NCBI GenBank assembly: GCA_011839185.1
Contig: GCA_011839185.1_3918.1
Source: a phage
Length of the DNA stretch: 64,000 bases
Reading direction: 5' to 3' (one strand)
Shown here: piece by piece, positions 1 through 64,000 of the stretch
How the letters are laid out: each line of letters begins with the position of its first letter
How positions within the stretch are numbered: position 1 is the first letter of the stretch
Program-made: the position numbers and the translations under genes
Notes under the pieces: model-generated
The model's input: only the letters and a program-made list of their open reading frames with translations
Told to the model about the DNA's origin: nothing
The model's database searches: none

Positions 1-2
1 TT

Positions 3-269
3 GTGGTAGTATCTGAGACATGCGTTATCTGCAAAGGTATTGTAGGTAGCTTAAAGGATTTGGGTGTAGATGGTTTTGTAGAAGTTAATCCAATTACCTC
101 TAAAGCAGATAAAGACTTCTGTAAAGAGAACGGACTATGGATTGCAGATATTGTCTACTATGATGGTGAGCAGTTCCATGTAACCTCATACCCGAAACTG
201 AATTATGATGCTAATAACCTGAAGTGCTGGTTAAAAGGGGTTGGTTATAATGGATTCACAGAACATTAA
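3..269 (+). CDS. hypothetical protein (start at window edge, possibly N-terminally truncated)
   Basis: ORF track 88 aa; same strand and tight spacing with downstream genes; no recognisable motif. Confidence 0.35.
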   Translation: MVVSETCVICKGIVGSLKDLGVDGFVEVNPITSKADKDFCKENGLWIADIVYYDGEQFHVTSYPKLNYDANNLKCWLKGVGYNGFTEH

Positions 270-573
270 TAAAGAAGGTGTGGCTCAGAAGAGCCACTTC
301 TCAAACTACAATATTTCTATGACGGTGTTTATGAATGACCCGTTACTAGAAAAATATGGTGAGACTCCAGATACACTTCTGGACAATGAACAAGTTTTAA
401 AAGCAGTCCTGTACAAATATGGGATTGATATTGAGAAAGAATATTCTTTTGAAATCTGCCAACACAGGAATACTTTTGGTAAAGTTGTAATGGCTCCACT
501 ATTCATGGGTGTAGAAAGAACTGACTATGGTTGGTTATATCTAAAAAGAAACTTGGAGAAATACCGTGTCTAA
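241..573 (+). CDS. hypothetical protein
   Basis: ORF track 110 aa; short overlap with neighbours suggests an operon; no motif recognised. Confidence 0.45.
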   Translation: MVIMDSQNINKEGVAQKSHFSNYNISMTVFMNDPLLEKYGETPDTLLDNEQVLKAVLYKYGIDIEKEYSFEICQHRNTFGKVVMAPLFMGVERTDYGWLYLKRNLEKYRV

Positions 574-901
574 AGCAAAAAAGCTATCTTATGATGACAT
601 TATCTCAGGTGCTAAATTAGGTGTTGACAGTATCGGACAAGATGTTAAGCACGGAGACACAGTTATGTACTGTGATGACCGAAGAGGCAGAAGTGCAATC
701 TTGTTTGGAAGAATTGTTTGCAAGATGCGAGGTAACTACGTTGTTGCAGACATGGATGAGAACACTACACAAGAGCTTGAAGCAATTATGAATGGCAACA
801 CATCATCGTGGTTCCTGAATTGTATGCACACTTCATCAGTCACAAAGGTAAGCGATAAGTTTTACGATATGTGGCAGAATGAGCAAATTTTCAAGATTTA
901 A
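566..901 (+). CDS. hypothetical protein
   Basis: ORF track 111 aa; followed by a terminator-like hairpin. Confidence 0.45.
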   Translation: MSKAKKLSYDDIISGAKLGVDSIGQDVKHGDTVMYCDDRRGRSAILFGRIVCKMRGNYVVADMDENTTQELEAIMNGNTSSWFLNCMHTSSVTKVSDKFYDMWQNEQIFKI

Positions 902-907
902 ACTAGG

Positions 908-930
908 GAGCCTCTTCGGAGGCTCTTTTC
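908..930 (+). terminator. rho-independent terminator-like hairpin
   Basis: GAGCCTC-TTCG-GAGGCTC stem-loop followed by TTTTC. Confidence 0.55.
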
Positions 931-947
931 ATCTGTAGGATTTAAAA

Positions 948-3182
948 ATGATTAAGACAATTAAAAAATCAAACGGTACAGTAGTAAGCTTTGACCCAGA
1001 AAGACTGAATAAATGGGCATCATGGGCAGATAAGCGTGGAATTATCTGGTCAGAAGTCACTATGGAAGCTATGAAACGTGTCTATGAAGGTTGCACCACA
1101 AAAGAGATGCACCAAGCCATGATTGATGTTTGTGTTGATAAACAAACTCAAGAGTACTCAGATATGGCTGGACGGCTACTTCTGGGTATTATCTACAAAG
1201 AAGCCTTTGGAGGCTTTACTAAGGTTCCTACGCTGGTTACCTTCGTTAAAAATATGGAGAGAGCAGGACTTTGGGAGAAGATGGATTATTCACAGGAAGA
1301 ACTTGAATACCTGCAAGGCTACATCGTACACTCAAAAGATATCTCTTACGGCTATGCAGTGTTGAAACAGTTCAGAGATAAATATGGTATCCGTGATATT
1401 AAAACGGGAAGACTTTTTGAGTCACCACAATTTATGTTTATGGGTATGGCTATGAAAGCCTTTGAGAAGCAACCAAAGCACCGTAGACTGCAAGATGTTA
1501 TTAAGCTGTACACTTACCTATCTGACCTGAAGATTAATGCTCCTACACCTTATCTGAATGGTTTACGTGCTACTAAATCAGGTTATGCGTCATGCTGTTT
1601 GATTAAGGCGAATGATACTGCTGAATCTCTCGGTATTGCTGCAAAGGTTGCTTATGACATGACTACAAAGCAAGCTGGCATTGGGATGCTGATGGAGACT
1701 CGTACTATTGGTGATGGTATCCGTCAAAATACTATTGAGCACATGGGTAAACTACCTTATTACAAGCTTGTACGCTCATCTGTAGAGGCAAACAAACAGA
1801 AGAGTCGTGGTGGTTCAGCTAATAACTTCTACACTGCTCTAGACCCGCAGATTGAAGATTTACTGCGTTTGAAGCACCCTACAACGGTTCCTTCTAAACG
1901 TATTAATGAGATGGACTACTCATTCGGCACAAACGATTATTTCTGGCAGTGTGTTCAGTATGATACAGATTGGTTGCTATTCTCTTACAAAGATGCACCA
2001 AAACTCTATGACATGTTCTACACAGCATCTGCTGATGAGTTTGCTATGGCAGTTGGTCATGCAGTACATTCAGGTGTTAAGCATAGACGAGTCAAGGCTC
2101 GTGAAATTGCTAAGCTGTTTATTCAACAGCGTTATGCTACAGGTCGTGTGTATCCATTCTTCACTAACAATGCAAACACACATACACCATTTAAAGAACC
2201 ATTGAAGATGTCAAATCTTTGTATGGAAATTGTATTGCCAGTGTATGGTTTTGAGAAAGAGACAGACCTTTACAGAGACGATGCTGTGAAAGAGGATGGT
2301 GAGGTGGCTCTTTGCTTCCTAGCTAGTTTGGTTGCAGGGAGAATTTCAGAAGATGAATACGCTGACGTTGCTTATTATGCTCTTGCAATGGTTGACTCCG
2401 TTATTGACCTTATGGATTATCCGTATCCGTCGATGCGTAACCATGTTCAGAAGCGTCGTTCTGTTGGGATTGGCCTTACAAATGTGGCTCATTACCTTGC
2501 GAAGAACTACGTGAACTATTCTTCAAGAGCGGGTAAGACGAAGCTTCATGAGCTTGCTGAAATGCACTCTTACTACTTACACGAAGCTTCTTTGAGACTT
2601 TCTAAAGAACGTGGTGTACCTGAATACATGAAGTTCACTAAGTACCCTGAAGGATGGGTTCCTCCGAAGACAGCTAACAGGAAGATTGATGAGAAGCATG
2701 ATGCAAAACTTCGTTATGATTGGGATGACTTAGCACAACGTATTAAAGAAAATGGTGGAATCCGTAACTCTGTATTAGAAGCTTACATGCCTAATGAGAG
2801 TTCTTCACTGGCAACTAATACGACAAATGGCTTGTATCCAATTCGTGACTTTATTTTAACTAAAAAGTCTGCAACTGGTAACGTACTGTTTATTGTTCCA
2901 GATTATGAAGAGTTGAAGTATGTCTATGAAATTGCTTGGGATATTGACACCTTTGACCTAATTGATTGTTATGCAATTGTTCAAAAGTTCACTGGTCAAG
3001 CTATCTCTTCAGATTTCTATGTTGACTACGCAAAAGCGAAGAAGGTATCATTGGCTCAAGCTTTGAAGTATATGATTTATGCCAACTCAGTAGGTATGAA
3101 AACCATGTACTACCTTAACAGCCGCATTGGTGTAGGTAAATCTGCACTGCAAGATGCTTATTGCGAGGGTTGTGGTGTTTAG
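948..3182 (+). CDS. nrdA: ribonucleotide reductase class Ia large subunit
   Basis: 744 aa; N-terminal ATP-cone-like segment; NLCMEI active-site motif; C-terminal CEGCG cysteine pair; followed by a beta-subunit gene. Confidence 0.9.
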   Translation: MIKTIKKSNGTVVSFDPERLNKWASWADKRGIIWSEVTMEAMKRVYEGCTTKEMHQAMIDVCVDKQTQEYSDMAGRLLLGIIYKEAFGGFTKVPTLVTFVKNMERAGLWEKMDYSQEELEYLQGYIVHSKDISYGYAVLKQFRDKYGIRDIKTGRLFESPQFMFMGMAMKAFEKQPKHRRLQDVIKLYTYLSDLKINAPTPYLNGLRATKSGYASCCLIKANDTAESLGIAAKVAYDMTTKQAGIGMLMETRTIGDGIRQNTIEHMGKLPYYKLVRSSVEANKQKSRGGSANNFYTALDPQIEDLLRLKHPTTVPSKRINEMDYSFGTNDYFWQCVQYDTDWLLFSYKDAPKLYDMFYTASADEFAMAVGHAVHSGVKHRRVKAREIAKLFIQQRYATGRVYPFFTNNANTHTPFKEPLKMSNLCMEIVLPVYGFEKETDLYRDDAVKEDGEVALCFLASLVAGRISEDEYADVAYYALAMVDSVIDLMDYPYPSMRNHVQKRRSVGIGLTNVAHYLAKNYVNYSSRAGKTKLHELAEMHSYYLHEASLRLSKERGVPEYMKFTKYPEGWVPPKTANRKIDEKHDAKLRYDWDDLAQRIKENGGIRNSVLEAYMPNESSSLATNTTNGLYPIRDFILTKKSATGNVLFIVPDYEELKYVYEIAWDIDTFDLIDCYAIVQKFTGQAISSDFYVDYAKAKKVSLAQALKYMIYANSVGMKTMYYLNSRIGVGKSALQDAYCEGCGV

Positions 3183-3195
3183 TTTTAACAACTAT

Positions 3196-3215
3196 GAGGG
3201 TCGTAAAAGACCCTC
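3196..3215 (+). terminator. intergenic stem-loop between nrdA and the next gene (attenuator or weak terminator)
   Basis: GAGGGTC-GTAAAA-GACCCTC perfect 7-bp hairpin followed by an A-rich rather than T-rich tract. Confidence 0.3.
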
Positions 3216-3237
3216 TAAAAATAACTTTGGAGAGACC

Positions 3238-3495
3238 ATGAAAGATTTAATAGAAAAACATGAGCGACCAATATACTTGCTCTACAAACCCCGCAAAACA
3301 TTGTACTATGTGAGCAGCACAGGTATCATGATAAAGCAGAATGATGACTTATGGGTCACTGGAGCCTCTTACATCTCTACAGCAGATGGTAAAATCTACG
3401 CAAGACCTTATGAGATGTTTAATAAAGAAAATTGGGAAGTTTTAGATAGAAAACAAGCCTTAGAGATGATAAAGAAAGGAGAAATCACATTATGA
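3238..3495 (+). CDS. hypothetical protein (start trimmed from ORF-track 3154 to the ATG behind a GGAGAG RBS)
   Basis: ORF-track start overlaps nrdA and the hairpin; ATG at 3238 is preceded by GGAGAG. Confidence 0.4.
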   Translation: MKDLIEKHERPIYLLYKPRKTLYYVSSTGIMIKQNDDLWVTGASYISTADGKIYARPYEMFNKENWEVLDRKQALEMIKKGEITL

Positions 3496-4565
3496 TTAAC
3501 CAACACCCAATCTTTTTAGGTGGTGAGAGAAAGACATTTGACTCACTTAACAAGCACTACCCAAAAATCTTTGAGCTATATAAACAACAAAAAGCGCAAG
3601 ACTGGTCAGAAGATGAGTTCCCTTTTGAACAATCACGTCTTGATTTTGAGAGTGTGCCAGCATCAATGTCAGGTGTAATGCTTGAGATTCTTAAGTGGCA
3701 GTGGGAAGCAGATACCCAAGTTGCTAAGAGTTTAGCGTTTGCTTTTGCACCATTCATCTCTGATGACATTTATGCAACTGCAATTATGAAGCAGTCTGAG
3801 ATTGAAAACTTACATGCTCTGACTTACTCAGAGATTGTAAGGCAATGTATTAAAAACCCTGAAACAATCTTAGATGAGATTAACCAGAACATTGCTGTAC
3901 AAGACCGATTAAAAACTGTGAATCGTGTTCTTGAAGAATTGCTGGATGAAGGTATAAACTATCGACTGAGTTATGTCCGTGACTCACTTCTGGACAAAGA
4001 CCCTTTACACTTCCATAAAGTGATTCTGAAAGGTCTATTTGCAGTGACTGCACTGGAAGGTATATCTTTTATGGCATCCTTTGCATGTACTTTTGCACTT
4101 GATGCTCAAGATAAATTTCAGGGTATTGCTCAAGCTGTTCAGAAAATTATGCTTGATGAAATCCTTCACACTAAAATTGATATTGAAGTTTTAAAAGAAA
4201 CTTTAAGAGACGATGAGTGGCAAAAAGCTTTCCAACAAATTCTTCCAGAGATTAAAGTAATCTTAGATGAAGTAGTTGAAAGCGAAGAAAAATGGTCGTA
4301 TTATATCTTCTCCGAAGGACGTGCTGTAGTTGGTTTAAATACAAAGCTTCTCCATGAGTGGGTTTACTATAATGCTGCCCCACTGTATGATATGTTTGGC
4401 ATTCCCAGAGATTTTGTAGCTCCTAAAGAACCACCTCTGAAGTATATGATTAAGAAGATGGAAATTGATAAAGAGCAGAATGCTAATCAGGAGCAACAGA
4501 ACGGCGCGTATTTATTGAATACTGTTGTAGATGATTTGAATAGTGGATTTTTAGAGGTTCCTTAA
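3492..4565 (+). CDS. nrdB: ribonucleotide reductase class Ia small subunit
   Basis: 357 aa immediately downstream of nrdA; size and helical, acidic composition fit the di-iron R2 subunit. Confidence 0.8.
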   Translation: MINQHPIFLGGERKTFDSLNKHYPKIFELYKQQKAQDWSEDEFPFEQSRLDFESVPASMSGVMLEILKWQWEADTQVAKSLAFAFAPFISDDIYATAIMKQSEIENLHALTYSEIVRQCIKNPETILDEINQNIAVQDRLKTVNRVLEELLDEGINYRLSYVRDSLLDKDPLHFHKVILKGLFAVTALEGISFMASFACTFALDAQDKFQGIAQAVQKIMLDEILHTKIDIEVLKETLRDDEWQKAFQQILPEIKVILDEVVESEEKWSYYIFSEGRAVVGLNTKLLHEWVYYNAAPLYDMFGIPRDFVAPKEPPLKYMIKKMEIDKEQNANQEQQNGAYLLNTVVDDLNSGFLEVP

Positions 4566-4807
4566 TGACTTATGTAATTTACTCCAAAACTGGATGCCCT
4601 CAGTGTGAGACTGCAAAGAATTTTGCAAAAGCTCGTGGTATTGACCATGTTGTGAGAATGTTAGGGCAGGACTATGAACTGTCAGACCTGATGGATATTG
4701 CACAGATGCCAGTTCGTCAGATGCCATTCATCATGAAAACTGATGGTCAAAATCTAAAACCTGTTGGGACGCTACAGAATTTTATGGTAGAGGTGAATAA
4801 TGCTTAA
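4565..4807 (+). CDS. glutaredoxin/thioredoxin-like redoxin (NrdH/NrdC-like)
   Basis: 80 aa with CPQC redox motif near the N-terminus; sits between nrdB and nrdD. Confidence 0.6.
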   Translation: MTYVIYSKTGCPQCETAKNFAKARGIDHVVRMLGQDYELSDLMDIAQMPVRQMPFIMKTDGQNLKPVGTLQNFMVEVNNA

Positions 4808-5006
4808 ACGCCTTTGGGAAGGTTTGGTTGTTGATGCACCAGCCATTGTGATTGGTATGCTTGTTGTTAACCTATTTACTGATTTTGAACAAGGTTCATT
4901 GTTTGGAGCCATGCTATTATGGGTTATCTTTGAAATATTAGAGATACAGCTAGGCATCACTGAAAAACTAAGAAAACTCGTTTCAAAGTTTTCTAAAAAG
5001 ATTTAA
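4800..5006 (+). CDS. small hydrophobic protein
   Basis: 68 aa, mostly hydrophobic with a basic C-terminus; overlaps the previous stop. Confidence 0.35.
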   Translation: MLKRLWEGLVVDAPAIVIGMLVVNLFTDFEQGSLFGAMLLWVIFEILEIQLGITEKLRKLVSKFSKKI

Positions 5007-5013
5007 AATGAAA

Positions 5014-5035
5014 GGGTCTCTTCGGAGACCTTTTT
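5014..5035 (+). terminator. rho-independent terminator-like hairpin
   Basis: GGGTCTC-TTCG-GAGACC followed by TTTTT. Confidence 0.55.
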
Positions 5036-5054
5036 AGCATGTAAAGGGGCAATA

Positions 5055-7199
5055 ATGAACAAAGTACAGATTATTAAAAAGAATGGCTCACTTGAAGAAC
5101 CTGATATCAAAAAAGTTTTAGCAGCAGTAACTAAGTCAGCTAACAGGGTTGGGTATAAAGAACTTCCACCAGATGTTACCCAAGCTCTTGAGTCAGCATT
5201 CATGAGGATTCTGGTGAAGTCCACTAAGCAGAATAATTTGCTCATCTCGGTAAATGACATTCACAGTATTGTTGAGGGTGCTTTGGCAGAAGTCAATCAC
5301 GAGATTTACGAGTCTTACTCAACATATAGAAATTACCGTAAAGAGGTTGCTCAAAATTGGGATGAGCTTTACCAAAAGACTAGAGACACACTCTTCTTAG
5401 GTGACCGTGAAAATGCCAACTTTGACAGCAGTTTAATTTCTACAAAAGGTTCAATTATTCGTGGTTATCTGACTAAAGAAATCTTTAAACAATACCATTT
5501 AACACCAGAGGAACTTGAAGCCATTGAAAAAGGGTTTATCTACATCCATGACTTAAGAGACTTAATTTTTGGTGGTATTAACTGCTGCTTGTTTGACATT
5601 GGTAAAGTACTGAAAGGTGGCTTTGAAATGTCTGGCATCGAATATTGTGAACCGAAGTCTGTGCTGTCGGCCTTACAAGTTATTGGTGACGTAGTTCTTT
5701 CAGCAACTGCACAGCAATTTGGTGGCTTTACTTTAGCAGAGATTGACAAGGTACTTGTACCGTATGCTAAGAAGTCTCTACGCTATCATGCTGAGAAAGC
5801 AACATCTTATGGTATTCCTAAAGAACATTACCATAATTATGTCATGGAGCAGTTACAGATTGAATTAACTCAAGGTTTCCAATCACTTGAAATGAAGCTA
5901 AACACTGTACCTTGCAGCCGTGGTGATTTCGCATTCACAACTTTAACATTTGGTTTACTTGACTCAGATATGTCTAATGAAGACAACCGATTACAATACA
6001 TGATTGCAAGTACTCTCCTAGATGTTCGTATGAATGGACAAGGGAAGAGCAAGAAGCCTGTTGTATTTCCTAAACTGGTTTATATTTATGACCAGAAGAG
6101 GCATGATGAAAATATCTGTCAAGGTCAACTGTACAGTAAAGCCATTGAGTGTTGCTCTAAAGCAATGTATCCAGATTTCTTAAGTGTATCTGGTCATGGT
6201 GCTGTAGCAGAGGCTTTTGAGCGTTCTGGCAAGGTAATTTCACCGATGGGTTGCAGAGCCTTCTTATCTCCATATCTTAATGAGGATGGAGAAGAGTTCT
6301 ATGTTGGTCGTGCTAATATTGGTGCTGTATCTTTGAACTTACCAATGATTTATCAGTACGCCAAAGAGAATGGTTTAGATTTCTGGAAAGAGCTTGATAA
6401 GTACCTAGAGATGATTCGCAGCTTCCACAAGAAACGCTACGAAATGATTGCTAATATGCCAGCAAGTTCTAACCCTCTTGCATTCACACAAGGTGGTCTG
6501 TACAAAGGAACTAAGAAACCTACTGACAAGGTTGGTTGGGATATTGTGAAGTCCTTCACAGCTTCTTTTGGGGTTACTGCGCTTGATGAGTTATCTGTTC
6601 TTGCTGAGGGTAAACGACTTCATGAAGTTGGAAGCTATAGTTTTGCATACGATGTTCTGGCATACATCAACATGAAAACTGAAGAGTTTAAAAACGAAGA
6701 TGGCTTCTTATATGCCGTCTATGGTACTCCAGCAGAATCACTTTGTGGAACTCAACTAAAACAGTTCAGAGATATGCTTGGCGTTATTAAAGGTGTTTCT
6801 GACAAGGAATACTTCACAAACAGTTTTCATATGAATGTTGCAGCAGACATCTCACCATTTGAGAAGCAGGACTTAGAAGAGCCATTCTTCCATATCTGTA
6901 GAGGTGGCAGAATCCAGTATGTAAGGGTGGCTAACCCAGAAAACTTATCAGCACTTAAAAGCTGTATTACAAGAGGCATGTTGAAAGGTTTTTATCAGGG
7001 ACTTAACTTTGACTTAGCAATCTGTGAGCATTGTGGTAACAGGCCAAAGGCTGATGTTGAAGAATGTGAAGTTTGTCACTCACATGATATCTCTGTGATT
7101 AACAGGGTGTGTGGGTATCTTGGATGGACTAAGATTAAAGGTGAATCCCGAATGAACGATGCAAAAATCGCTGAGATTCGTGATAGAGTCTCTATGTAA
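5055..7199 (+). CDS. nrdD: anaerobic ribonucleotide reductase class III
   Basis: 714 aa; N-terminal ATP-cone-like segment; C-terminal glycyl-radical motif RVCGYLG; CxxC...CxxC zinc ribbon before it. Confidence 0.9.
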   Translation: MNKVQIIKKNGSLEEPDIKKVLAAVTKSANRVGYKELPPDVTQALESAFMRILVKSTKQNNLLISVNDIHSIVEGALAEVNHEIYESYSTYRNYRKEVAQNWDELYQKTRDTLFLGDRENANFDSSLISTKGSIIRGYLTKEIFKQYHLTPEELEAIEKGFIYIHDLRDLIFGGINCCLFDIGKVLKGGFEMSGIEYCEPKSVLSALQVIGDVVLSATAQQFGGFTLAEIDKVLVPYAKKSLRYHAEKATSYGIPKEHYHNYVMEQLQIELTQGFQSLEMKLNTVPCSRGDFAFTTLTFGLLDSDMSNEDNRLQYMIASTLLDVRMNGQGKSKKPVVFPKLVYIYDQKRHDENICQGQLYSKAIECCSKAMYPDFLSVSGHGAVAEAFERSGKVISPMGCRAFLSPYLNEDGEEFYVGRANIGAVSLNLPMIYQYAKENGLDFWKELDKYLEMIRSFHKKRYEMIANMPASSNPLAFTQGGLYKGTKKPTDKVGWDIVKSFTASFGVTALDELSVLAEGKRLHEVGSYSFAYDVLAYINMKTEEFKNEDGFLYAVYGTPAESLCGTQLKQFRDMLGVIKGVSDKEYFTNSFHMNVAADISPFEKQDLEEPFFHICRGGRIQYVRVANPENLSALKSCITRGMLKGFYQGLNFDLAICEHCGNRPKADVEECEVCHSHDISVINRVCGYLGWTKIKGESRMNDAKIAEIRDRVSM

Positions 7200-7209
7200 A
7201 ACTTGACAA

Positions 7210-7247
7210 GGTGATGTGGGTCTTGATAGGCTTACATCACCTTTTTT
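7210..7247 (+). terminator. rho-independent terminator
   Basis: GGTGATGT...ACATCACC hairpin followed by TTTTTT right after the nrdD stop. Confidence 0.6.
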
Positions 7248-7353
7248 ATTGGATGTTAGATATGACAGATAGTATTATTGGGTTGTTCATAGGTTCTGTC
7301 TTACTAGGGTTCTTTTTAGGACTCTCTTATTGTGAATTGAGAGATAAGTTAAA

Positions 7354-7554
7354 ATGTTTAAGATATCAAAAGCGTTGATATACATACTCCACATTCTAAT
7401 CTTCTTCTTTGGTGTTAGCGTTATGGTATGGGGTTTTTCAGACCCACAATGGAGTTTCTCATATCATGGTCAGATGGATTTATGGCCATGCTTCAAACCA
7501 TTTTTAGGATTAGCTATAGCATTCAGTACATTACCAACTAAGGTGAAATTATGA
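7354..7554 (+). CDS. small membrane protein
   Basis: 66 aa with a hydrophobic N-terminal segment. Confidence 0.3.
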   Translation: MFKISKALIYILHILIFFFGVSVMVWGFSDPQWSFSYHGQMDLWPCFKPFLGLAIAFSTLPTKVKL

Positions 7555-7946
7555 TTAAGTTAAGCCAAAAACAGTTAGAGTGGATTAAAGATTATGCCTC
7601 AGAGTGTGGCTCTTGTGAAAAGAATCACGTAAGATACTCAACATTCCACACGGTCTTCACATTGTATATTGGCGACAATGTTCTAAGTGATTCTGTAGAA
7701 GATGGTGTAGCATTGCCTAATGAATTGCTTGACAAATTAGCTGTAGTCACTGGAACTTGGTCTGAAGAAGACGGTCATGAACTATCTAACGATGTTGTCT
7801 TCTACAGTCTTGAAAACATCATGAATCCAGAGTACATTATGCTAATGACTTGCGCACAAGATTGTGTACCATTACAAAACTTCATTAAAGAGCACTGTGA
7901 AGAATTTATTACTAAACAGGTTCCTTGTCAGGTGGTGTTTGAATGA
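7551..7946 (+). CDS. hypothetical protein
   Basis: 131 aa; cysteine-containing; overlaps the upstream stop. Confidence 0.45.
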   Translation: MIKLSQKQLEWIKDYASECGSCEKNHVRYSTFHTVFTLYIGDNVLSDSVEDGVALPNELLDKLAVVTGTWSEEDGHELSNDVVFYSLENIMNPEYIMLMTCAQDCVPLQNFIKEHCEEFITKQVPCQVVFE

Positions 7947-8005
7947 GTAAAACAATTCGAAGAAAAGGTTTAAAGAACGTTTATATTTATTGGTGAGGTA
8001 ACTAG

Positions 8006-8491
8006 ATGAATTACATGGAGATTAGACCATTTGACACAGCTAATGGTGAAGGGGTTCGTGTAAGCCTCTTCGTAGCTGGTTGTAAGCATCACTGCGAAGG
8101 CTGCTTTAACAGGGAGTCTTGGAAGTTTAATGCTGGTAAAGAGTTTACTTATGCAAACCTCTACGGTATCATTAAGTTAATGGATGATGAGGCCATCAGT
8201 GGGTTGTCAATACTCGGTGGAGAGCCTCTGGATGATAGAAATATTCAAGAGGTTACCAACATATGCAAGCGTATTAAAACTGTTTATCCAGAAAAGTCTA
8301 TATGGCTTTGGACAGGTTTTCAACTGCACGAAAAAATTCACCTAGATGTGATGAAATATGTTGACGTGGTGATTGATGGTAAGTATGATTCATCTAAACC
8401 AACAGTTAAACCATATCGTGGTTCTGATAACCAAAACCTCTGGAGAAAAGAGTATGGGTGGCAAGGCGATTGTCAGTGGAGAGCCGAGTAA
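8006..8491 (+). CDS. nrdG: anaerobic ribonucleotide reductase activating protein (radical SAM)
   Basis: 161 aa; CKHHCEGC cysteine cluster near the N-terminus; close to nrdD. Confidence 0.85.
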   Translation: MNYMEIRPFDTANGEGVRVSLFVAGCKHHCEGCFNRESWKFNAGKEFTYANLYGIIKLMDDEAISGLSILGGEPLDDRNIQEVTNICKRIKTVYPEKSIWLWTGFQLHEKIHLDVMKYVDVVIDGKYDSSKPTVKPYRGSDNQNLWRKEYGWQGDCQWRAE

Positions 8492-8615
8492 GTCTCGTTG
8501 TAAAGTAGGTTATCGGTAAAGGCCACTTTACAATGTTCTACAGAACAAACTTAACCGTTGGTGTCACTGAAGAAGAACTTAAAACATTTTGTGAAAAGAT
8601 TGAGAGAGATATGAA

Positions 8616-8873
8616 ATGGGACTCTGGAATAGTTTTAAATCAAAAGTAAAAGCCGCACTAGCTTCATTAGGTATGCTCACTGGGGTTGATGTGACTCATC
8701 TTATGCAGAACTTTAAGATGGATGAGAAGCTGGCTAATGAGATTATGGAAAGTATCTATGTAGGCCGTGGCAAAGGTGGTAAGAAACAAGCCCACCGTCC
8801 GTCTGGTGCAGCAGCTATTAAACGAGCAGCTAAGAAAGCTCGTAACCGTAAACGTAATAAGAAGGCTAAATAA
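8616..8873 (+). CDS. small basic protein
   Basis: 85 aa with a Lys/Arg-rich C-terminus. Confidence 0.4.
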   Translation: MGLWNSFKSKVKAALASLGMLTGVDVTHLMQNFKMDEKLANEIMESIYVGRGKGGKKQAHRPSGAAAIKRAAKKARNRKRNKKAK

Positions 8874-8875
8874 TC

Positions 8876-9196
8876 ATGAGCAAAGTTTATAACACTCGCA
8901 AATTACAGATTTTCGTACTGTGCCAGTTTATGGCTAAAGAATACAACTTCTACTATTGTGGTACAGGTTTTATTAGTGATGATGATGGCTCATACCTTCC
9001 ATTCAAAGAAGCTGTGAAGCTCTTTAATGAAGAGGAAAGCTCTAAGAAAGATATTGAAAAGGTGAAACTGACCTACAGCAAGAAAGATAAGAAGATTATC
9101 TGCCTAGATAACTTTGTAAAAGTTACTGGAAAAGCAAAAGAGCTTATGGATGAGAGTGAGATTCCATTCACAAGCCTCTTGAAAGTAGCTCAGTAA
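8876..9196 (+). CDS. hypothetical protein
   Basis: 106 aa; followed by a terminator. Confidence 0.45.
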   Translation: MSKVYNTRKLQIFVLCQFMAKEYNFYYCGTGFISDDDGSYLPFKEAVKLFNEEESSKKDIEKVKLTYSKKDKKIICLDNFVKVTGKAKELMDESEIPFTSLLKVAQ

Positions 9197-9209
9197 GCAG
9201 ATACTATAA

Positions 9210-9235
9210 GGGAACTGTAAAGGTTCCCTTTTTAT
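9210..9235 (+). terminator. rho-independent terminator
   Basis: GGGAAC...GTTCCC hairpin followed by TTTTTA. Confidence 0.6.
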
Positions 9236-9247
9236 TTTGGAGATAGT

Positions 9248-9763
9248 ATGTACCTGTCAAATCTGAAACGTTCTGCTGCAATGTCAGTGTTAAGACTCAG
9301 TTTTGAGGAACGTCAAGAGTTCATTGACTCCCACCAATACGACCCTTCCAACTCCAATCACATGATTCTCTGGAATCGTGAGAGTACTCGTGAAAGAGCA
9401 TTATTTCGATATTACCCACACTACACCATAGATAATCTGTATGAATGTTTTGTTGTGAAGAACACCATTACAGTACTCAATAAACTTTGCAGATACACAG
9501 GCAGTCAATCCTTCACATTAGGTCATCACAAACCTGTTACAAAAGGTGGTGAACATCACTGTGCAAACTGGTTTATCCAAACTAAAGCTGATAACCAGAA
9601 GCAAGGAGATAGCCTCCTAAGTATCCCTAAGATGACCTATGAAGAGCAAGAGAAATATATCAAAAATAATATGCCAGATGTGCTTGACAACAACTATACA
9701 GATTTGGCAATATCTCTCCTGTTGAAGTTCGAGACAGTTTATAGGGCAACTTATAATGGCTAA
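9248..9763 (+). CDS. HNH-family endonuclease-like protein
   Basis: 171 aa; HHKPVTKGGEHHCANWFIQ...N matches the HNH pattern. Confidence 0.55.
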   Translation: MYLSNLKRSAAMSVLRLSFEERQEFIDSHQYDPSNSNHMILWNRESTRERALFRYYPHYTIDNLYECFVVKNTITVLNKLCRYTGSQSFTLGHHKPVTKGGEHHCANWFIQTKADNQKQGDSLLSIPKMTYEEQEKYIKNNMPDVLDNNYTDLAISLLLKFETVYRATYNG

Positions 9764-10034
9764 AGAAAAGTGGGAGATTTTACCATTAGTCAGTGAAGGA
9801 GGTAATGGTTGTGAAATGTACATGATACGTGGTCATGTTCCAGAGCCAATTGCACTTGAGATGGTAAACAACTTTACAGATGGTTCTTACAAAGACTTAG
9901 GCGAACCAACTGTCAAGCAACAATGGGTTAAACCTGTACCAGACAGCACAGGTAACTGTAGTGTACTTTATCACGTTGTAGACCCTGCAAAATGCAAATC
10001 TGCAATGGCAGTAACAAACGTAACTTTTGATTGA
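9756..10034 (+). CDS. hypothetical protein
   Basis: 92 aa; start overlaps the upstream stop. Confidence 0.4.
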   Translation: MAKEKWEILPLVSEGGNGCEMYMIRGHVPEPIALEMVNNFTDGSYKDLGEPTVKQQWVKPVPDSTGNCSVLYHVVDPAKCKSAMAVTNVTFD

Positions 10035-10049
10035 GAGAGAGAGAAAACT

Positions 10050-10931
10050 ATGAAAACAACTATCCGAGTTCTGCTTAATGCTAATACTAAAGGTAGCATT
10101 CAAGAAGTCTTTAACATTATCCAATTCCCGTCTGGTGAGATTGGTGGCAACTTCTCCGAAGACTTTGTTGGATTTGCTGAAAAATTTGCTGGACAGATTG
10201 ATAATGCTTTCTTCGCAGTGCAAGGCTATGACAAAGATACGCTATTTGCATTAGCTCTGGCTAAAGAGGCAGTTGATAAATTGGTTCCTCAAGGTTCAGC
10301 TACGAAGACAGTTGTTTTTGGATTCTTACCAAACGCACGTTATGACCGTCACATGTTTAAAGGTGATGCAGCAGCCCTTAAGGTATTTGCTAATTTGGTA
10401 AATGCAATGGAGTTTGATGCAGTATGTGCTTTGGACACTCACAGTAACGTTGCAGAAAACCTTTTCAAGTGCTTCCACAACTTACCTCAGAAAGAGTTTG
10501 CAGCACACTTTGCAAGTGACCCTCGCATTGATTACTTGGTAGCTCCAGATGCAGGTGCAGCTAAGAAGACTGAAGAGACTGCTAAAGAGGTTGACAAGCC
10601 TTACATTACAATGGCAAAAGTTCGCAACCTGAAAACTGGTGAAATCACTGGTATGCGACTTCTCGATGATGTAGACTTAACTGGTAAAACCGTCATGATT
10701 CTTGATGATATTTGTGATGGTGGTCGAACATTCGTAGAGGCTGCAAAGTGTCTTCGTGAAGCTGGAGCAGAACGTGTGGAACTGTATGTGACACATGGTA
10801 TTTTCTCTAAAGGTGTCCAGAACCTTCTTTACAATGGTATTGACCATGTTTATACTACAAACTCTTTAGGAAATGCTGAAGACCGTGGGTTATCACATTT
10901 CAACAAAGTAACTGTAGCAAACCTTGATTAA
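10050..10931 (+). CDS. ribose-phosphate pyrophosphokinase-like enzyme (PRPP synthetase or ADPR-PP synthetase type)
   Basis: 293 aa; LVAPDAGAAKK and VMILDDICDGGRT PRPP-binding-type motifs. Confidence 0.7.
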   Translation: MKTTIRVLLNANTKGSIQEVFNIIQFPSGEIGGNFSEDFVGFAEKFAGQIDNAFFAVQGYDKDTLFALALAKEAVDKLVPQGSATKTVVFGFLPNARYDRHMFKGDAAALKVFANLVNAMEFDAVCALDTHSNVAENLFKCFHNLPQKEFAAHFASDPRIDYLVAPDAGAAKKTEETAKEVDKPYITMAKVRNLKTGEITGMRLLDDVDLTGKTVMILDDICDGGRTFVEAAKCLREAGAERVELYVTHGIFSKGVQNLLYNGIDHVYTTNSLGNAEDRGLSHFNKVTVANLD

Positions 10932-10940
10932 AACTTTATA

Positions 10941-10963
10941 GGGGCTTTTAAGCCCCATTTTGA
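10941..10963 (+). terminator. terminator-like hairpin
   Basis: GGGGCTT-TTAA-GCCCC followed by ATTTT. Confidence 0.45.
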
Positions 10964-10976
10964 GAGAGATTAAAAG

Positions 10977-12758
10977 ATGACTAAATCACTTTATGCAGTA
11001 CCAGCAGGTTTAAACGCAGATGCTTACAAATCTGGTCACATTTACCAGTATCCTAGTGCAACAGAATACTTGATGTTCAACCTAACACCACGTAGTGACA
11101 AATGGTTTAACAGCCCTTTAGCAATTGACGGTGTAGTGGCTTTTGGTATTCAACGTTTTGTTAAAGATTACCTGATAGACCACTGGAACGCCACCTTCTT
11201 TGAACGTGACAAAAAAGAAGCAATTGATGAAATCTTAGAAGTCATGAACGGTGTTCTGGGTAAAGATGCTATTGGTCGAGAGCATTGGGAAGCACTCCAT
11301 GACTTAGGTTATCTACCAGTTGAAGTATACGCTGTAGAAGAAGGCACAGTTGTCCCTATGCGTGTACCAATTATTGTCTTCCAGAACACTGTTTCAGGTT
11401 TCCATTGGGTAGCGGGGTATCTTGAAGATGCTTTCTCTGCTGAGATTTGGAAGGCTTGTACCATTGCAACTATTGCATTGCACTACAAACGTATCTGTAA
11501 GAAGTGGGCTGACCTTACTTGTGACAACGACTTGCATTTACCTTATCAGTGCCATGACTTTGCTATGCGTGGTATGTCCGGCTTTACTGATGACGCATTT
11601 AACGCTGTAGGACACTTAACCAGCTTTAAAGGAACTGATAGTTTCCCTGCTGTGTATACAGCTAAACGCATCTATGGGCAGTCCTACCCAATCTCTGATA
11701 TTGGTAGTTCTGTACCAGCCACTGAACACTCTGTAATGTGTGCAAACATTGCTTGGGAAGGTGGTAATGAATTGATTGAAGAAGAAAGACGCTTCAAAGG
11801 TGAGTTGCAAACCTTCCGTCGCTTCTTAACAGAGACTTACCCGACTGGTATTGCAAGTATTGTTTCAGACACTTATAACTTCTGGAGAACTGTGTCAGAA
11901 ATCTTGCCAGCACTTCGCAAAGAGATTATGGAACGTGACGGTAAACTGGTAATTCGTCCTGACTCTGGAGACCCTGTACATATTGTCACAGGTTATAAAG
12001 CAATCCACTTAGAGTGTGCTAAAAAGGCTTATTATGAACACCTAAGCAAGCTGGAAGCCAGTGACACAATGCTGAATGCTGTTCTGAACATGAAGCTTGA
12101 GAATATCAACTATGGTATTGCTGGATGGCTACTGTCAGAAGGCTATGAAATGGTTGTTGACAGAGAAGACTTTGAAGTTGCTGATACAGTGATGTTGAAA
12201 AATGCTTATATGGTTGGTTCTGCAAACGTTGTAACACGTCCTGTAGCAGAGATTGATGGGGCCATTAAGACCCTGTATAACATCTTTGGAGGAACTATCA
12301 ACTCTAAAGGGTTTAAGGTACTGGATGAGCACATTGGACTTATCTATGGTGACTCTATCACGTTGGAACGTGCAAACGAAATCCTGAAGCGTTTGTATGA
12401 AATGGGTTTTGCAAGTTCTAACGTAGTGTTTGGTGTAGGTTCTTACACTTACCAGTACATGACTCGTGACACCTTTGCATTTGCTGTCAAAGCAACTCTT
12501 GCGAGCATTGGTGGTAAAGAGATTATGCTTGCAAAAGACCCTAAAACAGATAGTGGTATTAAGAAGTCTGCTTTTGGTGGTGTAGCCCCTATGTGGGATG
12601 GTGAGAACCTGAAAGCTGTAGATGGCTATGGATTCCAGAGTTTTGCAGATGCACTTGAACACCCAGCTTGTGCTTTACGTCTAGTCTTTAGCGACTCTGA
12701 GCAGTTCGGCTACACAACTCTTGGCGATATTCGAAATAATATTGACAAGCAGCTTTAA
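10977..12758 (+). CDS. nicotinamide phosphoribosyltransferase-family protein (NAMPT-like)
   Basis: 593 aa; VIRPDSGDP motif typical of NAMPT/NAPRT enzymes; directly downstream of the Prs-like gene. Confidence 0.7.
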   Translation: MTKSLYAVPAGLNADAYKSGHIYQYPSATEYLMFNLTPRSDKWFNSPLAIDGVVAFGIQRFVKDYLIDHWNATFFERDKKEAIDEILEVMNGVLGKDAIGREHWEALHDLGYLPVEVYAVEEGTVVPMRVPIIVFQNTVSGFHWVAGYLEDAFSAEIWKACTIATIALHYKRICKKWADLTCDNDLHLPYQCHDFAMRGMSGFTDDAFNAVGHLTSFKGTDSFPAVYTAKRIYGQSYPISDIGSSVPATEHSVMCANIAWEGGNELIEEERRFKGELQTFRRFLTETYPTGIASIVSDTYNFWRTVSEILPALRKEIMERDGKLVIRPDSGDPVHIVTGYKAIHLECAKKAYYEHLSKLEASDTMLNAVLNMKLENINYGIAGWLLSEGYEMVVDREDFEVADTVMLKNAYMVGSANVVTRPVAEIDGAIKTLYNIFGGTINSKGFKVLDEHIGLIYGDSITLERANEILKRLYEMGFASSNVVFGVGSYTYQYMTRDTFAFAVKATLASIGGKEIMLAKDPKTDSGIKKSAFGGVAPMWDGENLKAVDGYGFQSFADALEHPACALRLVFSDSEQFGYTTLGDIRNNIDKQL

Positions 12759-12773
12759 AAGTATATGATAAGA

Positions 12774-12795
12774 GGCTCCTACGGGAGCCTTTTTA
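12774..12795 (+). terminator. rho-independent terminator
   Basis: GGCTCC-TACG-GGAGCC followed by TTTTT. Confidence 0.6.
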
Positions 12796-12811
12796 ATTTC
12801 TGGAGAAGATT

Positions 12812-13147
12812 ATGAAAATCAAAGAAATGAACATCAATATTGTCTTAGAAGAACGCTGGGAGAACATCAAGAAGCCTGAAAATGGTCATAAGTTCCTCAA
12901 CAAAATCTTAGTAGCAGCTAAAGAAGAACTGACTGGCAAGATTGCAGCAGCAGTCACAATAAAAGTTTGTGTAAAAGGTCTTCCAGACAACCACCAATTT
13001 GCGCTTGACGAGTTTAAAAAAAGCTTCTACAATCCAAACAAACAGATGCTTGAAAGTAACTTTGCAGTATCTACAAGTATCGTCCATGACAGAAGCTTTA
13101 TCCTTTACAAAAATATGAGAGGTGAGTCATGCAAGCATATTGGATAG
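12812..13147 (+). CDS. hypothetical protein
   Basis: ORF track 111 aa. Confidence 0.45.
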   Translation: MKIKEMNINIVLEERWENIKKPENGHKFLNKILVAAKEELTGKIAAAVTIKVCVKGLPDNHQFALDEFKKSFYNPNKQMLESNFAVSTSIVHDRSFILYKNMRGESCKHIG

Positions 13148-13305
13148 AAATTTTACTGTCACTTGGTAGCGTAGCAGTATTTGTTTACCTTCTTTGCAAG
13201 TACTATGCAGAGTACAAGAAGTGTGATTACTGCAATGGGGAAGGGTATACAAGAGCAGGTTGTTGCCCTATGTGTGGTGGTTCTGGTAAAATGTTTAATA
13301 AGTAA
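13129..13305 (+). CDS. small membrane protein with C-terminal zinc ribbon (58 aa, absent from the ORF track)
   Basis: ATG at 13129 to TAA at 13303-13305; hydrophobic N-terminus then CDYC...CPMC. Confidence 0.3.
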   Translation: MQAYWIEILLSLGSVAVFVYLLCKYYAEYKKCDYCNGEGYTRAGCCPMCGGSGKMFNK

Positions 13306-13333
13306 TTTAACAGTAAACTAAGAGGAAAGTATT

Positions 13334-15700
13334 ATGCGCATGGTAAATGACCACGCAGAAGTGATTAAGAGTTCAACTTCTTTAGAGACGTCTCAAGCAC
13401 AGATTACAATGACACCTGAGATGTTCAGCCTTTTGAGTTCTGGTGTATATACCTTTAAAGAAAGGGCAGTGATTCGTGAACTGTCATGTAACGCAGTAGA
13501 TGCTCAGAAAGAAGCTGGAAAAGAGAACATTCCGTTCCATGTGCATTTACCTACTCGTTTTGAGCCTTACTTTGAAGTTCGTGATTTTGGAACTGGATTG
13601 ACTCATGATAAAGTTATGAGTTTGTACCTAAACTACGGGGCTTCTACGAAGAATGACTCTAATGACTACATTGGTGCAATGGGTATCGGCTCAAAATCCC
13701 CATTTGCAATTGCTCAGTCATTCACAGTATCTAGCTATGTTGATGGTGTTGTTAATAAGTACTCTGTTTATCTTGAGAATGGTATCCCTCAAGTAACTAA
13801 GCTGACCACTAACCCAACAAAAGAACCCAATGGTTTAGCTGTACGTGTGGCAGTTGCTGACCACCGTATCTCAAAGTTCTTTGAAGAAGCTGGAAATGTG
13901 TACTCATACTTCACTGTAAAACCAGAAAGTAATATTGAGTACGACGATGTATTAGCAGATATGAACGTCATTGCCCGTGAAGAAGGTGTTTATGATGCCA
14001 TGATTCATAAGCAAAGCTGGCGTTCTAGTGGTAACAGGACAGAGTTTAATGTGGTGATGGGTAATATTGCCTATCCAGTGAACATGGAAGCATTACTTGG
14101 TGATGATTTCTTCAAAGTCTTGCCAGAGTTTTTCCGTAGGAGCGTAGACCTTGTAAACATCTACATGCCTATTGGTTCAGTTGCTATAGCAGCTTCTCGT
14201 GAAGCATTGCAGATGAATGATACGACAAAAAATGTTATCATCGAGGCTACCAAAAAGATAACTGAAGCAATTACAAAGGATGTTATCAAGAAAGTTAATA
14301 GCCAACCTACACTCATGGATGCTGCACAGGCTTATGCAGAGTTACGTTTGAACTCACGAGAGATGTTTAATGCTGTGTGTCCAAAGCTAGAGTGGGGAGG
14401 CGTTAAGCTTGATTCTCTGGAAGAAGAATTGTTAAACATTCGTCGTGGAATTATCTACGCAGAAGACGGCTCAGTCATTTATGAACGTGACGGTAAAGGC
14501 AATATTAAGGTTGATAGGAACGGGAACAATATCCCTAAAGTAGATTATCTTTATAACCCAGTTGCTTATGTCAAGTTCAACTCTTTAGAGAGTAAGATTC
14601 GTGCAACAGCACTTTCCTACACTCAAGAGGCAAGTATGTTCAATATCTTTGGCGCAATGCGTAAAAGCCAAATTGAACAGTTTTTGTTCGTGATTAATGA
14701 CCGTCGCAATAAAAATGGTACTGAGAAGACTGTAGGCCGCAATCAGATTCTGCGTGGTGCATGTCGAGACTACGCCAGTGAGTCAAGTCTGTTTCACAGA
14801 TATAATGGTATTGTGTTTGTATTCTCGACTGAAAAAGAGTTAGACGACCTAATCAACCTACACAAACTTGATAAAAGCTTGTTAAAGATTGTGAAGATGT
14901 CTGATAAGGAACATCACTATCAGCGTAAAGAAGCTGTAAGAGGTGTTGTAAAACTCTGGAAAGCTGTTCCAGCAGAAGGTGTAGCTTCCTATAAAGAGGT
15001 TTCAGAGGACTTAGATACGATTGAAGAGCCTCAGCTTTATATTAAGGCAGTAGGCGACACAGTTGATGGCGAATGTTTTTGCTCATCTCCAGAAGATGTA
15101 GCTAAGTCAGTTGCCAATGTCATTGGAAAGAAAGTATATGTTTTCCGAAAAGCAAATTGGAAAAAGATACCAGAAGACTGGATTGAAGTAGATGAGAAGC
15201 TCTTGAATGACAGCTTAACTGATGTTCACTGGATTAACCATAACAGGTATATGACACGTATCTATATGAATGGTGTCCTTGACCTTACAAGCAGTTGGAT
15301 TATTGCCAGAAACTTTACGTTCAATAACAGGAAGATTTCTCGTGGCTATTGTTATTCGCGGGATACAAACAAAACTATCTTCTTAGAAGGTAATGAAGAT
15401 GCTGTAGAGGCAATGTTTGGTAAAATCCAATACGTTGCTGCACCATTTGCATACACTTACATTATTAGTGTGTTGCAAGATTTGAAAAGGTGTCTTGATA
15501 ATGATACAAAGCTTTACAAGAAAATTAAGAAAGCTGGTGACCGCATGGTCATTAAGGTGACAAACTACCTTTCAAAAAGAAAACAAGAAAACTTCTTGCT
15601 TTCTCATTTAGATTGGAATAAAGTGTCACCCATCGAAGTGAGTAAGTTCTTAGGCTTTGATGTGAAGTGTGTTCCAGAAGGGACTACAATTTACGATTAA
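13334..15700 (+). CDS. rIIA: rIIA-like protein with GHKL-type ATPase N-terminal domain
   Basis: 788 aa; ELSCNAVDA, DFGTG and GAMGIGSKS motifs of a histidine-kinase-like ATPase fold; followed by an rIIB-sized gene. Confidence 0.7.
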   Translation: MRMVNDHAEVIKSSTSLETSQAQITMTPEMFSLLSSGVYTFKERAVIRELSCNAVDAQKEAGKENIPFHVHLPTRFEPYFEVRDFGTGLTHDKVMSLYLNYGASTKNDSNDYIGAMGIGSKSPFAIAQSFTVSSYVDGVVNKYSVYLENGIPQVTKLTTNPTKEPNGLAVRVAVADHRISKFFEEAGNVYSYFTVKPESNIEYDDVLADMNVIAREEGVYDAMIHKQSWRSSGNRTEFNVVMGNIAYPVNMEALLGDDFFKVLPEFFRRSVDLVNIYMPIGSVAIAASREALQMNDTTKNVIIEATKKITEAITKDVIKKVNSQPTLMDAAQAYAELRLNSREMFNAVCPKLEWGGVKLDSLEEELLNIRRGIIYAEDGSVIYERDGKGNIKVDRNGNNIPKVDYLYNPVAYVKFNSLESKIRATALSYTQEASMFNIFGAMRKSQIEQFLFVINDRRNKNGTEKTVGRNQILRGACRDYASESSLFHRYNGIVFVFSTEKELDDLINLHKLDKSLLKIVKMSDKEHHYQRKEAVRGVVKLWKAVPAEGVASYKEVSEDLDTIEEPQLYIKAVGDTVDGECFCSSPEDVAKSVANVIGKKVYVFRKANWKKIPEDWIEVDEKLLNDSLTDVHWINHNRYMTRIYMNGVLDLTSSWIIARNFTFNNRKISRGYCYSRDTNKTIFLEGNEDAVEAMFGKIQYVAAPFAYTYIISVLQDLKRCLDNDTKLYKKIKKAGDRMVIKVTNYLSKRKQENFLLSHLDWNKVSPIEVSKFLGFDVKCVPEGTTIYD

Positions 15701-15705
15701 AGTGT

Positions 15706-15735
15706 TTGACAAGGGGCTTCAAAGCCCCTTAGAAT
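15706..15735 (+). promoter_or_regulatory. sigma70-like promoter overlapping a hairpin
   Basis: TTGACA, 17-nt spacer (AGGGGCTTCAAAGCCCC, itself an inverted repeat), then TAGAAT. Confidence 0.45.
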
Positions 15736-15779
15736 AGCCTTACAAAATGATTTATTAACTAACAAGAGAGAGTAATAAG

Positions 15780-16889
15780 ATGACTACTAAAACTAAAGCA
15801 CAGATTGACGCAGAAATTTACAAACTGGTTAAAGAAGGTAAGCTGACTAAAACAGCTATTGCACAGAAATTTAATACTTCAACCCGTTCAGTTGGTCGTG
15901 CTGTAGAGCGTCATGAAGCAACCTTAAAAGGGAATAAGAAGGCGACTTCTACACCAGCTACGAAAACTTTGAAGCAAGTTGCTAAGACCTTTAAGAAGAA
16001 AGCTGGCAAACCAGTTGAAAAGGCTGTTAAAGAGTCTGTACAGAAAGCTCCGGTGAATAAACTGCATGAAGCTATGCAGAAAGATGACAAGATTGAGTAC
16101 ATGATTACTGGTGACTCTGTAATTATGACTTACGGTTCAGAATCTGAAATTGTTGAGTCTACTCATCCGAACTATCAAGATATTGTAGTTCATGTTGTGA
16201 AAGGTGAGTTTAAGAAAGCCTTTGAACTGATGAACATTCGTAAGTCTATCGAAAACTTCACTCAGGGTGCTATCACAATCAAAGGTGACAAGCTATTCTA
16301 CGGTGCTGTTGAGATGCGTTCTACTCTGGTTGACCGTATTCTTCACATGATGAAGACTGGGGATAAAGGTTTTGAACGCCTTGTGATGTTCTTCGAAAAA
16401 CTGATGGAAAACCCATCTAAAGATTCTGTAGAACAACTTTGGGGCTTCGTATCTCACCTTGATGTTGAAATTGATGAAGAAGGTTACATCATTGGTTGGA
16501 AGAAAGTATCTACTCGTGAAGGCAAGTTGGTTGATTCTCACACCTACAGAGTGCCTAATGATTTGGGTAACATTGTAGAAATGCCACGTTGGATGGTTGA
16601 TAATAACCGTAACGTGACTTGCTCTCAAGGTCTTCATGTTGGTGCTTGGGATTATGTTCGTTGTTTCTCAGGTGATACAATTCTGAAGGTTCGTGTCCAT
16701 CCACGAGATGTTGTATCTGTTCCAACTGATTACAACGATATGAAGATGCGCTCATCTCGTTATGAAGTTGCAGCAATCGTTGATAATCAACGTAAAGTGT
16801 TGAAAGCATGGGATGGCAAGACTGAAGCTTTACATGTCATCGTTGGTACTGCTGGTGAACTCATCTCTCAGCGTAAACGTGAAATCTAA
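15780..16889 (+). CDS. rIIB: rIIB-like protein
   Basis: 369 aa immediately downstream of the rIIA-like gene; assignment by position and size only. Confidence 0.5.
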   Translation: MTTKTKAQIDAEIYKLVKEGKLTKTAIAQKFNTSTRSVGRAVERHEATLKGNKKATSTPATKTLKQVAKTFKKKAGKPVEKAVKESVQKAPVNKLHEAMQKDDKIEYMITGDSVIMTYGSESEIVESTHPNYQDIVVHVVKGEFKKAFELMNIRKSIENFTQGAITIKGDKLFYGAVEMRSTLVDRILHMMKTGDKGFERLVMFFEKLMENPSKDSVEQLWGFVSHLDVEIDEEGYIIGWKKVSTREGKLVDSHTYRVPNDLGNIVEMPRWMVDNNRNVTCSQGLHVGAWDYVRCFSGDTILKVRVHPRDVVSVPTDYNDMKMRSSRYEVAAIVDNQRKVLKAWDGKTEALHVIVGTAGELISQRKREI

Positions 16890-16906
16890 TAAGTAATTTC
16901 TTAAAA

Positions 16907-16928
16907 GGCTGCTTCGGCGGCCTTTTTT
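16907..16928 (+). terminator. rho-independent terminator
   Basis: GC-rich hairpin around TTCG followed by TTTTTT. Confidence 0.55.
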
Positions 16929-16989
16929 ATTTGTATTTTGTGCAGAGTGCTGTATAATTGTTGTCACGATAAACTAAACAGGAGAACCA

Positions 16990-17538
16990 ATGAAGAAATT
17001 GATTCTAGGTTTGTGCTTAATGTTTACAGCACACTTATCTTATGCAGTTGACTGCCCAGAGCTATCAATTAGCCAAAAAGTGAACATGTTAAAAGCTTAC
17101 CAGTATGGTGAGAATAACATGGGTAAAGGTTGGGGTATCACTCTAGCAGCTATAGCCTTACAAGAGTCAGAGTTAGGTCTGAAGGTAGAAAATAAAAAGA
17201 CCCATGACTATGGTATCTTCCAGAATCACTTGAAGACTGTTGTAAAGCGTAACAAAATTAGTCCTAATGTTGCTAAAAAGAAACTCTTAAAAGATTTTGA
17301 CTATGCCGCAAAAGAAACACATAAAGAGCTTGAGTTTTGGACGAAGGTACATGGTCAGCCAAAGTCAAAGAAGACTTTACAAAAAGTTTTAGCATCATAT
17401 AATGCTGGGTATTCGTACAAAACCCCTAAAGCTAAGAAATACTCTCAAGATGTCTATAACAATATGAAAGTTATCGCTCAATGTGAATTTGCAACAAACA
17501 TTTCTAAGGTAAATCATGAAAAAATTAAGAAAGTCTGA
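16990..17538 (+). CDS. secreted lytic transglycosylase / lysozyme-like protein
   Basis: 182 aa; N-terminal signal-peptide-like segment; ALQESELG ... DYGIFQ resembles the SLT catalytic region. Confidence 0.45.
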   Translation: MKKLILGLCLMFTAHLSYAVDCPELSISQKVNMLKAYQYGENNMGKGWGITLAAIALQESELGLKVENKKTHDYGIFQNHLKTVVKRNKISPNVAKKKLLKDFDYAAKETHKELEFWTKVHGQPKSKKTLQKVLASYNAGYSYKTPKAKKYSQDVYNNMKVIAQCEFATNISKVNHEKIKKV

Positions 17539-18211
17539 TGAAGTCCTGTGCCACGCTTATGACTTGCATCCTCATGAGTTAGGTCTTGATTCCTGTGTAT
17601 GGACTCCAGAACAGTGCAGGGATTTTGAAGACACTGCAAGAGAAGTTGTATGTTCACTGGAAGAGTTCCACACATCAGAACCAATTGTGAACGTTGTGGA
17701 CAAAGAGACTGGACAAACTATAGGTGTAAGGCGTGATAGTTTAGTCATAGTCAATAAAGACCTTGTAGAAAAAGGTAACCTCATCTTAGCAGATATTGAT
17801 GGTGTTCTTACAAATTTTAATCACGAAGATTGCTCAACGGAATTGACTGATGGGTCATTCTCACAGTACACTAATCTTCTTGACTCTGTAAGAGCAAAAC
17901 CAACGTATGTTTTTAGTATTATTGATGCAATTGCTAATCATGCTGCCATTGGACTCTTGACAGCGAGAGGTGAATCTCAGAGAATACCTACTGAGATGTT
18001 TTTAAGGCATAACATAGAGCATGATTACATGCTTTTTATGCGTGGTTTTGGAACTAACTCTATAAGTGCAGAAAGTTTAAAAGTGAGGATGATTCAGTCT
18101 TGCATTCTTCCTTATTTTAATATAGTATGCTTTATAGAAGATACAGAGAAGAATGTTCAGAAGGTAAACAGAATCCTTCCACACATTAAAACCATGTTAG
18201 TTAAACATTGA
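17516..18211 (+). CDS. hypothetical protein, possible HAD-family phosphatase
   Basis: 231 aa; LADIDGVLTNF resembles the HAD DxDG motif; weak. Confidence 0.35.
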   Translation: MKKLRKSDEVLCHAYDLHPHELGLDSCVWTPEQCRDFEDTAREVVCSLEEFHTSEPIVNVVDKETGQTIGVRRDSLVIVNKDLVEKGNLILADIDGVLTNFNHEDCSTELTDGSFSQYTNLLDSVRAKPTYVFSIIDAIANHAAIGLLTARGESQRIPTEMFLRHNIEHDYMLFMRGFGTNSISAESLKVRMIQSCILPYFNIVCFIEDTEKNVQKVNRILPHIKTMLVKH

Positions 18212-18687
18212 GAGAAAAACTTATGAACAATATCATTACGGTAGCACTGGACGATACGGCAAACAAATCTGAAGTAGTTCGTAAAATGATTCAAGGTAAC
18301 TTTGAAGGTAAAATTTTCCGTGCTGTTAATGTAAAAGCTGATGGCAGTATTCGTGAATACCGTGCATTGTTGAATGTTAAAAAGCACGTAAAAGGTGCTG
18401 GTTCAACGACTGCACACAAAGAAAACCTGATGACTATCTATGATATGGGTAAGGCTTCAGAGTTAGGTGCTGAAGGTATCGTTAAAGAAGGTGCTCCGTA
18501 TCGCTCTTTCAATCTGGAAACTACTCTTATGCTTTCCTTTACGAGTGGTTCTAAAACAATCACTTATCTCTTTACTGATGCTGCAACGGTATCTGCTATT
18601 AAGGATAGCACTGTCAAAGCTGGCGTAGTTGCTGCTGCAAAAGCTTCTTCGATGGCTGCAAATATCCTTGCTAAAGTCCTCGGTTAA
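18208..18687 (+). CDS. hypothetical protein
   Basis: 159 aa; followed by a strong terminator. Confidence 0.45.
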   Translation: MREKLMNNIITVALDDTANKSEVVRKMIQGNFEGKIFRAVNVKADGSIREYRALLNVKKHVKGAGSTTAHKENLMTIYDMGKASELGAEGIVKEGAPYRSFNLETTLMLSFTSGSKTITYLFTDAATVSAIKDSTVKAGVVAAAKASSMAANILAKVLG

Positions 18688-18699
18688 GGTTAAGATACA

Positions 18700-18721
18700 G
18701 GCTCCTTCGGGAGCCTTTTTC
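18700..18721 (+). terminator. rho-independent terminator
   Basis: GGCTCC-TTCG-GGAGCC followed by TTTTT. Confidence 0.65.
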
Positions 18722-18739
18722 ATTTCAGGAGATTGTTAA

Positions 18740-19087
18740 ATGACATTTAAAGAGTTCTGTCAAGCTACTTTCATAATTGTTTTCTTAGTTGGGGCAGGTG
18801 TCTGGGGAGGATACTCTTACAGAGACTACCAAGTTGCTGAAACTGAGCTAAACAATGAGAAGCTGATAAGTGTTGCTAAAGATGCTTATCAGGAAGGATT
18901 AGCTACACTGAGCACCAATTACAAAAATGATTTGAAAGATGTGCTTGCTAAGAATAAGCACACAAAAGAGGTACTAACGTATGAAAAAACTAAGCCAGAG
19001 TTTTATAATGTTTGTGTTACTGATAATTATGTCAGGGTGTTCAACGAACAAAGTGAACAGTACATTCAAAAACTCCCAAGTAAGTGA
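18740..19087 (+). CDS. inner-membrane spanin-like protein
   Basis: 115 aa; single N-terminal TM segment then charged periplasmic-type region; 3' end overlaps a lipoprotein gene in another frame. Confidence 0.4.
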   Translation: MTFKEFCQATFIIVFLVGAGVWGGYSYRDYQVAETELNNEKLISVAKDAYQEGLATLSTNYKNDLKDVLAKNKHTKEVLTYEKTKPEFYNVCVTDNYVRVFNEQSEQYIQKLPSK

Positions 19088-19250
19088 GAGTGATAAGTAC
19101 ACTCAAGAAGATTCAAGATTCACTATCAAAGGTAATACTGGTAGTGATGTGGCAGCAGCCCTTGAGTTCTATCGTGATGGATTTTACCAGTGCACAATCA
19201 AAGCTAATAACCTTATTGATATGATTTTATTAGGAAATAAACAGCAATGA
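18981..19250 (+). CDS. outer-membrane lipoprotein, spanin-like
   Basis: 89 aa; signal peptide with lipobox-like IMSGC; starts inside the 3' end of the preceding gene. Confidence 0.4.
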   Translation: MKKLSQSFIMFVLLIIMSGCSTNKVNSTFKNSQVSESDKYTQEDSRFTIKGNTGSDVAAALEFYRDGFYQCTIKANNLIDMILLGNKQQ

Positions 19251-19516
19251 CAGAGAATGAAGATACTTTTTACGTAGAAGGATACTTACTGTTACCGCGA
19301 CCAAAAGAAACTTATATGCGAATTGACTTTATACCAACCATTATGGATAATGTGATGTGTCATATCTTTATGCAGGGTGTCACAGCACAGCTTAAGCATG
19401 TTGGTAAAGAGTGCAAAATAAAGGTTGACACTCATCCAGAAATCAAAGAGAATCACTACACATGGTTCTTACCAGACTCTAAAGAAATCTTAGCAGTTCT
19501 TAAAACGAGGAAGTAA
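19247..19516 (+). CDS. hypothetical protein
   Basis: ORF track 89 aa. Confidence 0.4.
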   Translation: MTENEDTFYVEGYLLLPRPKETYMRIDFIPTIMDNVMCHIFMQGVTAQLKHVGKECKIKVDTHPEIKENHYTWFLPDSKEILAVLKTRK

Positions 19517-19518
19517 CT

Positions 19519-19845
19519 ATGCAGATTAATGGAAGAGACTTTGTAGCCGTTTACTACGAGAAAGATAAAGAGGTTGGTGTAGCACAAGTAACTTACGGCA
19601 ATGGTAAGTGGCTATATGGAACAATCGCAGTAGTTGGAACAAGAAGTGACACAAAAACTTTTAAAGATTGTGTTGACCTTCTTGAAGAATCCATTCAGAA
19701 TCATTGGTGTCTGATATGGATGACTGACAACGAAGTGATAGAACGCTTCAAAAAGATTGATATCAACATTGATAGTATTGAGCATGTTGATTTATACGAG
19801 CTAACTGAGAAGGTAAACTATGAAAGTAATACTAGCCAGAGATAA
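19519..19845 (+). CDS. hypothetical protein
   Basis: ORF track 108 aa. Confidence 0.4.
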   Translation: MQINGRDFVAVYYEKDKEVGVAQVTYGNGKWLYGTIAVVGTRSDTKTFKDCVDLLEESIQNHWCLIWMTDNEVIERFKKIDINIDSIEHVDLYELTEKVNYESNTSQR

Positions 19846-20047
19846 AAAGACACGAAAGCTTATCAGGTCAGCAGTGTTCATTGGACGAAATGAGGTCATC
19901 CCATTTACAGCAAATGATGTGATAGCTTACAGGAAGAACTTAGTATTCACTGACTGCTTACGTGGCTTCATCTCTGAACCATTGGAAGACTTTAAAAGTC
20001 GTTGTGGTAAAGGTATCATCATTCAAGAGGCAATTATTCATGGCTGA
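19820..20047 (+). CDS. hypothetical protein
   Basis: ORF track 75 aa. Confidence 0.35.
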   Translation: MKVILARDKKTRKLIRSAVFIGRNEVIPFTANDVIAYRKNLVFTDCLRGFISEPLEDFKSRCGKGIIIQEAIIHG

Positions 20048-20240
20048 CTTCTGTAAAGATTGTTCTATCGAAATGTTCGGACGTGATACAGGTGACTTAA
20101 AAGGTCTTATCACTGAAGATGACTTTAAAGCTGGTTATGCAATGCCAGTAATCTGTGAAGGTTGTGGGTGCATCTGGGTAGACCACGAAGGGCAGCGTGT
20201 AAAACCTTCAGAAGATAAAGAATCTTGGGAGAGATGTTAA
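20040..20240 (+). CDS. small Cys-rich protein (start trimmed to the ATG overlapping the upstream stop)
   Basis: MADFCKDC ... CEGCGC cysteine pairs; ORF-track entry 19962..20240 trimmed. Confidence 0.35.
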   Translation: MADFCKDCSIEMFGRDTGDLKGLITEDDFKAGYAMPVICEGCGCIWVDHEGQRVKPSEDKESWERC

Positions 20241-21026
20241 ATGGGTATTGTAAAAATCATCAATGGCGATATCTTTGCCGCATTTGATAAAGGTAAGTTT
20301 GACATTATTGGTCACGGTTGCAACTGTATGAATTTAATGGGTGCAGGTATCGCTGACAAGATTTCTAAACTTTACCCAAAAGCATATGAGACAGATACAG
20401 AAGTCTATCTATATGCAGGTGGCATAGGTCACAAACCCTGTGAAAATTTACTGGGTAATTTCTCTGTAGCACGTTTAAAACAAGGTCGTATAGCTAACCT
20501 TTACACTCAGCTTAAGACTGGTAAAGATGCCCGATACAGTGCTTTAGAGTCATCTTTGAAACAGCTTAACAGATACTGTGAAGTTAATCAGTTGAAGAAA
20601 GTTGGTTTACCTATGATTGGTGCAGGTATAGGTGGGCTGGACCCTCAAGCTGTCACAGTTATCATCAATCAGGTGATGAAGAGTGTAGATGTTTATCTGT
20701 ATGTCTATGAAGGAGAGATGTACCACAAGTTACGCTCAGGTTGGAAGAACTACTGTGAACCAGAATACTTTGCAGGTGTAGCAGTGTTCACGGATAACGC
20801 AGTTACCCTCTTCAGACGAAGAAAAGGTAAGATACATCAAAGTAACCCTCCGGTTGAAAGGATGTCTCTAAGTAACGCTCTAGTTACCCACCTGTCGAAG
20901 AGCAATCACAGAATAGCTGTGACATTTGGTAGTGATGCAGATGCTTACATCTATGCAAGAACTGATGAGGATATCGAGGCAATTTTCTCATCACCGGAAG
21001 TTACCTTCTTAGACGCAAAGAACTAA
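20241..21026 (+). CDS. macro-domain-like protein (ADP-ribose binding or processing)
   Basis: 261 aa; GHGCNCMNLMGAGIADKI resembles the macro-domain Gly-rich loop; not confirmed. Confidence 0.4.
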   Translation: MGIVKIINGDIFAAFDKGKFDIIGHGCNCMNLMGAGIADKISKLYPKAYETDTEVYLYAGGIGHKPCENLLGNFSVARLKQGRIANLYTQLKTGKDARYSALESSLKQLNRYCEVNQLKKVGLPMIGAGIGGLDPQAVTVIINQVMKSVDVYLYVYEGEMYHKLRSGWKNYCEPEYFAGVAVFTDNAVTLFRRRKGKIHQSNPPVERMSLSNALVTHLSKSNHRIAVTFGSDADAYIYARTDEDIEAIFSSPEVTFLDAKN

Positions 21027-21094
21027 GAAACTCTGTAGAATATTCACAATAGACTAAGCCTTTCTTATCTGGTAAATTTTTCAGGTAAGGGGGG

Positions 21095-21280
21095 CTTTTT
21101 CATTTCAGGATTGTGCAGGTAGAGTTCTGTATAGAAATCTGTAGAGAAAATTTTGAACTCCAAAGGGAAAATTCATTTTCAAGCTGTGCAGGTAATCTCC
21201 AAAGAGCTTTTTCATTTTCAAAACGTGCAGACCCCGCTCAGGTCGGGCAAGAAAAATCATTTTAGAATCGTGCAGGTAGG
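21095..21280 (+). repeat. four direct repeats of about 25 bp (TTTTCATTTTCA-N4-GTGCAGGTA)
   Basis: copies at 21095-21122, 21168-21195, 21207-21233, 21251-21280; non-coding context upstream of the early-gene array. Confidence 0.6.
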
Positions 21281-21302
21281 TTTTTATAGAGAGTCAGACC
21301 AA

Positions 21303-21334
21303 CCCCTCTCCCCCTCTTACTCCCCCTCTCCCCA
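21303..21334 (+). repeat. CT-rich polypyrimidine tract
   Basis: CCCCTCTCCCCCTCTTACTCCCCCTCTCCCC. Confidence 0.6.
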
Positions 21335-21453
21335 AAAGTCAAGAGAAAAATTTGTAGTGGATTGAAAAATAATTCTTGATTTGTGTTTTGTTTTGTGGTA
21401 GTCGTGCGCGCCCGTTCATTTCCCAACCTTACAAAAATATTTAATAAAAACCG

Positions 21454-21482
21454 TTGACACGCCAAACAAGTTTACGTACTAT
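21454..21482 (+). promoter_or_regulatory. sigma70-like promoter
   Basis: TTGACA, 17-nt spacer, TACTAT; downstream GGAGAATC RBS before the ATG at 21532. Confidence 0.55.
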
Positions 21483-21531
21483 TTGCATCAGACGGGCAAG
21501 CTAGCCACTTCCTAAACTGGAGAATCTAAAA

Positions 21532-21723
21532 ATGGCATCAAGAAAAATCAAAGTCGGTGATGAGGTTAACGTTAAGTATGAGCACTCTCATAAAATGTTA
21601 ACTATTCGCTCTTACAAGGTTTATCAGGTGGAAGCTATCCACGAAGACGGTACATTTTCCCTAAAAGGACATAGCGAACGTTTCCCTGCTGAATTGTTCG
21701 AAAAATGGAGTACTAAAAAATGA
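21532..21723 (+). CDS. small early protein
   Basis: 63 aa; conserved AAACTGGAGA RBS context. Confidence 0.55.
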   Translation: MASRKIKVGDEVNVKYEHSHKMLTIRSYKVYQVEAIHEDGTFSLKGHSERFPAELFEKWSTKK

Positions 21724-21926
21724 TTTACAGCCGTGAATTGATGGTTACAACTAACGTTAACACAAAGGTAAAACGTTTTTACATGCAAATCTGTGGCGTA
21801 TGGTCCAGAATATCAGAAGCCGACTATTGCAACTATGTAGAAACGGCAATCAACTCGAATTGCTACCTTACAAGAAACACTAAGAATTTTACAAGGCAGA
21901 CAGCGATTTACTACTACGATAAATAA
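21720..21926 (+). CDS. small early protein
   Basis: 68 aa; start overlaps the upstream stop. Confidence 0.45.
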   Translation: MIYSRELMVTTNVNTKVKRFYMQICGVWSRISEADYCNYVETAINSNCYLTRNTKNFTRQTAIYYYDK

Positions 21927-21931
21927 AGTAC

Positions 21932-21967
21932 TTTACAAGGGGCTTATAGTTCGATAGAGTAAGCCCC
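21932..21967 (+). promoter_or_regulatory. type-I cassette: promoter embedded in a hairpin
   Basis: TTTACA, 17-nt spacer, TAGAGT; the spacer and -10 lie inside the inverted repeat GGGGCTTA...TAAGCCCC; followed by the conserved UTR CAGATAAAGAGCTTTAC...GGAGATTCTAAAATG. Confidence 0.5.
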
Positions 21968-22012
21968 AGATAAAGAGCTTTACTAACTAACCTTAAACTA
22001 GGAGATTCTAAA

Positions 22013-22393
22013 ATGGCTTATCGTGCACCGAAATTCATCAACAAAGACAACTTTCGCAACGTACTGGAGAAGGCACTTGATGAAAAATTTAAAGGTAACA
22101 TTATTATTGTTCACTCATTCAATTTTAAGTATGACATCAACGGGAATAAAATCAACCATTACACGGCAACAATGATAGACGGTACGTTATCAAGTGAAAA
22201 AGCCGTACTGAATGCACTTGCTGGACGTGGTAAAAACCTGATAAGCTGCAATAAGAGACGTTATCAAGGTGGCGCATATGGTTATGATGATGCTGTTTAC
22301 CATCTTGAAAATATGGGCTATTCAGTGGAGAAAGCTGGAGCGTCTCAAATAATTGGTAGTGATGGTTATGTGACAATATTCAAAATTAACTGA
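22013..22393 (+). CDS. small early protein
   Basis: 126 aa behind a type-I cassette. Confidence 0.55.
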   Translation: MAYRAPKFINKDNFRNVLEKALDEKFKGNIIIVHSFNFKYDINGNKINHYTATMIDGTLSSEKAVLNALAGRGKNLISCNKRRYQGGAYGYDDAVYHLENMGYSVEKAGASQIIGSDGYVTIFKIN

Positions 22394-22401
22394 TAAAGTA
22401 C

Positions 22402-22437
22402 TTTACAAGGGGCTTATAGTTCGATAAAGTAAGCCCC
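22402..22437 (+). promoter_or_regulatory. type-I cassette promoter/hairpin
   Basis: near-identical copy of the 21932 cassette (TTTACA, 17 nt, ATAAAG/TAAAGT). Confidence 0.5.
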
Positions 22438-22481
22438 AGATAAAGAGCTTTACCACTCAATCCTAAATTGGAGATTCTAAA

Positions 22482-22772
22482 ATGGCTATTATCAAAAACG
22501 TTGTAATTCCTGCAAAAACTCGTGATGACGCTCGCATCATGGCGAAAAAGTTAGGCGGGAAAGTGGTTGACAATGGAAAACAATCTGCTGTAAGATGGGG
22601 CGTAAAGGCTGATAAACAGTTGAAGCTAAAAAATTCACCGATAAACCTTTTTACATGTGTAAGCACTATCGGGAAGACAAATGTATACACGAAAAAGGCA
22701 TATATTAGACGCATAACCTTAACATCCCCCATTCGTACAATGAGAAGTTATGCAAAGCTGAAAATTAACTGA
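22482..22772 (+). CDS. small early protein
   Basis: 96 aa behind a type-I cassette. Confidence 0.5.
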   Translation: MAIIKNVVIPAKTRDDARIMAKKLGGKVVDNGKQSAVRWGVKADKQLKLKNSPINLFTCVSTIGKTNVYTKKAYIRRITLTSPIRTMRSYAKLKIN

Positions 22773-22780
22773 TAAAGTAC

Positions 22781-22816
22781 TTTACAGGGGGCTTAAAAGT
22801 TGATATCTTAAGCCCC
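22781..22816 (+). promoter_or_regulatory. type-I cassette promoter/hairpin
   Basis: TTTACA, 17 nt, TATCTT inside GGGGGCTTAAAAG...CTTAAGCCCC. Confidence 0.5.
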
Positions 22817-22860
22817 AGATAAAGAGCTTTACCACTAAATCCTAAACTGGAGATTCAAAA

Positions 22861-23157
22861 ATGAAACTATCAAATAAAGTCCGTGAAAATCTAAGCAAGT
22901 TACTTAATAAAATTGATTTCATTGAAACATCAAGGAATAGTCATGATGTTATGGAATGGTTACACGGAAAAATCAAAGGCCGTCGTGTAGTGATTTGCTT
23001 ATGGAATAGTTGCAGGGAGTATAAAAAACCTGTATTGCAAGTCAATATTTACGATGATACTTTTAAAAGCCCTGTAAAGTCTAAAAGCGATTTATTAGAA
23101 TCTTATGAGATAACTGTAAGTGGCAAAGTATCACGTAAAGAGGAAACACCATGTTAA
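22861..23157 (+). CDS. small early protein
   Basis: 98 aa behind a type-I cassette. Confidence 0.55.
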   Translation: MKLSNKVRENLSKLLNKIDFIETSRNSHDVMEWLHGKIKGRRVVICLWNSCREYKKPVLQVNIYDDTFKSPVKSKSDLLESYEITVSGKVSRKEETPC

Positions 23158-23483
23158 TGACTGGTATCACTGCAATCATTGCCATTTTCGCGCTATATAA
23201 GGCATATAAAGCCTATAATCTAGCAAATAAGGCAATCACACAGCAGGTTAGCAATAACCTTGTAGAAAGCTTTCTAGGACGTCTCAGTGATGAGCAAATA
23301 AAGCGGCTAGAGATGAGCTTCAGATATAAAGCCAAAACCTATCAGATAAGTGACATCTTCAAAGATGATTTTCAGTTAGTTGATGATTATAATTCTCTGA
23401 TAAATGCTTTAAACATCAGTGACTTGAAAGGCTATCATGCTGTAATTGTTCAAGAGTTGAGCAAACGAAAACAAAATTCTTGA
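23151..23483 (+). CDS. small membrane-anchored protein
   Basis: 110 aa; hydrophobic N-terminus; start overlaps the upstream stop. Confidence 0.45.
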   Translation: MLMTGITAIIAIFALYKAYKAYNLANKAITQQVSNNLVESFLGRLSDEQIKRLEMSFRYKAKTYQISDIFKDDFQLVDDYNSLINALNISDLKGYHAVIVQELSKRKQNS

Positions 23484-23538
23484 CACTGGTTTTTAGATAG
23501 ATTAAATTACACATCAACGGGGAGGGGATGACCTTCCC
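23479..23538 (+). promoter_or_regulatory. type-II cassette: promoter plus 5'-UTR hairpin
   Basis: TTGACA, 17 nt, TAAATT, then hairpin GGGGAGGGGATGACCTTCCCC and the conserved RBS GGAGAATCTAAAATG. Confidence 0.55.
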
Positions 23539-23571
23539 CACTAAATAAAGTCCTAAACTGGAGAATCTAAA

Positions 23572-23844
23572 ATGTATGCTACTAACAATGGTCGCACTTT
23601 AAATGTCACACTACGTCACTATGTAGATGGTGTCATGCACTTTGAAGATTTACAAGCTGAGCAACATATCTTAGATTGGCAAGTCGCAGGACTCCAAAAA
23701 ACTGCTACGGGATACGGTAAAAAGATTCCAACCAGTTGGAAAGTACACTACGAAGGACGTTTGCGCAGAATTTATCAGGATGTGCAAAGCAATAGTGCAT
23801 CGAGTTACATTATAGTAAAAGGTAAAAAACTGCATTTAGTGTAA
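23572..23844 (+). CDS. small early protein
   Basis: 90 aa behind a type-II cassette. Confidence 0.55.
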   Translation: MYATNNGRTLNVTLRHYVDGVMHFEDLQAEQHILDWQVAGLQKTATGYGKKIPTSWKVHYEGRLRRIYQDVQSNSASSYIIVKGKKLHLV

Positions 23845-23849
23845 AGTAC

Positions 23850-23885
23850 TTTACAGGGGGTTATCAAGCTGATAAGATAGCCCCA
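23850..23885 (+). promoter_or_regulatory. type-I cassette promoter/hairpin
   Basis: TTTACA, 17 nt, TAAGAT inside GGGGGTTATC...GATAGCCCC. Confidence 0.5.
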
Positions 23886-23928
23886 GATAAAGAGCTTTAC
23901 CACTCAATCCTAAATTGGAGATTCTAAA

Positions 23929-24333
23929 ATGACTATTAATAACCGTGAATTATCAATCTTAAAAGCACGTTTGACCGTCAACCGGATTAATGTTCTGACA
24001 TCATCAGCGCCTGATGAAACATTGCACAACATTATCGGAAAGATTCAAAGCGTTATTTTAGACGTTGAAAACGTAAAAAGCTCATTGGCTGACGTTGCAG
24101 CAGGTATCACGCTAGACGGTGCGCAATATGAAATGGCTGACATGTTAGGCAAATCGAAGGTAATGAATAAAGAGCTTGATTTAAAAATGTTTCGATTTGC
24201 CGTGAAAGTATGGCTATCCGTCGAGTATGACGCTAATTTTGCAATCGCTGATTTCTTCGCCACTTGGTTACAACGTAATTTGGCAAATCATGACTTTCGT
24301 GACATCTGCGACGCAATTTATGCAGAACTCTAA
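23929..24333 (+). CDS. small early protein
   Basis: 134 aa behind a type-I cassette. Confidence 0.55.
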   Translation: MTINNRELSILKARLTVNRINVLTSSAPDETLHNIIGKIQSVILDVENVKSSLADVAAGITLDGAQYEMADMLGKSKVMNKELDLKMFRFAVKVWLSVEYDANFAIADFFATWLQRNLANHDFRDICDAIYAEL

Positions 24334-24341
24334 AAATTTTA

Positions 24342-24401
24342 TTGACACTGGTTTTTAGATAGATTAAATTACACATCAACGGGGAGGGAATGACCTTCCC
24401 C
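24342..24401 (+). promoter_or_regulatory. type-II cassette: promoter plus 5'-UTR hairpin
   Basis: TTGACA (24342-24347), 17 nt, TAAATT (24365-24370), hairpin GGGGAGGGAATGACCTTCCCC (24381-24401). Confidence 0.55.
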
Positions 24402-24433
24402 ACTAAATAAAGTCCTAAACTGGAGAATCTAAA

Positions 24434-24637
24434 ATGGCTATTATTAACGGCTTACACATTGAAACAACTCACATCAAAGATATTAAAGTTGGTGATGTAG
24501 TCCTTTCCCACGGCGTAGAGAAAACTGTCACTGCAAAGGATATCAAAGAGGACTCTTTCATGGGTAGGACTCTCTTCGGTGATTCTTATTGCTTAGGTTA
24601 TCTTGCAGTTTTAAAAGTTGTCAAAAATAACAAATAA
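24434..24637 (+). CDS. small early protein
   Basis: 67 aa behind a type-II cassette. Confidence 0.5.
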   Translation: MAIINGLHIETTHIKDIKVGDVVLSHGVEKTVTAKDIKEDSFMGRTLFGDSYCLGYLAVLKVVKNNK

Positions 24638-24642
24638 AGTAC

Positions 24643-24680
24643 TTTACAGGGGGCTTGGAAGTTGATATCTTAAGCCCCAG
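24643..24680 (+). promoter_or_regulatory. type-I cassette promoter/hairpin
   Basis: TTTACA then GGGGGCTTGGAAGTTGATATCTTAAGCCCC. Confidence 0.45.
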
Positions 24681-24724
24681 ATAAAGAGCTTTATCACTCA
24701 ATCCTTAAACTAGGAGATTCAAAA

Positions 24725-25267
24725 ATGAAATGCTATCACGGAACTACTCAAGAAAATTTCCTCAACCTGATTAATAACGGTGATAAACCATCAGGCGCAT
24801 GGAATTGTTCGGATATGGACGGCAATTTTTACGTGTATCCAGAAAATAAAATCTATGGCGACGATGAGGAAGAGATAACATCAGAAGGCATCCAGCAAGC
24901 TCTAGGCAATGCCACTATCACCGCAGCTTTTCAGATGAAGACTCAAAATATTGTTATCTTAGAACTCGATATTCCAGAGGATGAGCTGAATGACGATTAT
25001 TCTTGTGATAATATGTCGAGTGTAGCAAGTTTTACAGAGTACTTTGATGTAAATTGGATTAAAAAGGTCTATACAACAGAGTTTAACGCTATGTATTCAC
25101 CTTTTTGTCTTCCTTCATTGGATAACCCAAATTTAAACTATCTTGATGAGTCTCTGGAGCTTCTTGCTAAAAGTGTCCAACAGTCGGACAGTATTCAGGT
25201 TTTTTGTGACATCATGGATACACTGACAGGGAACATTGCAGAAGAGGATTTAAAGAGCTTTTTCTAA
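24725..25267 (+). CDS. hypothetical acidic protein
   Basis: 180 aa behind a type-I cassette. Confidence 0.55.
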   Translation: MKCYHGTTQENFLNLINNGDKPSGAWNCSDMDGNFYVYPENKIYGDDEEEITSEGIQQALGNATITAAFQMKTQNIVILELDIPEDELNDDYSCDNMSSVASFTEYFDVNWIKKVYTTEFNAMYSPFCLPSLDNPNLNYLDESLELLAKSVQQSDSIQVFCDIMDTLTGNIAEEDLKSFF

Positions 25268-25300
25268 AAACCTATGCAATCACCTTATAAACACTAATTA

Positions 25301-25320
25301 GCCCCTTGTAGGGGCTTTTA
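25301..25320 (+). terminator. terminator-like hairpin
   Basis: GCCCC-TTGTA-GGGGC followed by TTTTA. Confidence 0.5.
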
Positions 25321-25333
25321 GAGGACTTAAATC

Positions 25334-25567
25334 ATGCTTACAACCATTTATCTCATCCTTTCCATTTGTAACGGCCATTCATGCGATTTTAAAGGGCTTG
25401 AGGAGTTCACAGGAAGTAAAGAAAATGCCATTCAAGTTTGTCAGATAGCAAGGCAAGACTATCCCGCCAGTGATGACATACAATGCTACTTTAAGACAGA
25501 AGATGAAGAAGGCATTTATTTTGATAGTGTTGACGGTCAATATGAAATTATCATTGAAAAAGACTAG
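25334..25567 (+). CDS. small protein with N-terminal hydrophobic segment
   Basis: ORF track 77 aa. Confidence 0.45.
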   Translation: MLTTIYLILSICNGHSCDFKGLEEFTGSKENAIQVCQIARQDYPASDDIQCYFKTEDEEGIYFDSVDGQYEIIIEKD

Positions 25568-25603
25568 ACAAGCCTGATAAAAGCTTGTAGAGTGTCAATC
25601 AAC

Positions 25604-25624
25604 GGGGAGGGAATAACCTTCCCC
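25604..25624 (+). promoter_or_regulatory. type-II cassette 5'-UTR hairpin
   Basis: GGGGAGGGAATAACCTTCCCC followed by the conserved RBS context. Confidence 0.45.
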
Positions 25625-25658
25625 ACTAAATAAAGTCCTTAAACTAGGAGATTCTAAA

Positions 25659-25907
25659 ATGTATACTAAAACGCAACTTAAAAGCATGGTTAACAATGGT
25701 TTAATGGATGAAGTCTACAAAGAATGTAGACGCTATGGAAAAATCATGGATAAGTCTAGTTATGAGTATACTCACACAATAGATTTCAAAACTAATGAAA
25801 AACGAACTGACTTTATCACTGTGATAGTTATTGAATATAAATGCTTACTGTGGACTTTTGAGCTAGTAAAGGGTGAGTGTATAGAAATCGAATACAAAGA
25901 CGCTTAA
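25659..25907 (+). CDS. small early protein
   Basis: 82 aa behind a type-II hairpin. Confidence 0.5.
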   Translation: MYTKTQLKSMVNNGLMDEVYKECRRYGKIMDKSSYEYTHTIDFKTNEKRTDFITVIVIEYKCLLWTFELVKGECIEIEYKDA

Positions 25908-25913
25908 AAGTAC

Positions 25914-25950
25914 TTTACAGGGGGCTTAAAAGTTGGTATCTTAAGCCCCA
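25914..25950 (+). promoter_or_regulatory. type-I cassette promoter/hairpin
   Basis: TTTACA then GGGGGCTTAAAAGTTGGTATCTTAAGCCCC. Confidence 0.45.
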
Positions 25951-25993
25951 GATAAAGAGCTTTACCACTAAATCCTAAACTGGAGATTCAAAA

Positions 25994-26335
25994 ATGGCTT
26001 ATGTAACTGTAATTACCGATAAAGAGAATTCATCTTGGTCAACTCAGGTTAGTGATAAGATGTCACCTATGCAGTGCCTAAAATACTTTGAGCAGTGGAA
26101 CAAAGGCGAGGATGTAAGCCCCTTTCAGGTAATGCAAATCATCCATACAGATAACGAAGGGAATAAAACGACACTGAATAGTGAGTACTATGCAAGCCGT
26201 TTTGAAACGAGAAGTAAAACAATGAAGCTTTTACGTGAATCCGGCTATTCTCACATTGCCGCGCTAATATGGGATGACCTGCTGAAAAGCCAGCGTATCA
26301 GCTATGTAAAACCTGAAAAAATATTCATCAGTTAA
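25994..26335 (+). CDS. small early protein
   Basis: 113 aa behind a type-I cassette. Confidence 0.55.
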   Translation: MAYVTVITDKENSSWSTQVSDKMSPMQCLKYFEQWNKGEDVSPFQVMQIIHTDNEGNKTTLNSEYYASRFETRSKTMKLLRESGYSHIAALIWDDLLKSQRISYVKPEKIFIS

Positions 26336-26535
26336 TCAATAACTTATAAAAAACTTTAAAAAATTACTTGACGATACCCCTTGACAATAGTACATTTGTT
26401 CGAGGGGGTTTATCTAAAAGGGATTCACTTAAAAGATTCTTTATAGATAAACTTAAAAAATTGCTTGCAATCATCTTCCAAAAACTTTATAGTTTATCTC
26501 AAGCAATAATGCTTTCCTAAACTGGAGATTCAAAA

Positions 26536-27066
26536 ATGAACAAGTTCAAAGCTATCAACTACATTCGCTCAAATAGTGTCATGTCTAAGCCTGTTAAGGA
26601 TACCTACGAATTTCGTTGCAATGGCGAACACTTTGCTACCATCACCAAATCAAACAACGGGGCTTATTATATCCATCGTCGTAATGTTTCTACGGTTGTA
26701 GTTTCTAACTTTATGCAAGCTGTAGCGGAACTCCTCCCACTCTTCTTAGAAAAGTATGCCGTACAGTGTGAAAGTGTTCGTGAATGCACTAAAACAGTGT
26801 TAAACGGTTATCGTATGGCTTATGAGCGCTCTTTAAAGAATCTCAATAAATACTACAAAGCACCGGAAGGTACTTCATCCACAGCCTACGGGGTAGGGGG
26901 CTTCAATGTCAGCCTTTACGAAGTGGAAGAAATCGAGCTTTATGACCATCGCCCAAATGGTTACGCTAAGACACTGGGAGATGGGTTAATGCTGAATATC
27001 AAGAACTTAGAAAAAACTTTAAGAGAAATTGAAAAAGATATTGACGAGACAATCAAAAGTCTGTAA
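26536..27066 (+). CDS. hypothetical protein
   Basis: 176 aa; conserved GGAGATTCAAAAATG RBS context; promoter-like TTGAC/TTGCTT words upstream. Confidence 0.55.
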   Translation: MNKFKAINYIRSNSVMSKPVKDTYEFRCNGEHFATITKSNNGAYYIHRRNVSTVVVSNFMQAVAELLPLFLEKYAVQCESVRECTKTVLNGYRMAYERSLKNLNKYYKAPEGTSSTAYGVGGFNVSLYEVEEIELYDHRPNGYAKTLGDGLMLNIKNLEKTLREIEKDIDETIKSL

Positions 27067-27079
27067 ATTATCAATCAAC

Positions 27080-27100
27080 GGGGAGGGAATAACCTTCCCC
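27080..27100 (+). promoter_or_regulatory. type-II cassette 5'-UTR hairpin
   Basis: GGGGAGGGAATAACCTTCCCC. Confidence 0.45.
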
Positions 27101-27131
27101 ACTAAGTAAAGTCCTAAACTGGAGATTCAAA

Positions 27132-27395
27132 ATGGAACACGTAGAACTGACCACACTCTTACAAATCGCAACCGACAAGGAAGACGTAGCATTATTTCAC
27201 CGTATCGAAAGTGATTTGTTCAATGGTGAAATCATCAAAGAATCTTACGAAGTTGTCGGATTCAAAGATGGTAAAGCATTTGGCTTTTTTGACCTCGACA
27301 AAAGCAAAGCGGTTACAAAGTACGATGTTCTATCTTGTGAGATTCTTACAAAATACAACGAAAAAAGGCTTGCAACATACGCCAACATGCAGTAA
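27132..27395 (+). CDS. small early protein
   Basis: 87 aa behind a type-II hairpin. Confidence 0.5.
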   Translation: MEHVELTTLLQIATDKEDVALFHRIESDLFNGEIIKESYEVVGFKDGKAFGFFDLDKSKAVTKYDVLSCEILTKYNEKRLATYANMQ

Positions 27396-27408
27396 ATTAC
27401 TAATCAAC

Positions 27409-27427
27409 GGGGAGGGATGACCTCCCT
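27409..27427 (+). promoter_or_regulatory. type-II cassette 5'-UTR hairpin (variant)
   Basis: GGGGAGGGATGACCTCCCT. Confidence 0.4.
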
Positions 27428-27459
27428 ACTAAATAAAACCTTAAACTAGGAGATTCAAA

Positions 27460-27708
27460 ATGGCTACTATCCGCGCAACTGTTAACGAATTCGGCTTTTG
27501 CTCTCTGGATGTTAAATTTGACCTTGTAGGTACTGATAACGCCTTTGAGATGGTGAAAGGTCTTATCAGTCAAACCATCAAAGACTATAACCCTTCTGAT
27601 GAGTTCTGGAAAGAAACAAAACAGGAAGTTCTCAAAGATGGTTATTCTTATCACTATTGGGGTGAAAAAATTGTCTCCCTATACTACGACAAAGAGGGCA
27701 CTAACTAA
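27460..27708 (+). CDS. small early protein
   Basis: 82 aa; last gene of the + strand block. Confidence 0.5.
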   Translation: MATIRATVNEFGFCSLDVKFDLVGTDNAFEMVKGLISQTIKDYNPSDEFWKETKQEVLKDGYSYHYWGEKIVSLYYDKEGTN

Positions 27709-28482
27709 TCGACGCAACGGGGCTAAATAGCCCCAGATACCTTAAAAGCTCCTTCTCATAGGGGCTTTTTTACGTCTATAAAGAATCCTTTCCCTTTCCT
27801 TTCCAGAATCTACCCCACTGATTCGATAGAGTCTATCTCATACCTTAAAAAGCAATAACTCTATAGTCTATTCTATAGCCCCTTATCAAATCAACTTAAA
27901 TAAAAGCCAATAACCCCAGAAAGGGGATGGCCCATTTAAACGCTCTATAAAGCTCTATAACAGCCTTATCAACCTAACTTAAGGGATTGCATTAACCCAC
28001 TCTAAAAAGCCCTTTATAAAGCTTCCTATAGCCTTAAAAGAATCTTATAAGGTGTAAGCTTTATCATCTCGTTAGTTTCTTGTGAATATCTAAAAAGGGC
28101 TTGTTAGTGTCTTAAAAGTATGTTATAGGGGCTTAAAAGTAGCTTAAAAGCTATGTGAAAGAGGCTATAAAGTTACGTAAATGCTAGCCCCCTTAACATT
28201 TTCTTAACAATTTCTTAACAAACCCTACATAGTTATGCTTGTTAGAGACTTGTTAGCCCCTTGTTAAATCTCTGTTAAAACCACGTAAAAGGCTTGTAAG
28301 AACCTTTGGCATAGCCTTAAAAGCTCCTGTAAAGCCCTATAAAGAGCTATCCATACAGTTGAGGGGTAAATACTAGGAAGAGGCTTAAAAGAGCTTACAA
28401 GGAGCTATAGAGAGCTTTTAAGAGGCATGTTTAAGGAATCACTAAGAAAGGAAAGGGAACGATAAGGAAGAGATAGTGACCA

Positions 28483-28757
28483 TGTTAATAGCTTGTTAAA
28501 AAGATTAAACACTTGTTAGAAACTTGTTAATTATCTTAACAAAATAACCCTTTAAAATTAACTTGTTAGCTCTTGTTAGTCATCTGTTAAGATTCTGTAA
28601 AGCCTATTCAGCACTTGTTAGAAAACTGTTACAGTCTTGTTAGTTCTGTTAAGAATCTGTTAAGACCTTTGAAGAGTTGTTAAGAAGATGTAAGGACTGT
28701 TAAGAGATTGTTAAGGATATTTTAAAATTTTGCAAAGTACTTGTAAGGGAGTTGTTA
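28483..28757 (+). repeat. helically phased array of at least 16 TGTTA(A/G) words
   Basis: TGTTA at 28483, 28494, 28514, 28524, 28564, 28574, 28585, 28615, 28627, 28638, 28648, 28658, 28678, 28698, 28709, 28753; spacings are multiples of 10-11 bp. Confidence 0.65.
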
Positions 28758-29317
28758 AGGGCTACCAAGCAGATATACATCTTCTACAGATATTTTTCAG
28801 TTCCTTCAAAGACCCTAAAAAATGACTTGATAGTCCTATTTTATAAAAATTTTAAAATTCTGAATAATTACCTATACAGTCTTTTAAAAATACAGGTAGA
28901 AACAGGCTTATAAGATACCTTGTTAGTACCGTGTTAGACCTTGTGAGATAAGGTCTGTAAAGATATTACTGTTAAGTTTGTTAAAACAGTCTATATAGAG
29001 GCTTAGTATTTCCTAGTGAACATCTATAGAGAGTCACATAGCTGACATAGAGATTAAGAGGTGTATAGGAGCTTCTAAGAAGGTGTAGAGAGATGGTTAA
29101 GGTGATTGTATAGGTTGTTAAGAAGGCTTGTTAGAGGGCTTGTTAGAAGGGTTATACAGAGGGGCTATTAAGACCACTAGATAGTTACTAAGATACTATA
29201 TAGTACTATATAACTATATAGAGAGTAAGATTAAGAAGGTTGTTAAGAAGGGTAGATATTTTATTCACATATGATGGTGACCCAGAGGTTGGGACAACCG
29301 ATAAATTTTATAAAAAT

Positions 29318-29345
29318 TAAAAAGCCCCCGATTAAGGAGGCTCTT
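29318..29345 (-). terminator. terminator-like hairpin for the minus-strand block
   Basis: on the minus strand AGCCTCC-TTAATC-GGGGGCT followed by TTTTT. Confidence 0.4.
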
Positions 29346-29353
29346 AAGATATT

Positions 29354-29947
29354 TTAAATCAGTGTTTCCAGAACTGTTTTTAATGATGACTTAGTTGTCT
29401 GATAAAAATGAGTGAATCCGTTGTTGTTATCGAATATCTGCATCATGATATCATCTCCCTTGATTGGATACACTCGGATATCATAGTGAAACCCATTAAA
29501 GACAGCAGAACCATTACAGAACACACTAAAATCACTTGCTGAGATATACTCTTCATGACCTGTGATTTTTATACAGATACCCTTACTTGGTCTCTTAGGG
29601 TTGATATCCTCCATCACAGACATACTCTGTCCACCAAGAGATACCATAGTGACCACTTTACGGTTCTTCTGTTTAAAGTACATCTTAACTTTCTGCAAAG
29701 TGTCTTCATAGAACGGATAAGACTTCTCTACAAAGATTCCTTCTAATGGCTCTTTACCATTTTCAACCTCTCTGTTGTGTCGTACTGCAAAGGTAATTTG
29801 TTCGAACCAGTCAAGATTTTCTTCGGAGAGTGCTTCTCGAATATCATTCGAGTCAAGGACTAGGTAGTTACCTTCAACCTCTTTTAAGTTATCTTTTTCC
29901 ATAGCTATCACACCATTATCGTAAAACTTGGTAAGCTGGTACTGCAA
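29354..29947 (-). CDS. hypothetical protein
   Basis: ORF track 197 aa. Confidence 0.5.
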   Translation of the reverse strand: MQYQLTKFYDNGVIAMEKDNLKEVEGNYLVLDSNDIREALSEENLDWFEQITFAVRHNREVENGKEPLEGIFVEKSYPFYEDTLQKVKMYFKQKNRKVVTMVSLGGQSMSVMEDINPKRPSKGICIKITGHEEYISASDFSVFCNGSAVFNGFHYDIRVYPIKGDDIMMQIFDNNNGFTHFYQTTKSSLKTVLETLI

Positions 29948-30380
29948 ACTTGTTGCTATTGTTCCTAATAAGGTCTTCTTCTGTTACTAAGAATGTAATC
30001 CCACATAAGTGCGTATAGTGGCTGTCATACTCGAATATTTTAAGTAAGTATTTACCATCATGATAAACAGATTCTACTACACCTTTTGCAACAATCTTTC
30101 CAGTCTTGAAGTCTTTAAGAGGGTATGTATTACCAACTTTAGGGACTGTTTTCACTTCAGGTTCTTTTAGCTTCTCACTAGCTTCTACATCACCTAGTAA
30201 GTTAGAACTTTCAAAAGCTCTGAATCTCATATAAGCTTCTGAACATTCCCAGATAAAACAATGTACAAGAACCTTAGCAGCATGTCTTGAGCAATTCAAC
30301 TCATCACAGATTTCTTTGTACATCTCATCTTTAGTTGAGTTGTTAAGCATTGCTTTTTGAACTACTTCTTTAATTTTCAT
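29916..30380 (-). CDS. hypothetical protein
   Basis: ORF track 154 aa. Confidence 0.5.
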   Translation of the reverse strand: MKIKEVVQKAMLNNSTKDEMYKEICDELNCSRHAAKVLVHCFIWECSEAYMRFRAFESSNLLGDVEASEKLKEPEVKTVPKVGNTYPLKDFKTGKIVAKGVVESVYHDGKYLLKIFEYDSHYTHLCGITFLVTEEDLIRNNSNKFAVPAYQVLR

Positions 30381-30798
30381 AAGCTCTCCGAATAACCCTA
30401 TTAAGCATCTCTAAAGTCAGCTTTCCAGACTCTAAATGTGGCATAACAAGCTTTAAAGCTTTTTCAACATCATGCACAACATCTATTATACCTTCTTCAT
30501 AGGCTTCTACAAGGATATCTTTTACGTTTTGTTGGTTATCTTTTTGTGGTATTGCTAGACGCATATCAAACTCATTTGCTTGAGGGTGGTCACTACCATG
30601 CCAGTAACCATCTTTGTTAAAGCTGATGTAGTCACCGTGGTAAAAGTGTACACCATTAGCTTTAAACTTCTCCAGCACAAGGCATTGAATTGGGTATTCA
30701 GTATTCCACTCCCTGACTCCTATAACCTTCACTGTTGCGATGTACTCCTGTGTTTTTGCATCTACGATGTCAAGTTCTTGACCAGCTATGATTTGCAT
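30370..30798 (-). CDS. hypothetical protein
   Basis: ORF track 142 aa. Confidence 0.5.
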   Translation of the reverse strand: MQIIAGQELDIVDAKTQEYIATVKVIGVREWNTEYPIQCLVLEKFKANGVHFYHGDYISFNKDGYWHGSDHPQANEFDMRLAIPQKDNQQNVKDILVEAYEEGIIDVVHDVEKALKLVMPHLESGKLTLEMLNRVIRRAYEN

Positions 30799-30851
30799 AT
30801 TCGCTACCTTCTAAGTTCTACAAAGGGGCTATCAAGTAACCCCTCAAGCTA

Positions 30852-31076
30852 CTACTCAGACTTTTCAGTCTTCTTATCGGATTTCTTACTAGTCTTCTTC
30901 TCAGCTTTCTGTTCAGGTTCCTTCTCAGAAGTTGCCTTGATAACCATATCAAGAAGCTCTGATAAGTCACTCTTCAGCAAAGTAACAGGTTGCTCATTGT
31001 AGAAGTTTTTGTCAAGATAGACTTTGAACTCTTCAATAGATGGAAATCCAAAAATTGGTACAGGTGTCTTAATCAT
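30852..31076 (-). CDS. small protein with Lys-rich C-terminus
   Basis: ORF track 74 aa. Confidence 0.4.
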   Translation of the reverse strand: MIKTPVPIFGFPSIEEFKVYLDKNFYNEQPVTLLKSDLSELLDMVIKATSEKEPEQKAEKKTSKKSDKKTEKSE

Positions 31077-31152
31077 TACTTAGTTTCTCCATAAGCATCT
31101 TTCAAGATTGCCTTGTTAATCATTTCAGCGATTGCAAAACGAACACATACAG

Positions 31153-31656
31153 CTATAATTGTAGGTTGCATTCTTTACTTACCTCTTCAAGTTTAACCTC
31201 AGAGTCCTTAAGTCGTTTCTTATGAACTCTGAATCTTATTAGTGAGATGATGATACCAGCTAAAGGAACAGCATACAAGTACCAGATATCATGTAGCTTT
31301 GCAGTAATCTGTGTAATTGTCAAATCTTGAGCTATGTAGCTGATTGCTGATACTGCTAGTAATGTTGCTAAGAAAAACACTAGTATCATTGCAATATTCA
31401 TACAACCTCTTGCATGGTACTCATGCTTAATACACTTATTCTTTTCGTCAACAACCCTGTTGTAGTCATTTGTAAAGTCTCTGTAGAAAGCTTTCAAGTA
31501 TTCTTTATTGTAGCCTTCAAAGCAACCTGTACCGTACCAATAATCACCACCAAAATGTGCTATGATACCAGTATCTCCGTTTGGTTTGGTTACTCTTAGA
31601 GAGACATGATGACCAGTCTTCTGGTAATCTATCTTATATCTTTCTTCGTAAATCAT
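31153..31656 (-). CDS. membrane protein (two predicted C-terminal TM segments)
   Basis: 167 aa with hydrophobic stretches MILVFFLATLLAVSAI and YAVPLAGIIISLI. Confidence 0.5.
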   Translation of the reverse strand: MIYEERYKIDYQKTGHHVSLRVTKPNGDTGIIAHFGGDYWYGTGCFEGYNKEYLKAFYRDFTNDYNRVVDEKNKCIKHEYHARGCMNIAMILVFFLATLLAVSAISYIAQDLTITQITAKLHDIWYLYAVPLAGIIISLIRFRVHKKRLKDSEVKLEEVSKECNLQL

Positions 31657-31871
31657 TTTTCAACCCCTCTCAATCTCTTGTTCCATTCAAGGTCAACAAA
31701 TCTTTGCAGAACTTTTCCTCTAGGTGTTACACCTTTTAAATCTGCATCGTAACAATGGTAAAAGTCACCTTCAGCGTGTTTACCATAGCATTTTCTGATA
31801 TTCTGGCTTCTGCGATACTGTTCTAACAAGGACAGTTTGTAGTAATCTTCAACTGTAGTTAGTTTTTTCAT
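31653..31871 (-). CDS. hypothetical protein
   Basis: ORF track 72 aa. Confidence 0.4.
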   Translation of the reverse strand: MKKLTTVEDYYKLSLLEQYRRSQNIRKCYGKHAEGDFYHCYDADLKGVTPRGKVLQRFVDLEWNKRLRGVEK

Positions 31872-31955
31872 TCTTTCACCACGTATCTTCTCAAGAAACT
31901 AAAAAAGGGAACTACCTCTCGATAGCCCCCATCATAGTTAATGTTGTATATTCGG

Positions 31956-32537
31956 TCAAGAGTATTTTTTAGGCAGTAATGCACTGCGCTTATTGCTCTC
32001 TTCACTCAATAGTGCGATAAATTCATCACCTTTACCCTTCCACGGGCTGAATGTCGGAATGTGCTCTCTGATAGCATCAATCACTGTTTTAAGGGCGTTG
32101 TTTTTTAACCACCAATCAGACACTGCTGAGGCTACAATATAATAAGCACCATCATCTGTGAAGATTGGCTCAGAGATACATGGTGAAATCATAGTGGTGA
32201 TGATAGAGCCGTTATTCATGTAATATGTTCTTTTTTCAACCTTATCAAGAAGTTTATGTAGGTCTGCAAAGAGACTCACAACCTCTTTATGGTCAATATC
32301 TTTTTCAAGATTTGCTCTGTATTTCAGCAGTGCAGCATCGACCTCTTTGTCATTGAATTTGAAGTATTGAACTTCTTCATTCACACATACACTGATGTTG
32401 TTGGTGTTTATCGTCAATTTGCACAGTTTGACTGGAGAGTTAATGTTGGTCTGAAAAAGTGCTACACAGCCTTCTACATTCCCGAAATGTTTGACTAATG
32501 TAACTTCTGGTTGGATGTGCTCATGTTCTTCTGACAT
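31956..32537 (-). CDS. hypothetical protein
   Basis: ORF track 193 aa. Confidence 0.5.
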   Translation of the reverse strand: MSEEHEHIQPEVTLVKHFGNVEGCVALFQTNINSPVKLCKLTINTNNISVCVNEEVQYFKFNDKEVDAALLKYRANLEKDIDHKEVVSLFADLHKLLDKVEKRTYYMNNGSIITTMISPCISEPIFTDDGAYYIVASAVSDWWLKNNALKTVIDAIREHIPTFSPWKGKGDEFIALLSEESNKRSALLPKKYS

Positions 32538-32881
32538 TATAGTTTCCTCATTAAATACTTTTTAAGTTGTGTGTTAGGTTTCTCAAAAACTTCTATAGAA
32601 GATATCTTGACAGACTCACCACGCATACCTGTATGTTTAAATATGTAATACTCTAACATCCCTATGTACTTTGCTGGTAAGTCATGTTTGACATACACTG
32701 TTACAGAATCTTCAAATTCAACAACCTTTGTACCATCCTTGTAGTTAAACTCTCTAGGGTGGTTGTAGTTATCAATGTCATACATTAAAAAGAGTCTTTT
32801 CCGTTGCATGTCAAGCTTATTGGTTAAAGACTCTTTAATATCTGAGAAGTTTTTGTACACTGTGACATGGAGCTTACTCAT
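32537..32881 (-). CDS. hypothetical protein
   Basis: ORF track 114 aa. Confidence 0.45.
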   Translation of the reverse strand: MSKLHVTVYKNFSDIKESLTNKLDMQRKRLFLMYDIDNYNHPREFNYKDGTKVVEFEDSVTVYVKHDLPAKYIGMLEYYIFKHTGMRGESVKISSIEVFEKPNTQLKKYLMRKL

Positions 32882-33167
32882 CGTTAAACTCTCTGACGAA
32901 GAAATAGTTGACTTTATTATTACCTACCATAAGGTCAAAGCAGGTATTCTCAAAAGGTTTGTTGTAGGCATCGTATGAAGTGTACGTATCAGCTACTTGT
33001 TTAGTATTGAGCTTTTTACTTGATGGGTTTAAGAGGCCACCATACAGTTTCTTGATAGCCTCTTCTACAACAGACCAGATGATTTCGTCAGTAATTTCTT
33101 CGTACAGGTCAAGTTCACGCTCTAGTGAGAAGTCACAAATAGGGAAGATAACCTGTACTTTGCTCAT
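32874..33167 (-). CDS. hypothetical protein
   Basis: ORF track 97 aa. Confidence 0.45.
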   Translation of the reverse strand: MSKVQVIFPICDFSLERELDLYEEITDEIIWSVVEEAIKKLYGGLLNPSSKKLNTKQVADTYTSYDAYNKPFENTCFDLMVGNNKVNYFFVREFNDE

Positions 33168-33562
33168 TAACGAATAACCTGTGAAACTTGAATTGCTTCA
33201 GTTACAGACAAATCACCAACTTTCTCTTCTTTGATGAAAGTAAAGGTGAGTTCAACAGGTTCTTGCTCTTCTTGCTCAACTGGAATACCGTTAAGCTCAT
33301 CAAAGATTGATTGGGTAGTCCAGTCTTCTCCACCATCTGGATAGTGGATGGCATAAAGAGGAAACTCTAAATTATACCAAGCAAAAACAGGACAACCGTC
33401 TGCATCATCTCGGCATCTGTGGAGGTACGTATTTGTACCTTCAAAATGCAAATGAAGATTGCCATTCTTCTCAAAGAGAAGAGCATCTCGCAGGTCTAGT
33501 TCCTCATTTTCGCTGTAACGACTGACATCAACTTTAACGTGGATATGACTGTTATTATTCAT
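33167..33562 (-). CDS. hypothetical acidic protein
   Basis: ORF track 131 aa. Confidence 0.45.
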   Translation of the reverse strand: MNNNSHIHVKVDVSRYSENEELDLRDALLFEKNGNLHLHFEGTNTYLHRCRDDADGCPVFAWYNLEFPLYAIHYPDGGEDWTTQSIFDELNGIPVEQEEQEPVELTFTFIKEEKVGDLSVTEAIQVSQVIR

Positions 33563-33953
33563 AAAAACCTCTCTCTGCTTGTTCGATTTTTGCTCTTAAA
33601 GTTTCGCAATGCTGTAAATGGTAGTTAGCTTCTTGTTCATGTGTTGCTAACTGCCTTTCAAGAACAGTTTTATAGTAACCTGCAAGTTGCTCTTTTGTCA
33701 ATGGGTGCTCTGAAATAATATCAAGTCCACTTTCACCAAGAGGATTGAATTGTCCATGCTCATTGACATTGTAAGTCTCAAACTTGAACATACCATTGTT
33801 CACAGACTCAATAGGTGACAGTTCAACAAGCTCTACAGTAAACCGTGTATACACCTTGTCGCCTCTTGAAACTACATTGTTTCCAATGATGCGTACAAGC
33901 GAACCATTACGAGTGTATTTAAAAGTCCCAAAATCACTAGCCCAAAGCTTCAT
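33555..33953 (-). CDS. hypothetical protein
   Basis: ORF track 132 aa. Confidence 0.45.
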   Translation of the reverse strand: MKLWASDFGTFKYTRNGSLVRIIGNNVVSRGDKVYTRFTVELVELSPIESVNNGMFKFETYNVNEHGQFNPLGESGLDIISEHPLTKEQLAGYYKTVLERQLATHEQEANYHLQHCETLRAKIEQAERGFYE

Positions 33954-33971
33954 AGTTTTCTCCTTAGAAAA

Positions 33972-33994
33972 TAAAAAAGGCTCCCGAAGGAGCC
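33972..33994 (-). terminator. rho-independent terminator downstream of the endolysin gene
   Basis: on the minus strand GGCTCC-TTCG-GGAGCC followed by TTTTTT. Confidence 0.6.
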
Positions 33995-34004
33995 TATGAA
34001 GATA

Positions 34005-34469
34005 TTACTTTGGATATACACTGTCAAGATAAATGTCAGCTTCCATTCTACGTCTGTTTTTCAGACCGTTTGAAGTGACCTTCTTACCTTTGACTGTAAC
34101 CTTGTTCCACCACTGCATAGCTTCTGCACAACCTACCTTATTACCAGCATTGTGGCGCTTGATAAATGTGGAATCCTGCATAGCTGTGATACCGATGTTG
34201 TATGTTTCACTTACAAGTGCATCGAACTCATTCTGAGTAGTTGGAACCTTGATAGCTTTGTTCACTGCTGCAACAAACTTCTCAACATCCGCGAGAAGAT
34301 ACTGTTCAGCTTGTTCAGCGGTGATTTTCATTCCCATCTTAACAGGTTTTCCGTCAATACGGATTGTACCATACCCGATTGTTGGGATTCCGGCAGAGTC
34401 TTCGTAAGCCTCTAACTCCAGACCTTCGAAGAACTTAATAGCTTCTAAACCTTTTCTTGAGAGTTGCAT
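34005..34469 (-). CDS. endolysin, phage lysozyme (glycoside hydrolase family 24 type)
   Basis: 154 aa; LEAYEDSAGIPTIGYG and NEFDALVSETYNIG motifs typical of T4/P22-type lysozymes. Confidence 0.85.
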   Translation of the reverse strand: MQLSRKGLEAIKFFEGLELEAYEDSAGIPTIGYGTIRIDGKPVKMGMKITAEQAEQYLLADVEKFVAAVNKAIKVPTTQNEFDALVSETYNIGITAMQDSTFIKRHNAGNKVGCAEAMQWWNKVTVKGKKVTSNGLKNRRRMEADIYLDSVYPK

Positions 34470-35353
34470 TATGCCTCCCCTGCTGGGTTAACAGTAACTG
34501 TTGCAGCATTAGACGTTACAGAACCACCTGCACCAGTAACTACACAGGTGTAGCTTCCTGCATCAGCAGCGGTTGCACCTTCTTTGGTGTAAGTTGCAGT
34601 AGTTGCATCGAGGATGTCTTCCTCACCTTTCTTCCATTGGTAACCTGTCGCACCTGTTGCCACAACATTCAGCGTTAAGGTCTCACCTTCAGTGATTTCT
34701 TGATTTGCTGGCTGTTGAGTGATTACTGGAAGTGCATTCACAGTAACTGTTGCTGCATCTGAGGTAACACTTGTTCCACCCTCTCCAGATACAACACAAG
34801 TGTATGAACCAGCGTCAGAAGGTGCTACTGACTGTTTTGTGTAAGTTGCAGAATTGGCACTAGGGATGTCCTCACCATCCTTTTTCCATTGATATCCAGT
34901 GGCATTAGTTGCAATAACGCTTAGGGTAAGTGTACCCCCTTCATTTACTGTTTGATTGGTTGGTTGCTGAGTGATTGATGGTGGTGTGATGACATCTTTC
35001 AACTTAGCATTCAACATTGAGAACGGCTTAACTCTTGCCAACCATTCACAGTAAATTGTGTCAACATCTTTACCATTGATGATTGCATACTGCAAATCCA
35101 TGAAGAAATCAGCAGTTCTCATCTGTGCACCAACACTGTAAAGCAATTCATCACTAAATGGAACTTTGTAGTCTGGTTTGTAGTCAAACTTCTCAACTTC
35201 TGCAATATCAGCTTCAGGCCAATATGAACTATAGGTAAGTGGTAAAATAGCCTCTTGATATGTTCTAAAATCATATCTCTTACCAGCCTTTACGTTTGCA
35301 ATGAAGCCCTTCACAAACTCTTTAAAGTCTGGGTAAGTCTTTGCTTTAATCAT
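34469..35353 (-). CDS. protein with two tandem C-terminal Ig-like domains
   Basis: 294 aa; duplicated ~85-aa segment each with DAGSYTCVV and GYQWKK motifs; N-terminal ~100 aa paralogous to the upstream gene. Confidence 0.6.
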   Translation of the reverse strand: MIKAKTYPDFKEFVKGFIANVKAGKRYDFRTYQEAILPLTYSSYWPEADIAEVEKFDYKPDYKVPFSDELLYSVGAQMRTADFFMDLQYAIINGKDVDTIYCEWLARVKPFSMLNAKLKDVITPPSITQQPTNQTVNEGGTLTLSVIATNATGYQWKKDGEDIPSANSATYTKQSVAPSDAGSYTCVVSGEGGTSVTSDAATVTVNALPVITQQPANQEITEGETLTLNVVATGATGYQWKKGEEDILDATTATYTKEGATAADAGSYTCVVTGAGGSVTSNAATVTVNPAGEA

Positions 35354-35721
35354 TTCTTTTTAGCCTCTAAATGTGCGTTTAGTCTAAAATAACCTTTGTG
35401 GTGTGGAGATACATCACCAACAACAATGCCTTTAACCTTATAACCTTTACCAATTACATACTGAATATCCATAAGGAATCTCCCAAGACCAACAATATGG
35501 AACATTGGATATAATAGGTTCTCAGAGTCTGGAATATTGATTTCAGGTTTGTAGGTGTGTTGTTTGCTTGTTGGTGTAATATCTTCTTCAGGCCATTTAC
35601 TGAGTCTCCATGTCAAAGGTGTTGGGATAACATCATTAAGGTTGTACCTTTCACCATTTTGCACGGAATTGATATAGGATTGTAGGAAGCAATAAAAGTC
35701 TTTTGCACTCTTAGCTTTCAT
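35350..35721 (-). CDS. hypothetical protein, paralog of the N-terminal domain of the Ig-like protein
   Basis: 123 aa; shared YKP, LLY and FLMD(I/L)QY(V/A)I segments with 34469..35353. Confidence 0.5.
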   Translation of the reverse strand: MKAKSAKDFYCFLQSYINSVQNGERYNLNDVIPTPLTWRLSKWPEEDITPTSKQHTYKPEINIPDSENLLYPMFHIVGLGRFLMDIQYVIGKGYKVKGIVVGDVSPHHKGYFRLNAHLEAKKK

Positions 35722-35768
35722 TAAATATCCTTATAAATAGTTAAAGGGGCTGATGCCCCTATTCACAC

Positions 35769-36359
35769 TTAAGCTTTGGTCTTAAGTAGGTTTTTAAGTT
35801 TTTTAAGATTCATACTCTCATCAAACTTAAAACCAAATCCATTGACATAATCAATGAACTCGGATTTCTTACTGAGTGACAATGCGTAACTCATATCGAA
35901 GTTCTTACTTGTTTCTGCGTCTGGACTAGAGTTCACATCAAATGAAATTTCTGTAGGTTCTTGCTTACTTTTTCTCATATTATCAACCAACAAACATGTA
36001 TAGTTTGCTGGATAGAAGTTTACACTACCATCAACGTAGCTGTACTTATTATTATGGATAAGGTTTGAAAATACCTTAAGAAATGTTTCTGAGTCGTGGC
36101 AAACAAGTTTGAATTGGCTGCTCTCTCCAAGCGCAACTAATGAGTACGGACTTTCACTATCAAAGTCATAATTTGGATTCGATGGCGTCACTGTTACACG
36201 CATCAAGTTATTAGCGATAGTCTTCTGTTTAAAAGAATTTTGAACATAGTGAAGACCTCTATCACACTGATTGACTAGCTCTTTAAGTAGGTCATTTGCA
36301 TATGGTGAATTAATTGATACAGAGCCATCACTATTGTAATTAAAACTTACTGTTAACAT
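35769..36359 (-). CDS. hypothetical protein
   Basis: ORF track 196 aa. Confidence 0.5.
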   Translation of the reverse strand: MLTVSFNYNSDGSVSINSPYANDLLKELVNQCDRGLHYVQNSFKQKTIANNLMRVTVTPSNPNYDFDSESPYSLVALGESSQFKLVCHDSETFLKVFSNLIHNNKYSYVDGSVNFYPANYTCLLVDNMRKSKQEPTEISFDVNSSPDAETSKNFDMSYALSLSKKSEFIDYVNGFGFKFDESMNLKKLKNLLKTKA

Positions 36360-36586
36360 TTTTCAGTTCTCCTGCGATTTATAATTTTGCTGCAATAGAG
36401 AAACGAAGTAAACTCACTGGAAGAAACCATTAAGTGTTGTTCACTAGATTGAGCCATTGCCCTGAAATACATTCCAGTCAAAGCATCATAGTGACTATTC
36501 TTTCCAATTGAGGTTATATAGCCATGACTCTTTGCAGTTTGATATAAATCTATAATATCTGCGATTTCTAATTGGGAACTACACAT
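36353..36586 (-). CDS. hypothetical protein
   Basis: ORF track 77 aa. Confidence 0.4.
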   Translation of the reverse strand: MCSSQLEIADIIDLYQTAKSHGYITSIGKNSHYDALTGMYFRAMAQSSEQHLMVSSSEFTSFLYCSKIINRRRTEKC

Positions 36587-36750
36587 AGATAATCCTCTTG
36601 TCTTCTGTAATTTTGAAAGAACAGGTACAGACCAATTTCAGAGGATGAATAGTAGATTAACTCTACCCTTTTTGATTCCTTACAGTGATTGGTATTCTTA
36701 CCTTTCTTCGGTTTATTTGATTTTCTCATTAAGTCTCCTTTGTAGAACAA
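36568..36750 (-). CDS. small basic protein
   Basis: ORF track 60 aa; first gene of the minus-strand block. Confidence 0.35.
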   Translation of the reverse strand: MFYKGDLMRKSNKPKKGKNTNHCKESKRVELIYYSSSEIGLYLFFQNYRRQEDYLCVVPN

Positions 36751-36978
36751 GGCAGACCTACAGCTTTAACTAAGATGGTACAGTAATCCATACAACAAGT
36801 CAAGAACTATTGCAAGTTAAAAAAGTTGTTGACAAAGTACTTGACAAGGTGTAGGCTTATAAATACTTAGAAGATAACTTAAAAGGTTCCTCTAAAAAGG
36901 CTATTTAAACAGATATCTTTCTGGATATCTATCTTTTATCTTAAAAGCCTTTTAAGAGGTCTTATAAGAGGCATACCA
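36751..36978. promoter_or_regulatory. divergent promoter region between minus- and plus-strand blocks
   Basis: two TTGACA hexamers (36829, 36841) and TATAAAT (36858-36864) in an AT-rich intergenic region. Confidence 0.4.
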
Positions 36979-37350
36979 ATGAAAAACAGAACAAACAAAG
37001 GCCAGTTTAAAAAAGGCCAGTCTGGAAACCCATCTGGAAGACCAAAAGGCTCTCGTAACAAAAGCTCACTTGTAAAAGCTCAACTGACCATTGATAATTC
37101 TGCTGAGTTTGCTGCAAAGTTGTTTGAAGCAATTGTTACAAGGGATGCTGCTAAGCTTGCAGAGTTCGGGTTAAACACAGACGACGTAACCATCAAGAGC
37201 ATGATTGAGGTCGGTAAAACTATCATGACTCACTCAGCAGGTGAGATGAAAGCCATTGCAGCAGACACTAAGAAGACTCCTGATAATGGTGGTCAGTCTC
37301 AGACAGATAACAAACCAACGTTCTCTGCTGTAGCGACTCTTAAAAAATAA
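36979..37350 (+). CDS. hypothetical protein with basic N-terminal KGQSGNPSGRPKG motif
   Basis: ORF track 123 aa. Confidence 0.5.
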   Translation: MKNRTNKGQFKKGQSGNPSGRPKGSRNKSSLVKAQLTIDNSAEFAAKLFEAIVTRDAAKLAEFGLNTDDVTIKSMIEVGKTIMTHSAGEMKAIAADTKKTPDNGGQSQTDNKPTFSAVATLKK

Positions 37351-37362
37351 TTTTAAAAGATG

Positions 37363-37392
37363 TTGACAGACTCTACAAAGTTGCTCTAAAGT
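37363..37392 (+). promoter_or_regulatory. sigma70-like promoter
   Basis: TTGACA, 18-nt spacer, TAAAGT. Confidence 0.5.
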
Positions 37393-37431
37393 CTGTCACA
37401 TCAAACAACAAATGAGAGAAGAGAGTAAAAT

Positions 37432-38847
37432 ATGAGCGAATTATTTAAACATGCGCACCTTCATGCAGGTCGAACTGAAAATGGTGCTGTAAACCATACT
37501 TCATCAATGTCTGCTCTTGTAGACTTTTACAAAGCTGCTGGTTCAAGCCGTAGTAACGTAGAAATCTTACCAGACCTGTTCTACAAAGCTTTGCGTGAGG
37601 ATGTTGATGTTGCAGTTCGTATTTTGCTTCATATGCGAGATGTACGAGAAGGTATGGGTGAGCGTAAAGCCTTCAGAACTGTTTTGCTTCAAGCAATTGA
37701 AGATAAAGTTTTAGAGTCTACGCAGGTTCTTCGCATTATGGATAAGATTGCAGAACTTGGTCGTTTTGATGACTTCAAAATCTTCGTAGGTACTCGTTTC
37801 GAGACAGATGCCTTCAAACATTTAGAAGAAGCATTACTAGACCCTGCAACAGCAGGTTTGGCGGCTAAGTGGTTACCACGAGTCAAACCACGTCATAAGC
37901 AGTTTGTAAAACGTTTCTGCAAGTTTGCCAACTTGAGTGAGAAAGAGTACCGCACACTGTTGTCTGCACTATCTGATACAGTTGAGCAAAAAATCTCTGC
38001 TAATGAGTTTGGTAAGATTGACTACAGTAAGATTCCTTCACTTGCTGCTGCACGTTACCAAAAACTGTTTAACCGTAAAGATGGAGAGCGTTACAAAGCT
38101 TACATCGAGTCCTTATCAAAAGGTGAGGCTAAGATTAATGCTGGTGCTGTTTACCCATACGATGTGATTAAATCTGTCAAGCATGGTAATGCAGATGTTG
38201 CTAATGAGCAGTGGAAAGCACTACCAAACTGGATGGCAGAAGGTGAAAACATCTTGTGTATGTCTGATGTATCAAGTTCAATGTCTTGGGTGAATTTTGG
38301 CTCCATTACTGCTCTGGATATTGGTGTATCACTTGCCTTGTATGTAGCAGAACGCAATACAGGTTGCTTTAAGAATGAGTTGATGGTTTATTCAACAAAC
38401 CCTCACTTCATCGAACTGAGTGGTGATTTACGAAACCGTCATCGTCAGGTGATGCGACACGTTGAATATGGCTCAACTAACTTACAAGCAGCTTTTGACC
38501 GCATTCTTGAGACAGGCAAAAGAAACAACTTGACTCAGAAAGATATGCCAAGTAAGCTTATCATCTTCTCCGATATGGAGTTTAATCAGGTTGATGGGGC
38601 TAACGGTCGTACAAACTTTGAAGCAATTCAGAGTAAGTACAAAAAAGCTGGATATGAGATGCCACAACTGGTATTCTGGTACTTAGCAAACCGTAATGGT
38701 ACTTGCGAAGTATCTGTTAAGGATAACGGTGTAGCAATGGTATCAGGGTTCTCTCCAGCCACTTTAAAAGCTCTGCTTGGTGGTGAGAAGTTTGACCCAA
38801 TCAGTGTAATGCTCAAAGCAGTAATGATTGACCGTTATATCTGGTAA
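37432..38847 (+). CDS. vWA-domain protein with helical N-terminal domain (possible Ro60/Rsr-like or DUF2828-like)
   Basis: 471 aa; MIDAS-type DVSSSM at about residue 279 with downstream T and D residues; ~270-aa helical N-terminal region; directly upstream of the tRNA array. Confidence 0.6.
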   Translation: MSELFKHAHLHAGRTENGAVNHTSSMSALVDFYKAAGSSRSNVEILPDLFYKALREDVDVAVRILLHMRDVREGMGERKAFRTVLLQAIEDKVLESTQVLRIMDKIAELGRFDDFKIFVGTRFETDAFKHLEEALLDPATAGLAAKWLPRVKPRHKQFVKRFCKFANLSEKEYRTLLSALSDTVEQKISANEFGKIDYSKIPSLAAARYQKLFNRKDGERYKAYIESLSKGEAKINAGAVYPYDVIKSVKHGNADVANEQWKALPNWMAEGENILCMSDVSSSMSWVNFGSITALDIGVSLALYVAERNTGCFKNELMVYSTNPHFIELSGDLRNRHRQVMRHVEYGSTNLQAAFDRILETGKRNNLTQKDMPSKLIIFSDMEFNQVDGANGRTNFEAIQSKYKKAGYEMPQLVFWYLANRNGTCEVSVKDNGVAMVSGFSPATLKALLGGEKFDPISVMLKAVMIDRYIW

Positions 38848-38865
38848 AAAGTTTTAAAAAGGGTA

Positions 38866-38894
38866 TTGACAATGTGTTTAATACCCTTTAATAT
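38866..38894 (+). promoter_or_regulatory. sigma70-like promoter
   Basis: TTGACA, 17-nt spacer, TAATAT. Confidence 0.5.
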
Positions 38895-38955
38895 GTTCTA
38901 CATAGAAACGAAATGAGAGCTTTTCTAAGATACTGAAAAATATTTTAAAAAGTTC

Positions 38956-38985
38956 TTGACAACCACTAAAAAATAATGTTAAAGT
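38956..38985 (+). promoter_or_regulatory. sigma70-like promoter ahead of the tRNA array
   Basis: TTGACA, 18-nt spacer, TAAAGT. Confidence 0.5.
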
Positions 38986-39011
38986 GGTTACATAGAGTTT
39001 GAAAAGTTTAT

Positions 39012-39088
39012 CTCTGTTTAGCTCAGCTTGGTAGAGCGTTCCGTTTGGGGCGGTAAGGCCGGAGGTTCAAGTCCTCCAACAGAGACCA
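39012..39088 (+). tRNA. tRNA-Pro (anticodon TGG)
   Basis: manual cloverleaf: acceptor CTCTGTT/AACAGAG, D-arm GCTCAGCTTGGTAGAGC, T-arm GGAGGTTCAAGTCCTCC, encoded CCA. Confidence 0.8.
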
Positions 39089-39095
39089 AATTAAT

Positions 39096-39173
39096 GTTCC
39101 AGTGGACAAAATGGTAAAGTCACCACTCTTTCAAAGTGGATATTTGAGGGTTCAAATCCCTTCTGGAACGCCA
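39096..39173 (+). tRNA. tRNA-Glu (anticodon TTC)
   Basis: acceptor GTTCCAG/CTGGAAC, anticodon arm CCACT-CTTTCAA-AGTGG, T-loop TTCAAAT, encoded CCA. Confidence 0.75.
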
Positions 39174-39180
39174 GTTTTGA

Positions 39181-39253
39181 CAGAAGACCAATTACAGCAA
39201 ACTTAATCTTATTCATCTGAAGGTAAATCGGACAAAGAAGAGATTTGGTCTGG
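39181..39253 (+). ncRNA. candidate structured element A (hairpin with conserved bulged closing stem)
   Basis: 5' CAGAAGACCAAT ... ATTTGGTCTGG 3'; AT-rich ~48-nt interior; one of four related elements. Confidence 0.35.
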
Positions 39254-39264
39254 TCATTAAGAAT

Positions 39265-39341
39265 TGCGGGTATAGAGAAAGGGCGTCTCACATGTCTCAT
39301 TAGCATGGTATCGGCAGGTTCGACTCCTGCACCCGCCTCCA
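39265..39341 (+). tRNA. tRNA with CAT anticodon (Met or Ile2)
   Basis: acceptor TGCGGGT/ACCCGCC with 1-72 mismatch, anticodon arm CATGT-CTCATTA-GCATG, T-arm GCAGGTTCGACTCCTGC, encoded CCA. Confidence 0.65.
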
Positions 39342-39347
39342 AATTTA

Positions 39348-39411
39348 CAGAAGACCGTTTACAGCAATATTTATTAAATTTTTAGCGGAAAAATTGAAAG
39401 ATACGGTCTGG
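39348..39411 (+). ncRNA. candidate structured element B
   Basis: 5' CAGAAGACCGTTTACAGCAA ... ACGGTCTGG 3'. Confidence 0.35.
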
Positions 39412-39424
39412 TAATACTAAACAT

Positions 39425-39501
39425 GGTTAGGAAGCACATAAGGTATGTGCGGTCGCCTGTTAAGCGAATGGCACAGGGTTCGAATCCCTGACTAACCGCC
39501 A
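39425..39501 (+). tRNA. tRNA-Asn (anticodon GTT)
   Basis: acceptor GGTTAGG/ACTAACC, D-arm GCACATAAGGTATGTGC, loop CTGTTAA, T-arm CAGGGTTCGAATCCCTG, encoded CCA. Confidence 0.75.
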
Positions 39502-39570
39502 AATTTAGGAGAGAAGCGATTGCTCACCGATTTGTAAGGTGCAAGTCCTTAGCCTGAATAGAAATCAAAT

Positions 39571-39658
39571 GTGTCGTTATCCCGTAGATGGTAGCGGTGG
39601 GGACTGTAAATCCCTTGTCATTGAGACTCGGTAGGTTCGACTCCTACACGGCACACCA
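39571..39658 (+). tRNA. tRNA-Tyr (anticodon GTA), long variable arm
   Basis: 88 nt; acceptor GTGTCGT/ACGGCAC, loop CTGTAAA, T-arm GTAGGTTCGACTCCTAC, encoded CCA. Confidence 0.75.
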
Positions 39659-39663
39659 ATAAA

Positions 39664-39741
39664 GGTTATGTAGTTTAATTTGGTTAAAATACTCCCCTGT
39701 CACGGGAGATGATGAGGGTTCAAATCCCTTCGTAACCGCCA
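39664..39741 (+). tRNA. tRNA-Asp (anticodon GTC)
   Basis: acceptor GGTTATG/CGTAACC, arm CTCCC-CTGTCAC-GGGAG, T-arm GAGGGTTCAAATCCCTT, encoded CCA. Confidence 0.8.
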
Positions 39742-39769
39742 ATTTTGAGAGGGCTATTTAGCCCCTCCC

Positions 39770-39797
39770 TTAAAGGGTTCTTACGAGTATCCTTTAA
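39770..39797 (+). promoter_or_regulatory. conserved hairpin with GTTCTTACGAG loop (copy 1 of 4)
   Basis: TTAAAGG-GTTCTTACGAGTAT-CCTTTAA. Confidence 0.4.
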
Positions 39798-39802
39798 AGG
39801 AG

Positions 39803-39876
39803 CAGAAGACCAAATACAGCAAGTTACTTAAAATTTCAAGCCAATTTAATTTTGAAAAATTTAAAACTTGGTCTGG
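39803..39876 (+). ncRNA. candidate structured element C
   Basis: 5' CAGAAGACCAAATACAGCAA ... CTTGGTCTGG 3'. Confidence 0.35.
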
Positions 39877-39889
39877 CTCAACAAATTTA

Positions 39890-40020
39890 CAGAAGACCGT
39901 TTACAGCAAAACTTAAACAATCTATTTCTCGGTAAAGAAAAGGCGAAGGTTCGATTCCTTCACTCGGCAGATGTCGAGTTGGTGTAATGGTAGCACTTAA
40001 GATGATAAACAACGGTCTGG
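39890..40020 (+). ncRNA. candidate structured ncRNA D: closing stem as A-C, enclosing a permuted tRNA-like module
   Basis: CAGAAGACCGTT ... AACGGTCTGG; inside in order: T-arm GAAGGTTCGATTCCTTC, 7-bp acceptor-like hairpin ACTCGGC-AGAT-GTCGAGT, D-arm GTGTAATGGTAGCAC. Confidence 0.45.
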
Positions 40021-40021
40021 T

Positions 40022-40165
40022 AATTATCTTTGTAGATAAGTTATTAAGCTTACCTGTGAGTATGCGACCACAAAGGGTGAAAGGGTAAATTCTAGATTTA
40101 AACCTAAAAAGGCACATCGCTACAGACCTTAAGCAAGTCTGGGTAGCTTATCTACAAAGATAATT
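40022..40165 (+). repeat. long inverted repeat (19-bp perfect arms) enclosing about 106 nt
   Basis: AATTATCTTTGTAGATAAG (40022-40040) and its exact reverse complement (40147-40165). Confidence 0.6.
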
Positions 40166-40169
40166 TAAT

Positions 40170-40245
40170 GGAAGTGTAGCAGAATGGTGATGCGGCAGAC
40201 TTTTAATCTGACAGGCGATGGGTTCGAATCCCTCCACTTCTACCA
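40170..40245 (+). tRNA. tRNA-Lys (anticodon TTT)
   Basis: acceptor GGAAGTG/CACTTCT, loop CTTTTAA, T-loop TTCGAAT, encoded CCA; T-stem imperfect in my parse. Confidence 0.65.
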
Positions 40246-40323
40246 AATTCACCCTTAACTGAGAAACACCTGCGCGGCTGGAAACACCCACTCAACAGTT
40301 TCTCTAACTAGGGTACTTATTCT

Positions 40324-40400
40324 GGTTCAGTCGCAGATAAGGTAATGCAAGGGTCTCATAAGCCCTATGAATGTGGGTTCGATTCCCATCTGAACCTCCA
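40324..40400 (+). tRNA. tRNA with CAT anticodon (Met, fMet or Ile2)
   Basis: acceptor GGTTCAG/CTGAACC, anticodon stem with three G-C pairs (AGGGT/GCCCT), loop CTCATAA, T-arm GTGGGTTCGATTCCCAT, encoded CCA. Confidence 0.7.
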
Positions 40401-40416
40401 ATTCGTTGGTGATATT

Positions 40417-40902
40417 ATGTTTTGTGCTAATAAAGATTGTGACAACAAAGCCGTTAAAGGTGGAAAGTATTGTTCACGCTCTTGTGCTGCAAGGGTAAAC
40501 AACAAGAGTCATCCAAAAAGAAGACAAGAAGGCTCTTGTCATTCATGTGGAAAGCAGACACCAAAATCAAGAAAGTATTGTGATGAATGTATTTCAAATG
40601 GTATTCTGAAACAATACAAAAACCCCGATGAAGAAAAGAAAGCGAAGTCACAACACGTTAAAAAGTCTCGTGACAAACTTAAGAGGGTTTTAGTTGATTA
40701 CAAAGGTGGTTGTTGCTCAATTTGTGGATACAATAAGTGCATAAAGGCTTTAGAGTTTCACCACTTAGACCCTAATACAAAGGACTTCACAGTAGGACAA
40801 AAACACTTCTCTATAGAGGTAATGAAGTCTGAAGTTGATAAGTGTGTATTACTGTGTGCAAATTGCCACAGAGAGGTACACGAAGGGGTAACAAAGCTGT
40901 GA
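40417..40902 (+). CDS. HNH homing-endonuclease-like protein with N-terminal zinc ribbons (start trimmed past the tRNA)
   Basis: C-terminal EFHHLDP...LLCANCHREVH HNH motif; several CxxC pairs; ORF-track start 40345 lies inside the tRNA. Confidence 0.65.
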   Translation: MFCANKDCDNKAVKGGKYCSRSCAARVNNKSHPKRRQEGSCHSCGKQTPKSRKYCDECISNGILKQYKNPDEEKKAKSQHVKKSRDKLKRVLVDYKGGCCSICGYNKCIKALEFHHLDPNTKDFTVGQKHFSIEVMKSEVDKCVLLCANCHREVHEGVTKL

Positions 40903-40971
40903 AAGCACATATGGATGTGCATTCGGCTGATAACCGAAAGGCAGAAGGTTCGAATCCTTCTCACAGTACCA
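40896..40971 (+). tRNA. tRNA-Ile (anticodon GAT)
   Basis: acceptor GCTGTGA/TCACAGT, D-arm GCACATATGGATGTGC, arm TTCGG-CTGATAA-CCGAA, T-arm GAAGGTTCGAATCCTTC, encoded CCA; first 7 nt overlap the HNH stop codon. Confidence 0.75.
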
Positions 40972-40986
40972 ATTTCAATAAAGTTG

Positions 40987-41015
40987 TTGACATTGAGATG
41001 TGACTACTTTATAGT
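40987..41015 (+). promoter_or_regulatory. sigma70-like promoter inside the tRNA array
   Basis: TTGACA, 17-nt spacer, TATAGT. Confidence 0.55.
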
Positions 41016-41182
41016 AACCTTAGTTTTCGTTGCGTAGCGTCTATTTTGCAAATTTAAAATAAATGCAAACGACAATGTTTTTCTGGCAGTAGCTTGATAG
41101 GCTAAACACCAGTGAGGTCTTCCAATCCCTCATCAAAGAATTTGGCGTACTCGCCCACGGTATGATTAATAAGGTGGGCATC

Positions 41183-41210
41183 TTTAAGGGCTTTCTAAGA
41201 GAGTCTTTAA
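41183..41210 (+). promoter_or_regulatory. conserved hairpin-motif variant (copy 2 of 4)
   Basis: GGCTTTCTAAGAGAGTCTTTAAAG, about 10 nt upstream of tRNA-Arg. Confidence 0.3.
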
Positions 41211-41218
41211 AGATTAAT

Positions 41219-41295
41219 GCACCCTTAGTTCAACTGGACAGAGCAAATGACTTCTAATCATTGAGTTACAGGTTCGAATCCTGTAGGGTGTGCCA
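41219..41295 (+). tRNA. tRNA-Arg (anticodon TCT)
   Basis: acceptor GCACCCT/AGGGTGT, arm AATGA-CTTCTAA-TCATT, T-arm ACAGGTTCGAATCCTGT, encoded CCA. Confidence 0.8.
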
Positions 41296-41437
41296 ATTAG
41301 TTAGCAGATTACTTAGACGACCTTATCGGGTCTCCGTGTAAGGAGGTGGTCTGTATCTCATGTTTTCCAGAACATGTAAATAATCTGAGAAGGGGCTTTA
41401 CAGTGTTGAGATAACAGGGTAAGCTTCGAATTATAGT

Positions 41438-41520
41438 ATGGGACGATGTTAAGACTCTAAGGCATGAGCAACGGCTTCCAACACCGTTTCAAAGGGGTTC
41501 AACTCCTCCGTCCCATGCCA
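41438..41520 (+). tRNA. atypical tRNA-like gene, anticodon CCA (Trp-type), about 7 extra nt between acceptor and D-arm
   Basis: 3' two-thirds parse canonically (arm ACGGC-TTCCAAC-ACCGT, T-loop TTCAACT, acceptor GTCCCAT, CCA) but the complementary 5' acceptor sits 7 nt too far upstream. Confidence 0.3.
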
Positions 41521-41533
41521 AAGTCTTATTAGG

Positions 41534-41621
41534 GGTAGGTAGCGGCTAATGGTAGCCAAACTGTCTTGAAAACAGTTGCCACTGTAGAGATACGGTGAGG
41601 GTTCGACTCCTTTACTTACCG
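41534..41621 (+). tRNA. tRNA-Ser (anticodon TGA), long variable arm
   Basis: 88 nt; acceptor GGTAGGT/ACTTACC, 3-bp D-stem, arm ACTGT-CTTGAAA-ACAGT, T-loop TTCGACT; no encoded CCA. Confidence 0.65.
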
Positions 41622-41843
41622 CCTAATAAGATTTAAAGCCAAGCTTCATTCGGATGTTGCTTTGGTATCCCTCGTGTATTGTCGTACACACTGATAAAGC
41701 ACCTAGTAGGTGTCACGGAGAAGAGATAATATCAAGCTCTCCAAAGGTTCTAGTCACCGGATTAAACAAGACTATGCAAAGACCTATTTAGGTCTTTTTA
41801 GAGGGCTTCTAAGGTTATTACAGCTTGTTGTGGAACCTTGTTG

Positions 41844-41868
41844 CTTAGGTTCTTAGAAGTTCTCTAAA
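41844..41868 (+). promoter_or_regulatory. conserved hairpin-motif variant (copy 3 of 4)
   Basis: TTAGGTTCTTAGAAGTTCTCTAA, about 10 nt upstream of a tRNA. Confidence 0.3.
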
Positions 41869-41878
41869 AAGATTTAAT

Positions 41879-41955
41879 GCACCTATAGCCCAACTGGTAG
41901 AGGCAGCAGACTTAGAATCTGCTCAGTGTGAGTTCGAATCTCTCTAGGTGTACCA
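41879..41955 (+). tRNA. tRNA with Leu anticodon TAG, class-I-length variable loop
   Basis: perfect anticodon stem GCAGA/TCTGC with loop CTTAGAA; Leu-like D-loop AACTGGTAGA; discriminator A; 5-nt variable loop. Confidence 0.6.
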
Positions 41956-41962
41956 AATTAAT

Positions 41963-42038
41963 GCAGGTGTAGCAAAATGGTTATGCGGCTGACTCTTAAT
42001 CAGTAAGACGATGGGTTCAATTCCCTCCACCTGTACCA
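41963..42038 (+). tRNA. tRNA-Lys (anticodon CTT)
   Basis: acceptor GCAGGTG/CACCTGT, loop CTCTTAA, T-loop TTCAATT, encoded CCA. Confidence 0.65.
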
Positions 42039-42044
42039 AACATT

Positions 42045-42120
42045 GGGGTCATAGTTTATATGGTTAAAATTCGAGTTTTGCAAACTTGGGAACTGAGTTC
42101 AATTCTCAGTGACTCCACCA
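42045..42120 (+). tRNA. tRNA-Ala (anticodon TGC)
   Basis: acceptor GGGGTCA/TGACTCC with G3-U70 wobble (Ala identity element), loop TTTGCAA, T-arm CTGAGTTCAATTCTCAG, encoded CCA. Confidence 0.8.
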
Positions 42121-42125
42121 ATTAG

Positions 42126-42201
42126 TGCATCCATAGTTTAAACGGGAAAATTACAGTCTTCCAAACTGAGGTTGAGGGTTCGATTCCCTCTGGATGCTCC
42201 A
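42126..42201 (+). tRNA. tRNA-Gly (anticodon TCC)
   Basis: acceptor GCATCCA/TGGATGC, loop CTTCCAA, T-arm GAGGGTTCGATTCCCTC, encoded CCA. Confidence 0.75.
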
Positions 42202-42208
42202 AATTAAT

Positions 42209-42284
42209 GCTCCTATCGTATAATTGGCTATTACGGTTGCCTTGTAAGCAACTTATCAGGGTTCGAATCCTTGTGGGAGCACCA
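42209..42284 (+). tRNA. tRNA-Thr (anticodon TGT)
   Basis: acceptor GCTCCTA/TGGGAGC, arm GTTGC-CTTGTAA-GCAAC, T-arm CAGGGTTCGAATCCTTG, encoded CCA. Confidence 0.8.
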
Positions 42285-42287
42285 ATT

Positions 42288-42376
42288 CAGAGGTCAAGTG
42301 AAAGACCGCTTTGAGTCAACTGAAGACCGTAACAAATTCCACGGAGTTGAGTTAGCGGCACAACTCCAGACCTCTT
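42288..42376 (+). ncRNA. candidate structured element E between tRNA-Thr and tRNA-Val
   Basis: 7-bp closing stem AGAGGTC/GACCTCT enclosing an internal hairpin GGAGTTG...CAACTCC and a GAAGACCG word shared with elements B and D. Confidence 0.3.
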
Positions 42377-42380
42377 TCAT

Positions 42381-42455
42381 ACTCGCTTAGTTTATATGGT
42401 AAAACATCACCCTTACAAGATGAAGAAAAAGGTTCAAGTCCTTTAGTGAGTACCA
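42381..42455 (+). tRNA. tRNA-Val (anticodon TAC)
   Basis: acceptor ACTCGCT/AGTGAGT, loop CTTACAA, T-arm AAAGGTTCAAGTCCTTT, encoded CCA. Confidence 0.7.
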
Positions 42456-42456
42456 T

Positions 42457-42534
42457 GTTCCAGTATCCCAATTGGCAGAGGATGCAAGCTCAAACCTTGT
42501 ACTAGTGACGGTTCGAATCCGTCTTGGAACACCA
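42457..42534 (+). tRNA. tRNA with Leu anticodon CAA, class-I-length variable loop
   Basis: acceptor GTTCCAG/TTGGAAC, Leu-like D-loop CAATTGGCAGA, loop CTCAAAC, T-arm GACGGTTCGAATCCGTC, discriminator A, encoded CCA. Confidence 0.55.
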
Positions 42535-42539
42535 ATTTT

Positions 42540-42615
42540 GCAGGATTAGTTCAAATGGATAGAGCAACAGTCTACGAAGCTGTTAGTAGGGGTTCGAATC
42601 CCTTATCCTGCGCCA
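42540..42615 (+). tRNA. tRNA-Arg (anticodon ACG)
   Basis: acceptor GCAGGAT/ATCCTGC, arm ACAGT-CTACGAA-GCTGT, T-loop TTCGAAT, encoded CCA. Confidence 0.75.
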
Positions 42616-42633
42616 GATAAGCAAGAGGAATTT

Positions 42634-42876
42634 ATGCAAACATTAATCGTCGTTGAACATGAAAATCCCAACAGTATTGAGTTTGTAAGGGTTCCCACTA
42701 TAGATACTCACATTTTCTTGAAAGTCGGATGGGAATGCGACCCGATAAAAGTAGGAAAATTTCTTGGTCATTACTTTGGTGGAAGACAATTTAAAAGTAT
42801 CAATTTTGAGACAGTATTACCAGAAAACTCAGAAACAGACAATAATACTTACCTCCTTACGAGGATTAGACAATGA
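42634..42876 (+). CDS. hypothetical protein inside the tRNA array
   Basis: ORF track 80 aa; does not overlap any tRNA. Confidence 0.45.
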   Translation: MQTLIVVEHENPNSIEFVRVPTIDTHIFLKVGWECDPIKVGKFLGHYFGGRQFKSINFETVLPENSETDNNTYLLTRIRQ

Positions 42877-43430
42877 GATACTTAAAATATGTTTCATGGA
42901 TTTTCTTAGCTTTGTTAGAACCATTTGCAGCAACCCTAGCAGTCATCTTAGCACCTTTCGTAGTTCCATTCTACAGTGAGAAGAAAGGGCATCTACCTTT
43001 TGGATTCAGATGGATGGAGACCTATGACAACCCTATTGATGGTGACAAAGGCCACGTTGAGAGATGGGCTAAGATTAGAAAGATTGGTAAGCTTGGTGTC
43101 TACATGCAGAGAGTTGGATGGCTCTGGAGAAACAAAGCTTATAACTTCTCTTACCATGTATTAGGAAGAGATGTAAAAGACGTTACTAAGTGGAAAGGTA
43201 ATATCAACGTAAGTTCTAACCCTGAAGATAATCAAACAGGTTATCTCCTAATGTGGAATAGCAATGCTTGGGGATTATTTGCTTTTATCCCATCAATTAA
43301 AGTCTTTGGTAAACAGTTTTACTGGAGAATTTATATTGGATGGAAACTAAAAAGTGTTGTCCCAGAAGAAAGAGCATTCTCAAGGGAAAGAGTTATGTTG
43401 GCATTCTTTATTCATCCACTGAGAAAGTAA
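42873..43430 (+). CDS. hypothetical protein with N-terminal hydrophobic segment
   Basis: 185 aa; Trp/aromatic-rich; start overlaps the upstream stop. Confidence 0.5.
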   Translation: MRYLKYVSWIFLALLEPFAATLAVILAPFVVPFYSEKKGHLPFGFRWMETYDNPIDGDKGHVERWAKIRKIGKLGVYMQRVGWLWRNKAYNFSYHVLGRDVKDVTKWKGNINVSSNPEDNQTGYLLMWNSNAWGLFAFIPSIKVFGKQFYWRIYIGWKLKSVVPEERAFSRERVMLAFFIHPLRK

Positions 43431-43438
43431 AGATTTAA

Positions 43439-43514
43439 AGGGGATTAGTTTACAAGGTTAAAACCTCGGTCTTTGAAATCGAAGAAGTTGGTTCAATTCC
43501 AACATCCCCCGCCA
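43439..43514 (+). tRNA. tRNA-Gln (anticodon TTG)
   Basis: acceptor AGGGGAT/ATCCCCC with weak 1-72 pair, arm TCGGT-CTTTGAA-ATCGA, T-arm GTTGGTTCAATTCCAAC, encoded CCA. Confidence 0.7.
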
Positions 43515-43516
43515 AT

Positions 43517-43595
43517 GCTCCATTACTCCAATTGGCAGAGAGGCCAGACTTAAAATCTGTGTTATGTATCGGTTCGAATCCGATATGGAGTACCA
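43517..43595 (+). tRNA. tRNA with Leu anticodon TAA, short variable loop
   Basis: acceptor GCTCCAT/ATGGAGT, Leu-like D-loop CAATTGGCAGA, loop CTTAAAA, T-arm ATCGGTTCGAATCCGAT, discriminator A, encoded CCA; anticodon stem imperfect. Confidence 0.5.
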
Positions 43596-43600
43596 AATTT

Positions 43601-43675
43601 AGCGGTATAGCATAACTGGCAATGCAACAGTCTCTGAAGCTGTCCTATTAAGGTTCAAATCCTTATGCCGCTGCC
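43601..43675 (+). tRNA. tRNA-Gln (anticodon CTG)
   Basis: acceptor AGCGGTA/TGCCGCT, arm ACAGT-CTCTGAA-GCTGT, T-arm TAAGGTTCAAATCCTTA, encoded CCA. Confidence 0.7.
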
Positions 43676-43680
43676 ACTTC

Positions 43681-43704
43681 TAAGGGTTCTTACGAGAGTC
43701 CTTA
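43681..43704 (+). promoter_or_regulatory. conserved hairpin with GTTCTTACGAG loop (copy 4 of 4)
   Basis: TAAGG-GTTCTTACGAGAGT-CCTTA just upstream of tRNA-His. Confidence 0.4.
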
Positions 43705-43707
43705 AAT

Positions 43708-43783
43708 GTGGCCTTATCATAAATGGTAATGACCCATGCTGTGAACATGGTCTATACGGGTTCAAATCCCGTAGGTCACCCCA
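43708..43783 (+). tRNA. tRNA-His (anticodon GTG)
   Basis: acceptor GTGGCCT/AGGTCAC, arm CCATG-CTGTGAA-CATGG, T-arm ACGGGTTCAAATCCCGT, discriminator C, encoded CCA; no encoded G at -1. Confidence 0.7.
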
Positions 43784-43789
43784 ATTTAT

Positions 43790-43865
43790 AGTCCAAGTAG
43801 CTTATATGGTTAAAGCGCGTGTCTGAAAAACATGAGAAGAGGGTTCAAATCCCACTGGACTACCA
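43790..43865 (+). tRNA. tRNA-Phe (anticodon GAA)
   Basis: D-arm GCTTATATGGTTAAAGC, arm CGTGT-CTGAAAA-ACATG, T-loop TTCAAAT, CCA; acceptor pairing imperfect so ends are approximate. Confidence 0.6.
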
Positions 43866-43881
43866 ATTTCAAAGGTGCTTA

Positions 43882-44616
43882 ATGAAAGAGATGACAGAAC
43901 AAGGTAAGGAGATTTTTAATCTCTTAAAAACCGGTAAAGGGTTCTCTAACCCACTTATTACTGGTGCAGCAGTTCTCGGTGGAACCGTAGCTGCTTCTAC
44001 ATCACTTGTAAGCTCTATTAGTTCTGTAACAGACCCTACAATGAAGGAGAAACTTGTTGCTGCTGGACTTACAACAGTCCTTCTAAACAGCTTTACAACA
44101 AGCCTTACAAGCACTACAGCAACTACTAAGACCCTAACAGACTACGGTCAAAAGTCTATTGATGAGTTTTCATCACGTATGCAGGTAGCAAAGGGATACT
44201 CCAATGTTATGGGTGCAGCAGGAGAACAAGTTGGTTGTACACCATTCAGTGGTATTATGGGTGTTGCTACAGAGTATGGTCAAAAAGCTATTGACATGAT
44301 GAACAGTACACTAGATAGTGTTAATGGTGTGTTAAGTGACTTACAAGATGCTATTGACAAAGGTCTTGATACTATTTCTGATTTAGCTGAGCAAGCTGTT
44401 AGTAAGATTAATGAAGGTATTTCAAAAATTACAGCTTATGCAGATGAAGTTGTGCAGATGATTGAAGAAGAAGCTGCTCTTATTGCAGAGTACCTTAAAA
44501 CGAATATCAATGGGTTCTTAGCAGGTATCTTACCAGACTGGTTTGATGATGCCTGTAAAACTGGTGTAATTGACACTATTGCAACACCAGAAATGAAGAA
44601 CGCATTACAGAAATAA
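43882..44616 (+). CDS. hypothetical protein (Ser/Thr-rich segment then helical region; start trimmed past tRNA-Phe)
   Basis: ATG at 43882 preceded by AAAGGTG; ORF-track start 43819 lies inside the tRNA. Confidence 0.5.
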   Translation: MKEMTEQGKEIFNLLKTGKGFSNPLITGAAVLGGTVAASTSLVSSISSVTDPTMKEKLVAAGLTTVLLNSFTTSLTSTTATTKTLTDYGQKSIDEFSSRMQVAKGYSNVMGAAGEQVGCTPFSGIMGVATEYGQKAIDMMNSTLDSVNGVLSDLQDAIDKGLDTISDLAEQAVSKINEGISKITAYADEVVQMIEEEAALIAEYLKTNINGFLAGILPDWFDDACKTGVIDTIATPEMKNALQK

Positions 44617-44618
44617 AT

Positions 44619-44711
44619 GGAAGATTAACCCTAAAAGGTAAGGGAGCAGTTTGCTAAACTGCCAGTAGCTGAGAAATCGGTGTACCAGTTCAAGTCTGGT
44701 ATCTTCCTCCA
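44619..44711 (+). tRNA. tRNA-Ser (anticodon GCT), long variable arm
   Basis: 93 nt; acceptor GGAAGAT/ATCTTCC, arm GCAGT-TTGCTAA-ACTGC, T-arm ACCAGTTCAAGTCTGGT, encoded CCA. Confidence 0.75.
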
Positions 44712-44715
44712 ATTT

Positions 44716-44791
44716 GAATCCGTGACAGAAATGGCTATGTGCCTGTCTGCAAAACAGGTTTATAAGGGTTCGAGTCCCTTCGGATTCTCCA
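44716..44791 (+). tRNA. tRNA-Cys (anticodon GCA)
   Basis: acceptor GAATCCG/CGGATTC, arm CCTGT-CTGCAAA-ACAGG, T-arm AAGGGTTCGAGTCCCTT, encoded CCA. Confidence 0.8.
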
Positions 44792-44828
44792 AGTTATTTT
44801 ACTCTCTCTCAATTAAAATAATAATAAT

Positions 44829-44888
44829 GCCCTGCTATAAGTATTCTTCCTTTCGCTACCGAAGAGTATTTTTAGACAGGGCTTTTTT
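44829..44888 (+). terminator. rho-independent terminator (long nested hairpin) ending the tRNA array
   Basis: GCCCTG ... CAGGGC with inner inverted repeat, followed by TTTTTT. Confidence 0.55.
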
Positions 44889-44953
44889 ACAGAGTTATAC
44901 TTTATAAGAAGACTTATACAGTATGTCTCTGACGTACATTGTGGTTTCTCCTT

Positions 44954-44977
44954 GACGGTCTCTGTGCCGTCTTTTTT
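44954..44977 (+). terminator. rho-independent terminator
   Basis: GACGG-TCTCTGTG-CCGTC followed by TTTTTT. Confidence 0.6.
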
Positions 44978-45013
44978 AAGGGGAAACATGGTTAACTATT
45001 TGGAGAAAACATA

Positions 45014-45214
45014 ATGAGCGAGACCGTTTATAAAGAGCTTTATGAAGCTAATAAGAAGCTAGAATTTATGCAGAATACTATCATGGCAATTGCAGACAGA
45101 TTGTCTGTAGCAACAGGTATTGATATTAAAGAAGCATCTATGGATGCACTTCTTGATGCTGTTGATGCAAAGTTCGAAGTTAAGAAAGAAGAGACTGCTA
45201 CAGACTCTGAATAA
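45014..45214 (+). CDS. small acidic helical protein
   Basis: 66 aa immediately upstream of the large terminase gene. Confidence 0.45.
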   Translation: MSETVYKELYEANKKLEFMQNTIMAIADRLSVATGIDIKEASMDALLDAVDAKFEVKKEETATDSE

Positions 45215-45220
45215 TTCTAT

Positions 45221-46837
45221 TTGCGGAGGTGCTTAATGGACTTAAATGCTGTTAAGCAGAAGCGAGTGGAAGATGTTAGGAAAGTCCTAGCTGGAGAGTT
45301 GGGGCTCTCTGATGAAGTAAAAGAAATTATCAAATCATTCGGTAAAGACCCCTCTAAATTCCTTCCAACTCAAATTCTGACTTTATTAAGATACACACCA
45401 GACCAAGTTAGACTTATCTTCAAATTGATGACTGATAAGAATTATGTAGCCCCTCAGCCGGGTTCTCAAGAGGTCTTTTTAAATACTAATGCTGACTTGG
45501 TTCTCTATGGTGGTGCTGCTGGTGCTGGTAAAACTGCTGCATTGTTAATGGATTCTTTAAGGTTTATTGAAGACCCTAACTATAATGCTGTATATTTCCG
45601 TCGAAATACAACACAGCTACAAGGTGGTTTATGGCCTGCTGCAAAGAAACTATTTGGTAAGTTTGGTGGGATTCCTCACGAGCAGAAAATGACTATCACA
45701 TTCCCTTCTGGGGCAACTATCAAGTTTACCTACCTAGAACTTGAAAAGCACGCTGAAGGTCATCAGGGTATTGAATACTCAGCTATTTACTTTGACGAAG
45801 GTACACACTTCTCTGCTTCACAGATTTCATACCTACAAACCCGTCTACGTTCTGGTGCTGAAGGTGATTCATACATGAAGATTTCCATGAACCCAGACAG
45901 AGACCACTTTATTTACGATTGGGTAGAGCCATTCTTAGATGAAGAAGGCTATCCAGACCCTGAAAAATGTGGTCGTATTCGTTGGTATGTAATGAACGAT
46001 GGTGTGATGGTTTCTGATTGGGAGAGAGACAAGATTCTTGAAATGTTCCCTCTTGAGATTCCTCAAACATACACCTTTATCTCTGGTACGATTGATGATA
46101 ACCCAATCCTTGACTTCTTAGAGCCTAAGTACCGTGGTAAGTTGGAAAACAACACCCCTGTAAACGTTGCAAGACTTCGTTTCGGTAACTGGAAGGCTCG
46201 TGCAGAAGGTTCAAACTATTGGCAAAGGCAATGGTGTGAGATTGTTGATTCACTCCCAGAAGATGTATTTGATGTTAGAGCGTGGGACTTAGCAGCAACT
46301 TTACCATCTGAGATTAACCCTAATCCAGACTGGACAGCAGGTGTTAAGATGGGTAAATCTAAAAAAGACGGTTGCTATTATATCATTGATGTAGTAAGAT
46401 TTAGAGATAGACCCTCTGGAGTCGAAACACAAATTAATTTGACTGCTGAAAGTGACGGTAAGCGAACTGGTATTTTTATCCCTCAAGACCCAGGCGCTGC
46501 TGGTAAATCCTACGCAACATCCCTCATCAGGAAACTTGCCGAGAAAGGTTATCGTGCAAGAGCTAAACCAACAAATAAAGATAAAGTTACCCGCTTTGCG
46601 GGATTTTCTGCTGCTTCTGAGGCTGGACTTGTAAAAGTCTTGAGAGGTAGTTGGAACGAAGCTTATTTTCAAGAGCTTGAAGGCTTTTGTGGTGATGGCA
46701 AAACTAAAGATGACCAAGTGGATGCTACCAGTGATGCTTTCAACAGTCTTAACGAAGTTAAATTATTCAAGCCACCATCAATGGGTGCTCACACAGACTT
46801 AGTGAGAGGAAACCCATATGAGGGGCTTAGACGTTGA
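45221..46837 (+). CDS. terminase large subunit
   Basis: 538 aa; Walker A LYGGAAGAGKT; Walker-B-like IYFDEG; position ahead of the portal gene. Confidence 0.8.
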   Translation: MRRCLMDLNAVKQKRVEDVRKVLAGELGLSDEVKEIIKSFGKDPSKFLPTQILTLLRYTPDQVRLIFKLMTDKNYVAPQPGSQEVFLNTNADLVLYGGAAGAGKTAALLMDSLRFIEDPNYNAVYFRRNTTQLQGGLWPAAKKLFGKFGGIPHEQKMTITFPSGATIKFTYLELEKHAEGHQGIEYSAIYFDEGTHFSASQISYLQTRLRSGAEGDSYMKISMNPDRDHFIYDWVEPFLDEEGYPDPEKCGRIRWYVMNDGVMVSDWERDKILEMFPLEIPQTYTFISGTIDDNPILDFLEPKYRGKLENNTPVNVARLRFGNWKARAEGSNYWQRQWCEIVDSLPEDVFDVRAWDLAATLPSEINPNPDWTAGVKMGKSKKDGCYYIIDVVRFRDRPSGVETQINLTAESDGKRTGIFIPQDPGAAGKSYATSLIRKLAEKGYRARAKPTNKDKVTRFAGFSAASEAGLVKVLRGSWNEAYFQELEGFCGDGKTKDDQVDATSDAFNSLNEVKLFKPPSMGAHTDLVRGNPYEGLRR

Positions 46838-46844
46838 TAGCTAG

Positions 46845-48320
46845 GTGAGAAGAATGGCAGATATTACAGAAACACAAGAAAGCTTACCACCATTTAGAAT
46901 GGGTGAAGTAGGTTCTTTGGGTCTGAAGGTTAAGAATGGAAGAATCTATGAAGAACCTCGTCAGGCACTAAGGTTCCCTGAAAGTATTAAAACTTTCCAA
47001 TTAATGATGCGTGACCCTGCTGTAGCAGCATCTGTAAATATTATTAAGATGTTTGTCAGAAAAGTCAACTGGAGATTCGTACCTCCAAAGGGAAAAGAGC
47101 AAGACCCTAAAATGCTTGAAAGAGCAGACTTCTTTAATTCTTTAATGGATGACATGGAGCATGATTGGGCAGATTTTATTAACTCTGTAATGTCATTCTG
47201 CACTTATGGGTTCTGTGTTAACGAAAAGGTTTATAAGAAACGTCAGGGTAAAAAAGGAAAGTACCAGTCAAAATTTGATGATGGTCTAATTGGGTGGGCT
47301 AAATTACCAATCAGAAACCAGTCAACGCTTGATAAGTGGTATTTTGACGAAGACTTTAGAAAAGTTACTGGTGTTAGACAGAATCTGAGAAATGTTTCAC
47401 ATATTGCTGGAGCAATCAATCTCGGAGAAAGACCACTAACAAGAAAACTTCCACGAGCTAAATTCATGCTGTTTAAGTATGATGATGAGTATGGTAACCC
47501 AGAAGGTCGTTCACCATTACTTAATGCTTATGTACCGTGGAAATATAAAGTACAGATTGAAGAGTATGAAGCTGTTGGTGTTTCAAGAGACTTAGTAGGT
47601 ATGCCAAAGATTGGTTTACCACCAGACTATCTGGATGAAAATGCAGAGCCTGAAAAGAAAGCTTTCGTACAATACTGCAAAACTGTTGTTAATGACATGA
47701 TTGCTAATGACAGAGCAGGTTTAATCTGGCCTAGATATATCGACCCAGAAACTAAAGAGGATATCTTTGAGTTCTCATTAGTTTCTAGACAGGGTGCTAA
47801 AGCATATGATACAGGTTCTATCATTGACAGATATTCCAAGCAAATTATGATGGCATTTATGTCAGATGTTCTTGCTATGGGTCAGTCAAAATATGGTTCA
47901 TTCTCTCTTGCAGATTCTAAGACAAGCCTATTAGCAATGTCAGTAGATATTCTGCTGAAGCAAATTAAGAACGTAATTAACCGTGATTTAGTTGCACAGA
48001 CTTATGCTCTTAATATGTGGGATGATGAAGAACATGTACAAATCACATACGATGATATCGAAACTCCAGACCTTGAAGCAATTGGTTCTTATATTCAGAA
48101 GACTGTTGCAGTAGGTGCTTTGGAAGTTGACAAAGAGCTATCTAACAAACTTAGAGAGCATATTGGTCTTCCTCCTGCTGATGAGTCTCAGCCAGTATCT
48201 GAAAAGCTTTCTCCAAATAGCCAAAGCCGTTCAGGAGATGGTTATAAGACCGCTGGAGAAGGTACTGCAAAGACACCTTCAGCGAAAGACCCAAGCACAG
48301 CAAATAAGGCAAATAAATAA
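46845..48320 (+). CDS. portal protein
   Basis: 491 aa immediately after the large terminase; assignment by size and position. Confidence 0.6.
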   Translation: MRRMADITETQESLPPFRMGEVGSLGLKVKNGRIYEEPRQALRFPESIKTFQLMMRDPAVAASVNIIKMFVRKVNWRFVPPKGKEQDPKMLERADFFNSLMDDMEHDWADFINSVMSFCTYGFCVNEKVYKKRQGKKGKYQSKFDDGLIGWAKLPIRNQSTLDKWYFDEDFRKVTGVRQNLRNVSHIAGAINLGERPLTRKLPRAKFMLFKYDDEYGNPEGRSPLLNAYVPWKYKVQIEEYEAVGVSRDLVGMPKIGLPPDYLDENAEPEKKAFVQYCKTVVNDMIANDRAGLIWPRYIDPETKEDIFEFSLVSRQGAKAYDTGSIIDRYSKQIMMAFMSDVLAMGQSKYGSFSLADSKTSLLAMSVDILLKQIKNVINRDLVAQTYALNMWDDEEHVQITYDDIETPDLEAIGSYIQKTVAVGALEVDKELSNKLREHIGLPPADESQPVSEKLSPNSQSRSGDGYKTAGEGTAKTPSAKDPSTANKANK

Positions 48321-48820
48321 TGGCTGAAGTTATCTCTATTTCAAATGCTACACGAGTGCATTCGTATAGGGGTGTCCTTATCATCACTAATAAGTTATCT
48401 GTAGAGGCTGGCTCAAGGGTCAGCCTTTCAGGTTATGTTAGTGATGGTGGAGTCTCTGACGTTTTCACTATTTGCAGGTTACTTGATGCACCAATGAGTG
48501 GAAAACCGTTTATTTCAGGAAATTGTAGTGAAATTGTTAAAATTCCATTTGACAGTTCATGCCTTTTGGGTGTAAAGTTATATAACTGCGAGAATAAACG
48601 TATCAATGTTAATAGCATTGAAGCCGCTTTCATTACCCTCGATACTGCATTTCAATCCCCAATGACAGTTAACAAAGAAACAAACAGACTTGAATACATT
48701 TTTTCACAAAATGATTACAAAGTACTTGTCAAAGGTAAAGTATATGATATGATTGTAAATGTGGTAGATGAATCTGGTAACCATTCAACAGTCCTTAAAC
48801 AAAAAGTAAGGTTTAATTAA
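48320..48820 (+). CDS. hypothetical head-module protein
   Basis: ORF track 166 aa; start overlaps the portal stop. Confidence 0.45.
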   Translation: MAEVISISNATRVHSYRGVLIITNKLSVEAGSRVSLSGYVSDGGVSDVFTICRLLDAPMSGKPFISGNCSEIVKIPFDSSCLLGVKLYNCENKRINVNSIEAAFITLDTAFQSPMTVNKETNRLEYIFSQNDYKVLVKGKVYDMIVNVVDESGNHSTVLKQKVRFN

Positions 48821-49152
48821 TGGGAACATTAACTATTGATGGTAAGAATAAAATCCTCGCCACGCTAACCCCAACGACTATTATTTTACACAATGTAGAC
48901 CCAACGGCAGACCCTACAGCAAATAAGGTTACTCAGCCAGTGGCTATTTATTTTTCTGAACCGGATAATGGCTTAATTGCCTCAGAAGACACAGTTAATA
49001 TTACTGTTCCAGCTTCTGCAACGGTCTCACACTATAGCTTGTGGGATGCTAACGATAAATGCGTGGCAACTGGTGCTCTTAGCAAACCTCAATTCTTTGC
49101 TGAAGAAGGTATCTATGTTATCTCTTCAGTCTCTGTAGATTTAAACAAATAG
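48820..49152 (+). CDS. hypothetical head-module protein
   Basis: ORF track 110 aa. Confidence 0.45.
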   Translation: MGTLTIDGKNKILATLTPTTIILHNVDPTADPTANKVTQPVAIYFSEPDNGLIASEDTVNITVPASATVSHYSLWDANDKCVATGALSKPQFFAEEGIYVISSVSVDLNK

Positions 49153-49163
49153 GGTGAGTAAAA

Positions 49164-50510
49164 ATGAGTTCGAATATCTTCAGACTTGCTGATAGATTAT
49201 TCAACCAACCTTTACTAGCCACTGAATCATTAGCTCACTCAGCAGCAACTTATGTGAATAACAGATTGCTGGGTGATGTCCAAGCAGCAGTAAACTTTGA
49301 TAAACCCAAAGGTGAAGCAAGAAGTCTTTTAAAAGTGAAAGATGATATTGCTATTATTCCTATTATGGGTGGCTTAACCCATCGTATGACATTCATTGAT
49401 GCAATGTGTACAGGTGGTTTAAGCTCTTATGAAGGTTTACGCAGAGGCTTTGACGAAGCTTTAGCAGATGAGTCAATTAAGACTATTGTTCTGCACATCG
49501 ATTCTGGTGGTGGTGAAGCTTCAGGTTGCTTTGAATTAGCACGTCACATTATGGCTTCAAGAGGCCAAAAGAAAATTATTGCTTATGTAGATGAGTTCGC
49601 TTGTTCCGCTGCATATGCTCTTGCATCTTCTGCTGAAGAAATTATTGCATCACCAGATGCAGATGTTGGTTCTATCGGTGTAATCATGGTTCATCAGGAA
49701 TTAACTAAGGCATTTGAAAAGAATGGCGTAACAATTAACGTCATCAAAGCTGGTGAGTTTAAAGGTATGGGTTCACCATTCCAAGCACTTTCAGAAGAAA
49801 GCAAAGAAAGACTTCAAAAGAGAATTAATGATACCTACGCAACCTTTACAGGTTTTGTAGCCGAATCTCGTAATCTCTCTGAAGAAGCTGTAAAGAATAC
49901 TGAGGCGAATGTTTATTCTGCTCAGGAAGCTCTTGAACTTGGTTTAATTAACTCAATCATGTCTCAAGATGATTTCTTAAATTACTTACAAGGTTCTGAA
50001 GAGGCTCCTGTAAGTTTAAACGTTAACAATTCAGGTGAAGAAATGACTGAACAAGAAAAGCAAGAACTAGAAGCTTTGCGTCTTCAGGTTGCTCAAATGA
50101 AAGCTAAAGAACAGGAAGCTGCTTTGTCAGATTTGACTAATAAGATTTCTGCTTCTGCTGAAGCTTTTGGGTTTGATGCAAAAGAAGCTGCAACGACTAT
50201 TTTAGGTGCTGGTCTTGATAACCCTCTGAGCGTTCTGTTTATGAATGCTATGGAAGGTGCTAACCAGAAACTTAATGAAACTATCGCGTCCCATGCTTCT
50301 GCAATGGAAGAAAAAGAATCAGAAATTACCAAGCTGAAAGAAACTGCTGGTGCTGTTCTTGAACATTCCAACGCTATGGAAGAAATGGGTAATGACGGCG
50401 AAGCTGATTTGGTTGAAGAAGAAAAAGAACCAGCTAAGAATGCTTCCGAAGACACCGCTGAACAACGCAAACTGGCTCTCCAGAATGCTCTAAAATCTCT
50501 TATTAAATAA
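49164..50510 (+). CDS. prohead serine protease (S49/ClpP-like) fused to a scaffold-like coiled-coil C-terminus
   Basis: 448 aa; HIDSGGGEASG and FACSAAYALA motifs; C-terminal helical E/K/A-rich region. Confidence 0.7.
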   Translation: MSSNIFRLADRLFNQPLLATESLAHSAATYVNNRLLGDVQAAVNFDKPKGEARSLLKVKDDIAIIPIMGGLTHRMTFIDAMCTGGLSSYEGLRRGFDEALADESIKTIVLHIDSGGGEASGCFELARHIMASRGQKKIIAYVDEFACSAAYALASSAEEIIASPDADVGSIGVIMVHQELTKAFEKNGVTINVIKAGEFKGMGSPFQALSEESKERLQKRINDTYATFTGFVAESRNLSEEAVKNTEANVYSAQEALELGLINSIMSQDDFLNYLQGSEEAPVSLNVNNSGEEMTEQEKQELEALRLQVAQMKAKEQEAALSDLTNKISASAEAFGFDAKEAATTILGAGLDNPLSVLFMNAMEGANQKLNETIASHASAMEEKESEITKLKETAGAVLEHSNAMEEMGNDGEADLVEEEKEPAKNASEDTAEQRKLALQNALKSLIK

Positions 50511-50521
50511 GGAACACAATA

Positions 50522-50899
50522 ATGGCATATGAAGGTTTTACTAAGCTAGGTAAAAGAGAACCTCTGAATGATATCATTCTTTGGGAACAGGTTACCCCAA
50601 CAGGCCACTCTCGTAAAGAGTACACTCCAGTTGCTTCAACAGAATACCGTGTAGGTGAAGTTCTGAAAGCAGATGGTACTAAAGTTGCAGCAGGGGAAGA
50701 AACTCAGGCTGATTCTGTATGTATCGTTAACTTTTATGCAGACCTGCAACTGTCTTACCACGGTCAGTTGAAAGTTGTTGGTATTTACCGCGACGCAGAA
50801 CTAAAAGACCTGCTTACTCTTGAATCAGGTGTTGATGCTGCCGCAGTCAAGACAGCTCTGGCTGCTAAAGGTATCGATTTCGTACCAACTGGCCTGTAA
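50522..50899 (+). CDS. hypothetical head protein (possible decoration protein)
   Basis: 125 aa between the protease and the capsid gene. Confidence 0.4.
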   Translation: MAYEGFTKLGKREPLNDIILWEQVTPTGHSRKEYTPVASTEYRVGEVLKADGTKVAAGEETQADSVCIVNFYADLQLSYHGQLKVVGIYRDAELKDLLTLESGVDAAAVKTALAAKGIDFVPTGL

Positions 50900-50932
50900 T
50901 AACAATAATAAGACATTCTGGAGAATTTTACA

Positions 50933-52039
50933 ATGTTGACTAATTCTGAAAAAAGCAGATTTTTCCTTGCTGACCTGACTGGTGAAGTCCAGTCTATCCC
51001 AAATACTTATGGGTATATTTCCAACTTAGGTCTGTTCCGTTCAGCACCAATCACCCAAACTACTTTCCTTATGGACTTGACTGATTGGGATGTTAGCTTG
51101 CTTGATGCGGTAGACCGTGATAGCCGTAAAGCAGAGACTAGCGCACCTGAGCGTGTTCGTCAAATCAGCTTCCCAATGATGTACTTCAAAGAAGTTGAAA
51201 GCATCACTCCTGATGAAATTCAGGGTGTACGTCAGCCAGGCACTGCAAACGAACTGACTACTGAAGCTGTAGTACGTGCTAAGAAACTGATGAAGATTCG
51301 TACCAAGTTCGATATTACTCGTGAGTTCCTGTTTATGCAAGCTCTGAAGGGTAAAGTTGTTGATGCTCGTGGTACTCTGTATGCTGACCTGTACAAGCAG
51401 TTCGACGTTGAGAAGAAAACTGTTTACTTCGACCTTGACAACCCTAATGCTGACATCGACGCTTCTATTGAAGAACTGCGTATGCACATGGAAGACGAAG
51501 CTAAGACTGGCACTGTAATCAACGGTGAAGAAATTCACGTAGTTGTTGACCGTGTATTCTTCAGCAAGCTGACTAAACACCCTAAGATTCGTGACGCTTA
51601 TCTTGCACAGCAGACTCCGCTGGCTTGGCAACAGATTACTGGTTCTCTGAGAACTGGTGGTACTGACGGCGTTCAGGCTCACATGAACACTTTCTACTAC
51701 GGTGGTGTTAAGTTTGTCCAGTACAACGGTAAGTTCAAAGACAAGCGTGGTAAGGTTCACACTCTGGTGAGTATTGATAGTGTAGCAGCAACTGTTGGTG
51801 TAGGTCATGCTTTCCCTAACGTTTCTATGCTGGGTGAAGCAAACAACATCTTCGAAGTGGCATATGGTCCATGTCCTAAGATGGGTTATGCAAATACACT
51901 TGGTCAGGAACTGTACGTATTCGAATACGAAAAAGACCGTGACGAAGGTATTGACTTTGAAGCTCACTCTTACATGCTGCCATACTGCACACGTCCTCAG
52001 TTGCTGGTAGACGTTCGTTCTGACGCTAAACCAGACTAA
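50933..52039 (+). CDS. major capsid protein
   Basis: 368 aa; position after protease/scaffold; by position and size. Confidence 0.6.
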   Translation: MLTNSEKSRFFLADLTGEVQSIPNTYGYISNLGLFRSAPITQTTFLMDLTDWDVSLLDAVDRDSRKAETSAPERVRQISFPMMYFKEVESITPDEIQGVRQPGTANELTTEAVVRAKKLMKIRTKFDITREFLFMQALKGKVVDARGTLYADLYKQFDVEKKTVYFDLDNPNADIDASIEELRMHMEDEAKTGTVINGEEIHVVVDRVFFSKLTKHPKIRDAYLAQQTPLAWQQITGSLRTGGTDGVQAHMNTFYYGGVKFVQYNGKFKDKRGKVHTLVSIDSVAATVGVGHAFPNVSMLGEANNIFEVAYGPCPKMGYANTLGQELYVFEYEKDRDEGIDFEAHSYMLPYCTRPQLLVDVRSDAKPD

Positions 52040-52060
52040 TATTCTTAAGGAGGGTTATGA

Positions 52061-52510
52061 ATGTGCTATACAGGCGACCCAGCCAATAACCCTCTTGATA
52101 GAGTAAGAATCCTCTGCACAGACACCAATAATGATGAAATTCTTATTGAACAGTCTGTGCTAGAGTGGTTCTATCTAGAATCTGGAAAGGATGAAAAGAA
52201 AGCAGCCATCAAAGCTCTTAAATATTTACTCTTTCAAGTAGCCAAGATGGGAGATGAGAAGGTTGGTGGTGTTTATTTACGTAACTCTTCCAGATTCAAA
52301 TCTCTGAAAGCTGTTTATGACGACCTTGTTAAAAGCTCTGTTTCAGGACTACCCTATGCAGGTGGTATTAATCAGTGTGATATTGACATGCGTCGTCAGA
52401 ATCCTTGCTCTGTCAAGAAATACACAGAATATGGTGATGCTGCCAGATACGAAGGCAGAGATTACTGCAACCGTGTTAATGGCGTATTTATTATCGAGCG
52501 AGATGAATAA
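52061..52510 (+). CDS. hypothetical head-tail joining module protein
   Basis: ORF track 149 aa. Confidence 0.45.
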   Translation: MCYTGDPANNPLDRVRILCTDTNNDEILIEQSVLEWFYLESGKDEKKAAIKALKYLLFQVAKMGDEKVGGVYLRNSSRFKSLKAVYDDLVKSSVSGLPYAGGINQCDIDMRRQNPCSVKKYTEYGDAARYEGRDYCNRVNGVFIIERDE

Positions 52511-52992
52511 TGGTTAAAAGGGTTATTCACCCCGCTAGAGCAAAATTAGTCGGGGCTATGAAGAACTTGCAAACGGCTAATGCTCAAGTTGGGTATTTTC
52601 AAGAACAAGGTCAACATAGCTCTGGTTTTTCTTATCCTGCTTTAATGTATTTGCAAGAAGTTATTGGGGTTCCCTCAGCTTCTGGTAAAGTATATCGTAG
52701 GTTGTTTGAAATCACTATGATGCTAAACAGACAGACCTTGTTAGAGCAGACTAAGAAGAATCTATATAAGCAACTTAGCAGTCTCAACACAGACCCTTCA
52801 AATACCTTAGAAGCATTTGCAAAGAATGCTCAAAAGGCAATTAAAAGAGGTTTTGGTAATTCTGCTATACTCCCTCCTAACGCACCTTCCACAGTCAAGA
52901 AAAAAGGCTTTAATGCACCTCTTGTTGAGACAGGTGACTTAAGGGATAACCTTGCTTATAAAATTTCTACTAAGAAGGGTATTAAAAAATGA
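52510..52992 (+). CDS. hypothetical head-tail joining module protein
   Basis: ORF track 160 aa; start overlaps the upstream stop. Confidence 0.45.
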   Translation: MVKRVIHPARAKLVGAMKNLQTANAQVGYFQEQGQHSSGFSYPALMYLQEVIGVPSASGKVYRRLFEITMMLNRQTLLEQTKKNLYKQLSSLNTDPSNTLEAFAKNAQKAIKRGFGNSAILPPNAPSTVKKKGFNAPLVETGDLRDNLAYKISTKKGIKK

Positions 52993-53390
52993 GACTCTTA
53001 AACAGACACAGCTTTGTAGTAAAGCGCAAAGTCTCTGAAGATGGTTATTACAATGATGATGGTGATTGGGTAGCTTCACAAGATATTGTAGAGGTTAACT
53101 GTAAAGGTAATATCCAGCCATATATCAAAGGTTCTGTAAAGAATGGTACACAGATTGCTTTACCGGAAGGTATTAGACTAACCGATACAAGAATCCTGTA
53201 TACTACATATAAACTTAGAACTTCAGATGATGTAGAGTGGAATGAGTCTGACATTGTTATGATTGATGGTCATGAGTATGAAGTATTTATGACTATGGAT
53301 TGGTCACAGCAATTAGCCCATACGTCCCATTATGAATATATCATTATTAGAAGGGATAAAATGAATGCAGTTAGAAACAGCAGAACTTGA
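52989..53390 (+). CDS. hypothetical head-tail joining module protein
   Basis: ORF track 133 aa. Confidence 0.45.
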   Translation: MRLLNRHSFVVKRKVSEDGYYNDDGDWVASQDIVEVNCKGNIQPYIKGSVKNGTQIALPEGIRLTDTRILYTTYKLRTSDDVEWNESDIVMIDGHEYEVFMTMDWSQQLAHTSHYEYIIIRRDKMNAVRNSRT

Positions 53391-53964
53391 AAAAGGTCTA
53401 GTTAGAACCTTAGTGGATGTTATTGGTCACAGACTAGCTCGTGATAAAAATAATAGACCAAACGTAATTAGAGCTTACCCTTCTGATAACTCAAATGACA
53501 AAGGTTTAAAACCTGACCAGCCATTTATTACCGTATATTGTCAAGATGCTGCAACACCTTATGGTTGGGTTCTTGATAAGTTTGTTGAGGATGATGTAGT
53601 TTGCTATAGAATTGCTTTTCAAATTCCAGTATTAATTACGGTAAATGGTAAAGGTGCTCACAGTATTATGCTTGAGCTTAAACAACGATTAGAGATGAGT
53701 TCAGTCAGAGATTTAATTCTTGAAGAGACAGGAGCTACAGTACTAGACACTGGAGCAATCCCAAATGATTATACTTATCTCAATACAGATTTCGAAAATT
53801 CTGCGCCTCTTGTTGTAACTCTTGTAAAAAATTCAGTCCTGAAAGATGAACGTGGAAGTATTATTGAGCGTGTCATTGTTGATGGTGAGTTGGTTTATGA
53901 AGAAGGACAAGAGCCACCAGAATATACTATCCATCTAGATGTAGACTCCAAAGGGGTAAAATAA
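53365..53964 (+). CDS. hypothetical tail completion-type protein
   Basis: ORF track 199 aa. Confidence 0.45.
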   Translation: MQLETAELEKGLVRTLVDVIGHRLARDKNNRPNVIRAYPSDNSNDKGLKPDQPFITVYCQDAATPYGWVLDKFVEDDVVCYRIAFQIPVLITVNGKGAHSIMLELKQRLEMSSVRDLILEETGATVLDTGAIPNDYTYLNTDFENSAPLVVTLVKNSVLKDERGSIIERVIVDGELVYEEGQEPPEYTIHLDVDSKGVK

Positions 53965-55317
53965 ATGTGGAATCCAATTGTTAATGTAGATATTACATTG
54001 AACACCGCAGGAACTACAAGAGAAGGTTTTGGTTTACCACTATTCTTAGCTTCAACAGATAACTTTGAAGAAAGAGTACGTGGCTACACTTCCTTAACTG
54101 AAGTTGCTGAAGATTTCGATGAAAATTCTGCTGCATATAAGGCTGCTAAACAACTTTGGAGTCAGACTCCTAAAGTAACTCAGCTTTATATTGGTAGACG
54201 TGCTATGCAGTACACTGTATCAATTCCTGATGAGGTTGCTGAGAGCACCGACTATTCTTTAACTGTAGCTGTGAGCGGTGGAGTTTCTCAGCCATTCCAG
54301 TACACTTCACAGTCAGAAGATACTGCTGAGAAGGTGCTACAGCAGCTTAAAACTCAGATTGAAGCAGAACCTTCTGTAAAAGACCTTGTTACTGTCAATG
54401 TAACTGGTGCTGGCGGTTCAGCAACAATGGTAATCACCAAAGCTGGTGTCAACGACTTCGTGAAGGTTACTACTACAGCACAAACAGTGTCAATTGCAAG
54501 CACAACTGCTGACACAGCATCGACTGCTCTGGCAGCTATTGAAGCGTATTCAACTGACTGGTATTTCATTGCAGCAGAAGACAGAACTCAACAGTTTGTC
54601 TTAGCAATGGCTTCTGAGATTCAAGCTCGTAAGAAGATTTTCTTTACAGCTAACTCCGATGTAGCAGCACTGCAAGGTACAGAATTAGCGAGTGCAAATG
54701 ATGTTCCAGCACAGCTTGCTAAGAATCAGTACACTCGTACAGTTTGCTTGTGGCATCACACAGCAGCAGAAGACTATCCAGAAATGGCTTATATTGCTTA
54801 TGGTGCTCCGTATGATGCAGGTTCAATTGCTTGGGGTAACGCACAGTTAACTGGTGTAGCTGCTTCTCTACAGCCATCTAACCAGAGACCTCTGACAAGT
54901 ATTCAGAAGTCAGCTTTAGATGCACGTCACTGTAACTTTATTGACCTTGATGGTGGTGTTCCAGTGGTTCGTAGAGGGATTACTTCTGGTGGGGAATGGA
55001 TTGATATCGTCCGTGGTGTTGACTGGTTAGAATCAGACCTGAAAACTTCTCTGAGAGACTTGCTAATTAACCAGAAGGGTGGTAAGATTACTTATGATGA
55101 TACTGGTATTACCCGTATTCGTCAAGTCATTGAAACCTCTCTGCAAAGAGCAGTCAACAGAAACTTCCTGTCATCTTACACAGTTAATGTTCCTAAAGCC
55201 TCTCAAGTTGCTTTGGCAGACAAGAAAGCTCGTATCCTGAAAGATGTTACCTTCGCAGGTATCTTAGCAGGGGCTATCTTGGATGTTGACTTGAAAGGTA
55301 CAGTGGCTTACGAATAA
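53965..55317 (+). CDS. tail sheath protein
   Basis: 450 aa directly upstream of a ~150-aa tube-sized gene and the tape measure gene; by order and size. Confidence 0.55.
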   Translation: MWNPIVNVDITLNTAGTTREGFGLPLFLASTDNFEERVRGYTSLTEVAEDFDENSAAYKAAKQLWSQTPKVTQLYIGRRAMQYTVSIPDEVAESTDYSLTVAVSGGVSQPFQYTSQSEDTAEKVLQQLKTQIEAEPSVKDLVTVNVTGAGGSATMVITKAGVNDFVKVTTTAQTVSIASTTADTASTALAAIEAYSTDWYFIAAEDRTQQFVLAMASEIQARKKIFFTANSDVAALQGTELASANDVPAQLAKNQYTRTVCLWHHTAAEDYPEMAYIAYGAPYDAGSIAWGNAQLTGVAASLQPSNQRPLTSIQKSALDARHCNFIDLDGGVPVVRRGITSGGEWIDIVRGVDWLESDLKTSLRDLLINQKGGKITYDDTGITRIRQVIETSLQRAVNRNFLSSYTVNVPKASQVALADKKARILKDVTFAGILAGAILDVDLKGTVAYE

Positions 55318-55332
55318 TAGAGGTAAATTGGA

Positions 55333-55779
55333 ATGGCTATGTATCAGCAATATTCCCCTAAAGACGTTGTGTGTAGCTGGAATGGTATTGCCATTGAAGG
55401 CTTTGCCCCAGACTCATTCTTACGTCTACAGAGAACATCACCACTTGTGACACCAGTTGTAGGTGCGGGTGGTCAAGTTGCTCTGACAAGAAATGCAGAC
55501 AAGACAGGTACTATTGAGATTGAGCTAATGCAGACTTCTCTCTCTAACCAGATGCTTTCTGCAATTCAAGCTAAACAAGACAATATGGAACTTGAAGAAG
55601 ATATCTCTTCTAACTTCGTAATCTACGACCCATCAGGCTCTGTTCTGGCAACTGGTATTAATGCTTGGTTGCAGGAATTACCACAGATTGAACTTGGTCG
55701 TGACCAGAACTCTAAAACTTGGATTTTTGGTTGTGAGAAGCTAGACTACACTTCTACAATTCCAGCGTCAAGTGTTTAA
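55333..55779 (+). CDS. tail tube protein
   Basis: 148 aa after the sheath gene; followed by a strong terminator. Confidence 0.5.
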   Translation: MAMYQQYSPKDVVCSWNGIAIEGFAPDSFLRLQRTSPLVTPVVGAGGQVALTRNADKTGTIEIELMQTSLSNQMLSAIQAKQDNMELEEDISSNFVIYDPSGSVLATGINAWLQELPQIELGRDQNSKTWIFGCEKLDYTSTIPASSV

Positions 55780-55791
55780 TAAATCCTATAA

Positions 55792-55824
55792 GGGGGAGAC
55801 TTTAAAAGGTCTTCCCCTTTTTTG
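55792..55824 (+). terminator. rho-independent terminator
   Basis: GGGGAGAC-TTTAAAAG-GTCTTCCCC followed by TTTTTTG. Confidence 0.65.
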
Positions 55825-55852
55825 TTTCTTTTAAAAGTATTAAGGAATCACA

Positions 55853-56251
55853 ATGAAAACAGAATCTAGAGTAATTAATGGTAAGAAAGTAAATATCGTT
55901 CTGCTTGGGGCAAGAGATGGTATTAAGATGTCTATGAAGTTGGGTAAAATTGTTGTTCCAACCTTTGCACAGATGCTGTCAAGTCTGACTGATAAAGACA
56001 AGAAAGAAGCTCCAATGGTTCCATTTAAAGAACTTGTTGAAGCTTGTTTTGACAGAATTGAAGAAATTAACCTTGAAGAAATGGCTACATTACTATTTCA
56101 AGGGGCAACTGTTGATGACTTCCCACTTAATATTGATACATACTTCCAAGCAAACTACGGTGAATTTATTGATTACTTAGCATTTGCGCTGGAGGCAAAC
56201 TTCGGAAGTTTTTTCGAAGCAAGCATTTTCAAAAGCCTAACTTCTCAGTAA
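55853..56251 (+). CDS. tail assembly chaperone-like protein
   Basis: 132 aa upstream of the tape measure gene. Confidence 0.45.
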   Translation: MKTESRVINGKKVNIVLLGARDGIKMSMKLGKIVVPTFAQMLSSLTDKDKKEAPMVPFKELVEACFDRIEEINLEEMATLLFQGATVDDFPLNIDTYFQANYGEFIDYLAFALEANFGSFFEASIFKSLTSQ

Positions 56252-56253
56252 AC

Positions 56254-56492
56254 ATGGGTAACACTCTACAGACACCACTGACTGATGCTGCTGTAGAGGC
56301 AACCTATGAAGAAGCAGACGAGATGAAATTTGTGCTTGCTATTTATGGTATGGAAGGGTGTAAAGAAACACTTGACCAACTCTTTGCTATGACATTCTCT
56401 GATTTATTATCATTGAGACAATTTCTTGAGATTCAGAGGTCGTATAAAGAGGAAATTGCTTACAACGAACTTAGAAGAGCAGGAAAAATGTA

Positions 56493-56493
<1 letters not shown>
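56254..56493 (+). CDS. tail assembly chaperone-like protein (second ORF)
   Basis: 79 aa in the -1 frame relative to the preceding ORF. Confidence 0.4.
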
Positions 56494-61877
<5,384 letters not shown>

Positions 61878-61878
<1 letters not shown>

Positions 61879-63347
61879 TGGCAGGATTAACTACAACAGG
61901 ATTACAAACTCTAAGATATCAGGAAATTTTTGATAATATCAAATCAAGACTTCTTAGAGATATTTCACCAAACCTTGACGTCTCTGAAGATAGCCAATTA
62001 GGTCTCTTCCTAGCTTCAATTGCAAGGTCTTTAGCAGATACACACGAGATTCTATCAGAAATCTATGACGGCGGGACAATTGACAAGGCTGAAGGATTTA
62101 ACCTTGATGATATTACAGCTTTGAATGCTGTATACAGATATGTTGCTCAGGCAACAAGGGGTCAGGTTGAGTTCACTGGAACAACTGGTGCTACCATCTC
62201 TTCAACAACAAGATTGAGAAGTACTGCTGGAAATATCTTTTATCCAGTTAACAATATTACCCTTACCCCATCATATTGTGTTGAAGCTGTTCTTGAAGTT
62301 AACTCTTTACGAACTGATGCAGATTATGTTATTATTATTGATAACGTTATTTTCTCATATAAACCAACCTCATCAGACACAATTACCACACTCCTAACTA
62401 AATTAGCAGAGGCTATTAATGGTGGTATTGTAGCAAAAGCAGAAGTTATCAATGATGGAGCCGCATTAAGAGTCTATAAAGATGAGGGTGATATCATTGC
62501 AAGAACAAATCCTATGGTTGTCACTGCGACAACGTTTCTGACCTTTACAAAGATTACAACTATCTCAGATGTAGTAGCTGAAGAGGTTGGTGCTATTCCT
62601 GCTTTAGCTGGAACTCTTATTGAGATTGAGACAACTGTTGATGGTCTTGACAGCATCTATAACAGGTATGACTTAACGACTGGTAGAAACGAAGAAACTG
62701 ACACAGAACTTAGACAGAGATATTTAGAATCCTTAGCAGTTACTGGTGTAGGGACTTTGGATGCAATTGTAGCTGCTGTTAAAAGAGTTCAAGGTGTCTC
62801 AGATGCTTCAGGTGTTGAAAATGATACTGAAGAGACAAACTCAGAAGGTCTTCCACCAAAATCTTTTAAGATTGTTGTAGTTGGTGGTCAAAATGATAAT
62901 GTTGCTCAAGCAATCTGGGATACAAAACCTGCTGGTATCAGGGCTTATGGCTCAATTTTTGGTACAGCCTATGATTTAGGTGGTCTGGCACATAATATCT
63001 ATTTTAGCAGACCAACACCAAAATACGCATTTGTTAAGGTGTCTTACTCATTATATGACGAAGAAAGTTTGACAATCCCTGAAGAAGATATCAGAGATAG
63101 TATTGTGCAAGGTATTAACGCCTACGGAAGAACTCTTAAGGTTGGTAATGATGTTATCCCTAACAGAATTTATGGGTACATCTATGACGTAATCAAAGGT
63201 ATTGAGATTAATGAGGTGAAAGTAGCATTATCAAACAGCCAATCAGTTCCACCTAGTGACGGACAATATACTACAGCAAGAATTACTGTTGACGGTGACC
63301 AATATACTGTTTGGGAAAGTAGCCAGTATACCATCACTAAGGAGTAA
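61878..63347 (+). CDS. putative baseplate J-like protein
   Basis: 489 aa; by position and size only. Confidence 0.4.
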
Positions 63348-63350
63348 TAA

Positions 63351-64000
63351 TGTTTGAAAAGATTGATAGTGTTTATTATAAAACACTTGATGAAAGGACT
63401 GTAACACAGTTTAAAGATAAATTTATCTATACAAGTATCTTGAAAGCAATCACTGATGAGCTACAAACACTAGAGGATGTTTGCTGGCAGATGCACACAG
63501 AGAGAAATATCAGGACGTCAGTAGGTCAACAACTTGATAATATTGGCTCACTGATTAAAGTTCCTAGACCTTTAGGTGCTGATGATGAAACATACAGAGC
63601 TATGCTTTATATCCAAATCTTCCTAAGACGTTCTGATACTACTCCAACATTCTTGCAAAAAGCAATTATGACATTGTATGGTGCAGCTTTCTCTCAGATT
63701 TTTGAGCATATTACTCCTAAGACTGGTGGTATCGTTATCCGTATTAATACTAGAAAAAGCGTTCTTGATGCTGCATATACACTGTCAAAGATTTCTGCAA
63801 CAACCACTGGTTCCGCTGTTATCTTAAGAGATGTTACTTTAAATGGGACTGCTTGGACACCTGTAGAGGTTGCTGATTCATCACTTGCTATTGTTGATGA
63901 TAAAGAGAACTGGTTTGTAACTGATGCTAACAGGGGTCTGGTAACAAATAACACTGGTGGCTCTCTGGAGTCCAACCTAGTAGGGAGTCTTGCAGATGCT
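63351..64000 (+). CDS. putative tail fiber or baseplate protein (3' end beyond the window)
   Basis: ATG at 63351 behind AGGAG; open to the window end with no stop; not in the ORF track because incomplete. Confidence 0.45.

Follow-up and report, generated by a model that had tools for sequence, protein, structure and literature searches.

The Ig-domain protein encoded beside the endolysin of a Felix O1-like phage is the head decoration protein Hex-Dec, and its short neighbour is probably an old copy of the capsid-binding domain

In a stretch of phage DNA of 64,000 nucleotides (the window), the minus-strand gene at 34469..35353 encodes a protein of 294 amino acids which is the hexamer-centre decoration protein of Felixounavirus, named Hex-Dec in Bas63, gp20 in Sf14 and gp36 in Felix O1, and whose placement in the virion is known from these orthologues. 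The minus-strand gene next to it, at 35350..35721, encodes 123 amino acids, and we consider it probable that the two together represent Hex-Dec and an old duplicate of its capsid-binding domain (CapBD) alone. Both open reading frames had been delimited in this way by an earlier note made from the sequence, and we recovered them with the same boundaries. The Ig-domain gene is thus already explained as a Hoc-like decoration protein, and the short paralog is a modest, undescribed side-issue.

The identity of the longer protein follows from several independent matches. The window DNA is 95-97% identical to Felixounavirus genomes, and the 294-aa protein matches the PDB chains 9ncf_S of Bas63 (E 1e-246) and 9c2d_S of Sf14 (E 2e-165) from residue 1 in phmmer searches, matches phrog_3995 with E 5.5e-171 and shows 92.9% identity to Felix O1 ORF36. 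Its CapBD, amino acids 1-122 (34988..35353, minus strand), matches the modelled part of 9ncf_S and 9c2d_S position by position, and is 93-99% identical to the orthologues that were resolved on the capsid or detected by mass spectrometry (MS). By cryo-EM, the N-terminal domain of these orthologues plugs the centre of the major capsid protein (MCP) hexamer (Bas63, 9NCF; Sf14, 9C2D/9C3A), with one CapBD monomer per pentamer-adjacent hexamer of the T=9 head (PMC12609058, PMC11821841), and MS of purified virions detected both Sf14 gp20 (PMC11821841) and Felix O1 gp36 (PMC3185647). In Sf14 gp20, Arg79 and Arg107 form salt bridges with MCP Asp221 (PMC11821841). Both arginines are present in the window Hex-Dec and are invariant across 23 unique CapBDs, and residue 221 of the window MCP (368 aa, 50933..52039, plus strand; PMC3185647 prints the same N-terminal sequence for Felix O1 gp58) is the aspartate described as their partner. 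Hex-Dec density was seen on pentamer-proximal hexamers only, with none on the other hexamers in both cryo-EM papers (PMC12609058, PMC11821841), and its absence from the 3-fold hexamers has been attributed to a different Asp221 geometry there (PMC11821841). The pseudo-C2 internal duplication of the Bas63 CapBD left no trace detectable by us in either window protein, since the half-versus-half alignment scores were within the shuffle range. Most Felix O1-like records label the Hex-Dec gene 'tail protein' or 'putative tail protein'; the correct label is head decoration protein.

The earlier note had proposed that the Ig protein is non-structural and may target the cell envelope, and in its full form this reading has the protein made together with the endolysin, binding envelope carbohydrate and helping lysis. 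The location of the gene fits such a role: it adjoins the endolysin, a phage lysozyme (34005..34469, minus strand; PF00959, E 4.5e-41) whose start overlaps the Hex-Dec stop by 1 nt (TAATG), and some 15 kb separate it from the structural module with the morphogenesis genes. The two genes are probably co-transcribed, and Ig-like domains can bind glycans. While the adjacency and the distance noted earlier are therefore real, the non-structural role drawn from them fails because orthologues with nearly the same CapBD are resolved on the capsid and detected as virion components, the very observation that the note had set against its own proposal. Moreover, R79, R107 and MCP D221 are conserved in the window, and the same gene order is found with very different display domains on the CapBD, which points to linkage by history, not to a lysis function. 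We see scarcely any chance that the envelope reading is right; the usual rule that Ig-like domains of phages decorate virions, which the note also cited, applies to Hex-Dec.

The C-terminal part of Hex-Dec consists of two Ig-like modules, module 1 at amino acids 123-207 (34733..34987, minus strand; I-set/Ig_3) and module 2 at amino acids 208-293 (34475..34732, minus strand), and here the earlier description of two tandem Ig-like domains encoded by a diverged DNA duplication was borne out in full. The modules are identical at 57/82 positions, with an alignment score of 284 against 34 +/- 6 (maximum 57) in 500 shuffles, and at the DNA level they share 67% identity, the period being about 249-255 nt. 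Tandem Repeats Finder, run on 34300-35800, missed the Ig repeat because the module DNA is too diverged, and pairwise alignment alone reveals it. In Pfam, the 294-aa protein scored above the gathering cut-offs for Ig_3 (E 1.8e-23, 83.3 bits; cut-off 30), Ig_2 (65.4 bits; 27) and I-set (60.1 bits; 23.7), in two stretches each, and the AlphaFold2 model of module 2 (pLDDT 95.2) has an Ig fold, matching Ig C2/I-set domains in Foldseek with a TM of 0.89 as well as the capsid Ig domains of phages N4 and Moo19. Among relatives, Hex-Dec proteins have 210, 294, 377 or 461 amino acids, and their modules are positionally orthologous: module 1 corresponds to the first module of variants with one to four Ig modules, being 93-96% identical to module 1 of the 2-, 3- and 4-Ig homologues, and module 2 corresponds to the last module of the 3- and 4-Ig variants, with 97% identity to module 4 in one 4-Ig homologue. 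These statistics come from fetched loci; a word-indexed search for CapBD homologues gave almost only 1-Ig forms. The module number, one to four in relatives, probably shifts by in-register gain or loss of internal modules of 83-84 amino acids, and the window phage has retained the first and the last. On the capsid, the two I-set modules would stick outward flexibly and, by analogy to T4 Hoc only, may help the virion adhere weakly to surfaces, mucus or other particles.

The resemblance to known decoration proteins is of different kinds. Bas63 Hex-Dec (9NCF_S) and Sf14 gp20 (9C2D/9C3A_S) share with the window protein a near-identical N-terminal CapBD, R79/R107, I-set modules and a gene that adjoins the endolysin outside the structural module. 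Like T4 Hoc, Hex-Dec is a non-essential, acidic fibre, a string of Ig domains on a small capsid-binding domain, with one monomer per hexamer centre. However, the capsid-binding domain is C-terminal in Hoc and N-terminal in Hex-Dec, the PHROG 'Hoc-like head decoration' families match Hex-Dec at the Ig region only (aa 122-292), and no Hoc chain was among the fold matches of CapBD-type models; the Bas63 authors likewise described the Hex-Dec fold as topologically distinct from Hoc (PMC12609058). T5 pb10 has similar Ig domains (5lxk_A, 8zvi_a, E 1.7e-12), but the match reaches no further than its Ig domain (residues 80-159), and we detected no similarity between the pb10 capsid-binding domain and either the CapBD or the paralog. 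The CapBD is a small modular anchor: natural fusions join it to I-set, Big_2 or Big-like domains or to a disordered tail. This makes it of interest for pb10- or Hoc-type scaffolds in phage display and vaccines.

The paralog and Hex-Dec genes share an ATGA stop/start overlap (35350..35353, minus strand), retained in 26 of 28 sequences and replaced by an 8-nt overlap in the other two, and this arrangement suggests translational coupling. Downstream, a putative Rho-independent terminator (33978..33995, minus strand; AGGCTCCttcgGGAGCCT and TTTTTATTTT), also annotated in phages Barry and KhF2, would close the paralog/Hex-Dec/lysozyme unit. On the other side, between the paralog and a conserved 196-aa gene (35769..36359, minus strand; Felix O1 ORF38, phrog_4034), a GC hairpin (GGGGC-loop-GCCCC followed by a T run; 35743..35760, minus strand) occupies the same position in 30/30 sequences, with minor stem variants in a few of them and with various loops (ATCA, TGAT, TAAT, GAAA and others); as a fold it is not significant by itself (z -1.4), and its support is the conservation with variable loops. 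The spacer motif CTATTTATAAGG, allowing up to 2 mismatches, had 7 matches against 8.7 expected and so is not a recurrent promoter-like motif, and directly upstream of the paralog no sigma-70-like site was found. Homologues of the 196-aa gene, down to 28% identity (E 6e-21), still stand ahead of the CapBD-fusion gene in distant lineages. We rejected a relationship of this gene to T4 Inh, which would have paralleled the T4 inh-hoc pair: a faint precomputed Pfam mark was not reproduced, and the only BLASTP match was a motif of 29 aa located at opposite ends of the two proteins (E 9e-4).

That the two neighbouring genes are paralogous, as had been claimed from short shared segments, is confirmed by BLASTP (38% identity over 101 aa, E 3e-16), by the cross-match of their families, phrog_4463 for the paralog and phrog_3995 for Hex-Dec (E 4e-15 to 5e-17), and by the invariance of those very segments, YKP, LLY and F(L/F)MD(I/L)QY, in both families. 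The paralog, the orthologue of Felix O1 ORF37, matches residues 3-117 of the solved Hex-Dec chains (PDB sequence search, E 1e-11) and, other than Hex-Dec, no Pfam, NCBIfam or PDB sequence. The fold of its predicted model (pLDDT 68.5, with residues 30-49 below 50) matches the Sf14 and Bas63 CapBDs only. The protein ends at residue 123 without Pfam match and hence lacks Ig modules; UniRef automatically names it 'tail protein', whereas it reproduces the capsid anchor without Ig modules. A divergent ounavirus from a metagenome keeps the gene order, and there the identity is 45% from paralog to paralog, as against 30-35% between paralog and Hex-Dec. The locus would accordingly represent a tandem pair derived from one CapBD, the 123-aa gene being an old duplicate of this domain which has kept its fold.

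The paralog might instead be a functionless remnant of the duplication on its way out. Losses do occur: 19 sequenced isolates, from E. coli, Shigella and Salmonella hosts, lack the gene through one shared internal deletion, so its role is non-essential in the laboratory, and a single record, phage SP3_SHan-2021, carries an apparent paralog/Hex-Dec chimera whose crossover lies at a microhomology in the WPEEDI codons (35575..35595, minus strand; partner 35201-35221 in Hex-Dec), a direct repeat, D3, with 86% identity over 21 nt. Against decay, the paralog is full-length in 233 of 253 phage records, with no frameshift or length change among 67 unique sequences, and measures 122-124 aa in 28/28 loci. 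With a median dS of 0.71, its dN/dS comes to 0.12, compared with 0.04 for the CapBD, 0.11 for Ig module 1 and 0.07 for the lysozyme; the paralog is under purifying selection. Furthermore, it is kept in Felixounavirus and Mooglevirus and even in a lineage with a lysozyme of just 63% identity, and in Felix O1 both ORF36 and ORF37 are transcribed maximally at 60 min, that is, late. We regard the remnant explanation as highly improbable.

The surface that anchors Hex-Dec is where the paralog has changed. In the paralog family, the column aligned to R79 is Gly in 66 of 67 sequences (Gly78) and that aligned to R107 is Gln or His in 63 of 67, so that the paralog shares the CapBD fold with Hex-Dec and Sf14 gp20 and has neither their anchoring arginines nor their Ig modules. 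Of the alignment columns, 42 are fixed to a different residue in each family and 36 are common to both. The paralog is most conserved at residues 73-92 and 104-113, while the contact segments 73-82 and 104-113 each match Hex-Dec at only 1 of 10 residues. Its pI is 9.3 as against 5.5 for Hex-Dec, with a shift of net charge to +5 and a KKK tail.

These changes could mean that the virion has a second stable decoration protein in the Ig-less paralog, which would plug the 20 hexamers at the icosahedral 3-fold axes left empty by Hex-Dec. It has the fold of a hexamer-centre plug and is expressed late with Hex-Dec, it changed exactly the arginine positions that read the Asp221 geometry, and, being basic, it would fit well into a hexamer centre that is acidic. 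In addition, a lone copy on a 3-fold hexamer would lose density through symmetry averaging and, so smeared, could be missed. However, both cryo-EM papers report the other hexamers without density, and virion proteomics, as negative evidence from filtered lists, points the same way. Felix O1 gp37 was not among the virion proteins identified by MS in a list filtered to at least 25% coverage, although proteins of 9.7-13.7 kDa were picked up (PMC3185647) and the paralog offers 7 tryptic peptides of 8-28 aa, including DFYCFLQSYINSVQNGER, YNLNDVIPTPLTWR, WPEEDITPTSK, FLMDIQYVIGK, GIVVGDVSPHHK and LNAHLEAK. Neither is it named in the Sf14 supplement or in the published virion lists of Sf14, whose table covers proteins with a structural role only, Bas63 and VpaE1; in the last of these the paralog, ORF40c, is still 'hypothetical', while unknowns detected by MS were renamed 'structural protein'. 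The proteome paper on wV8 deals with the tail fibre only. A second stable decoration protein is, in our view, distinctly unlikely.

Alternatively, the paralog may have been neofunctionalised towards something other than the capsid (a host protein, a nucleic acid, a defence system, for example), with only the CapBD scaffold surviving. The concentration of the 42 fixed differences in the former contact segments and the acquired positive charge would agree with this, as would the absence from virion lists, the dispensability in 19 isolates and an evolution faster than that of the CapBD. Yet the database searches offered no hint of another activity, and in every lineage that has the gene it overlaps Hex-Dec tightly and shares its timing. 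We hold this to be a real possibility that falls short of being probable.

The role we favour over a second stable decoration protein, and put forward tentatively, is that of a late intracellular accessory with a remodelled capsid-facing surface. Such a protein would engage capsomers transiently, in a state or position left free by Hex-Dec, for example the unexpanded procapsid or the 3-fold hexamers, and would modulate decoration rather than be a permanent part of it. More specifically, replacement of the arginines may have retuned the CapBD to 3-fold hexamers or the procapsid, making the paralog a capsid-directed factor with low or transient filling or with control over Hex-Dec loading, a version we judge unlikely. 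Were the capsid-directed version true, the paralog would provide a genetic explanation for the published observation that Hex-Dec occupies just the 60 pentamer-adjacent hexamers.

Two ORFs lie next to each other on the minus strand of the window, one of 123 aa (35350..35721) and one of 294 aa (34469..35353), and the next gene downstream on that strand encodes a 154-aa phage lysozyme (34005..34469; Pfam E 4.5e-41). As the earlier note had seen, the shorter protein, which we call the paralog, is related to the first ~100 residues of the longer one (38% identity, E 3e-16), and in PHROG each matches the family of the other. The longer protein continues into two repeats of ~85 aa, Ig module 1 (aa 123-207; 34733..34987, minus strand) and Ig module 2 (aa 208-293; 34475..34732, minus strand), which are identical at 57 of 82 residues with an alignment score of 284 against 34 +/- 6 for shuffled sequences. 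Their DNA is 67% identical, a diverged tandem duplication, and these copies were too diverged for Tandem Repeats Finder, which missed the repeat. Ig_3 (E 1.8e-23), Ig_2 and I-set of Pfam each match the protein twice, and the AlphaFold2 model of module 2 (pLDDT 95.2) superposes with Ig C2/I-set domains at a TM of 0.89, its structural matches including Ig domains from the capsid decoration proteins of phages N4 and Moo19. The observation was thus confirmed in all particulars.

A PDB sequence search with the longer protein retrieved chain S of 9NCF (E 1e-246) and of 9C2D/9C3A (E 2e-165). The first entry is the icosahedral reconstruction of the Bas63 capsid (an Escherichia phage; Sci Adv 2025, PMC12609058), the second that of Shigella phage Sf14 (Commun Biol 2025, PMC11821841). 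The chain is a Hoc-like decoration protein, named Hex-Dec in Bas63 and gp20 in Sf14. Its first ~118-122 residues fold into a capsid-binding domain (CapBD), of which one monomer occupies the middle of a pentamer-proximal hexamer in a T=9 head, while one to four flexible Ig-like domains point outward and are unresolved in the maps (PMC12609058, PMC11821841). From the T=9 geometry we infer 60 pentamer-proximal hexamers and 20 on 3-fold axes. Sf14 gp20 was seen by mass spectrometry in particles (PMC11821841), and the Felix O1 orthologue, gp36, was found in 2010 in CsCl-purified virions (31.6 kDa, 14 peptides, 44% coverage), in a proteome that mislabelled it as a tail protein (PMC3185647). In Sf14, Arg79 and Arg107 of gp20 anchor it to Asp221 on three subunits of the major capsid protein (PMC11821841); both arginines are present in the window protein and invariant among 23 unique CapBD sequences, and the capsid protein of the window (50933..52039) carries Asp221, so that the mechanism shown in the orthologues would be available here with the same residues. 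Since orthologues lie on the capsid by cryo-EM and in virions by mass spectrometry, and the anchors are conserved, the proposal of the earlier note that this gene of a non-structural block may act on the cell envelope together with the lysozyme fails by an outcome that the note had itself named as speaking against it. The Bas63 authors had already remarked that the decoration gene stands apart from the structural module, by over 10 kb (PMC12609058).

By every feature that sequence can test, the window protein belongs to the Ounavirinae Hex-Dec/gp20 family. Its mode of action is that of T4 Hoc and T5 pb10, but it falls in neither of their families: only the Ig modules resemble the two in sequence, T4 Hoc has the opposite domain order, and there was no Hoc or pb10 capsid-binding domain among the fold matches. 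By analogy with T4 Hoc, the outward Ig modules may serve adhesion or aggregation. The finding as the earlier note stated it is already explained by the two 2025 cryo-EM papers and the 2010 proteome.

The DNA of the region is 95-97% identical to that of about 230 Felix O1-like myoviruses of the genus Felixounavirus, and its genes are 93-100% identical to those in sequenced phages, the Felix O1 counterparts being ORF37 (123 aa; 96.7% identity), ORF36 ('tail protein'; 92.9%) and ORF35 (endolysin; 98.1%). Most records still call Hex-Dec 'tail protein' or 'putative tail protein', and the UniRef automatic name for the Ig-less paralog is 'Tail protein'; both names go back to the Felix O1 label of 2010 and mislead. 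One record, labelled 'Staphylococcus phage' (SA1, protein ACZ55588.1), shares 99% identity with Felix O1-like genes throughout the region, a host label that looks wrong for a Felixounavirus.

Among 26 relatives from viral contigs, Hex-Dec lengths were quantised at 210, 294, 377 and 461 aa, corresponding to one to four modules. Module 1 of the window is 93-96% identical to module 1 in the two-, three- and four-Ig forms and module 2 is 97% identical to the final module of one four-Ig form, while modules at differing positions are only 64-74% alike. Judged by these identities the modules are positionally orthologous, and copy number hence changes as internal modules are gained or lost in register, which agrees with, and slightly sharpens, the variable Ig-domain number already remarked in print (PMC12609058, PMC11821841). 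A profile built from both paralog types matched only 12 clusters (50% identity level) when run against 1.84 billion representative proteins, and distant CapBD fusions carry I-set, Big_2, Big-like or disordered Lys/Ser-rich tails instead of Felix O1-type Ig modules (P0099-P0103; homologous loci L035-L039); the family is tiny but modular.

Where distant lineages offer context, a homologue of the 196-aa gene that lies upstream of the paralog in the window (35769..36359, minus strand; Felix O1 ORF38, phrog_4034) is followed by the CapBD fusion, without a stand-alone paralog, and then by lysozyme where the contig extends. Such homologues stand ahead of CapBD fusions also in remote metagenomic lineages whose display domains differ (28% identity, E 6e-21; relatives at L035 248-865, L036 4444-5001 and L033 3368-3955). 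T4 inh also lies directly upstream of hoc, and we considered this parallel; it was rejected, as only a motif of ~29 aa is common to the two proteins (E 9e-4), at the C-terminus of the 196-aa protein and the N-terminus of Inh, a likeness that is a shared motif and not homology. An 87-kb metagenomic ounavirus (lysozyme 63% identical) has the full order of 195-aa gene, paralog, Hex-Dec and lysozyme. Between it and the window the paralog-type pair is 45% identical and the CapBD pair 58%, while paralog versus either CapBD reaches only 30-35%; thus the duplication arose inside Ounavirinae yet before the 87-kb ounavirus split, and, by the same identities, the paralog evolves faster than the CapBD anchor. 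Past the divergent intergenic region, on the plus strand, lies a 471-aa ORF (37432..38847). In phage Barry its counterpart has been split by annotation into two CDSs, in REP8 the corresponding gene bears the label 'RNA-binding protein', and relatives have a large tRNA cluster after it; L036 has at this place, matched by position alone, a 491-aa gene with DUF2828 and DUF7788.

Neither structural paper (Bas63, PMC12609058; Sf14, PMC11821841) mentions the paralog gene or the numbers of the flanking genes, and we found no description of it elsewhere in the literature. It is a real, functional gene, as it is full-length in 233 of 253 phage records, is constant in length (122-124 aa in 28 of 28 sequences examined) and has a dN/dS of 0.12 at a median dS of 0.71, compared with 0.04 for the Hex-Dec CapBD, 0.11 for Ig1 and 0.07 for lysozyme; selection, length and retention together exclude a decaying pseudogene. 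When 67 unique paralogs were aligned together with 23 unique CapBDs, 36 columns proved invariant and the same in both families, mostly aromatic, Pro, Gly and Leu and including YKP, LLY and MD.QY, while 42 further columns are fixed to a differing residue in each. A pseudo-C2 repeat was not detectable at the sequence level. Of the anchor columns, R79 is Gly in 66 of 67 paralogs and R107 is Gln/His. The most conserved stretches of the paralog, residues 73-92 and 104-113, align to the Hex-Dec anchor contacts, and segments 73-82 and 104-113 each have only one of ten residues in common with Hex-Dec. The paralog is basic (pI 9.3, net +5) and the CapBD mildly acidic (pI 5.5). Thus, the paralog keeps the CapBD fold but not its surface, and of the features that define the Hex-Dec family it lacks three: the two anchoring arginines, the Ig modules and a demonstrated place in the virion.

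In 19 Felixounavirus records (for example REP8, L002, OQ174507, 2306-2497), whose hosts are E. coli, Shigella and Salmonella, one and the same ~190-nt deletion scar stands in place of the paralog; these are natural knock-outs with Hex-Dec intact. SP3_SHan-2021 (L003, MW296865, 2501-3379) has one chimeric gene, paralog aa 1-~50 joined to Hex-Dec from aa ~51 at a WPE(E/A)DI microhomology; it is a singleton in 50,697 phage records, and either recent recombination or a collapsed assembly may account for it.

The paralog stop and Hex-Dec start overlap as ATGA in 26 of 28 sequences examined and by 8 nt in the other two; the Hex-Dec stop and lysozyme start overlap as TAATG, with GGGGAGG upstream. The three-gene unit is bracketed by a strong terminator after lysozyme (33978-33995) and a GC hairpin between the 196-aa gene and the paralog (35743..35760, minus strand), typically GGGGC-loop-GCCCC plus a T run. 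From these overlaps and this layout we infer co-transcription and translational coupling of the three genes. The hairpin stem is conserved and its loop variable in all lineages examined (equivalent spacer in L004-L030, L033 and L034), with a longer T run in Mooglevirus-type genomes; its fold energy was not significant, and its probable role is that of a leaky terminator or of a processing site parting middle- from late-expressed genes. A candidate promoter motif matched at chance level. By RT-PCR, Felix O1 ORF36 and ORF37 peak at 60 min along with portal, baseplate and fibre genes.

Felix O1 gp37 is not in the filtered list of virion proteins identified by mass spectrometry, though proteins of 9.7-13.7 kDa were found (PMC3185647) and the paralog is computed to yield seven tryptic peptides of 8-28 aa. 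The VpaE1 orthologue, ORF40c, kept the label 'hypothetical' while unknowns detected by mass spectrometry were renamed 'structural protein'. The symmetry-averaged maps of both cryo-EM studies had no density on the hexamers that lack Hex-Dec (PMC12609058, PMC11821841), and that the paralog is a stable Ig-less decoration of the 20 hexamers on 3-fold axes seems quite improbable. Since the lists were filtered and the maps symmetry-averaged, this negative evidence points to absence from virions without proving it. Replacement of both anchors, reversed charge and non-detection in virions argue against the paralog being a mere repeat of the Hex-Dec plug. Because the remodelled segments are the most constrained and the gene is still overlapped and co-timed with Hex-Dec, we lean slightly and tentatively to the paralog being a capsid-directed accessory, whose specificity would be altered relative to Hex-Dec; re-use of the scaffold for a non-capsid partner remains the alternative. 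The part not described before is the identity of ORF37-type proteins as Ig-less paralogs of the CapBD whose contact surface has been specifically remodelled, along with the natural knock-outs and the chimeric gene; it offers a modest lead that can be tested, and is no surprise.

Follow-up and report, generated by a model that had tools for sequence, protein, structure and literature searches.

The particles that Ro60 forms with Y RNAs are a classic system of RNA surveillance, yet a poorly understood one, and few bacterial or phage examples have been described. Ro60 takes up Y RNA on its outer face and the ends of misfolded RNAs in its central cavity. In bacteria, the YrlA RNA follows a particular design in which a T-arm, an acceptor-like hairpin and a D-arm succeed each other in this order (PMC4201824). 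Among phages, the Ro60 protein of the Thermus phage phiLo binds two adjacent Y-like RNAs (Yrl1/Yrl2) as well as the host PNPase (PMC12135203; PDB 9KOP, 9L5Y). A 2024 PhageMaP preprint described gp130 of phage Bas63 as Ro60-like in structure and as counteracting the Ppl defence system; supplying gp130 by itself, either on a plasmid or within T7, was enough to let T7 form plaques again on Ppl hosts (PMC11482910). Here, we analyse a stretch of DNA of 64,000 nucleotides (the window) from a Felix O1-type phage, in which an earlier note, made from the letters alone, had proposed a Ro60-like protein gene lying next to Y-like RNAs in a tRNA array.

Results

The Ro60-like gene is present where the earlier note had placed it (37432..38847, + strand) and encodes a protein of 471 amino acids. 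A sigma-70-like promoter is predicted 5' of the gene from a consensus match (TTGACA-18-TAAAGT, 37363..37392, + strand). In the structure model of the protein, helices extend to residue ~263, in keeping with the helical N-terminal region of ~270 residues that had been read from the sequence, and an alpha/beta domain starts at residue 274. These parts correspond to an N-terminal helical-repeat ring domain (residues ~1-263, Pfam DUF2828) and to a C-terminal vWA domain with a complete MIDAS motif (residues 274-455, Pfam DUF7788). The profile-HMM comparison that had been called for gave matches above the curated threshold with both models (DUF7788, 148.9 bits; DUF2828, 104.2 bits), and the protein also matches the PHROG family phrog_850 (E 2e-184). 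The MIDAS signature first noticed by eye is fully borne out: D279-V-S281-S-S283-M, T349 and D381 show no variation across 42 homologues, and hhalign pairs the DVSSSM of the phage protein with the DVSASM of Ro60. As modelled, the protein is shown by computation to have the Ro60/TROVE architecture, namely an antiparallel HEAT-like helical-repeat ring closed by a C-terminal, MIDAS-bearing vWA domain.

At the sequence level, Pfam vWA_Ro60 is weakly matched by 11 of the 42 family members (best E 1.7e-4) and Pfam TROVE by none of the 42 at E<=10, just as no TROVE motif had been recognised by eye. An hhalign comparison of the family profile with human Ro60 (a sequence identical to 9nen_A) aligned vWA residues 266-382 only, with 23% probability, and searches of PDB sequences, by phmmer and by profile hmmsearch, returned zero matches. 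Relatives of the DUF2828 family also occur in giant viruses and eukaryotes.

Four RNA elements lie downstream of the gene on the same (+) strand, the first at a distance of ~330 nt. The window contains four copies of ACAGAAGACCNNWTACAGCAA (39180, 39347, 39802 and 39889) versus 0.05 expected, and each of them is on the + strand; exact matches to CAGAAGACC occur at 39181, 39348, 39803 and 39890 only, precisely the positions listed earlier, and NNGGTCTGG closes every one of the four elements. Element 1 (39178..39256, + strand, 47.4 bits) lies between tRNA-Glu and tRNA-Met and combines an outer helix (39178-39181/39253-39256), a loop (AGA / G39252) and a 7-bp helix (39185-39191/39245-39251) followed by UUA-CAGCAA (39192-39200). 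Element 2 (39345..39414, + strand, 55.1 bits), between tRNA-Met and tRNA-Asn, has its 7-bp helix at 39352-39358/39403-39409, with G39410 and the outer helix UUAC/GUAA. In element 3 (39800..39879, + strand, 45.9 bits), the 7-bp helix (39807-39813/39868-39874) is accompanied by G39875 and the outer helix GAGC/GCUC. Element 4 is a long form (39887..40023, + strand) with a 7-bp helix at 39894-39900/40012-40018 and G40019. Neither ARAGORN nor Rfam RF00005 called a tRNA in elements 1-4. The inner hairpin of element 3, UUUCAAGCCAAUUUAAUUUUGAAA, is similar to an inner hairpin at a distant locus (L060:8594).

In the fold that we prefer, a contiguous 7-bp helix AGACCNN/NNGGUCU is connected by a 5'-AGA/3'-G internal loop to a 4-bp outer helix, found in the elements in the versions UGAC/GUCA, UUAC/GUAA and GAGC/GCUC. 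Among 19 Felix-group sequences this outer helix, which played no part in sequence selection, is 100% paired, and 3 of its 4 pairs covary. The covarying inner pairs described in the earlier note hold (ACCAA/TTGGT versus ACCGT/ACGGT); the CAG/CUG helix with an AAG bulge drawn next to them shows no variation, hence is uninformative, and is incompatible with the better-supported fold. That register was replaced by the register of the 7-bp helix, which is the one conserved across the family.

Upstream of the tRNA / Y-like RNA array, two sigma-70-like promoters are predicted from consensus matches (38866-38894 and 38956-38985, + strand), and no terminator-like site was found on the + strand between these promoters and position 40300. 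No promoter or terminator belonging to the elements themselves is evident in the window, and we found no expression data for these RNAs in the literature. An HNH endonuclease gene is inserted near the array.

The interior of element 4, closed by a 5-bp stem (CUUAA/UUAAG), is composed of a variable-arm hairpin, a T-arm (39945-39961), a 7-bp acceptor-like hairpin (39962-39979) and a D-arm (39982-39996), so that T-arm, acceptor-like hairpin and D-arm are arranged in the YrlA order. The acceptor-like stem covaries in relatives through compensatory changes, and the same module is present at other loci (L018:3752, L028:3864 and L037:5391); within the window, element 4 is the only one to carry a YrlA-type tRNA-like domain, elements 1-3 being devoid of it. 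The sole tRNA-type signal in Rfam is a 9.6-bit tmRNA T-arm fragment (39944-39961), and when element 4 was rearranged into the arm order of a tRNA and given an artificial anticodon loop, ARAGORN still made no call. What makes the interior tRNA-like is therefore the order of the arms, the motifs in their loops and the covariation, rather than recognition by a tRNA finder. By these sequence features, the interior of element 4 is a YrlA-like permuted tRNA mimic, which the earlier note did not contain.

A further structured RNA (40022..40166, + strand, z = -5.3) is closed by a ~24-bp stem and bears a minimal motif arm at 40120-40146 (CUAC-AGAC-CUU-AAGCAA-GUCU-GG-GUAG), also absent from the earlier note. 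Both the long stem and the mini-hairpin show compensatory changes between Felixounavirus and Mooglevirus. This RNA may provide a fifth site for binding, a stem for processing, or both, and we assign it to the system tentatively. In one relative, a natural T-loop-mediated deletion has removed half of element 4, the fifth element and tRNA-Lys, element 4 being fused to tRNA-Lys, which indicates that the removed parts are dispensable.

The elements belong to a family that extends to distant phage loci. Its design is 7-bp stem-N3-CAGCAA...stem'-G, with a closing helix that is usually 5'-AGR...YCU-3'; the conserved, single-stranded N3-CAGCAA is located on the 5' side, and the interior is variable, being short and A-rich, tRNA-like or larger. 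Most copies are minimal hairpins of 47-70 nt without a tRNA-like domain. Written as N3-C(A/C/U)GCAA, the motif has its C..GCAA invariant in 30/30 seed sequences. The 7-bp helix shows compensatory changes at 6 of its 7 pairs (covariation 1.0 versus 0.1-0.2 in slid registers), and a 3' arm shifted by one column is 43% paired versus 100% in the true register, pairing statistics that are partly circular where they come from alignment A2, because its sequences were chosen for pairing. Covariation of the stem in homologous phage regions, on which the earlier note had staked its proposal, is thus seen, and it is seen far beyond the relatives as well.

Across 65 distant DUF2828 loci, the design was matched 83 times on the gene strand versus 3 times on the other strand, and a covariance model gave 55 matches with E<0.01 in distant loci, every one on the gene strand. 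An element is present at 49 of the 65 loci, without exception on the gene strand, at 45 of them within 500 nt, with a median distance of 68 nt; a strict design match is missing at 16, and relaxed variants are seen in most. Most of these DUF2828 loci carry no tRNA, and the DUF2828 proteins of the element-bearing distant phages are just 38-47% identical. The association was also found in the reverse direction: a DUF2828 gene lies within the surrounding 5-15 kb stretch for 27 of 50 closed elements, always on the same strand (27/27), as compared with 3 of 73 unclosed motif matches. For the other 23 of the 50, an HMM search of the 5-15 kb stretches found no DUF2828 gene.

Rfam 15 gave no Y RNA-type match between 38840 and 40330 at E<=10, the presence of a YrlA model in the library being unconfirmed; nor did 15 related loci yield one when searched at gathering threshold. 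The 5' strand lacks the CGAA/GNCGAAN0-1G motif of bacteria and phage and the GGUCCGA motif of animals, and has CAGCAA instead; we found no description of these RNAs in the literature on Felix O1, phage Ro60-like proteins and DUF2828. The RNA family is widespread and previously undescribed, and no Rfam family covers it.

Discussion

The gene and its neighbouring elements probably encode a Ro60-type ribonucleoprotein of the phage, one that belongs to a divergent clade (DUF2828/DUF7788). The four or five RNAs located among the tRNA genes are very likely the RNA partner of the Ro60-like protein, which is predicted, from sequence, to bind them. The earlier proposal of a phage Ro60-like protein with Y-like RNAs is supported by the fold, the covariation, the gene linkage and the permuted tRNA module, and none of the checks run against the refuting outcomes that it had listed overturned it; what has to be given up is membership of a described Y RNA or YrlA family (no Rfam match, CAGCAA motif) and the bulge as it had been drawn.

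A sequence of events may be suggested for such a particle. The promoters at 38866 and 38956 would drive transcription of the RNAs along with the tRNA array, and processing of the flanking tRNAs would free them, through RNase P at the 5' end of the downstream tRNA and 3' trimming of the upstream one. The ring protein would bind each RNA at its closing helix and at the CAGCAA loop, by analogy with the binding of Ro60 to the Y RNA stem and CGAA bulge, and the variable module may gate the ring or tether an RNA enzyme of the host. In element 4, the tRNA mimic could attract a factor that recognises tRNAs, or else a nuclease, for instance PNPase. As an outcome, RNA surveillance, decay or repair might be redirected during infection.

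There is a small but real chance that the elements are not stand-alone RNP RNAs but cis-acting sites on the mRNA or precursor, either autoregulatory operators or stabilising/processing hairpins of the 3' UTR or tRNA precursor. In many loci the short form indeed starts 13-60 nt past the stop codon, and at L024, L074 and L017 a CAGCAA hairpin occupies the leader, directly 5' of the ribosome-binding site of the DUF2828 gene; elements with no evident promoter or terminator of their own in the window would also suit such a role. However, tandem copies within a locus, long forms with tRNA-like or 200-nt modules, and copies kilobases away from the gene or between tRNAs speak against cis-acting sites, and the modularity is that of Y RNAs. 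Besides, autoregulation also needs the protein to bind the motif and is thus a variant of the main model rather than an alternative to it.

We consider it quite unlikely that the protein acts without RNA, its vWA/MIDAS face directly blocking a host protein such as Ppl, and that the RNAs form an unrelated family that happens to be co-located. MIDAS sites typically bind proteins, and the site is invariant in the 42 homologues. The TROVE sequence motif is absent (42 members, E<=10), and T7 was rescued on Ppl hosts by gp130 alone (PMC11482910), which implies that the anti-Ppl activity, at least, needs no phage RNAs. Very improbable is the idea that the elements are degenerate debris of the tRNA array (spacers, pseudo-tRNAs, recombination scars or functionless mobile repeats): their position in the array, the tRNA arms of element 4, the T-loop-mediated deletion by which a relative has element 4 joined with tRNA-Lys and the HNH endonuclease gene inserted close by would fit it, but compensatory covariation in three separate helices, an invariant unpaired CAGCAA and a strictly one-stranded family found beside DUF2828 genes even in tRNA-less loci argue against it.

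If the gene and elements do form a Ro60-type ribonucleoprotein, a candidate RNA partner is now attached to a protein that, according to a genetic screen, defeats Ppl. Thousands of phage proteins belong to DUF2828, so far a 'domain of unknown function', which becomes a candidate RNP family; its recognition element, a 7-bp stem and CAGCAA, is both conserved and simple. The annotation is corrected too, as these RNAs are unannotated or hidden under spurious small ORFs in Felix O1-type genomes. The modular interiors, tRNA mimics above all, suggest that different effectors may be plugged into one phage scaffold. It is tempting to speculate further, as a possibility that we advance tentatively, that the DUF2828/DUF7788 proteins make up a large clade, sister to Ro60, that has its own class of ncRNAs, the 'CAGCAA-type Y RNAs', in which a universal protein-binding stem-loop would be combined with swappable modules (permuted tRNA mimics, tRNA cores with the Y stem replacing the acceptor stem, 200-nt domains), the phage RNPs being decoys or adaptors that can be programmed to counter immunity of the host directed at RNA or tRNA, Ppl among others. 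As eukaryotes and giant viruses also have members of the DUF2828/DUF7788 family, such a partnership with RNA may reach beyond phages.

How does this locus compare with known systems? The tRNA cluster of phage T4 contains stable non-tRNA RNAs (species 1 and 2, RNA C and RNA D) that are freed by tRNA-processing enzymes. By general description, the likeness is that of non-tRNA RNAs residing within a phage tRNA operon; to our knowledge, T4 has no DUF2828 gene. The gp130 protein of Bas63 (Escherichia phage JohannRWettstein) is an orthologue of the protein studied here, with 97% identity and the same place upstream of the tRNA array, and the Bas63 genome carries the same four elements, partly overlapped by the spurious minus-strand ORFs bas63_0137 and bas63_0138. 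The Bas63 preprint identified no RNA and guessed that some annotated tRNA genes may be Y RNAs (PMC11482910), whereas our candidates are unannotated non-tRNA elements between tRNAs. In phiLo, a canonical TROVE protein is associated with CGAA RNAs and binding was established by experiment, whereas binding in the Felix O1-type pair is predicted. Compared with bacterial Ro60, the phage protein (DUF2828/DUF7788) is ~65 aa shorter, and no TROVE signature can be detected in its sequence; the RNAs, which have no Rfam match, carry CAGCAA where bacterial YrlA has GNCGAAN0-1G, and unlike bacterial Y RNAs those of this phage are embedded in a tRNA operon. What the locus shares with bacterial Ro60 (Rsr) and its YrlA/YrlB RNAs is nonetheless extensive: a protein fold made of a ring and a vWA/MIDAS domain, RNA genes that neighbour the protein gene, share its strand and are often multiple, a closing stem formed by the 5' and 3' ends and followed, on the 5' side, by a conserved motif beside a modular interior and, as in YrlA, one RNA with a tRNA mimic in the order T-arm, acceptor-like hairpin, D-arm (PMC4201824).

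Results

The 471-aa ORF (37432-38847, + strand) encodes a DUF2828/DUF7788 protein (Pfam: DUF2828, residues 172-264; DUF7788, residues 274-455) that falls in phrog_850, labelled 'RNA-binding protein' in PHROGs, and has more than 2,900 homologues, almost all on phage contigs. The vWA MIDAS signature read from the sequence in the earlier note is confirmed: D279, S281, S283, T349 and D381 are invariant in a 42-sequence alignment, and the helical half likewise has many invariant basic residues. The proposed TROVE/Ro60 relationship holds at the level of structure models but not of sequence. Sequence methods did not recognise Ro60: PDB sequence and profile searches with the protein family gave no match, Pfam TROVE matched 0/42 family members, and the hhalign alignment with human Ro60 was limited to the vWA domain, where DVSSSM lies opposite DVSASM; Pfam vWA_Ro60 was matched weakly by 11 of the 42. 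However, when viral structure models (BFVD) were ranked, phage and giant-virus DUF2828 proteins came top and canonical phage TROVE/Ro-like proteins directly next. The models therefore indicate a protein with the Ro60 fold that belongs to a divergent clade, outside Pfam TROVE. Close structural relatives occur in giant viruses (Pithovirus, Marseillevirus, CroV and mimivirids, BFVD matches) and DUF2828 in plants is mentioned in literature matches; the protein family extends far outside phages.

The source phage is a Felix O1-type myovirus, and many Felixounavirus genomes, Felix O1 itself included, are 97-99% identical over the 2.8-kb region. From 39012, 3' of the ORF, 26 tRNA genes form a + strand array, which contains four candidate Y-like RNAs, all on the + strand: elements 1 (39178-39256), 2 (39345-39414), 3 (39800-39879) and 4 (39887-40023). 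Neither ARAGORN nor Rfam called any of them a tRNA. Two of them take up exactly one spacer each: element 1 that between tRNA-Glu and tRNA-Met, element 2 that between tRNA-Met and tRNA-Asn. That the four are related, as the earlier note had it, is borne out by the 21-nt consensus ACAGAAGACCNNWTACAGCAA, found in exactly four + strand copies (39180-39909) against 0.05 expected, each closed by NNGGTCTGG. In RNAfold predictions, AGACCNN pairs with NNGGUCU in a 7-bp helix and, beyond an AGA/G internal loop, a 4-bp outer helix forms. The outer helix is paired in all 19 distinct Felix-group copies, gathered without any use of this helix as a criterion, with double changes at 3 of its 4 pairs; the two innermost pairs of the 7-bp helix covary too. 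The stem thus covaries in homologous phage regions, and the inner pairs of the closing helix first proposed stand. Its CAG/CUG part with an AAG bulge is not supported: it can be drawn, yet it never varies and is incompatible with the outer helix.

The element design is widespread. We fetched 80 viral loci with homologue genes, 65 of which encode proteins 38-47% identical to the window protein. Searching these 65 distant loci for [7-nt arm]-N3-C(A/C/U)GCAA...[complementary arm]-G gave 83 occurrences on the same strand as the gene vs 3 on the opposite strand. At least one element is present in 49 loci, within 500 nt of the gene in 45 of these (median distance 68 nt; downstream in 37 loci, upstream in 12); most of the 16 'empty' loci have relaxed variants, with one mismatch, two G-U pairs or CGGCAA. 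Most of the 65 loci have no tRNA gene, so tRNA arrays do not account for the presence of the elements. A clean alignment was obtained for 30 diverse short forms: G8, C17 and GCAA are invariant, while the arms differ in nearly all lineages (AGGUUCC/GGAACCU, AGGAUAG/CUAUCCU, AGAAUGA/UCAUUCU, UGGUUCC/GGAACCA and others). The percentage paired in this alignment is set by construction, because sequences were selected for pairing; compensatory changes affect 6 of the 7 pairs, and covariation is 1.0 in the true register vs 0.1-0.2 with the partner slid. A covariance model built from it gave 55 matches (E<0.01) in distant loci, all on the gene strand and including copies outside its seed, and recovered the same four sites in the related phage Bas63. 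Conversely, scanning viral contigs for AGGNNNNTTACAGCAAAC gave 123 matches: where the closing arm was present, 27 of 50 examined stretches contained a DUF2828 gene, on the same strand in 27/27, vs 3 of 73 matches where it was absent. Rfam has no family for the elements of the window or related loci.

In three loci (L024, ~3950-4000; L074, ~3900-3955; L017, ~3955-4000) the leader of the DUF2828 gene has a CAGCAA hairpin, or the 5' half of one, directly before the RBS, which suggests translational autoregulation by the protein. Another, L049, has a permuted tmRNA gene (1838-2119; Rfam RF04321, 90.9 bits) ~1.8 kb upstream of its DUF2828 gene.

The interiors are modular. Short forms (47-72 nt) have an A-rich interior, frequently with additional AGCAA repeats. 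The interior of element 4 is a junction closed by CUUAA/UUAAG, with a variable-arm hairpin, in which a canonical T-arm (39945-39961, GAAGG-UUCGAUU-CCUUC) is followed by an acceptor-like 7-bp hairpin (ACUCGGC-AGAU-GUCGAGU) and a D-arm with a GG loop (39982-39996). This is the arm order of bacterial YrlA, a circular permutation of T-arm, acceptor-like hairpin and D-arm (PMC4201824). Compensatory changes have replaced the sequence of the acceptor-like stem in relatives (ACACGU/GCGUGU, ACCCUUC/GAAGGGU), where the T-arm is unchanged. Re-permuted, element 4 was not accepted as a tRNA by ARAGORN; our claim is one of resemblance, not of tRNA identity. Similar permuted modules occur in long forms at L018:3378, L018:3752, L028:3864, L037:5391 and L058:5579. 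At L058 6329-6427 and L060 6192-6314 a normal-order tRNA core (D-arm, anticodon arm, T-arm) carries the family closing helix and CAGCAA in place of the acceptor stem, and Rfam aligned L058 6352-6413 to tRNA model positions 5-66. Other long forms contain unrelated 150-260-nt domains. In a Felixounavirus relative (L005, 6450-6545), a natural deletion fuses the T-loops of element 4 and tRNA-Lys(UUU), removing the 3' half of element 4, a fifth structured RNA and most of tRNA-Lys and leaving elements 1-3; it shows T-loop/T-loop recombination and that element 4 is dispensable.

The array holds other structured RNAs. The fifth (40022-40166, z = -5.3) has a ~24-bp closing stem, ends 3 nt before tRNA-Lys and shows the family motif in minimal form, AGAC-CUU-AAGCAA-GUCU-G, on an internal arm (40120-40146); long stem and mini-hairpin both change compensatorily in Mooglevirus relatives, and the long duplex is a possible RNase III-type processing site. 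Another very long hairpin, of ~30 bp (41788-41877, z = -4.2), immediately precedes tRNA-Leu. Its 3' end, AAAAGAUUUAAU, is similar to the sequences just before tRNA-Lys (40170) and tRNA-Arg (41219), and the hairpin may be a recurring precursor-processing stem. The tRNA-like segment 41436-41522 (z = -2.8) combines a T-arm-like hairpin with an acceptor-type stem of 10 bp (AUGGGACG/CGUCCCAU), after which GCCA follows; it received no tRNA call from ARAGORN or Rfam and may be a pseudo-tRNA or atypical tRNA. The spacer at 42285-42380 (z = -3.8), closed by AGAGGUC/GACCUCU, contains CUGAAGACCGUAAC, reminiscent of element 5' ends, but neither CAGCAA nor the trailing G, and may be a degenerate relative. 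Between tRNA-Met and tRNA-Ile lies an HNH endonuclease ORF (40345-40902; several PHROG HNH families), whose mechanical start is inside tRNA-Met. Because the two tRNAs adjoin in Bas63, the ORF appears to be a mobile homing-endonuclease insertion. In Bas63 (L081, MZ501086), bas63_0137 and bas63_0138 are annotated on the minus strand of 30749-31023 as 'hypothetical protein' genes, where elements 3, 4 and the fifth structured RNA lie; both genes are probably spurious ORF calls on top of RNA genes.

Discussion

The Ro60/Y-RNA reading is supported by all tests that could be run. While the fold, the RNA family, its linkage to the gene and the tRNA-like module have been shown by computation, the mechanism that we propose is conditional. 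TTGACA promoters are predicted at 38866 and 38956, and no + strand terminator was found between them and 40300; the elements would be co-transcribed with the tRNAs from these promoters and freed by tRNA processing. The ring protein would then bind the stem and CAGCAA loop, and the variable module might recruit or gate. The main caveat is that Bas63 gp130, 97% identical to the window protein, is alone sufficient to rescue T7 on hosts carrying the Ppl defence system (PMC11482910), so that the anti-Ppl activity may be independent of phage RNAs or served by host RNAs. For this reason we consider the Ro60/Y-RNA reading fairly probable rather than secure.

The protein side is already partly known, Ro60-like structure having been noted for Bas63 gp130 (PMC11482910), whereas the RNA family and its breadth appear new: our literature search found no paper on RNAs associated with DUF2828 proteins. 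The authors of PMC11482910 only raised the idea that Y RNAs might be among the annotated tRNAs; the candidates described here are, in contrast, unannotated, two of them lying under tiny minus-strand ORFs in Bas63. Among phages, canonical pairs of Ro60 and Y RNA have been described in mycobacteriophages and in Thermus phage phiLo; in phiLo, the binding and the recruitment of PNPase have been shown (PMC4201824, PMC12135203). In the present family, as in the Y RNAs, the stem on the protein side is conserved and the effector side varies.

Follow-up and report, generated by a model that had tools for sequence, protein, structure and literature searches.

Candidate Y-like RNAs beside a Ro60-like gene in the tRNA cluster of a FelixO1-type phage

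A FelixO1-like phage (Felixounavirus) carries a short repeated element within its tRNA cluster, and we asked what kind of element this is. The stretch of DNA analysed, referred to as the window, is 64,000 nucleotides long. Four + strand copies of AGAAGACCNNNTACAGCAA occur in it inside 850 nt, every copy closed by GGTCTGG. When the 64 kb were scanned with this pattern of 16 specified bases, four exact + strand matches were obtained, all within 39182-39909, against a chance expectation of 0.78 matches when up to three mismatches are allowed. The initial annotation of the region had placed the beginnings of CAGAAGACC at 39181, 39348 and 39803 and the ends of GGTCTGG at 39253, 39411 and 39876, all of which are exact; these copies belong to elements A, B and C, while a fourth copy of CAGAAGACC, starting at 39890, belongs to element D. 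The interiors had been described as 45-55 nt long, AT-rich and mutually unrelated. Their composition (68%, 83% and 82% AT in A, B and C, versus 61% in the whole window) and their dissimilarity (they can hardly be aligned to one another, at ~1-2 sd above shuffles) agree with that description, but the interior of B is only 35-37 nt. Each element was also said to sit just after a tRNA or another element, which is true of A (~4 nt past tRNA-Glu) and B (~4 nt past tRNA-Met) but not of C, since a 60-nt hairpin-rich spacer lies between it and tRNA-Asp. The gap between C and D is 7 nt. The initial annotation mentioned neither the upstream Ro60-like gene nor the resemblance of D to a tRNA nor the extended covarying stem, all of which are described below.

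Pairing between the arms of the elements is longer than had been claimed, and the earlier remark was right to deny that they are simple terminal inverted repeats. In A-D, a 7-bp inner helix is joined through a 3x1 internal loop (5' AGA, 3' G) to a 4-bp outer helix; since the outer helices lie beyond the 3x1 loop, the units of A, B and C have the boundaries given in Table 1. The 5' strand of the inner helix starts with A-G-R and the 3' strand ends with Y-C-U, followed by G. Directly 3' of the 5' strand stands the single-stranded sequence UUACAGCAA, after which the variable interior begins. Both helices are identical in B and D, with AGACCGU/ACGGUCU as the inner one, and A and C share the other inner-helix variant, AGACCAA/UUGGUCU. 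Minimum free energy (MFE) folds of A-D recover the outer helix, the 3x1 loop and the inner helix. Fold z-scores lie between -1.0 and -2.1, which is modest, and those of the complementary strand are similar, so thermodynamic stability alone is not discriminating.

Table 1. Positions in the window of the Ro60-like gene, the promoter-like sites, the candidate RNAs and a neighbouring ORF.
Feature	Position	Strand	Description
Ro60-like protein gene	37432-38847	+	471 aa; Pfam DUF2828 + DUF7788; presumed protein partner
Sigma-70-like promoter	38866-38894	+	ahead of tRNA/Y-like RNA array; 10/12 consensus matches
Sigma-70-like promoter	38956-38985	+	ahead of tRNA/Y-like RNA array; 10/12 consensus matches
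Element A, candidate mini Y-like RNA	39178-39256	+	covariance-model E 2.6e-10; outer helix UGAC/GUCA; loop AGA/G; inner helix AGACCAA/UUGGUCU; UUACAGCAA at 39192-39200
Element B, candidate mini Y-like RNA	39345-39414	+	covariance-model E 7e-11; outer helix UUAC/GUAA; inner helix AGACCGU/ACGGUCU; UUACAGCAA at 39359-39367
Element C, candidate mini Y-like RNA	39800-39879	+	covariance-model E 2.8e-9; outer helix GAGC/GCUC; inner helix AGACCAA/UUGGUCU; AUACAGCAA at 39814-39822
Element D, candidate YrlA-type Y-like RNA	39887-40023	+	closing module of B; UUACAGCAA at 39901-39909
V stem-loop of D	39925-39940		
T arm of D	39945-39961		GAAGG-UUCGAUU-CCUUC
Closed 7-bp acceptor-like stem-loop of D	39962-39979		
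D arm of D	39982-39996		GUGU-AAUGGUA-GCAC
Element E, possible fifth associated RNA	40022-40165	+	~23-bp closing stem
HNH-like ORF	40345-40902		near the elements

Covariation was evaluated by counting pairs in 23 elements from seven loci, namely six phage genomes (those represented by the window, L002, L003, L004, L009 and L010) and the more distant L011. The 11 pairs of the module were 98% paired, a percentage that is somewhat inflated since the 3' partner of distant elements was picked by best complementarity. Compensatory changes on both sides were found in 10 of the 11 pairs (66 cells); UUGC/GCAA, the outer helix of element B in phage SUSP2, is an example of such a change. None of 500 shuffles reached this level of pairing and covariation, and registers slid by 1-3 columns were 23-42% paired. 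Between orthologues, the module is conserved at 89-100% versus 49-90% for the interiors. Six cells contain G-U pairs, which would be A-C mismatches if the other strand were the relevant one, and no A-C cells were seen. This tolerance of G-U pairs on the + strand only argues against a role at the DNA level, whether as sites for a DNA-binding protein, as recombination or homing-endonuclease targets or as a miniature mobile element. Such a role is suggested by copies that are repeated and imperfectly palindromic, near an HNH-like ORF and in a region with indels between relatives. However, FelixO1, Bas63, SUSP2 and Moogle have all four elements at matching positions, with neither target-site duplications nor presence/absence polymorphism, the 5' and 3' arms of the elements are asymmetric, and the strand bias relative to Ro60-like genes is extreme (see below). 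We consider a DNA-level role extremely improbable. An idea of a mobile element or indel had arisen because many relatives align to 39000-40420 in two pieces, as if one element were present in some and absent from others; it was discarded, as the FelixO1 alignment contains all four elements in near-identical form, which places the indel beyond 40180, outside that alignment.

Y RNAs are bound and usually stabilised by a Ro60-family protein. The gene that ends 330 nt upstream of the elements encodes a product whose AlphaFold2 (AF2) model has a pLDDT of 87. When this model was compared with the PDB by Foldseek, the top 12 matches were all Ro60/TROVE proteins aligned over their full length (E 4e-8 to 2e-6), with vWA domains coming next. 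TM scores ranged from 0.35 to 0.66, with 11 of the 12 at 0.52-0.66 and D. radiodurans Rsr (2nvo) at 0.35; the matches include Xenopus, human, Deinococcus and phage phiLo Ro60. A Ro60 protein is defined by a TROVE HEAT-repeat ring plus a vWA/MIDAS domain, and by these matches the modelled product has a full-length Ro60 fold, with a TROVE and a vWA domain. A search of PDB chains with the ORF sequence returned nothing relevant, and the likeness to Ro60 was seen through structure comparison alone. Pfam TROVE was not matched by the ORF, which instead matches DUF2828 and DUF7788. Identity to solved Ro60 proteins is only 11-17%, and the RNA-binding mode of this DUF2828-type relative may be different from that of Ro60. 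Homologues in mycobacteriophages are annotated as 'Ro-like RNA binding protein', and gp130 of phage Bas63 is 97.5% identical to the protein of the window. DUF2828-type Ro60-like proteins occur in hundreds of phages, among them FelixO1, Listeria A511 and staphylococcal, campylobacter and mycobacterial phages. The two promoters in Table 1 are pattern matches only, and the total of promoter-like sites is not above that in shuffles.

On the + strand, elements A-D are found 330-1180 nt past the Ro60-like ORF; a place near a Ro60 orthologue, on its strand, is the criterion that PMC4201824 applied to Y RNAs. This linkage recurs well beyond Felix-like phages. A covarying helix with UACAGCAA adjoins Ro60-like genes, on the strand of the gene, in distant phages and often without a nearby tRNA. 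Listeria A511 and phages of Staphylococcus, Campylobacter, Bacillus and Enterococcus each carry one to three elements beside a Ro60-like gene, and in mycobacteriophage Wilder three tandem elements directly follow the Ro-like gene in the order short, YrlA-like, short. Yersinia P778, L010 and L011 have three to five elements each, with differing helix sequences; two extra copies of the motif in P778 turned out to be the 3' tails (..GUCCAGCAACAA) of neighbouring elements and were excluded. About 80 elements were collected in all. Among 61 metagenomic loci, the module was found in 38, and in the other 23 the motif was not found within the flanks examined. In the 650 nt downstream of the gene, the 9-mer motif occurred 36 times on the gene strand and twice on the other across these loci (p = 5e-9), at a density ~6 times background. 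A helix of at least 6 bp accompanied 43 of 52 flank motifs versus 15 of 70 controls (p = 1e-11), and a covariance model built from the Felix-like elements alone gave 26 matches in other loci, 26:0 on the gene strand. Since our first structural descriptor was too loose, with ~3.7 chance matches per 128 kb even when tightened, descriptor counts were not used as statistics; those relied on were motif density, strand bias, helix co-occurrence and pair counting.

These data bear on two functions that the initial annotation had proposed. That the elements are protein-binding sites gains indirect support, at the RNA level, from a module that travels with the Ro60-like gene across very distant phages. 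That they are processing signals is not favoured. In its fullest form, this second proposal makes the hairpins mere spacers or processing signals of a polycistronic tRNA transcript (RNase III or RNase E entry sites, or folding insulators) with no later role. The elements do lie 4-10 nt from tRNA ends in a cluster of 26 tRNAs, and their 11-bp double-helical closing stems could be nuclease substrates. However, no tRNA occurs in ~8 kb at 23 of the 38 module-bearing metagenomic loci, nor anywhere at the locus in Wilder or in Staphylococcus phage S-CoN_Ph16; most tRNA junctions of the cluster have no such element; and a generic nuclease site does not explain why the single-stranded UUACAGCAA is invariant from actinophages to Felix. 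Spacers or processing signals are thus, in our view, quite unlikely to be all that the elements are.

The canonical Ro60-binding motifs, GGUCCGA of metazoa and Deinococcus and GNCGAAN0-1G or CGAA of YrlA, YrlB and the phiLo Yrl RNAs, are absent from A-D. The 5' strand of the elements, (U/G)(A/G)C-AGA-AGACC, is at best one to two mismatches from GNCGAAG, and in related phages the loop reads ACA, AUA, AAA or UGU. The invariant sequence of the module is instead UACAGCAA, 3' of the helix. The missing Ro60 motif speaks for an alternative in which the RNAs are real and stable yet independent of the Ro60-like protein. They could, for example, titrate host nucleases directed at tRNAs or other RNA-binding defence proteins, as decoys or sponges, or pair through UACAGCAA with a conserved host RNA, so that the linkage would reflect a shared pathway. 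The mimicry of a tRNA by D fits this explanation, as does the view that the phage tRNA cluster counters tRNA-targeting defences (cited in PMC11482910). It accounts less well for the fact that the elements lie so close to the Ro60-like gene (within a few hundred nt), and strictly in its orientation, in phages of at least four bacterial phyla, hosts with few other proteins in common, or for a terminal stem, internal loop and effector end that amount to Y RNA architecture (PMC4201824, PMC12135203). We regard independence from Ro60 as unlikely. An Rfam scan of the region (1 kb, E up to 10) returned only tRNAs and chance-level matches; the best match for A-D was the Dictyostelium class I RNA (20 bits versus a gathering score of 41.5, E 0.7-0.9), and D additionally matched a T-arm fragment of the tRNA model. 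Since the YrlA-like RNA of Wilder is also without an Rfam match, the Rfam negative for A-D is uninformative, and no Rfam model fits the class.

Element D is the only one of the four with a recognisable tRNA-like domain. Its MFE fold consists of the V, T, acceptor and D arms in the order that characterises the YrlA subfamily. The acceptor-like stem covaries, being ACUCGGC/GUCGAGU in the window, ACACG/CGUGU in SUSP2 and ACCCUUC/GAAGGGU in Moogle, and ARAGORN calls a circularly permuted D, but not native D, a tRNA. The linker between the acceptor and D stems is UG in the window and UA in Moogle. Position 15 is occupied by A, and the V region ends in C in the window and in A in FelixO1; a canonical Levitt pair (15:48) is not evident. 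The order of T arm, closed acceptor and D arm is not found in A, B or C, each of which forms a single weak hairpin: within a 44-nt interior in A, as AUUUUU-AGCGG-AAAAAU in B and as a 45-nt AU-rich hairpin in C. Downstream of D, element E shows compensatory changes in 12 of 31 predicted pairs across four phages; its inner hairpin CAGAC-CUUAAGCAA-GUCUG (40123-40141) has a covarying stem and a conserved loop that resembles UUACAGCAA, and the L010 homologue of E is closed by a Y-type module. Small 'hypothetical proteins' annotated over these RNAs in the FelixO1, Bas63 and Enterococcus phage records are annotation errors; in Bas63, the minus-strand calls bas63_0137 and bas63_0138 overlie D and E.

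The suggestion in the initial annotation that A-C are minimal versions of D is supported by the identical helices of B and D and by the hairpin of B, which resembles the V stem-loop of D (UUUCU-CGGUAA-AGAAA). A-C look like D minus the T, acceptor and D arms, with the docking module kept. The same similarities, together with the second helix variant shared by A and C, point to an origin by duplication, and A-C could in principle be pseudogenes, left by tandem duplication of D and loss of the tRNA-like core and no longer under selection. However, A, B and C are syntenic in SUSP2, Moogle and L009 (protein identities 89%, 85% and 63%), L009 keeps A-C while having lost D, and the helices are maintained by compensatory changes within a module better conserved than the interiors. 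Moreover, a T-loop follows the motif in just 4 of 38 loci, the short form being the sole form in most other phages. Decay of D duplicates is therefore very unlikely.

With 5' and 3' ends that pair in a stem with an internal loop and a variable opposite end, A-D have the general organisation of Y RNAs. It is likely, judging from sequence, that A-C together with D are Y-like non-coding RNAs of this FelixO1-type phage and candidate ligands of its Ro60-like protein, and we infer from genomic linkage and architecture that the module is a putative binding site for that protein. On this interpretation, the promoter-like sites at 38866 and 38956 would give one long transcript with tRNAs and Y-like RNAs. 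The host enzymes that process the adjoining tRNAs would also release the elements, given their distance of 4-10 nt from tRNA ends, as RNAs of ~70-80 nt (137 nt for D) whose own terminal helix would protect their ends; these enzymes would be RNase P, which cuts at the 5' end of each following tRNA, together with endonucleases and exonucleases acting on 3' ends. The Ro60-like protein would dock on the module as Ro60 does on the bulged terminal stem of Y RNAs, and the variable interior may be the effector end, by analogy with Ro60-Y RNA-PNPase complexes: a tRNA-shaped domain in D, as in bacterial YrlA, and a short AU-rich hairpin or single strand in A-C. With four RNAs, one protein could have several partners, or access to its RNA-binding cavity could be gated; host PNPase or enzymes that bind tRNA might, for example, be tethered in this way. 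Since Bas63 gp130, the near-identical Ro60-like protein of a Felixounavirus, has been reported in the PhageMaP preprint to counter the ppl defence (PMC11482910), the RNP is probably part of a phage toolkit for RNA-level counter-defence or RNA quality control. More tentatively, we propose that A-C, D and perhaps E belong to an undescribed phage-wide class of 'mini Y RNAs', whose hallmark is a terminal helix that covaries and, directly after it, UACAGCAA as a single strand. Members of the class would be cognate ligands of DUF2828-type Ro60-like proteins in hundreds of phages, form anti-defence RNPs and use their interiors to steer one protein to different host targets.

The sole functional clue, the activity of Bas63 gp130 against ppl, came without an identified RNA partner. 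For FelixO1-type phages, which infect E. coli and Salmonella and are amenable to genetics, the present analysis provides exact coordinates of four or five candidate partner RNAs and a testable consensus, in which a helix starting with AGR is followed by UUACAGCAA and the 3' end reads YCU-G. Since the module also stands beside Ro60-like genes in model phages of Listeria, Staphylococcus, Campylobacter, Bacillus, Enterococcus and Mycobacterium, the recognition target of the protein, the effectors of tRNA-like and minimal forms and the defeat of a defence by the RNP become testable. Ro60-Y RNA particles have been characterised in detail in animals and in a few bacteria, whereas their role in phages has hardly been explored.

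Metazoan Y RNAs are transcribed by RNA polymerase III and carry U tails that bind La. They share with A-D a modular logic, in which a bulged Ro60-binding terminal stem is combined with a variable effector loop region, but no sequence or covariance-model similarity (Rfam RF00019), and the conserved metazoan helix GGUCCGA/UUGACC is absent from A-D. Closer parallels exist with bacterial YrlA (Chen et al. 2014, PMC4201824; Wang et al. 2018, 10.1101/312249). YrlA also lies on the same strand near a Ro60-family gene, its 5' and 3' ends form a stem with an internal loop, and a conserved YUAY follows its 5' strand, at the place where A-D have UUAC. Element D has in common with it the order of V stem-loop, T arm, closed acceptor-like stem-loop and D arm, and the 7-bp acceptor stem of D matches that of M. 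smegmatis YrlA, an RNase P substrate. Genomes with YrlA-type RNAs, like the window, encode several Y RNAs of which only one is tRNA-like. Unlike YrlA, A-C have no tRNA-like domain and A-D are embedded in a tRNA cluster; in place of GNCGAAN0-1G, the proposed Rsr-binding motif of YrlA, A-D carry C-AGA-AG-ACC; the motif reaches UUACAGCAA in A-D versus UUACCACUUC in M. smegmatis YrlA (deduced from the probe sequence, PMC4201824); and the presumed partner protein belongs to the DUF2828/DUF7788 branch rather than being a Pfam TROVE protein.

The short elements are best compared with S. Typhimurium YrlB, M. smegmatis YrlB and D. radiodurans Yrn2 (PMC4201824), which, like A-C, are shorter neighbours of a tRNA-like Y RNA. 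YrlB and Yrn2 have a Ro60-binding stem, small-loop hairpins and no full tRNA domain, and arise from a common precursor (PMC4201824). They have no sequence similarity to A-C; YrlB orthologues occur within Salmonella only, whereas the helix-UACAGCAA module is found across phages of several bacterial phyla, and the window has three short companions where the YrlB/Yrn2 systems have one. Thermus phage phiLo (PMC12135203; PDB 9KOP, 9L5Y) likewise combines a phage Ro60, which ranks with the best structural matches to the protein encoded in the window, with adjoining short RNAs, Yrl1 and Yrl2, of stem-bulge-stem form. For phiLo Ro60, RNA binding and a ternary complex with host PNPase have been demonstrated experimentally (PMC12135203). 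The phiLo RNAs are encoded upstream of the gene and were selected for a CGAA motif within a large bulge, while the predicted Felix RNAs have the 3x1 loop (AGA/G) with UUACAGCAA and lie downstream among tRNAs. Literature found under DUF2828, Ro-like with phage, and Felixounavirus with noncoding RNA did not describe the present RNAs, the supplementary list of 22 YrlA phages in Chen et al. 2014 being outside this search. That Y RNAs might be concealed among the tRNAs was no more than a guess of the Bas63 authors (PMC11482910). The orthologous gp130 gene stands directly upstream of the same tRNA cluster, with all four elements downstream, and our candidates are unannotated spacers between tRNAs rather than annotated tRNAs of Bas63. 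Set against these systems, A-C are most likely a variation on the Y RNA theme already described, a docking module without the tRNA-like domain.

The window region, 94-99% identical to FelixO1-like phages (Felixounavirus), carries 26 tRNA genes, and the three short hairpin elements A-C and the longer element D fall within the first kilobase of this cluster. In 64 kb, AGAAGACCNNNTACAGCAA has four exact plus-strand matches (39182, 39349, 39804 and 39891), and chance would give only 0.78 matches with three mismatches allowed. The starts and ends of the three short stretches in the initial annotation matched the sequence exactly, and their interiors are AT-rich (68-83% vs 61% for the whole window), as it had described, and align only marginally with each other; its interior length of 45-55 nt fails for B (35-37 nt). 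The arm pairing that it noted is real but longer than was seen then. The two "variable" bases 3' of AGACC pair with two bases 5' of GGUCU, creating a 7-bp inner helix, which a 3x1 internal loop (5' AGA, 3' G) separates from a 4-bp outer helix that varies by copy (UGAC/GUCA in A, UUAC/GUAA in B and D, GAGC/GCUC in C). Since pairing extends to the outer helix, unit boundaries were set to include it. MFE folding gave this architecture in all four elements, with modest fold z-scores (-1.0 to -2.1). Three further unannotated spacers of the cluster bear hairpins and lack the UACAGCAA motif; in one of them, just 5' of element C, a CCUUUAAAGG palindrome comes after GAGAGGGCUAUUUAGCCCCUCCC.

Coordinates of the elements and neighbouring features
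Feature	Location	Strand	Remark
Element A	39178-39256	+	full unit with outer helix
Element B	39345-39414	+	full unit with outer helix
Element C	39800-39879	+	full unit with outer helix
Element D	39887-40023	+	full unit with outer helix
Element E	40022-40165	+	directly 3' of D
E inner hairpin	40123-40141		
Hairpin spacers	39502-39570, 39742-39799, 40246-40323	+	
tRNA genes	39012-44791	+	
Candidate promoters	38866, 38956		sigma-70-like
Ro60-like gene	37432-38847	+	
DUF5681 gene	36979-37350	+	directly 5' of Ro60-like gene
DUF5681 gene, L009	4575-4946		
DUF5681 gene, L010	4562-4921		
Cys-rich ORF	40345-40902	+	between tRNA-Met and tRNA-Ile
tmRNA-model match	41029-41218	+	
tmRNA-model match, P778 (L004)	8009-8149	+	
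3' tails of elements, P778 (L004)	7195-7213, 7390-7408, 7865-7883		
Annotated "tRNA", S13 (L007)	7896-8016		121 nt
Annotated "tRNA", S13 (L007)	8026-8138		113 nt
YrlA-like RNA, S13 (L007)	~8140-8302		next 3' of the "tRNAs"
CDS over elements, FelixO1 (L001)	3387-3617	opposite	ORF94
CDS over elements, Bas63 (MZ501086)	82748-83022	opposite	bas63_0137, bas63_0138
CDS over Y-like element, Enterococcus VRE9_1 (L098)	2323-2439		CDS0134

Comparison with the tRNA regions of related phages, which the initial annotation had proposed as a check, showed that the elements are kept: A-D are all present and nearly identical in FelixO1 and Bas63, and among more distant Ounavirinae and relatives, SUSP2 and Moogle have all four and the metagenomic phage L009 (Ro60-like protein 63% identical) has A-C. 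Five elements occur in L010 (56%) and three in Yersinia phage P778 (53%). Pairing is kept while helix sequences differ, the inner helix being AGACCGU/ACGGUCU in window B and D, GGACUGU/ACAGUCC and GGAUUC/GAAUCC in P778, AGUGUCU/GGACACU in L010 and AGAAGCU/AGCUUCU in L011. Pairs were counted after the 5' and 3' modules of 23 elements had been aligned over 51 columns with a fixed spacer in place of the interiors; MAFFT opened no gap. Of 253 cells (23 elements, 11 pairs), 98% were paired, the 3' module of non-Felix elements having been picked by best complementarity. Two-sided changes were found at 10 of 11 pairs (66 cells), none of 500 shuffles reached the observed pairing or covariation values, and shifting the register by 1-3 columns left 23-42% paired. 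Six cells are G-U (for example, AGGCCAA/UUGGUCU and AGACUGU/ACGGUCU in Moogle), equivalent to A-C mismatches on the opposite strand, and the count contains no A-C cells. Since G-U cells occur and A-C cells do not, the plus strand is the predicted transcribed strand, as for the tRNAs. Among orthologues the module is 89-100% identical and the interiors 49-90%. On this sequence evidence, the helices are judged to be under RNA-level selection. The data show an RNA structure that is repeated, strand-specific and covarying and that holds an invariant UACAGCAA in a single-stranded stretch. The P778 elements each end ..GUCCAGCAACAA, so that their 3' tails hold CAGCAA, which may repeat the recognition sequence or may be there by chance, through the sequence of the closing helix.

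Inside its closing module, D contains a V stem-loop (UUUCU-CGGUAA-AGAAA), a T arm (GAAGG-UUCGAUU-CCUUC), a 7-bp stem with a 4-nt closing loop (ACUCGGC-AGAU-GUCGAGU), a UG linker and a D arm (GUGU-AAUGGUA-GCAC), in that order. The acceptor-like stem is swapped for ACACG/CGUGU in SUSP2 and for ACCCUUC/GAAGGGU in Moogle. ARAGORN made no tRNA call on D in its native order; when D was circularly permuted, with the acceptor loop opened and the termini closed, it called a tRNA whose 50-nt "intron" is the Y module. The part order is that of published bacterial YrlA, namely 5' strand, conserved YUAY opening the V region, T, acceptor stem, D and 3' strand (PMC4201824; 10.1101/312249), and D qualifies by structure as a YrlA-type Y RNA. 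In Cronobacter phage S13, two annotated "tRNAs" have normal acceptor, D and T arms, and their anticodon/variable position is taken up by a ~45-nt insert with CAAACUGAYAAGUUUG-UAUUCAGCA; they resemble a version of the neighbouring YrlA-like RNA without the permutation. Weak tmRNA-model matches (E ~0.002, far under the gathering score) lie in tRNA-cluster spacers of the window and P778, and in the P778 stretch a long insert is flanked by ends with tRNA-like acceptor, D and T arms.

The presumed protein partner is encoded by an ORF that stops 330 nt ahead of element A. Pfam reported only DUF2828 and DUF7788, and a sequence search of the product against the PDB gave no match. An AlphaFold2 model built with 38 homologues (pLDDT 87, pTM 0.87) had Ro60/TROVE proteins as all 12 of its best Foldseek PDB matches, with full-length alignment, E of 4e-8 to 2e-6 and TM of 0.35-0.66 (0.52-0.66 without Deinococcus Rsr); these include Thermus phage phiLo, Xenopus and human Ro60 and Deinococcus Rsr, and vWA domains rank after them. 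The modelled fold thus identifies the protein as Ro60-like. Homologues were found by tblastn in 710 phage records, those of mycobacteriophages being annotated "Ro-like RNA binding protein". Bas63 gp130 is 97.5% identical to the window's protein, and a preprint reports that it resembles Ro60 and counters the ppl defence system; as to Y RNAs, the preprint goes no further than the speculation that some downstream tRNA genes might be such RNAs (PMC11482910). The DUF5681/Ro60-like gene pair of the window is conserved in the relatives with 56-63% identity, and the two genes may belong to one module.

The structure recurs beside Ro-like genes elsewhere. In mycobacteriophage Wilder the gene is directly followed by three elements, a short one (GUGGACGC-UAACAGCAA...GCGUCCAG), a YrlA-like one (GUGGACUCC-UACAGCAA...T, acceptor and D arms...GGAGUCCAG) and another short one (GUGGUCAC-UAACAGCAA...GUGACCAG). 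The YrlA-like RNA of S13 has the closing helix AGGAUGC-CUACAGCAA...GCAUCCU, and L011 has four tandem elements immediately 3' of the gene. Between one and three elements lie directly beside the gene in phages of Listeria (A511), Staphylococcus, Campylobacter, Bacillus and Enterococcus. Among 80 metagenomic viral loci encoding relatives of the protein, the 61 with standard layout were used for motif counts. In the 650 nt 3' of the gene, [ACU][AU][ACU]CAGCAA occurred 36 times on the gene strand vs twice on the opposite strand (binomial p = 5e-9), at 0.93 per kb vs 0.16 per kb in the background; one or more copies lie in the flanks of 38 of the 61 loci. A strand directly 5' of the motif forms at least 6 bp with a partner 15-150 nt downstream for 43 of 52 gene-strand flank motifs vs 15 of 70 controls (Fisher p = 1e-11). 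The helices are diverse (GGUUCC, AGGCUCU, AGAAUGU, AGGAUAG, AGGAAGG) within the common frame 5' (A)AGR-NNNN-UUACAGCAA ... NNNN-YCU-G. A covariance model trained on the Felix-like set alone found A, B and C in the window (E 7e-11 to 3e-9) and nothing beyond them there; in 80 other loci it gave 26 matches with E of 1 or less, every one of them on the gene strand. The module-gene linkage spans phages of several bacterial phyla. Since a T-loop lies 3' of the motif in only 4 of the 38 positive loci, the short form is the common one; since 23 of the 38 have no tRNA at all, it is no tRNA-processing accessory, which argues against the processing signals considered initially.

Directly 3' of D lies a fifth structured element, E, whose closing stem of ~23 bp belongs to a consensus fold showing 12 compensatory pairs over four phages. 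Its inner hairpin, CAGAC-CUUAAGCAA-GUCUG, has a covarying stem and a constant 9-nt loop resembling UUACAGCAA, and its L010 homologue has a Y-type closing module (UUGCAAA[GAAUCU]UUCAGCAU...). E is possibly a further partner of the Ro60-like protein. Small CDSs annotated "hypothetical protein" or "unknown" over D and E, or over an equivalent Y-like element, are probably spurious gene calls. A nearby ORF has Cys-rich repeats and a C-terminus (...HHLDP...CANCHREVHEG) with an HNH-like motif by eye; Pfam gave no match at E up to 0.01. Some 75-85 nt of window 39000-40420 are absent from many relatives including FelixO1, the absent stretch lying beyond 40180.

We propose that the elements would be co-transcribed with the tRNAs from the candidate promoters and, since spacers are only 4-10 nt, freed by the enzymes processing the flanking tRNAs. 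The helix, loop and UACAGCAA would form a putative binding site for the Ro60-like protein, and the variable interior might recruit other factors or gate the protein, by analogy with the Ro60-Y RNA-PNPase complexes of Deinococcus, Salmonella and phage phiLo (PMC4201824, PMC12135203). The reported action of Bas63 gp130 against ppl hints that the RNP may serve in anti-defence.

Since Y-like RNAs beside phage Ro60 genes are already known, from 22 phages (Chen et al. 2014, PMC4201824) and, since 2025, from phiLo (PMC12135203), the kind is not new. In literature that did not extend to the Chen et al. supplementary phage table and a 2020 review, we found no description of the helix-UACAGCAA mini form, of such RNAs in FelixO1-type phages, or of the mini form's spread over phages of several phyla. 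The elements lie outside every Rfam family, and the window's protein belongs to the DUF2828/DUF7788 branch, not Pfam TROVE. The published Ro60-binding motifs (GGUCCGA; GNCGAAN0-1G or CGAA) are absent; the 5' strand of the elements is C-AGA-AGACC, with loop variants ACA, AUA, AAA and UGU in relatives. The invariant sequence sits elsewhere, 3' of the helix, lengthening YrlA's YUAY to UACAGCAA; canonical M. smegmatis YrlA has UUACCACUUC at this position, as deduced from a probe sequence (PMC4201824). The elements are here classed as a variant of the Y RNA kind, with A-C placed outside YrlA; in function A-C would correspond to the "second" Y RNAs YrlB and Yrn2, which likewise lack a full tRNA domain.
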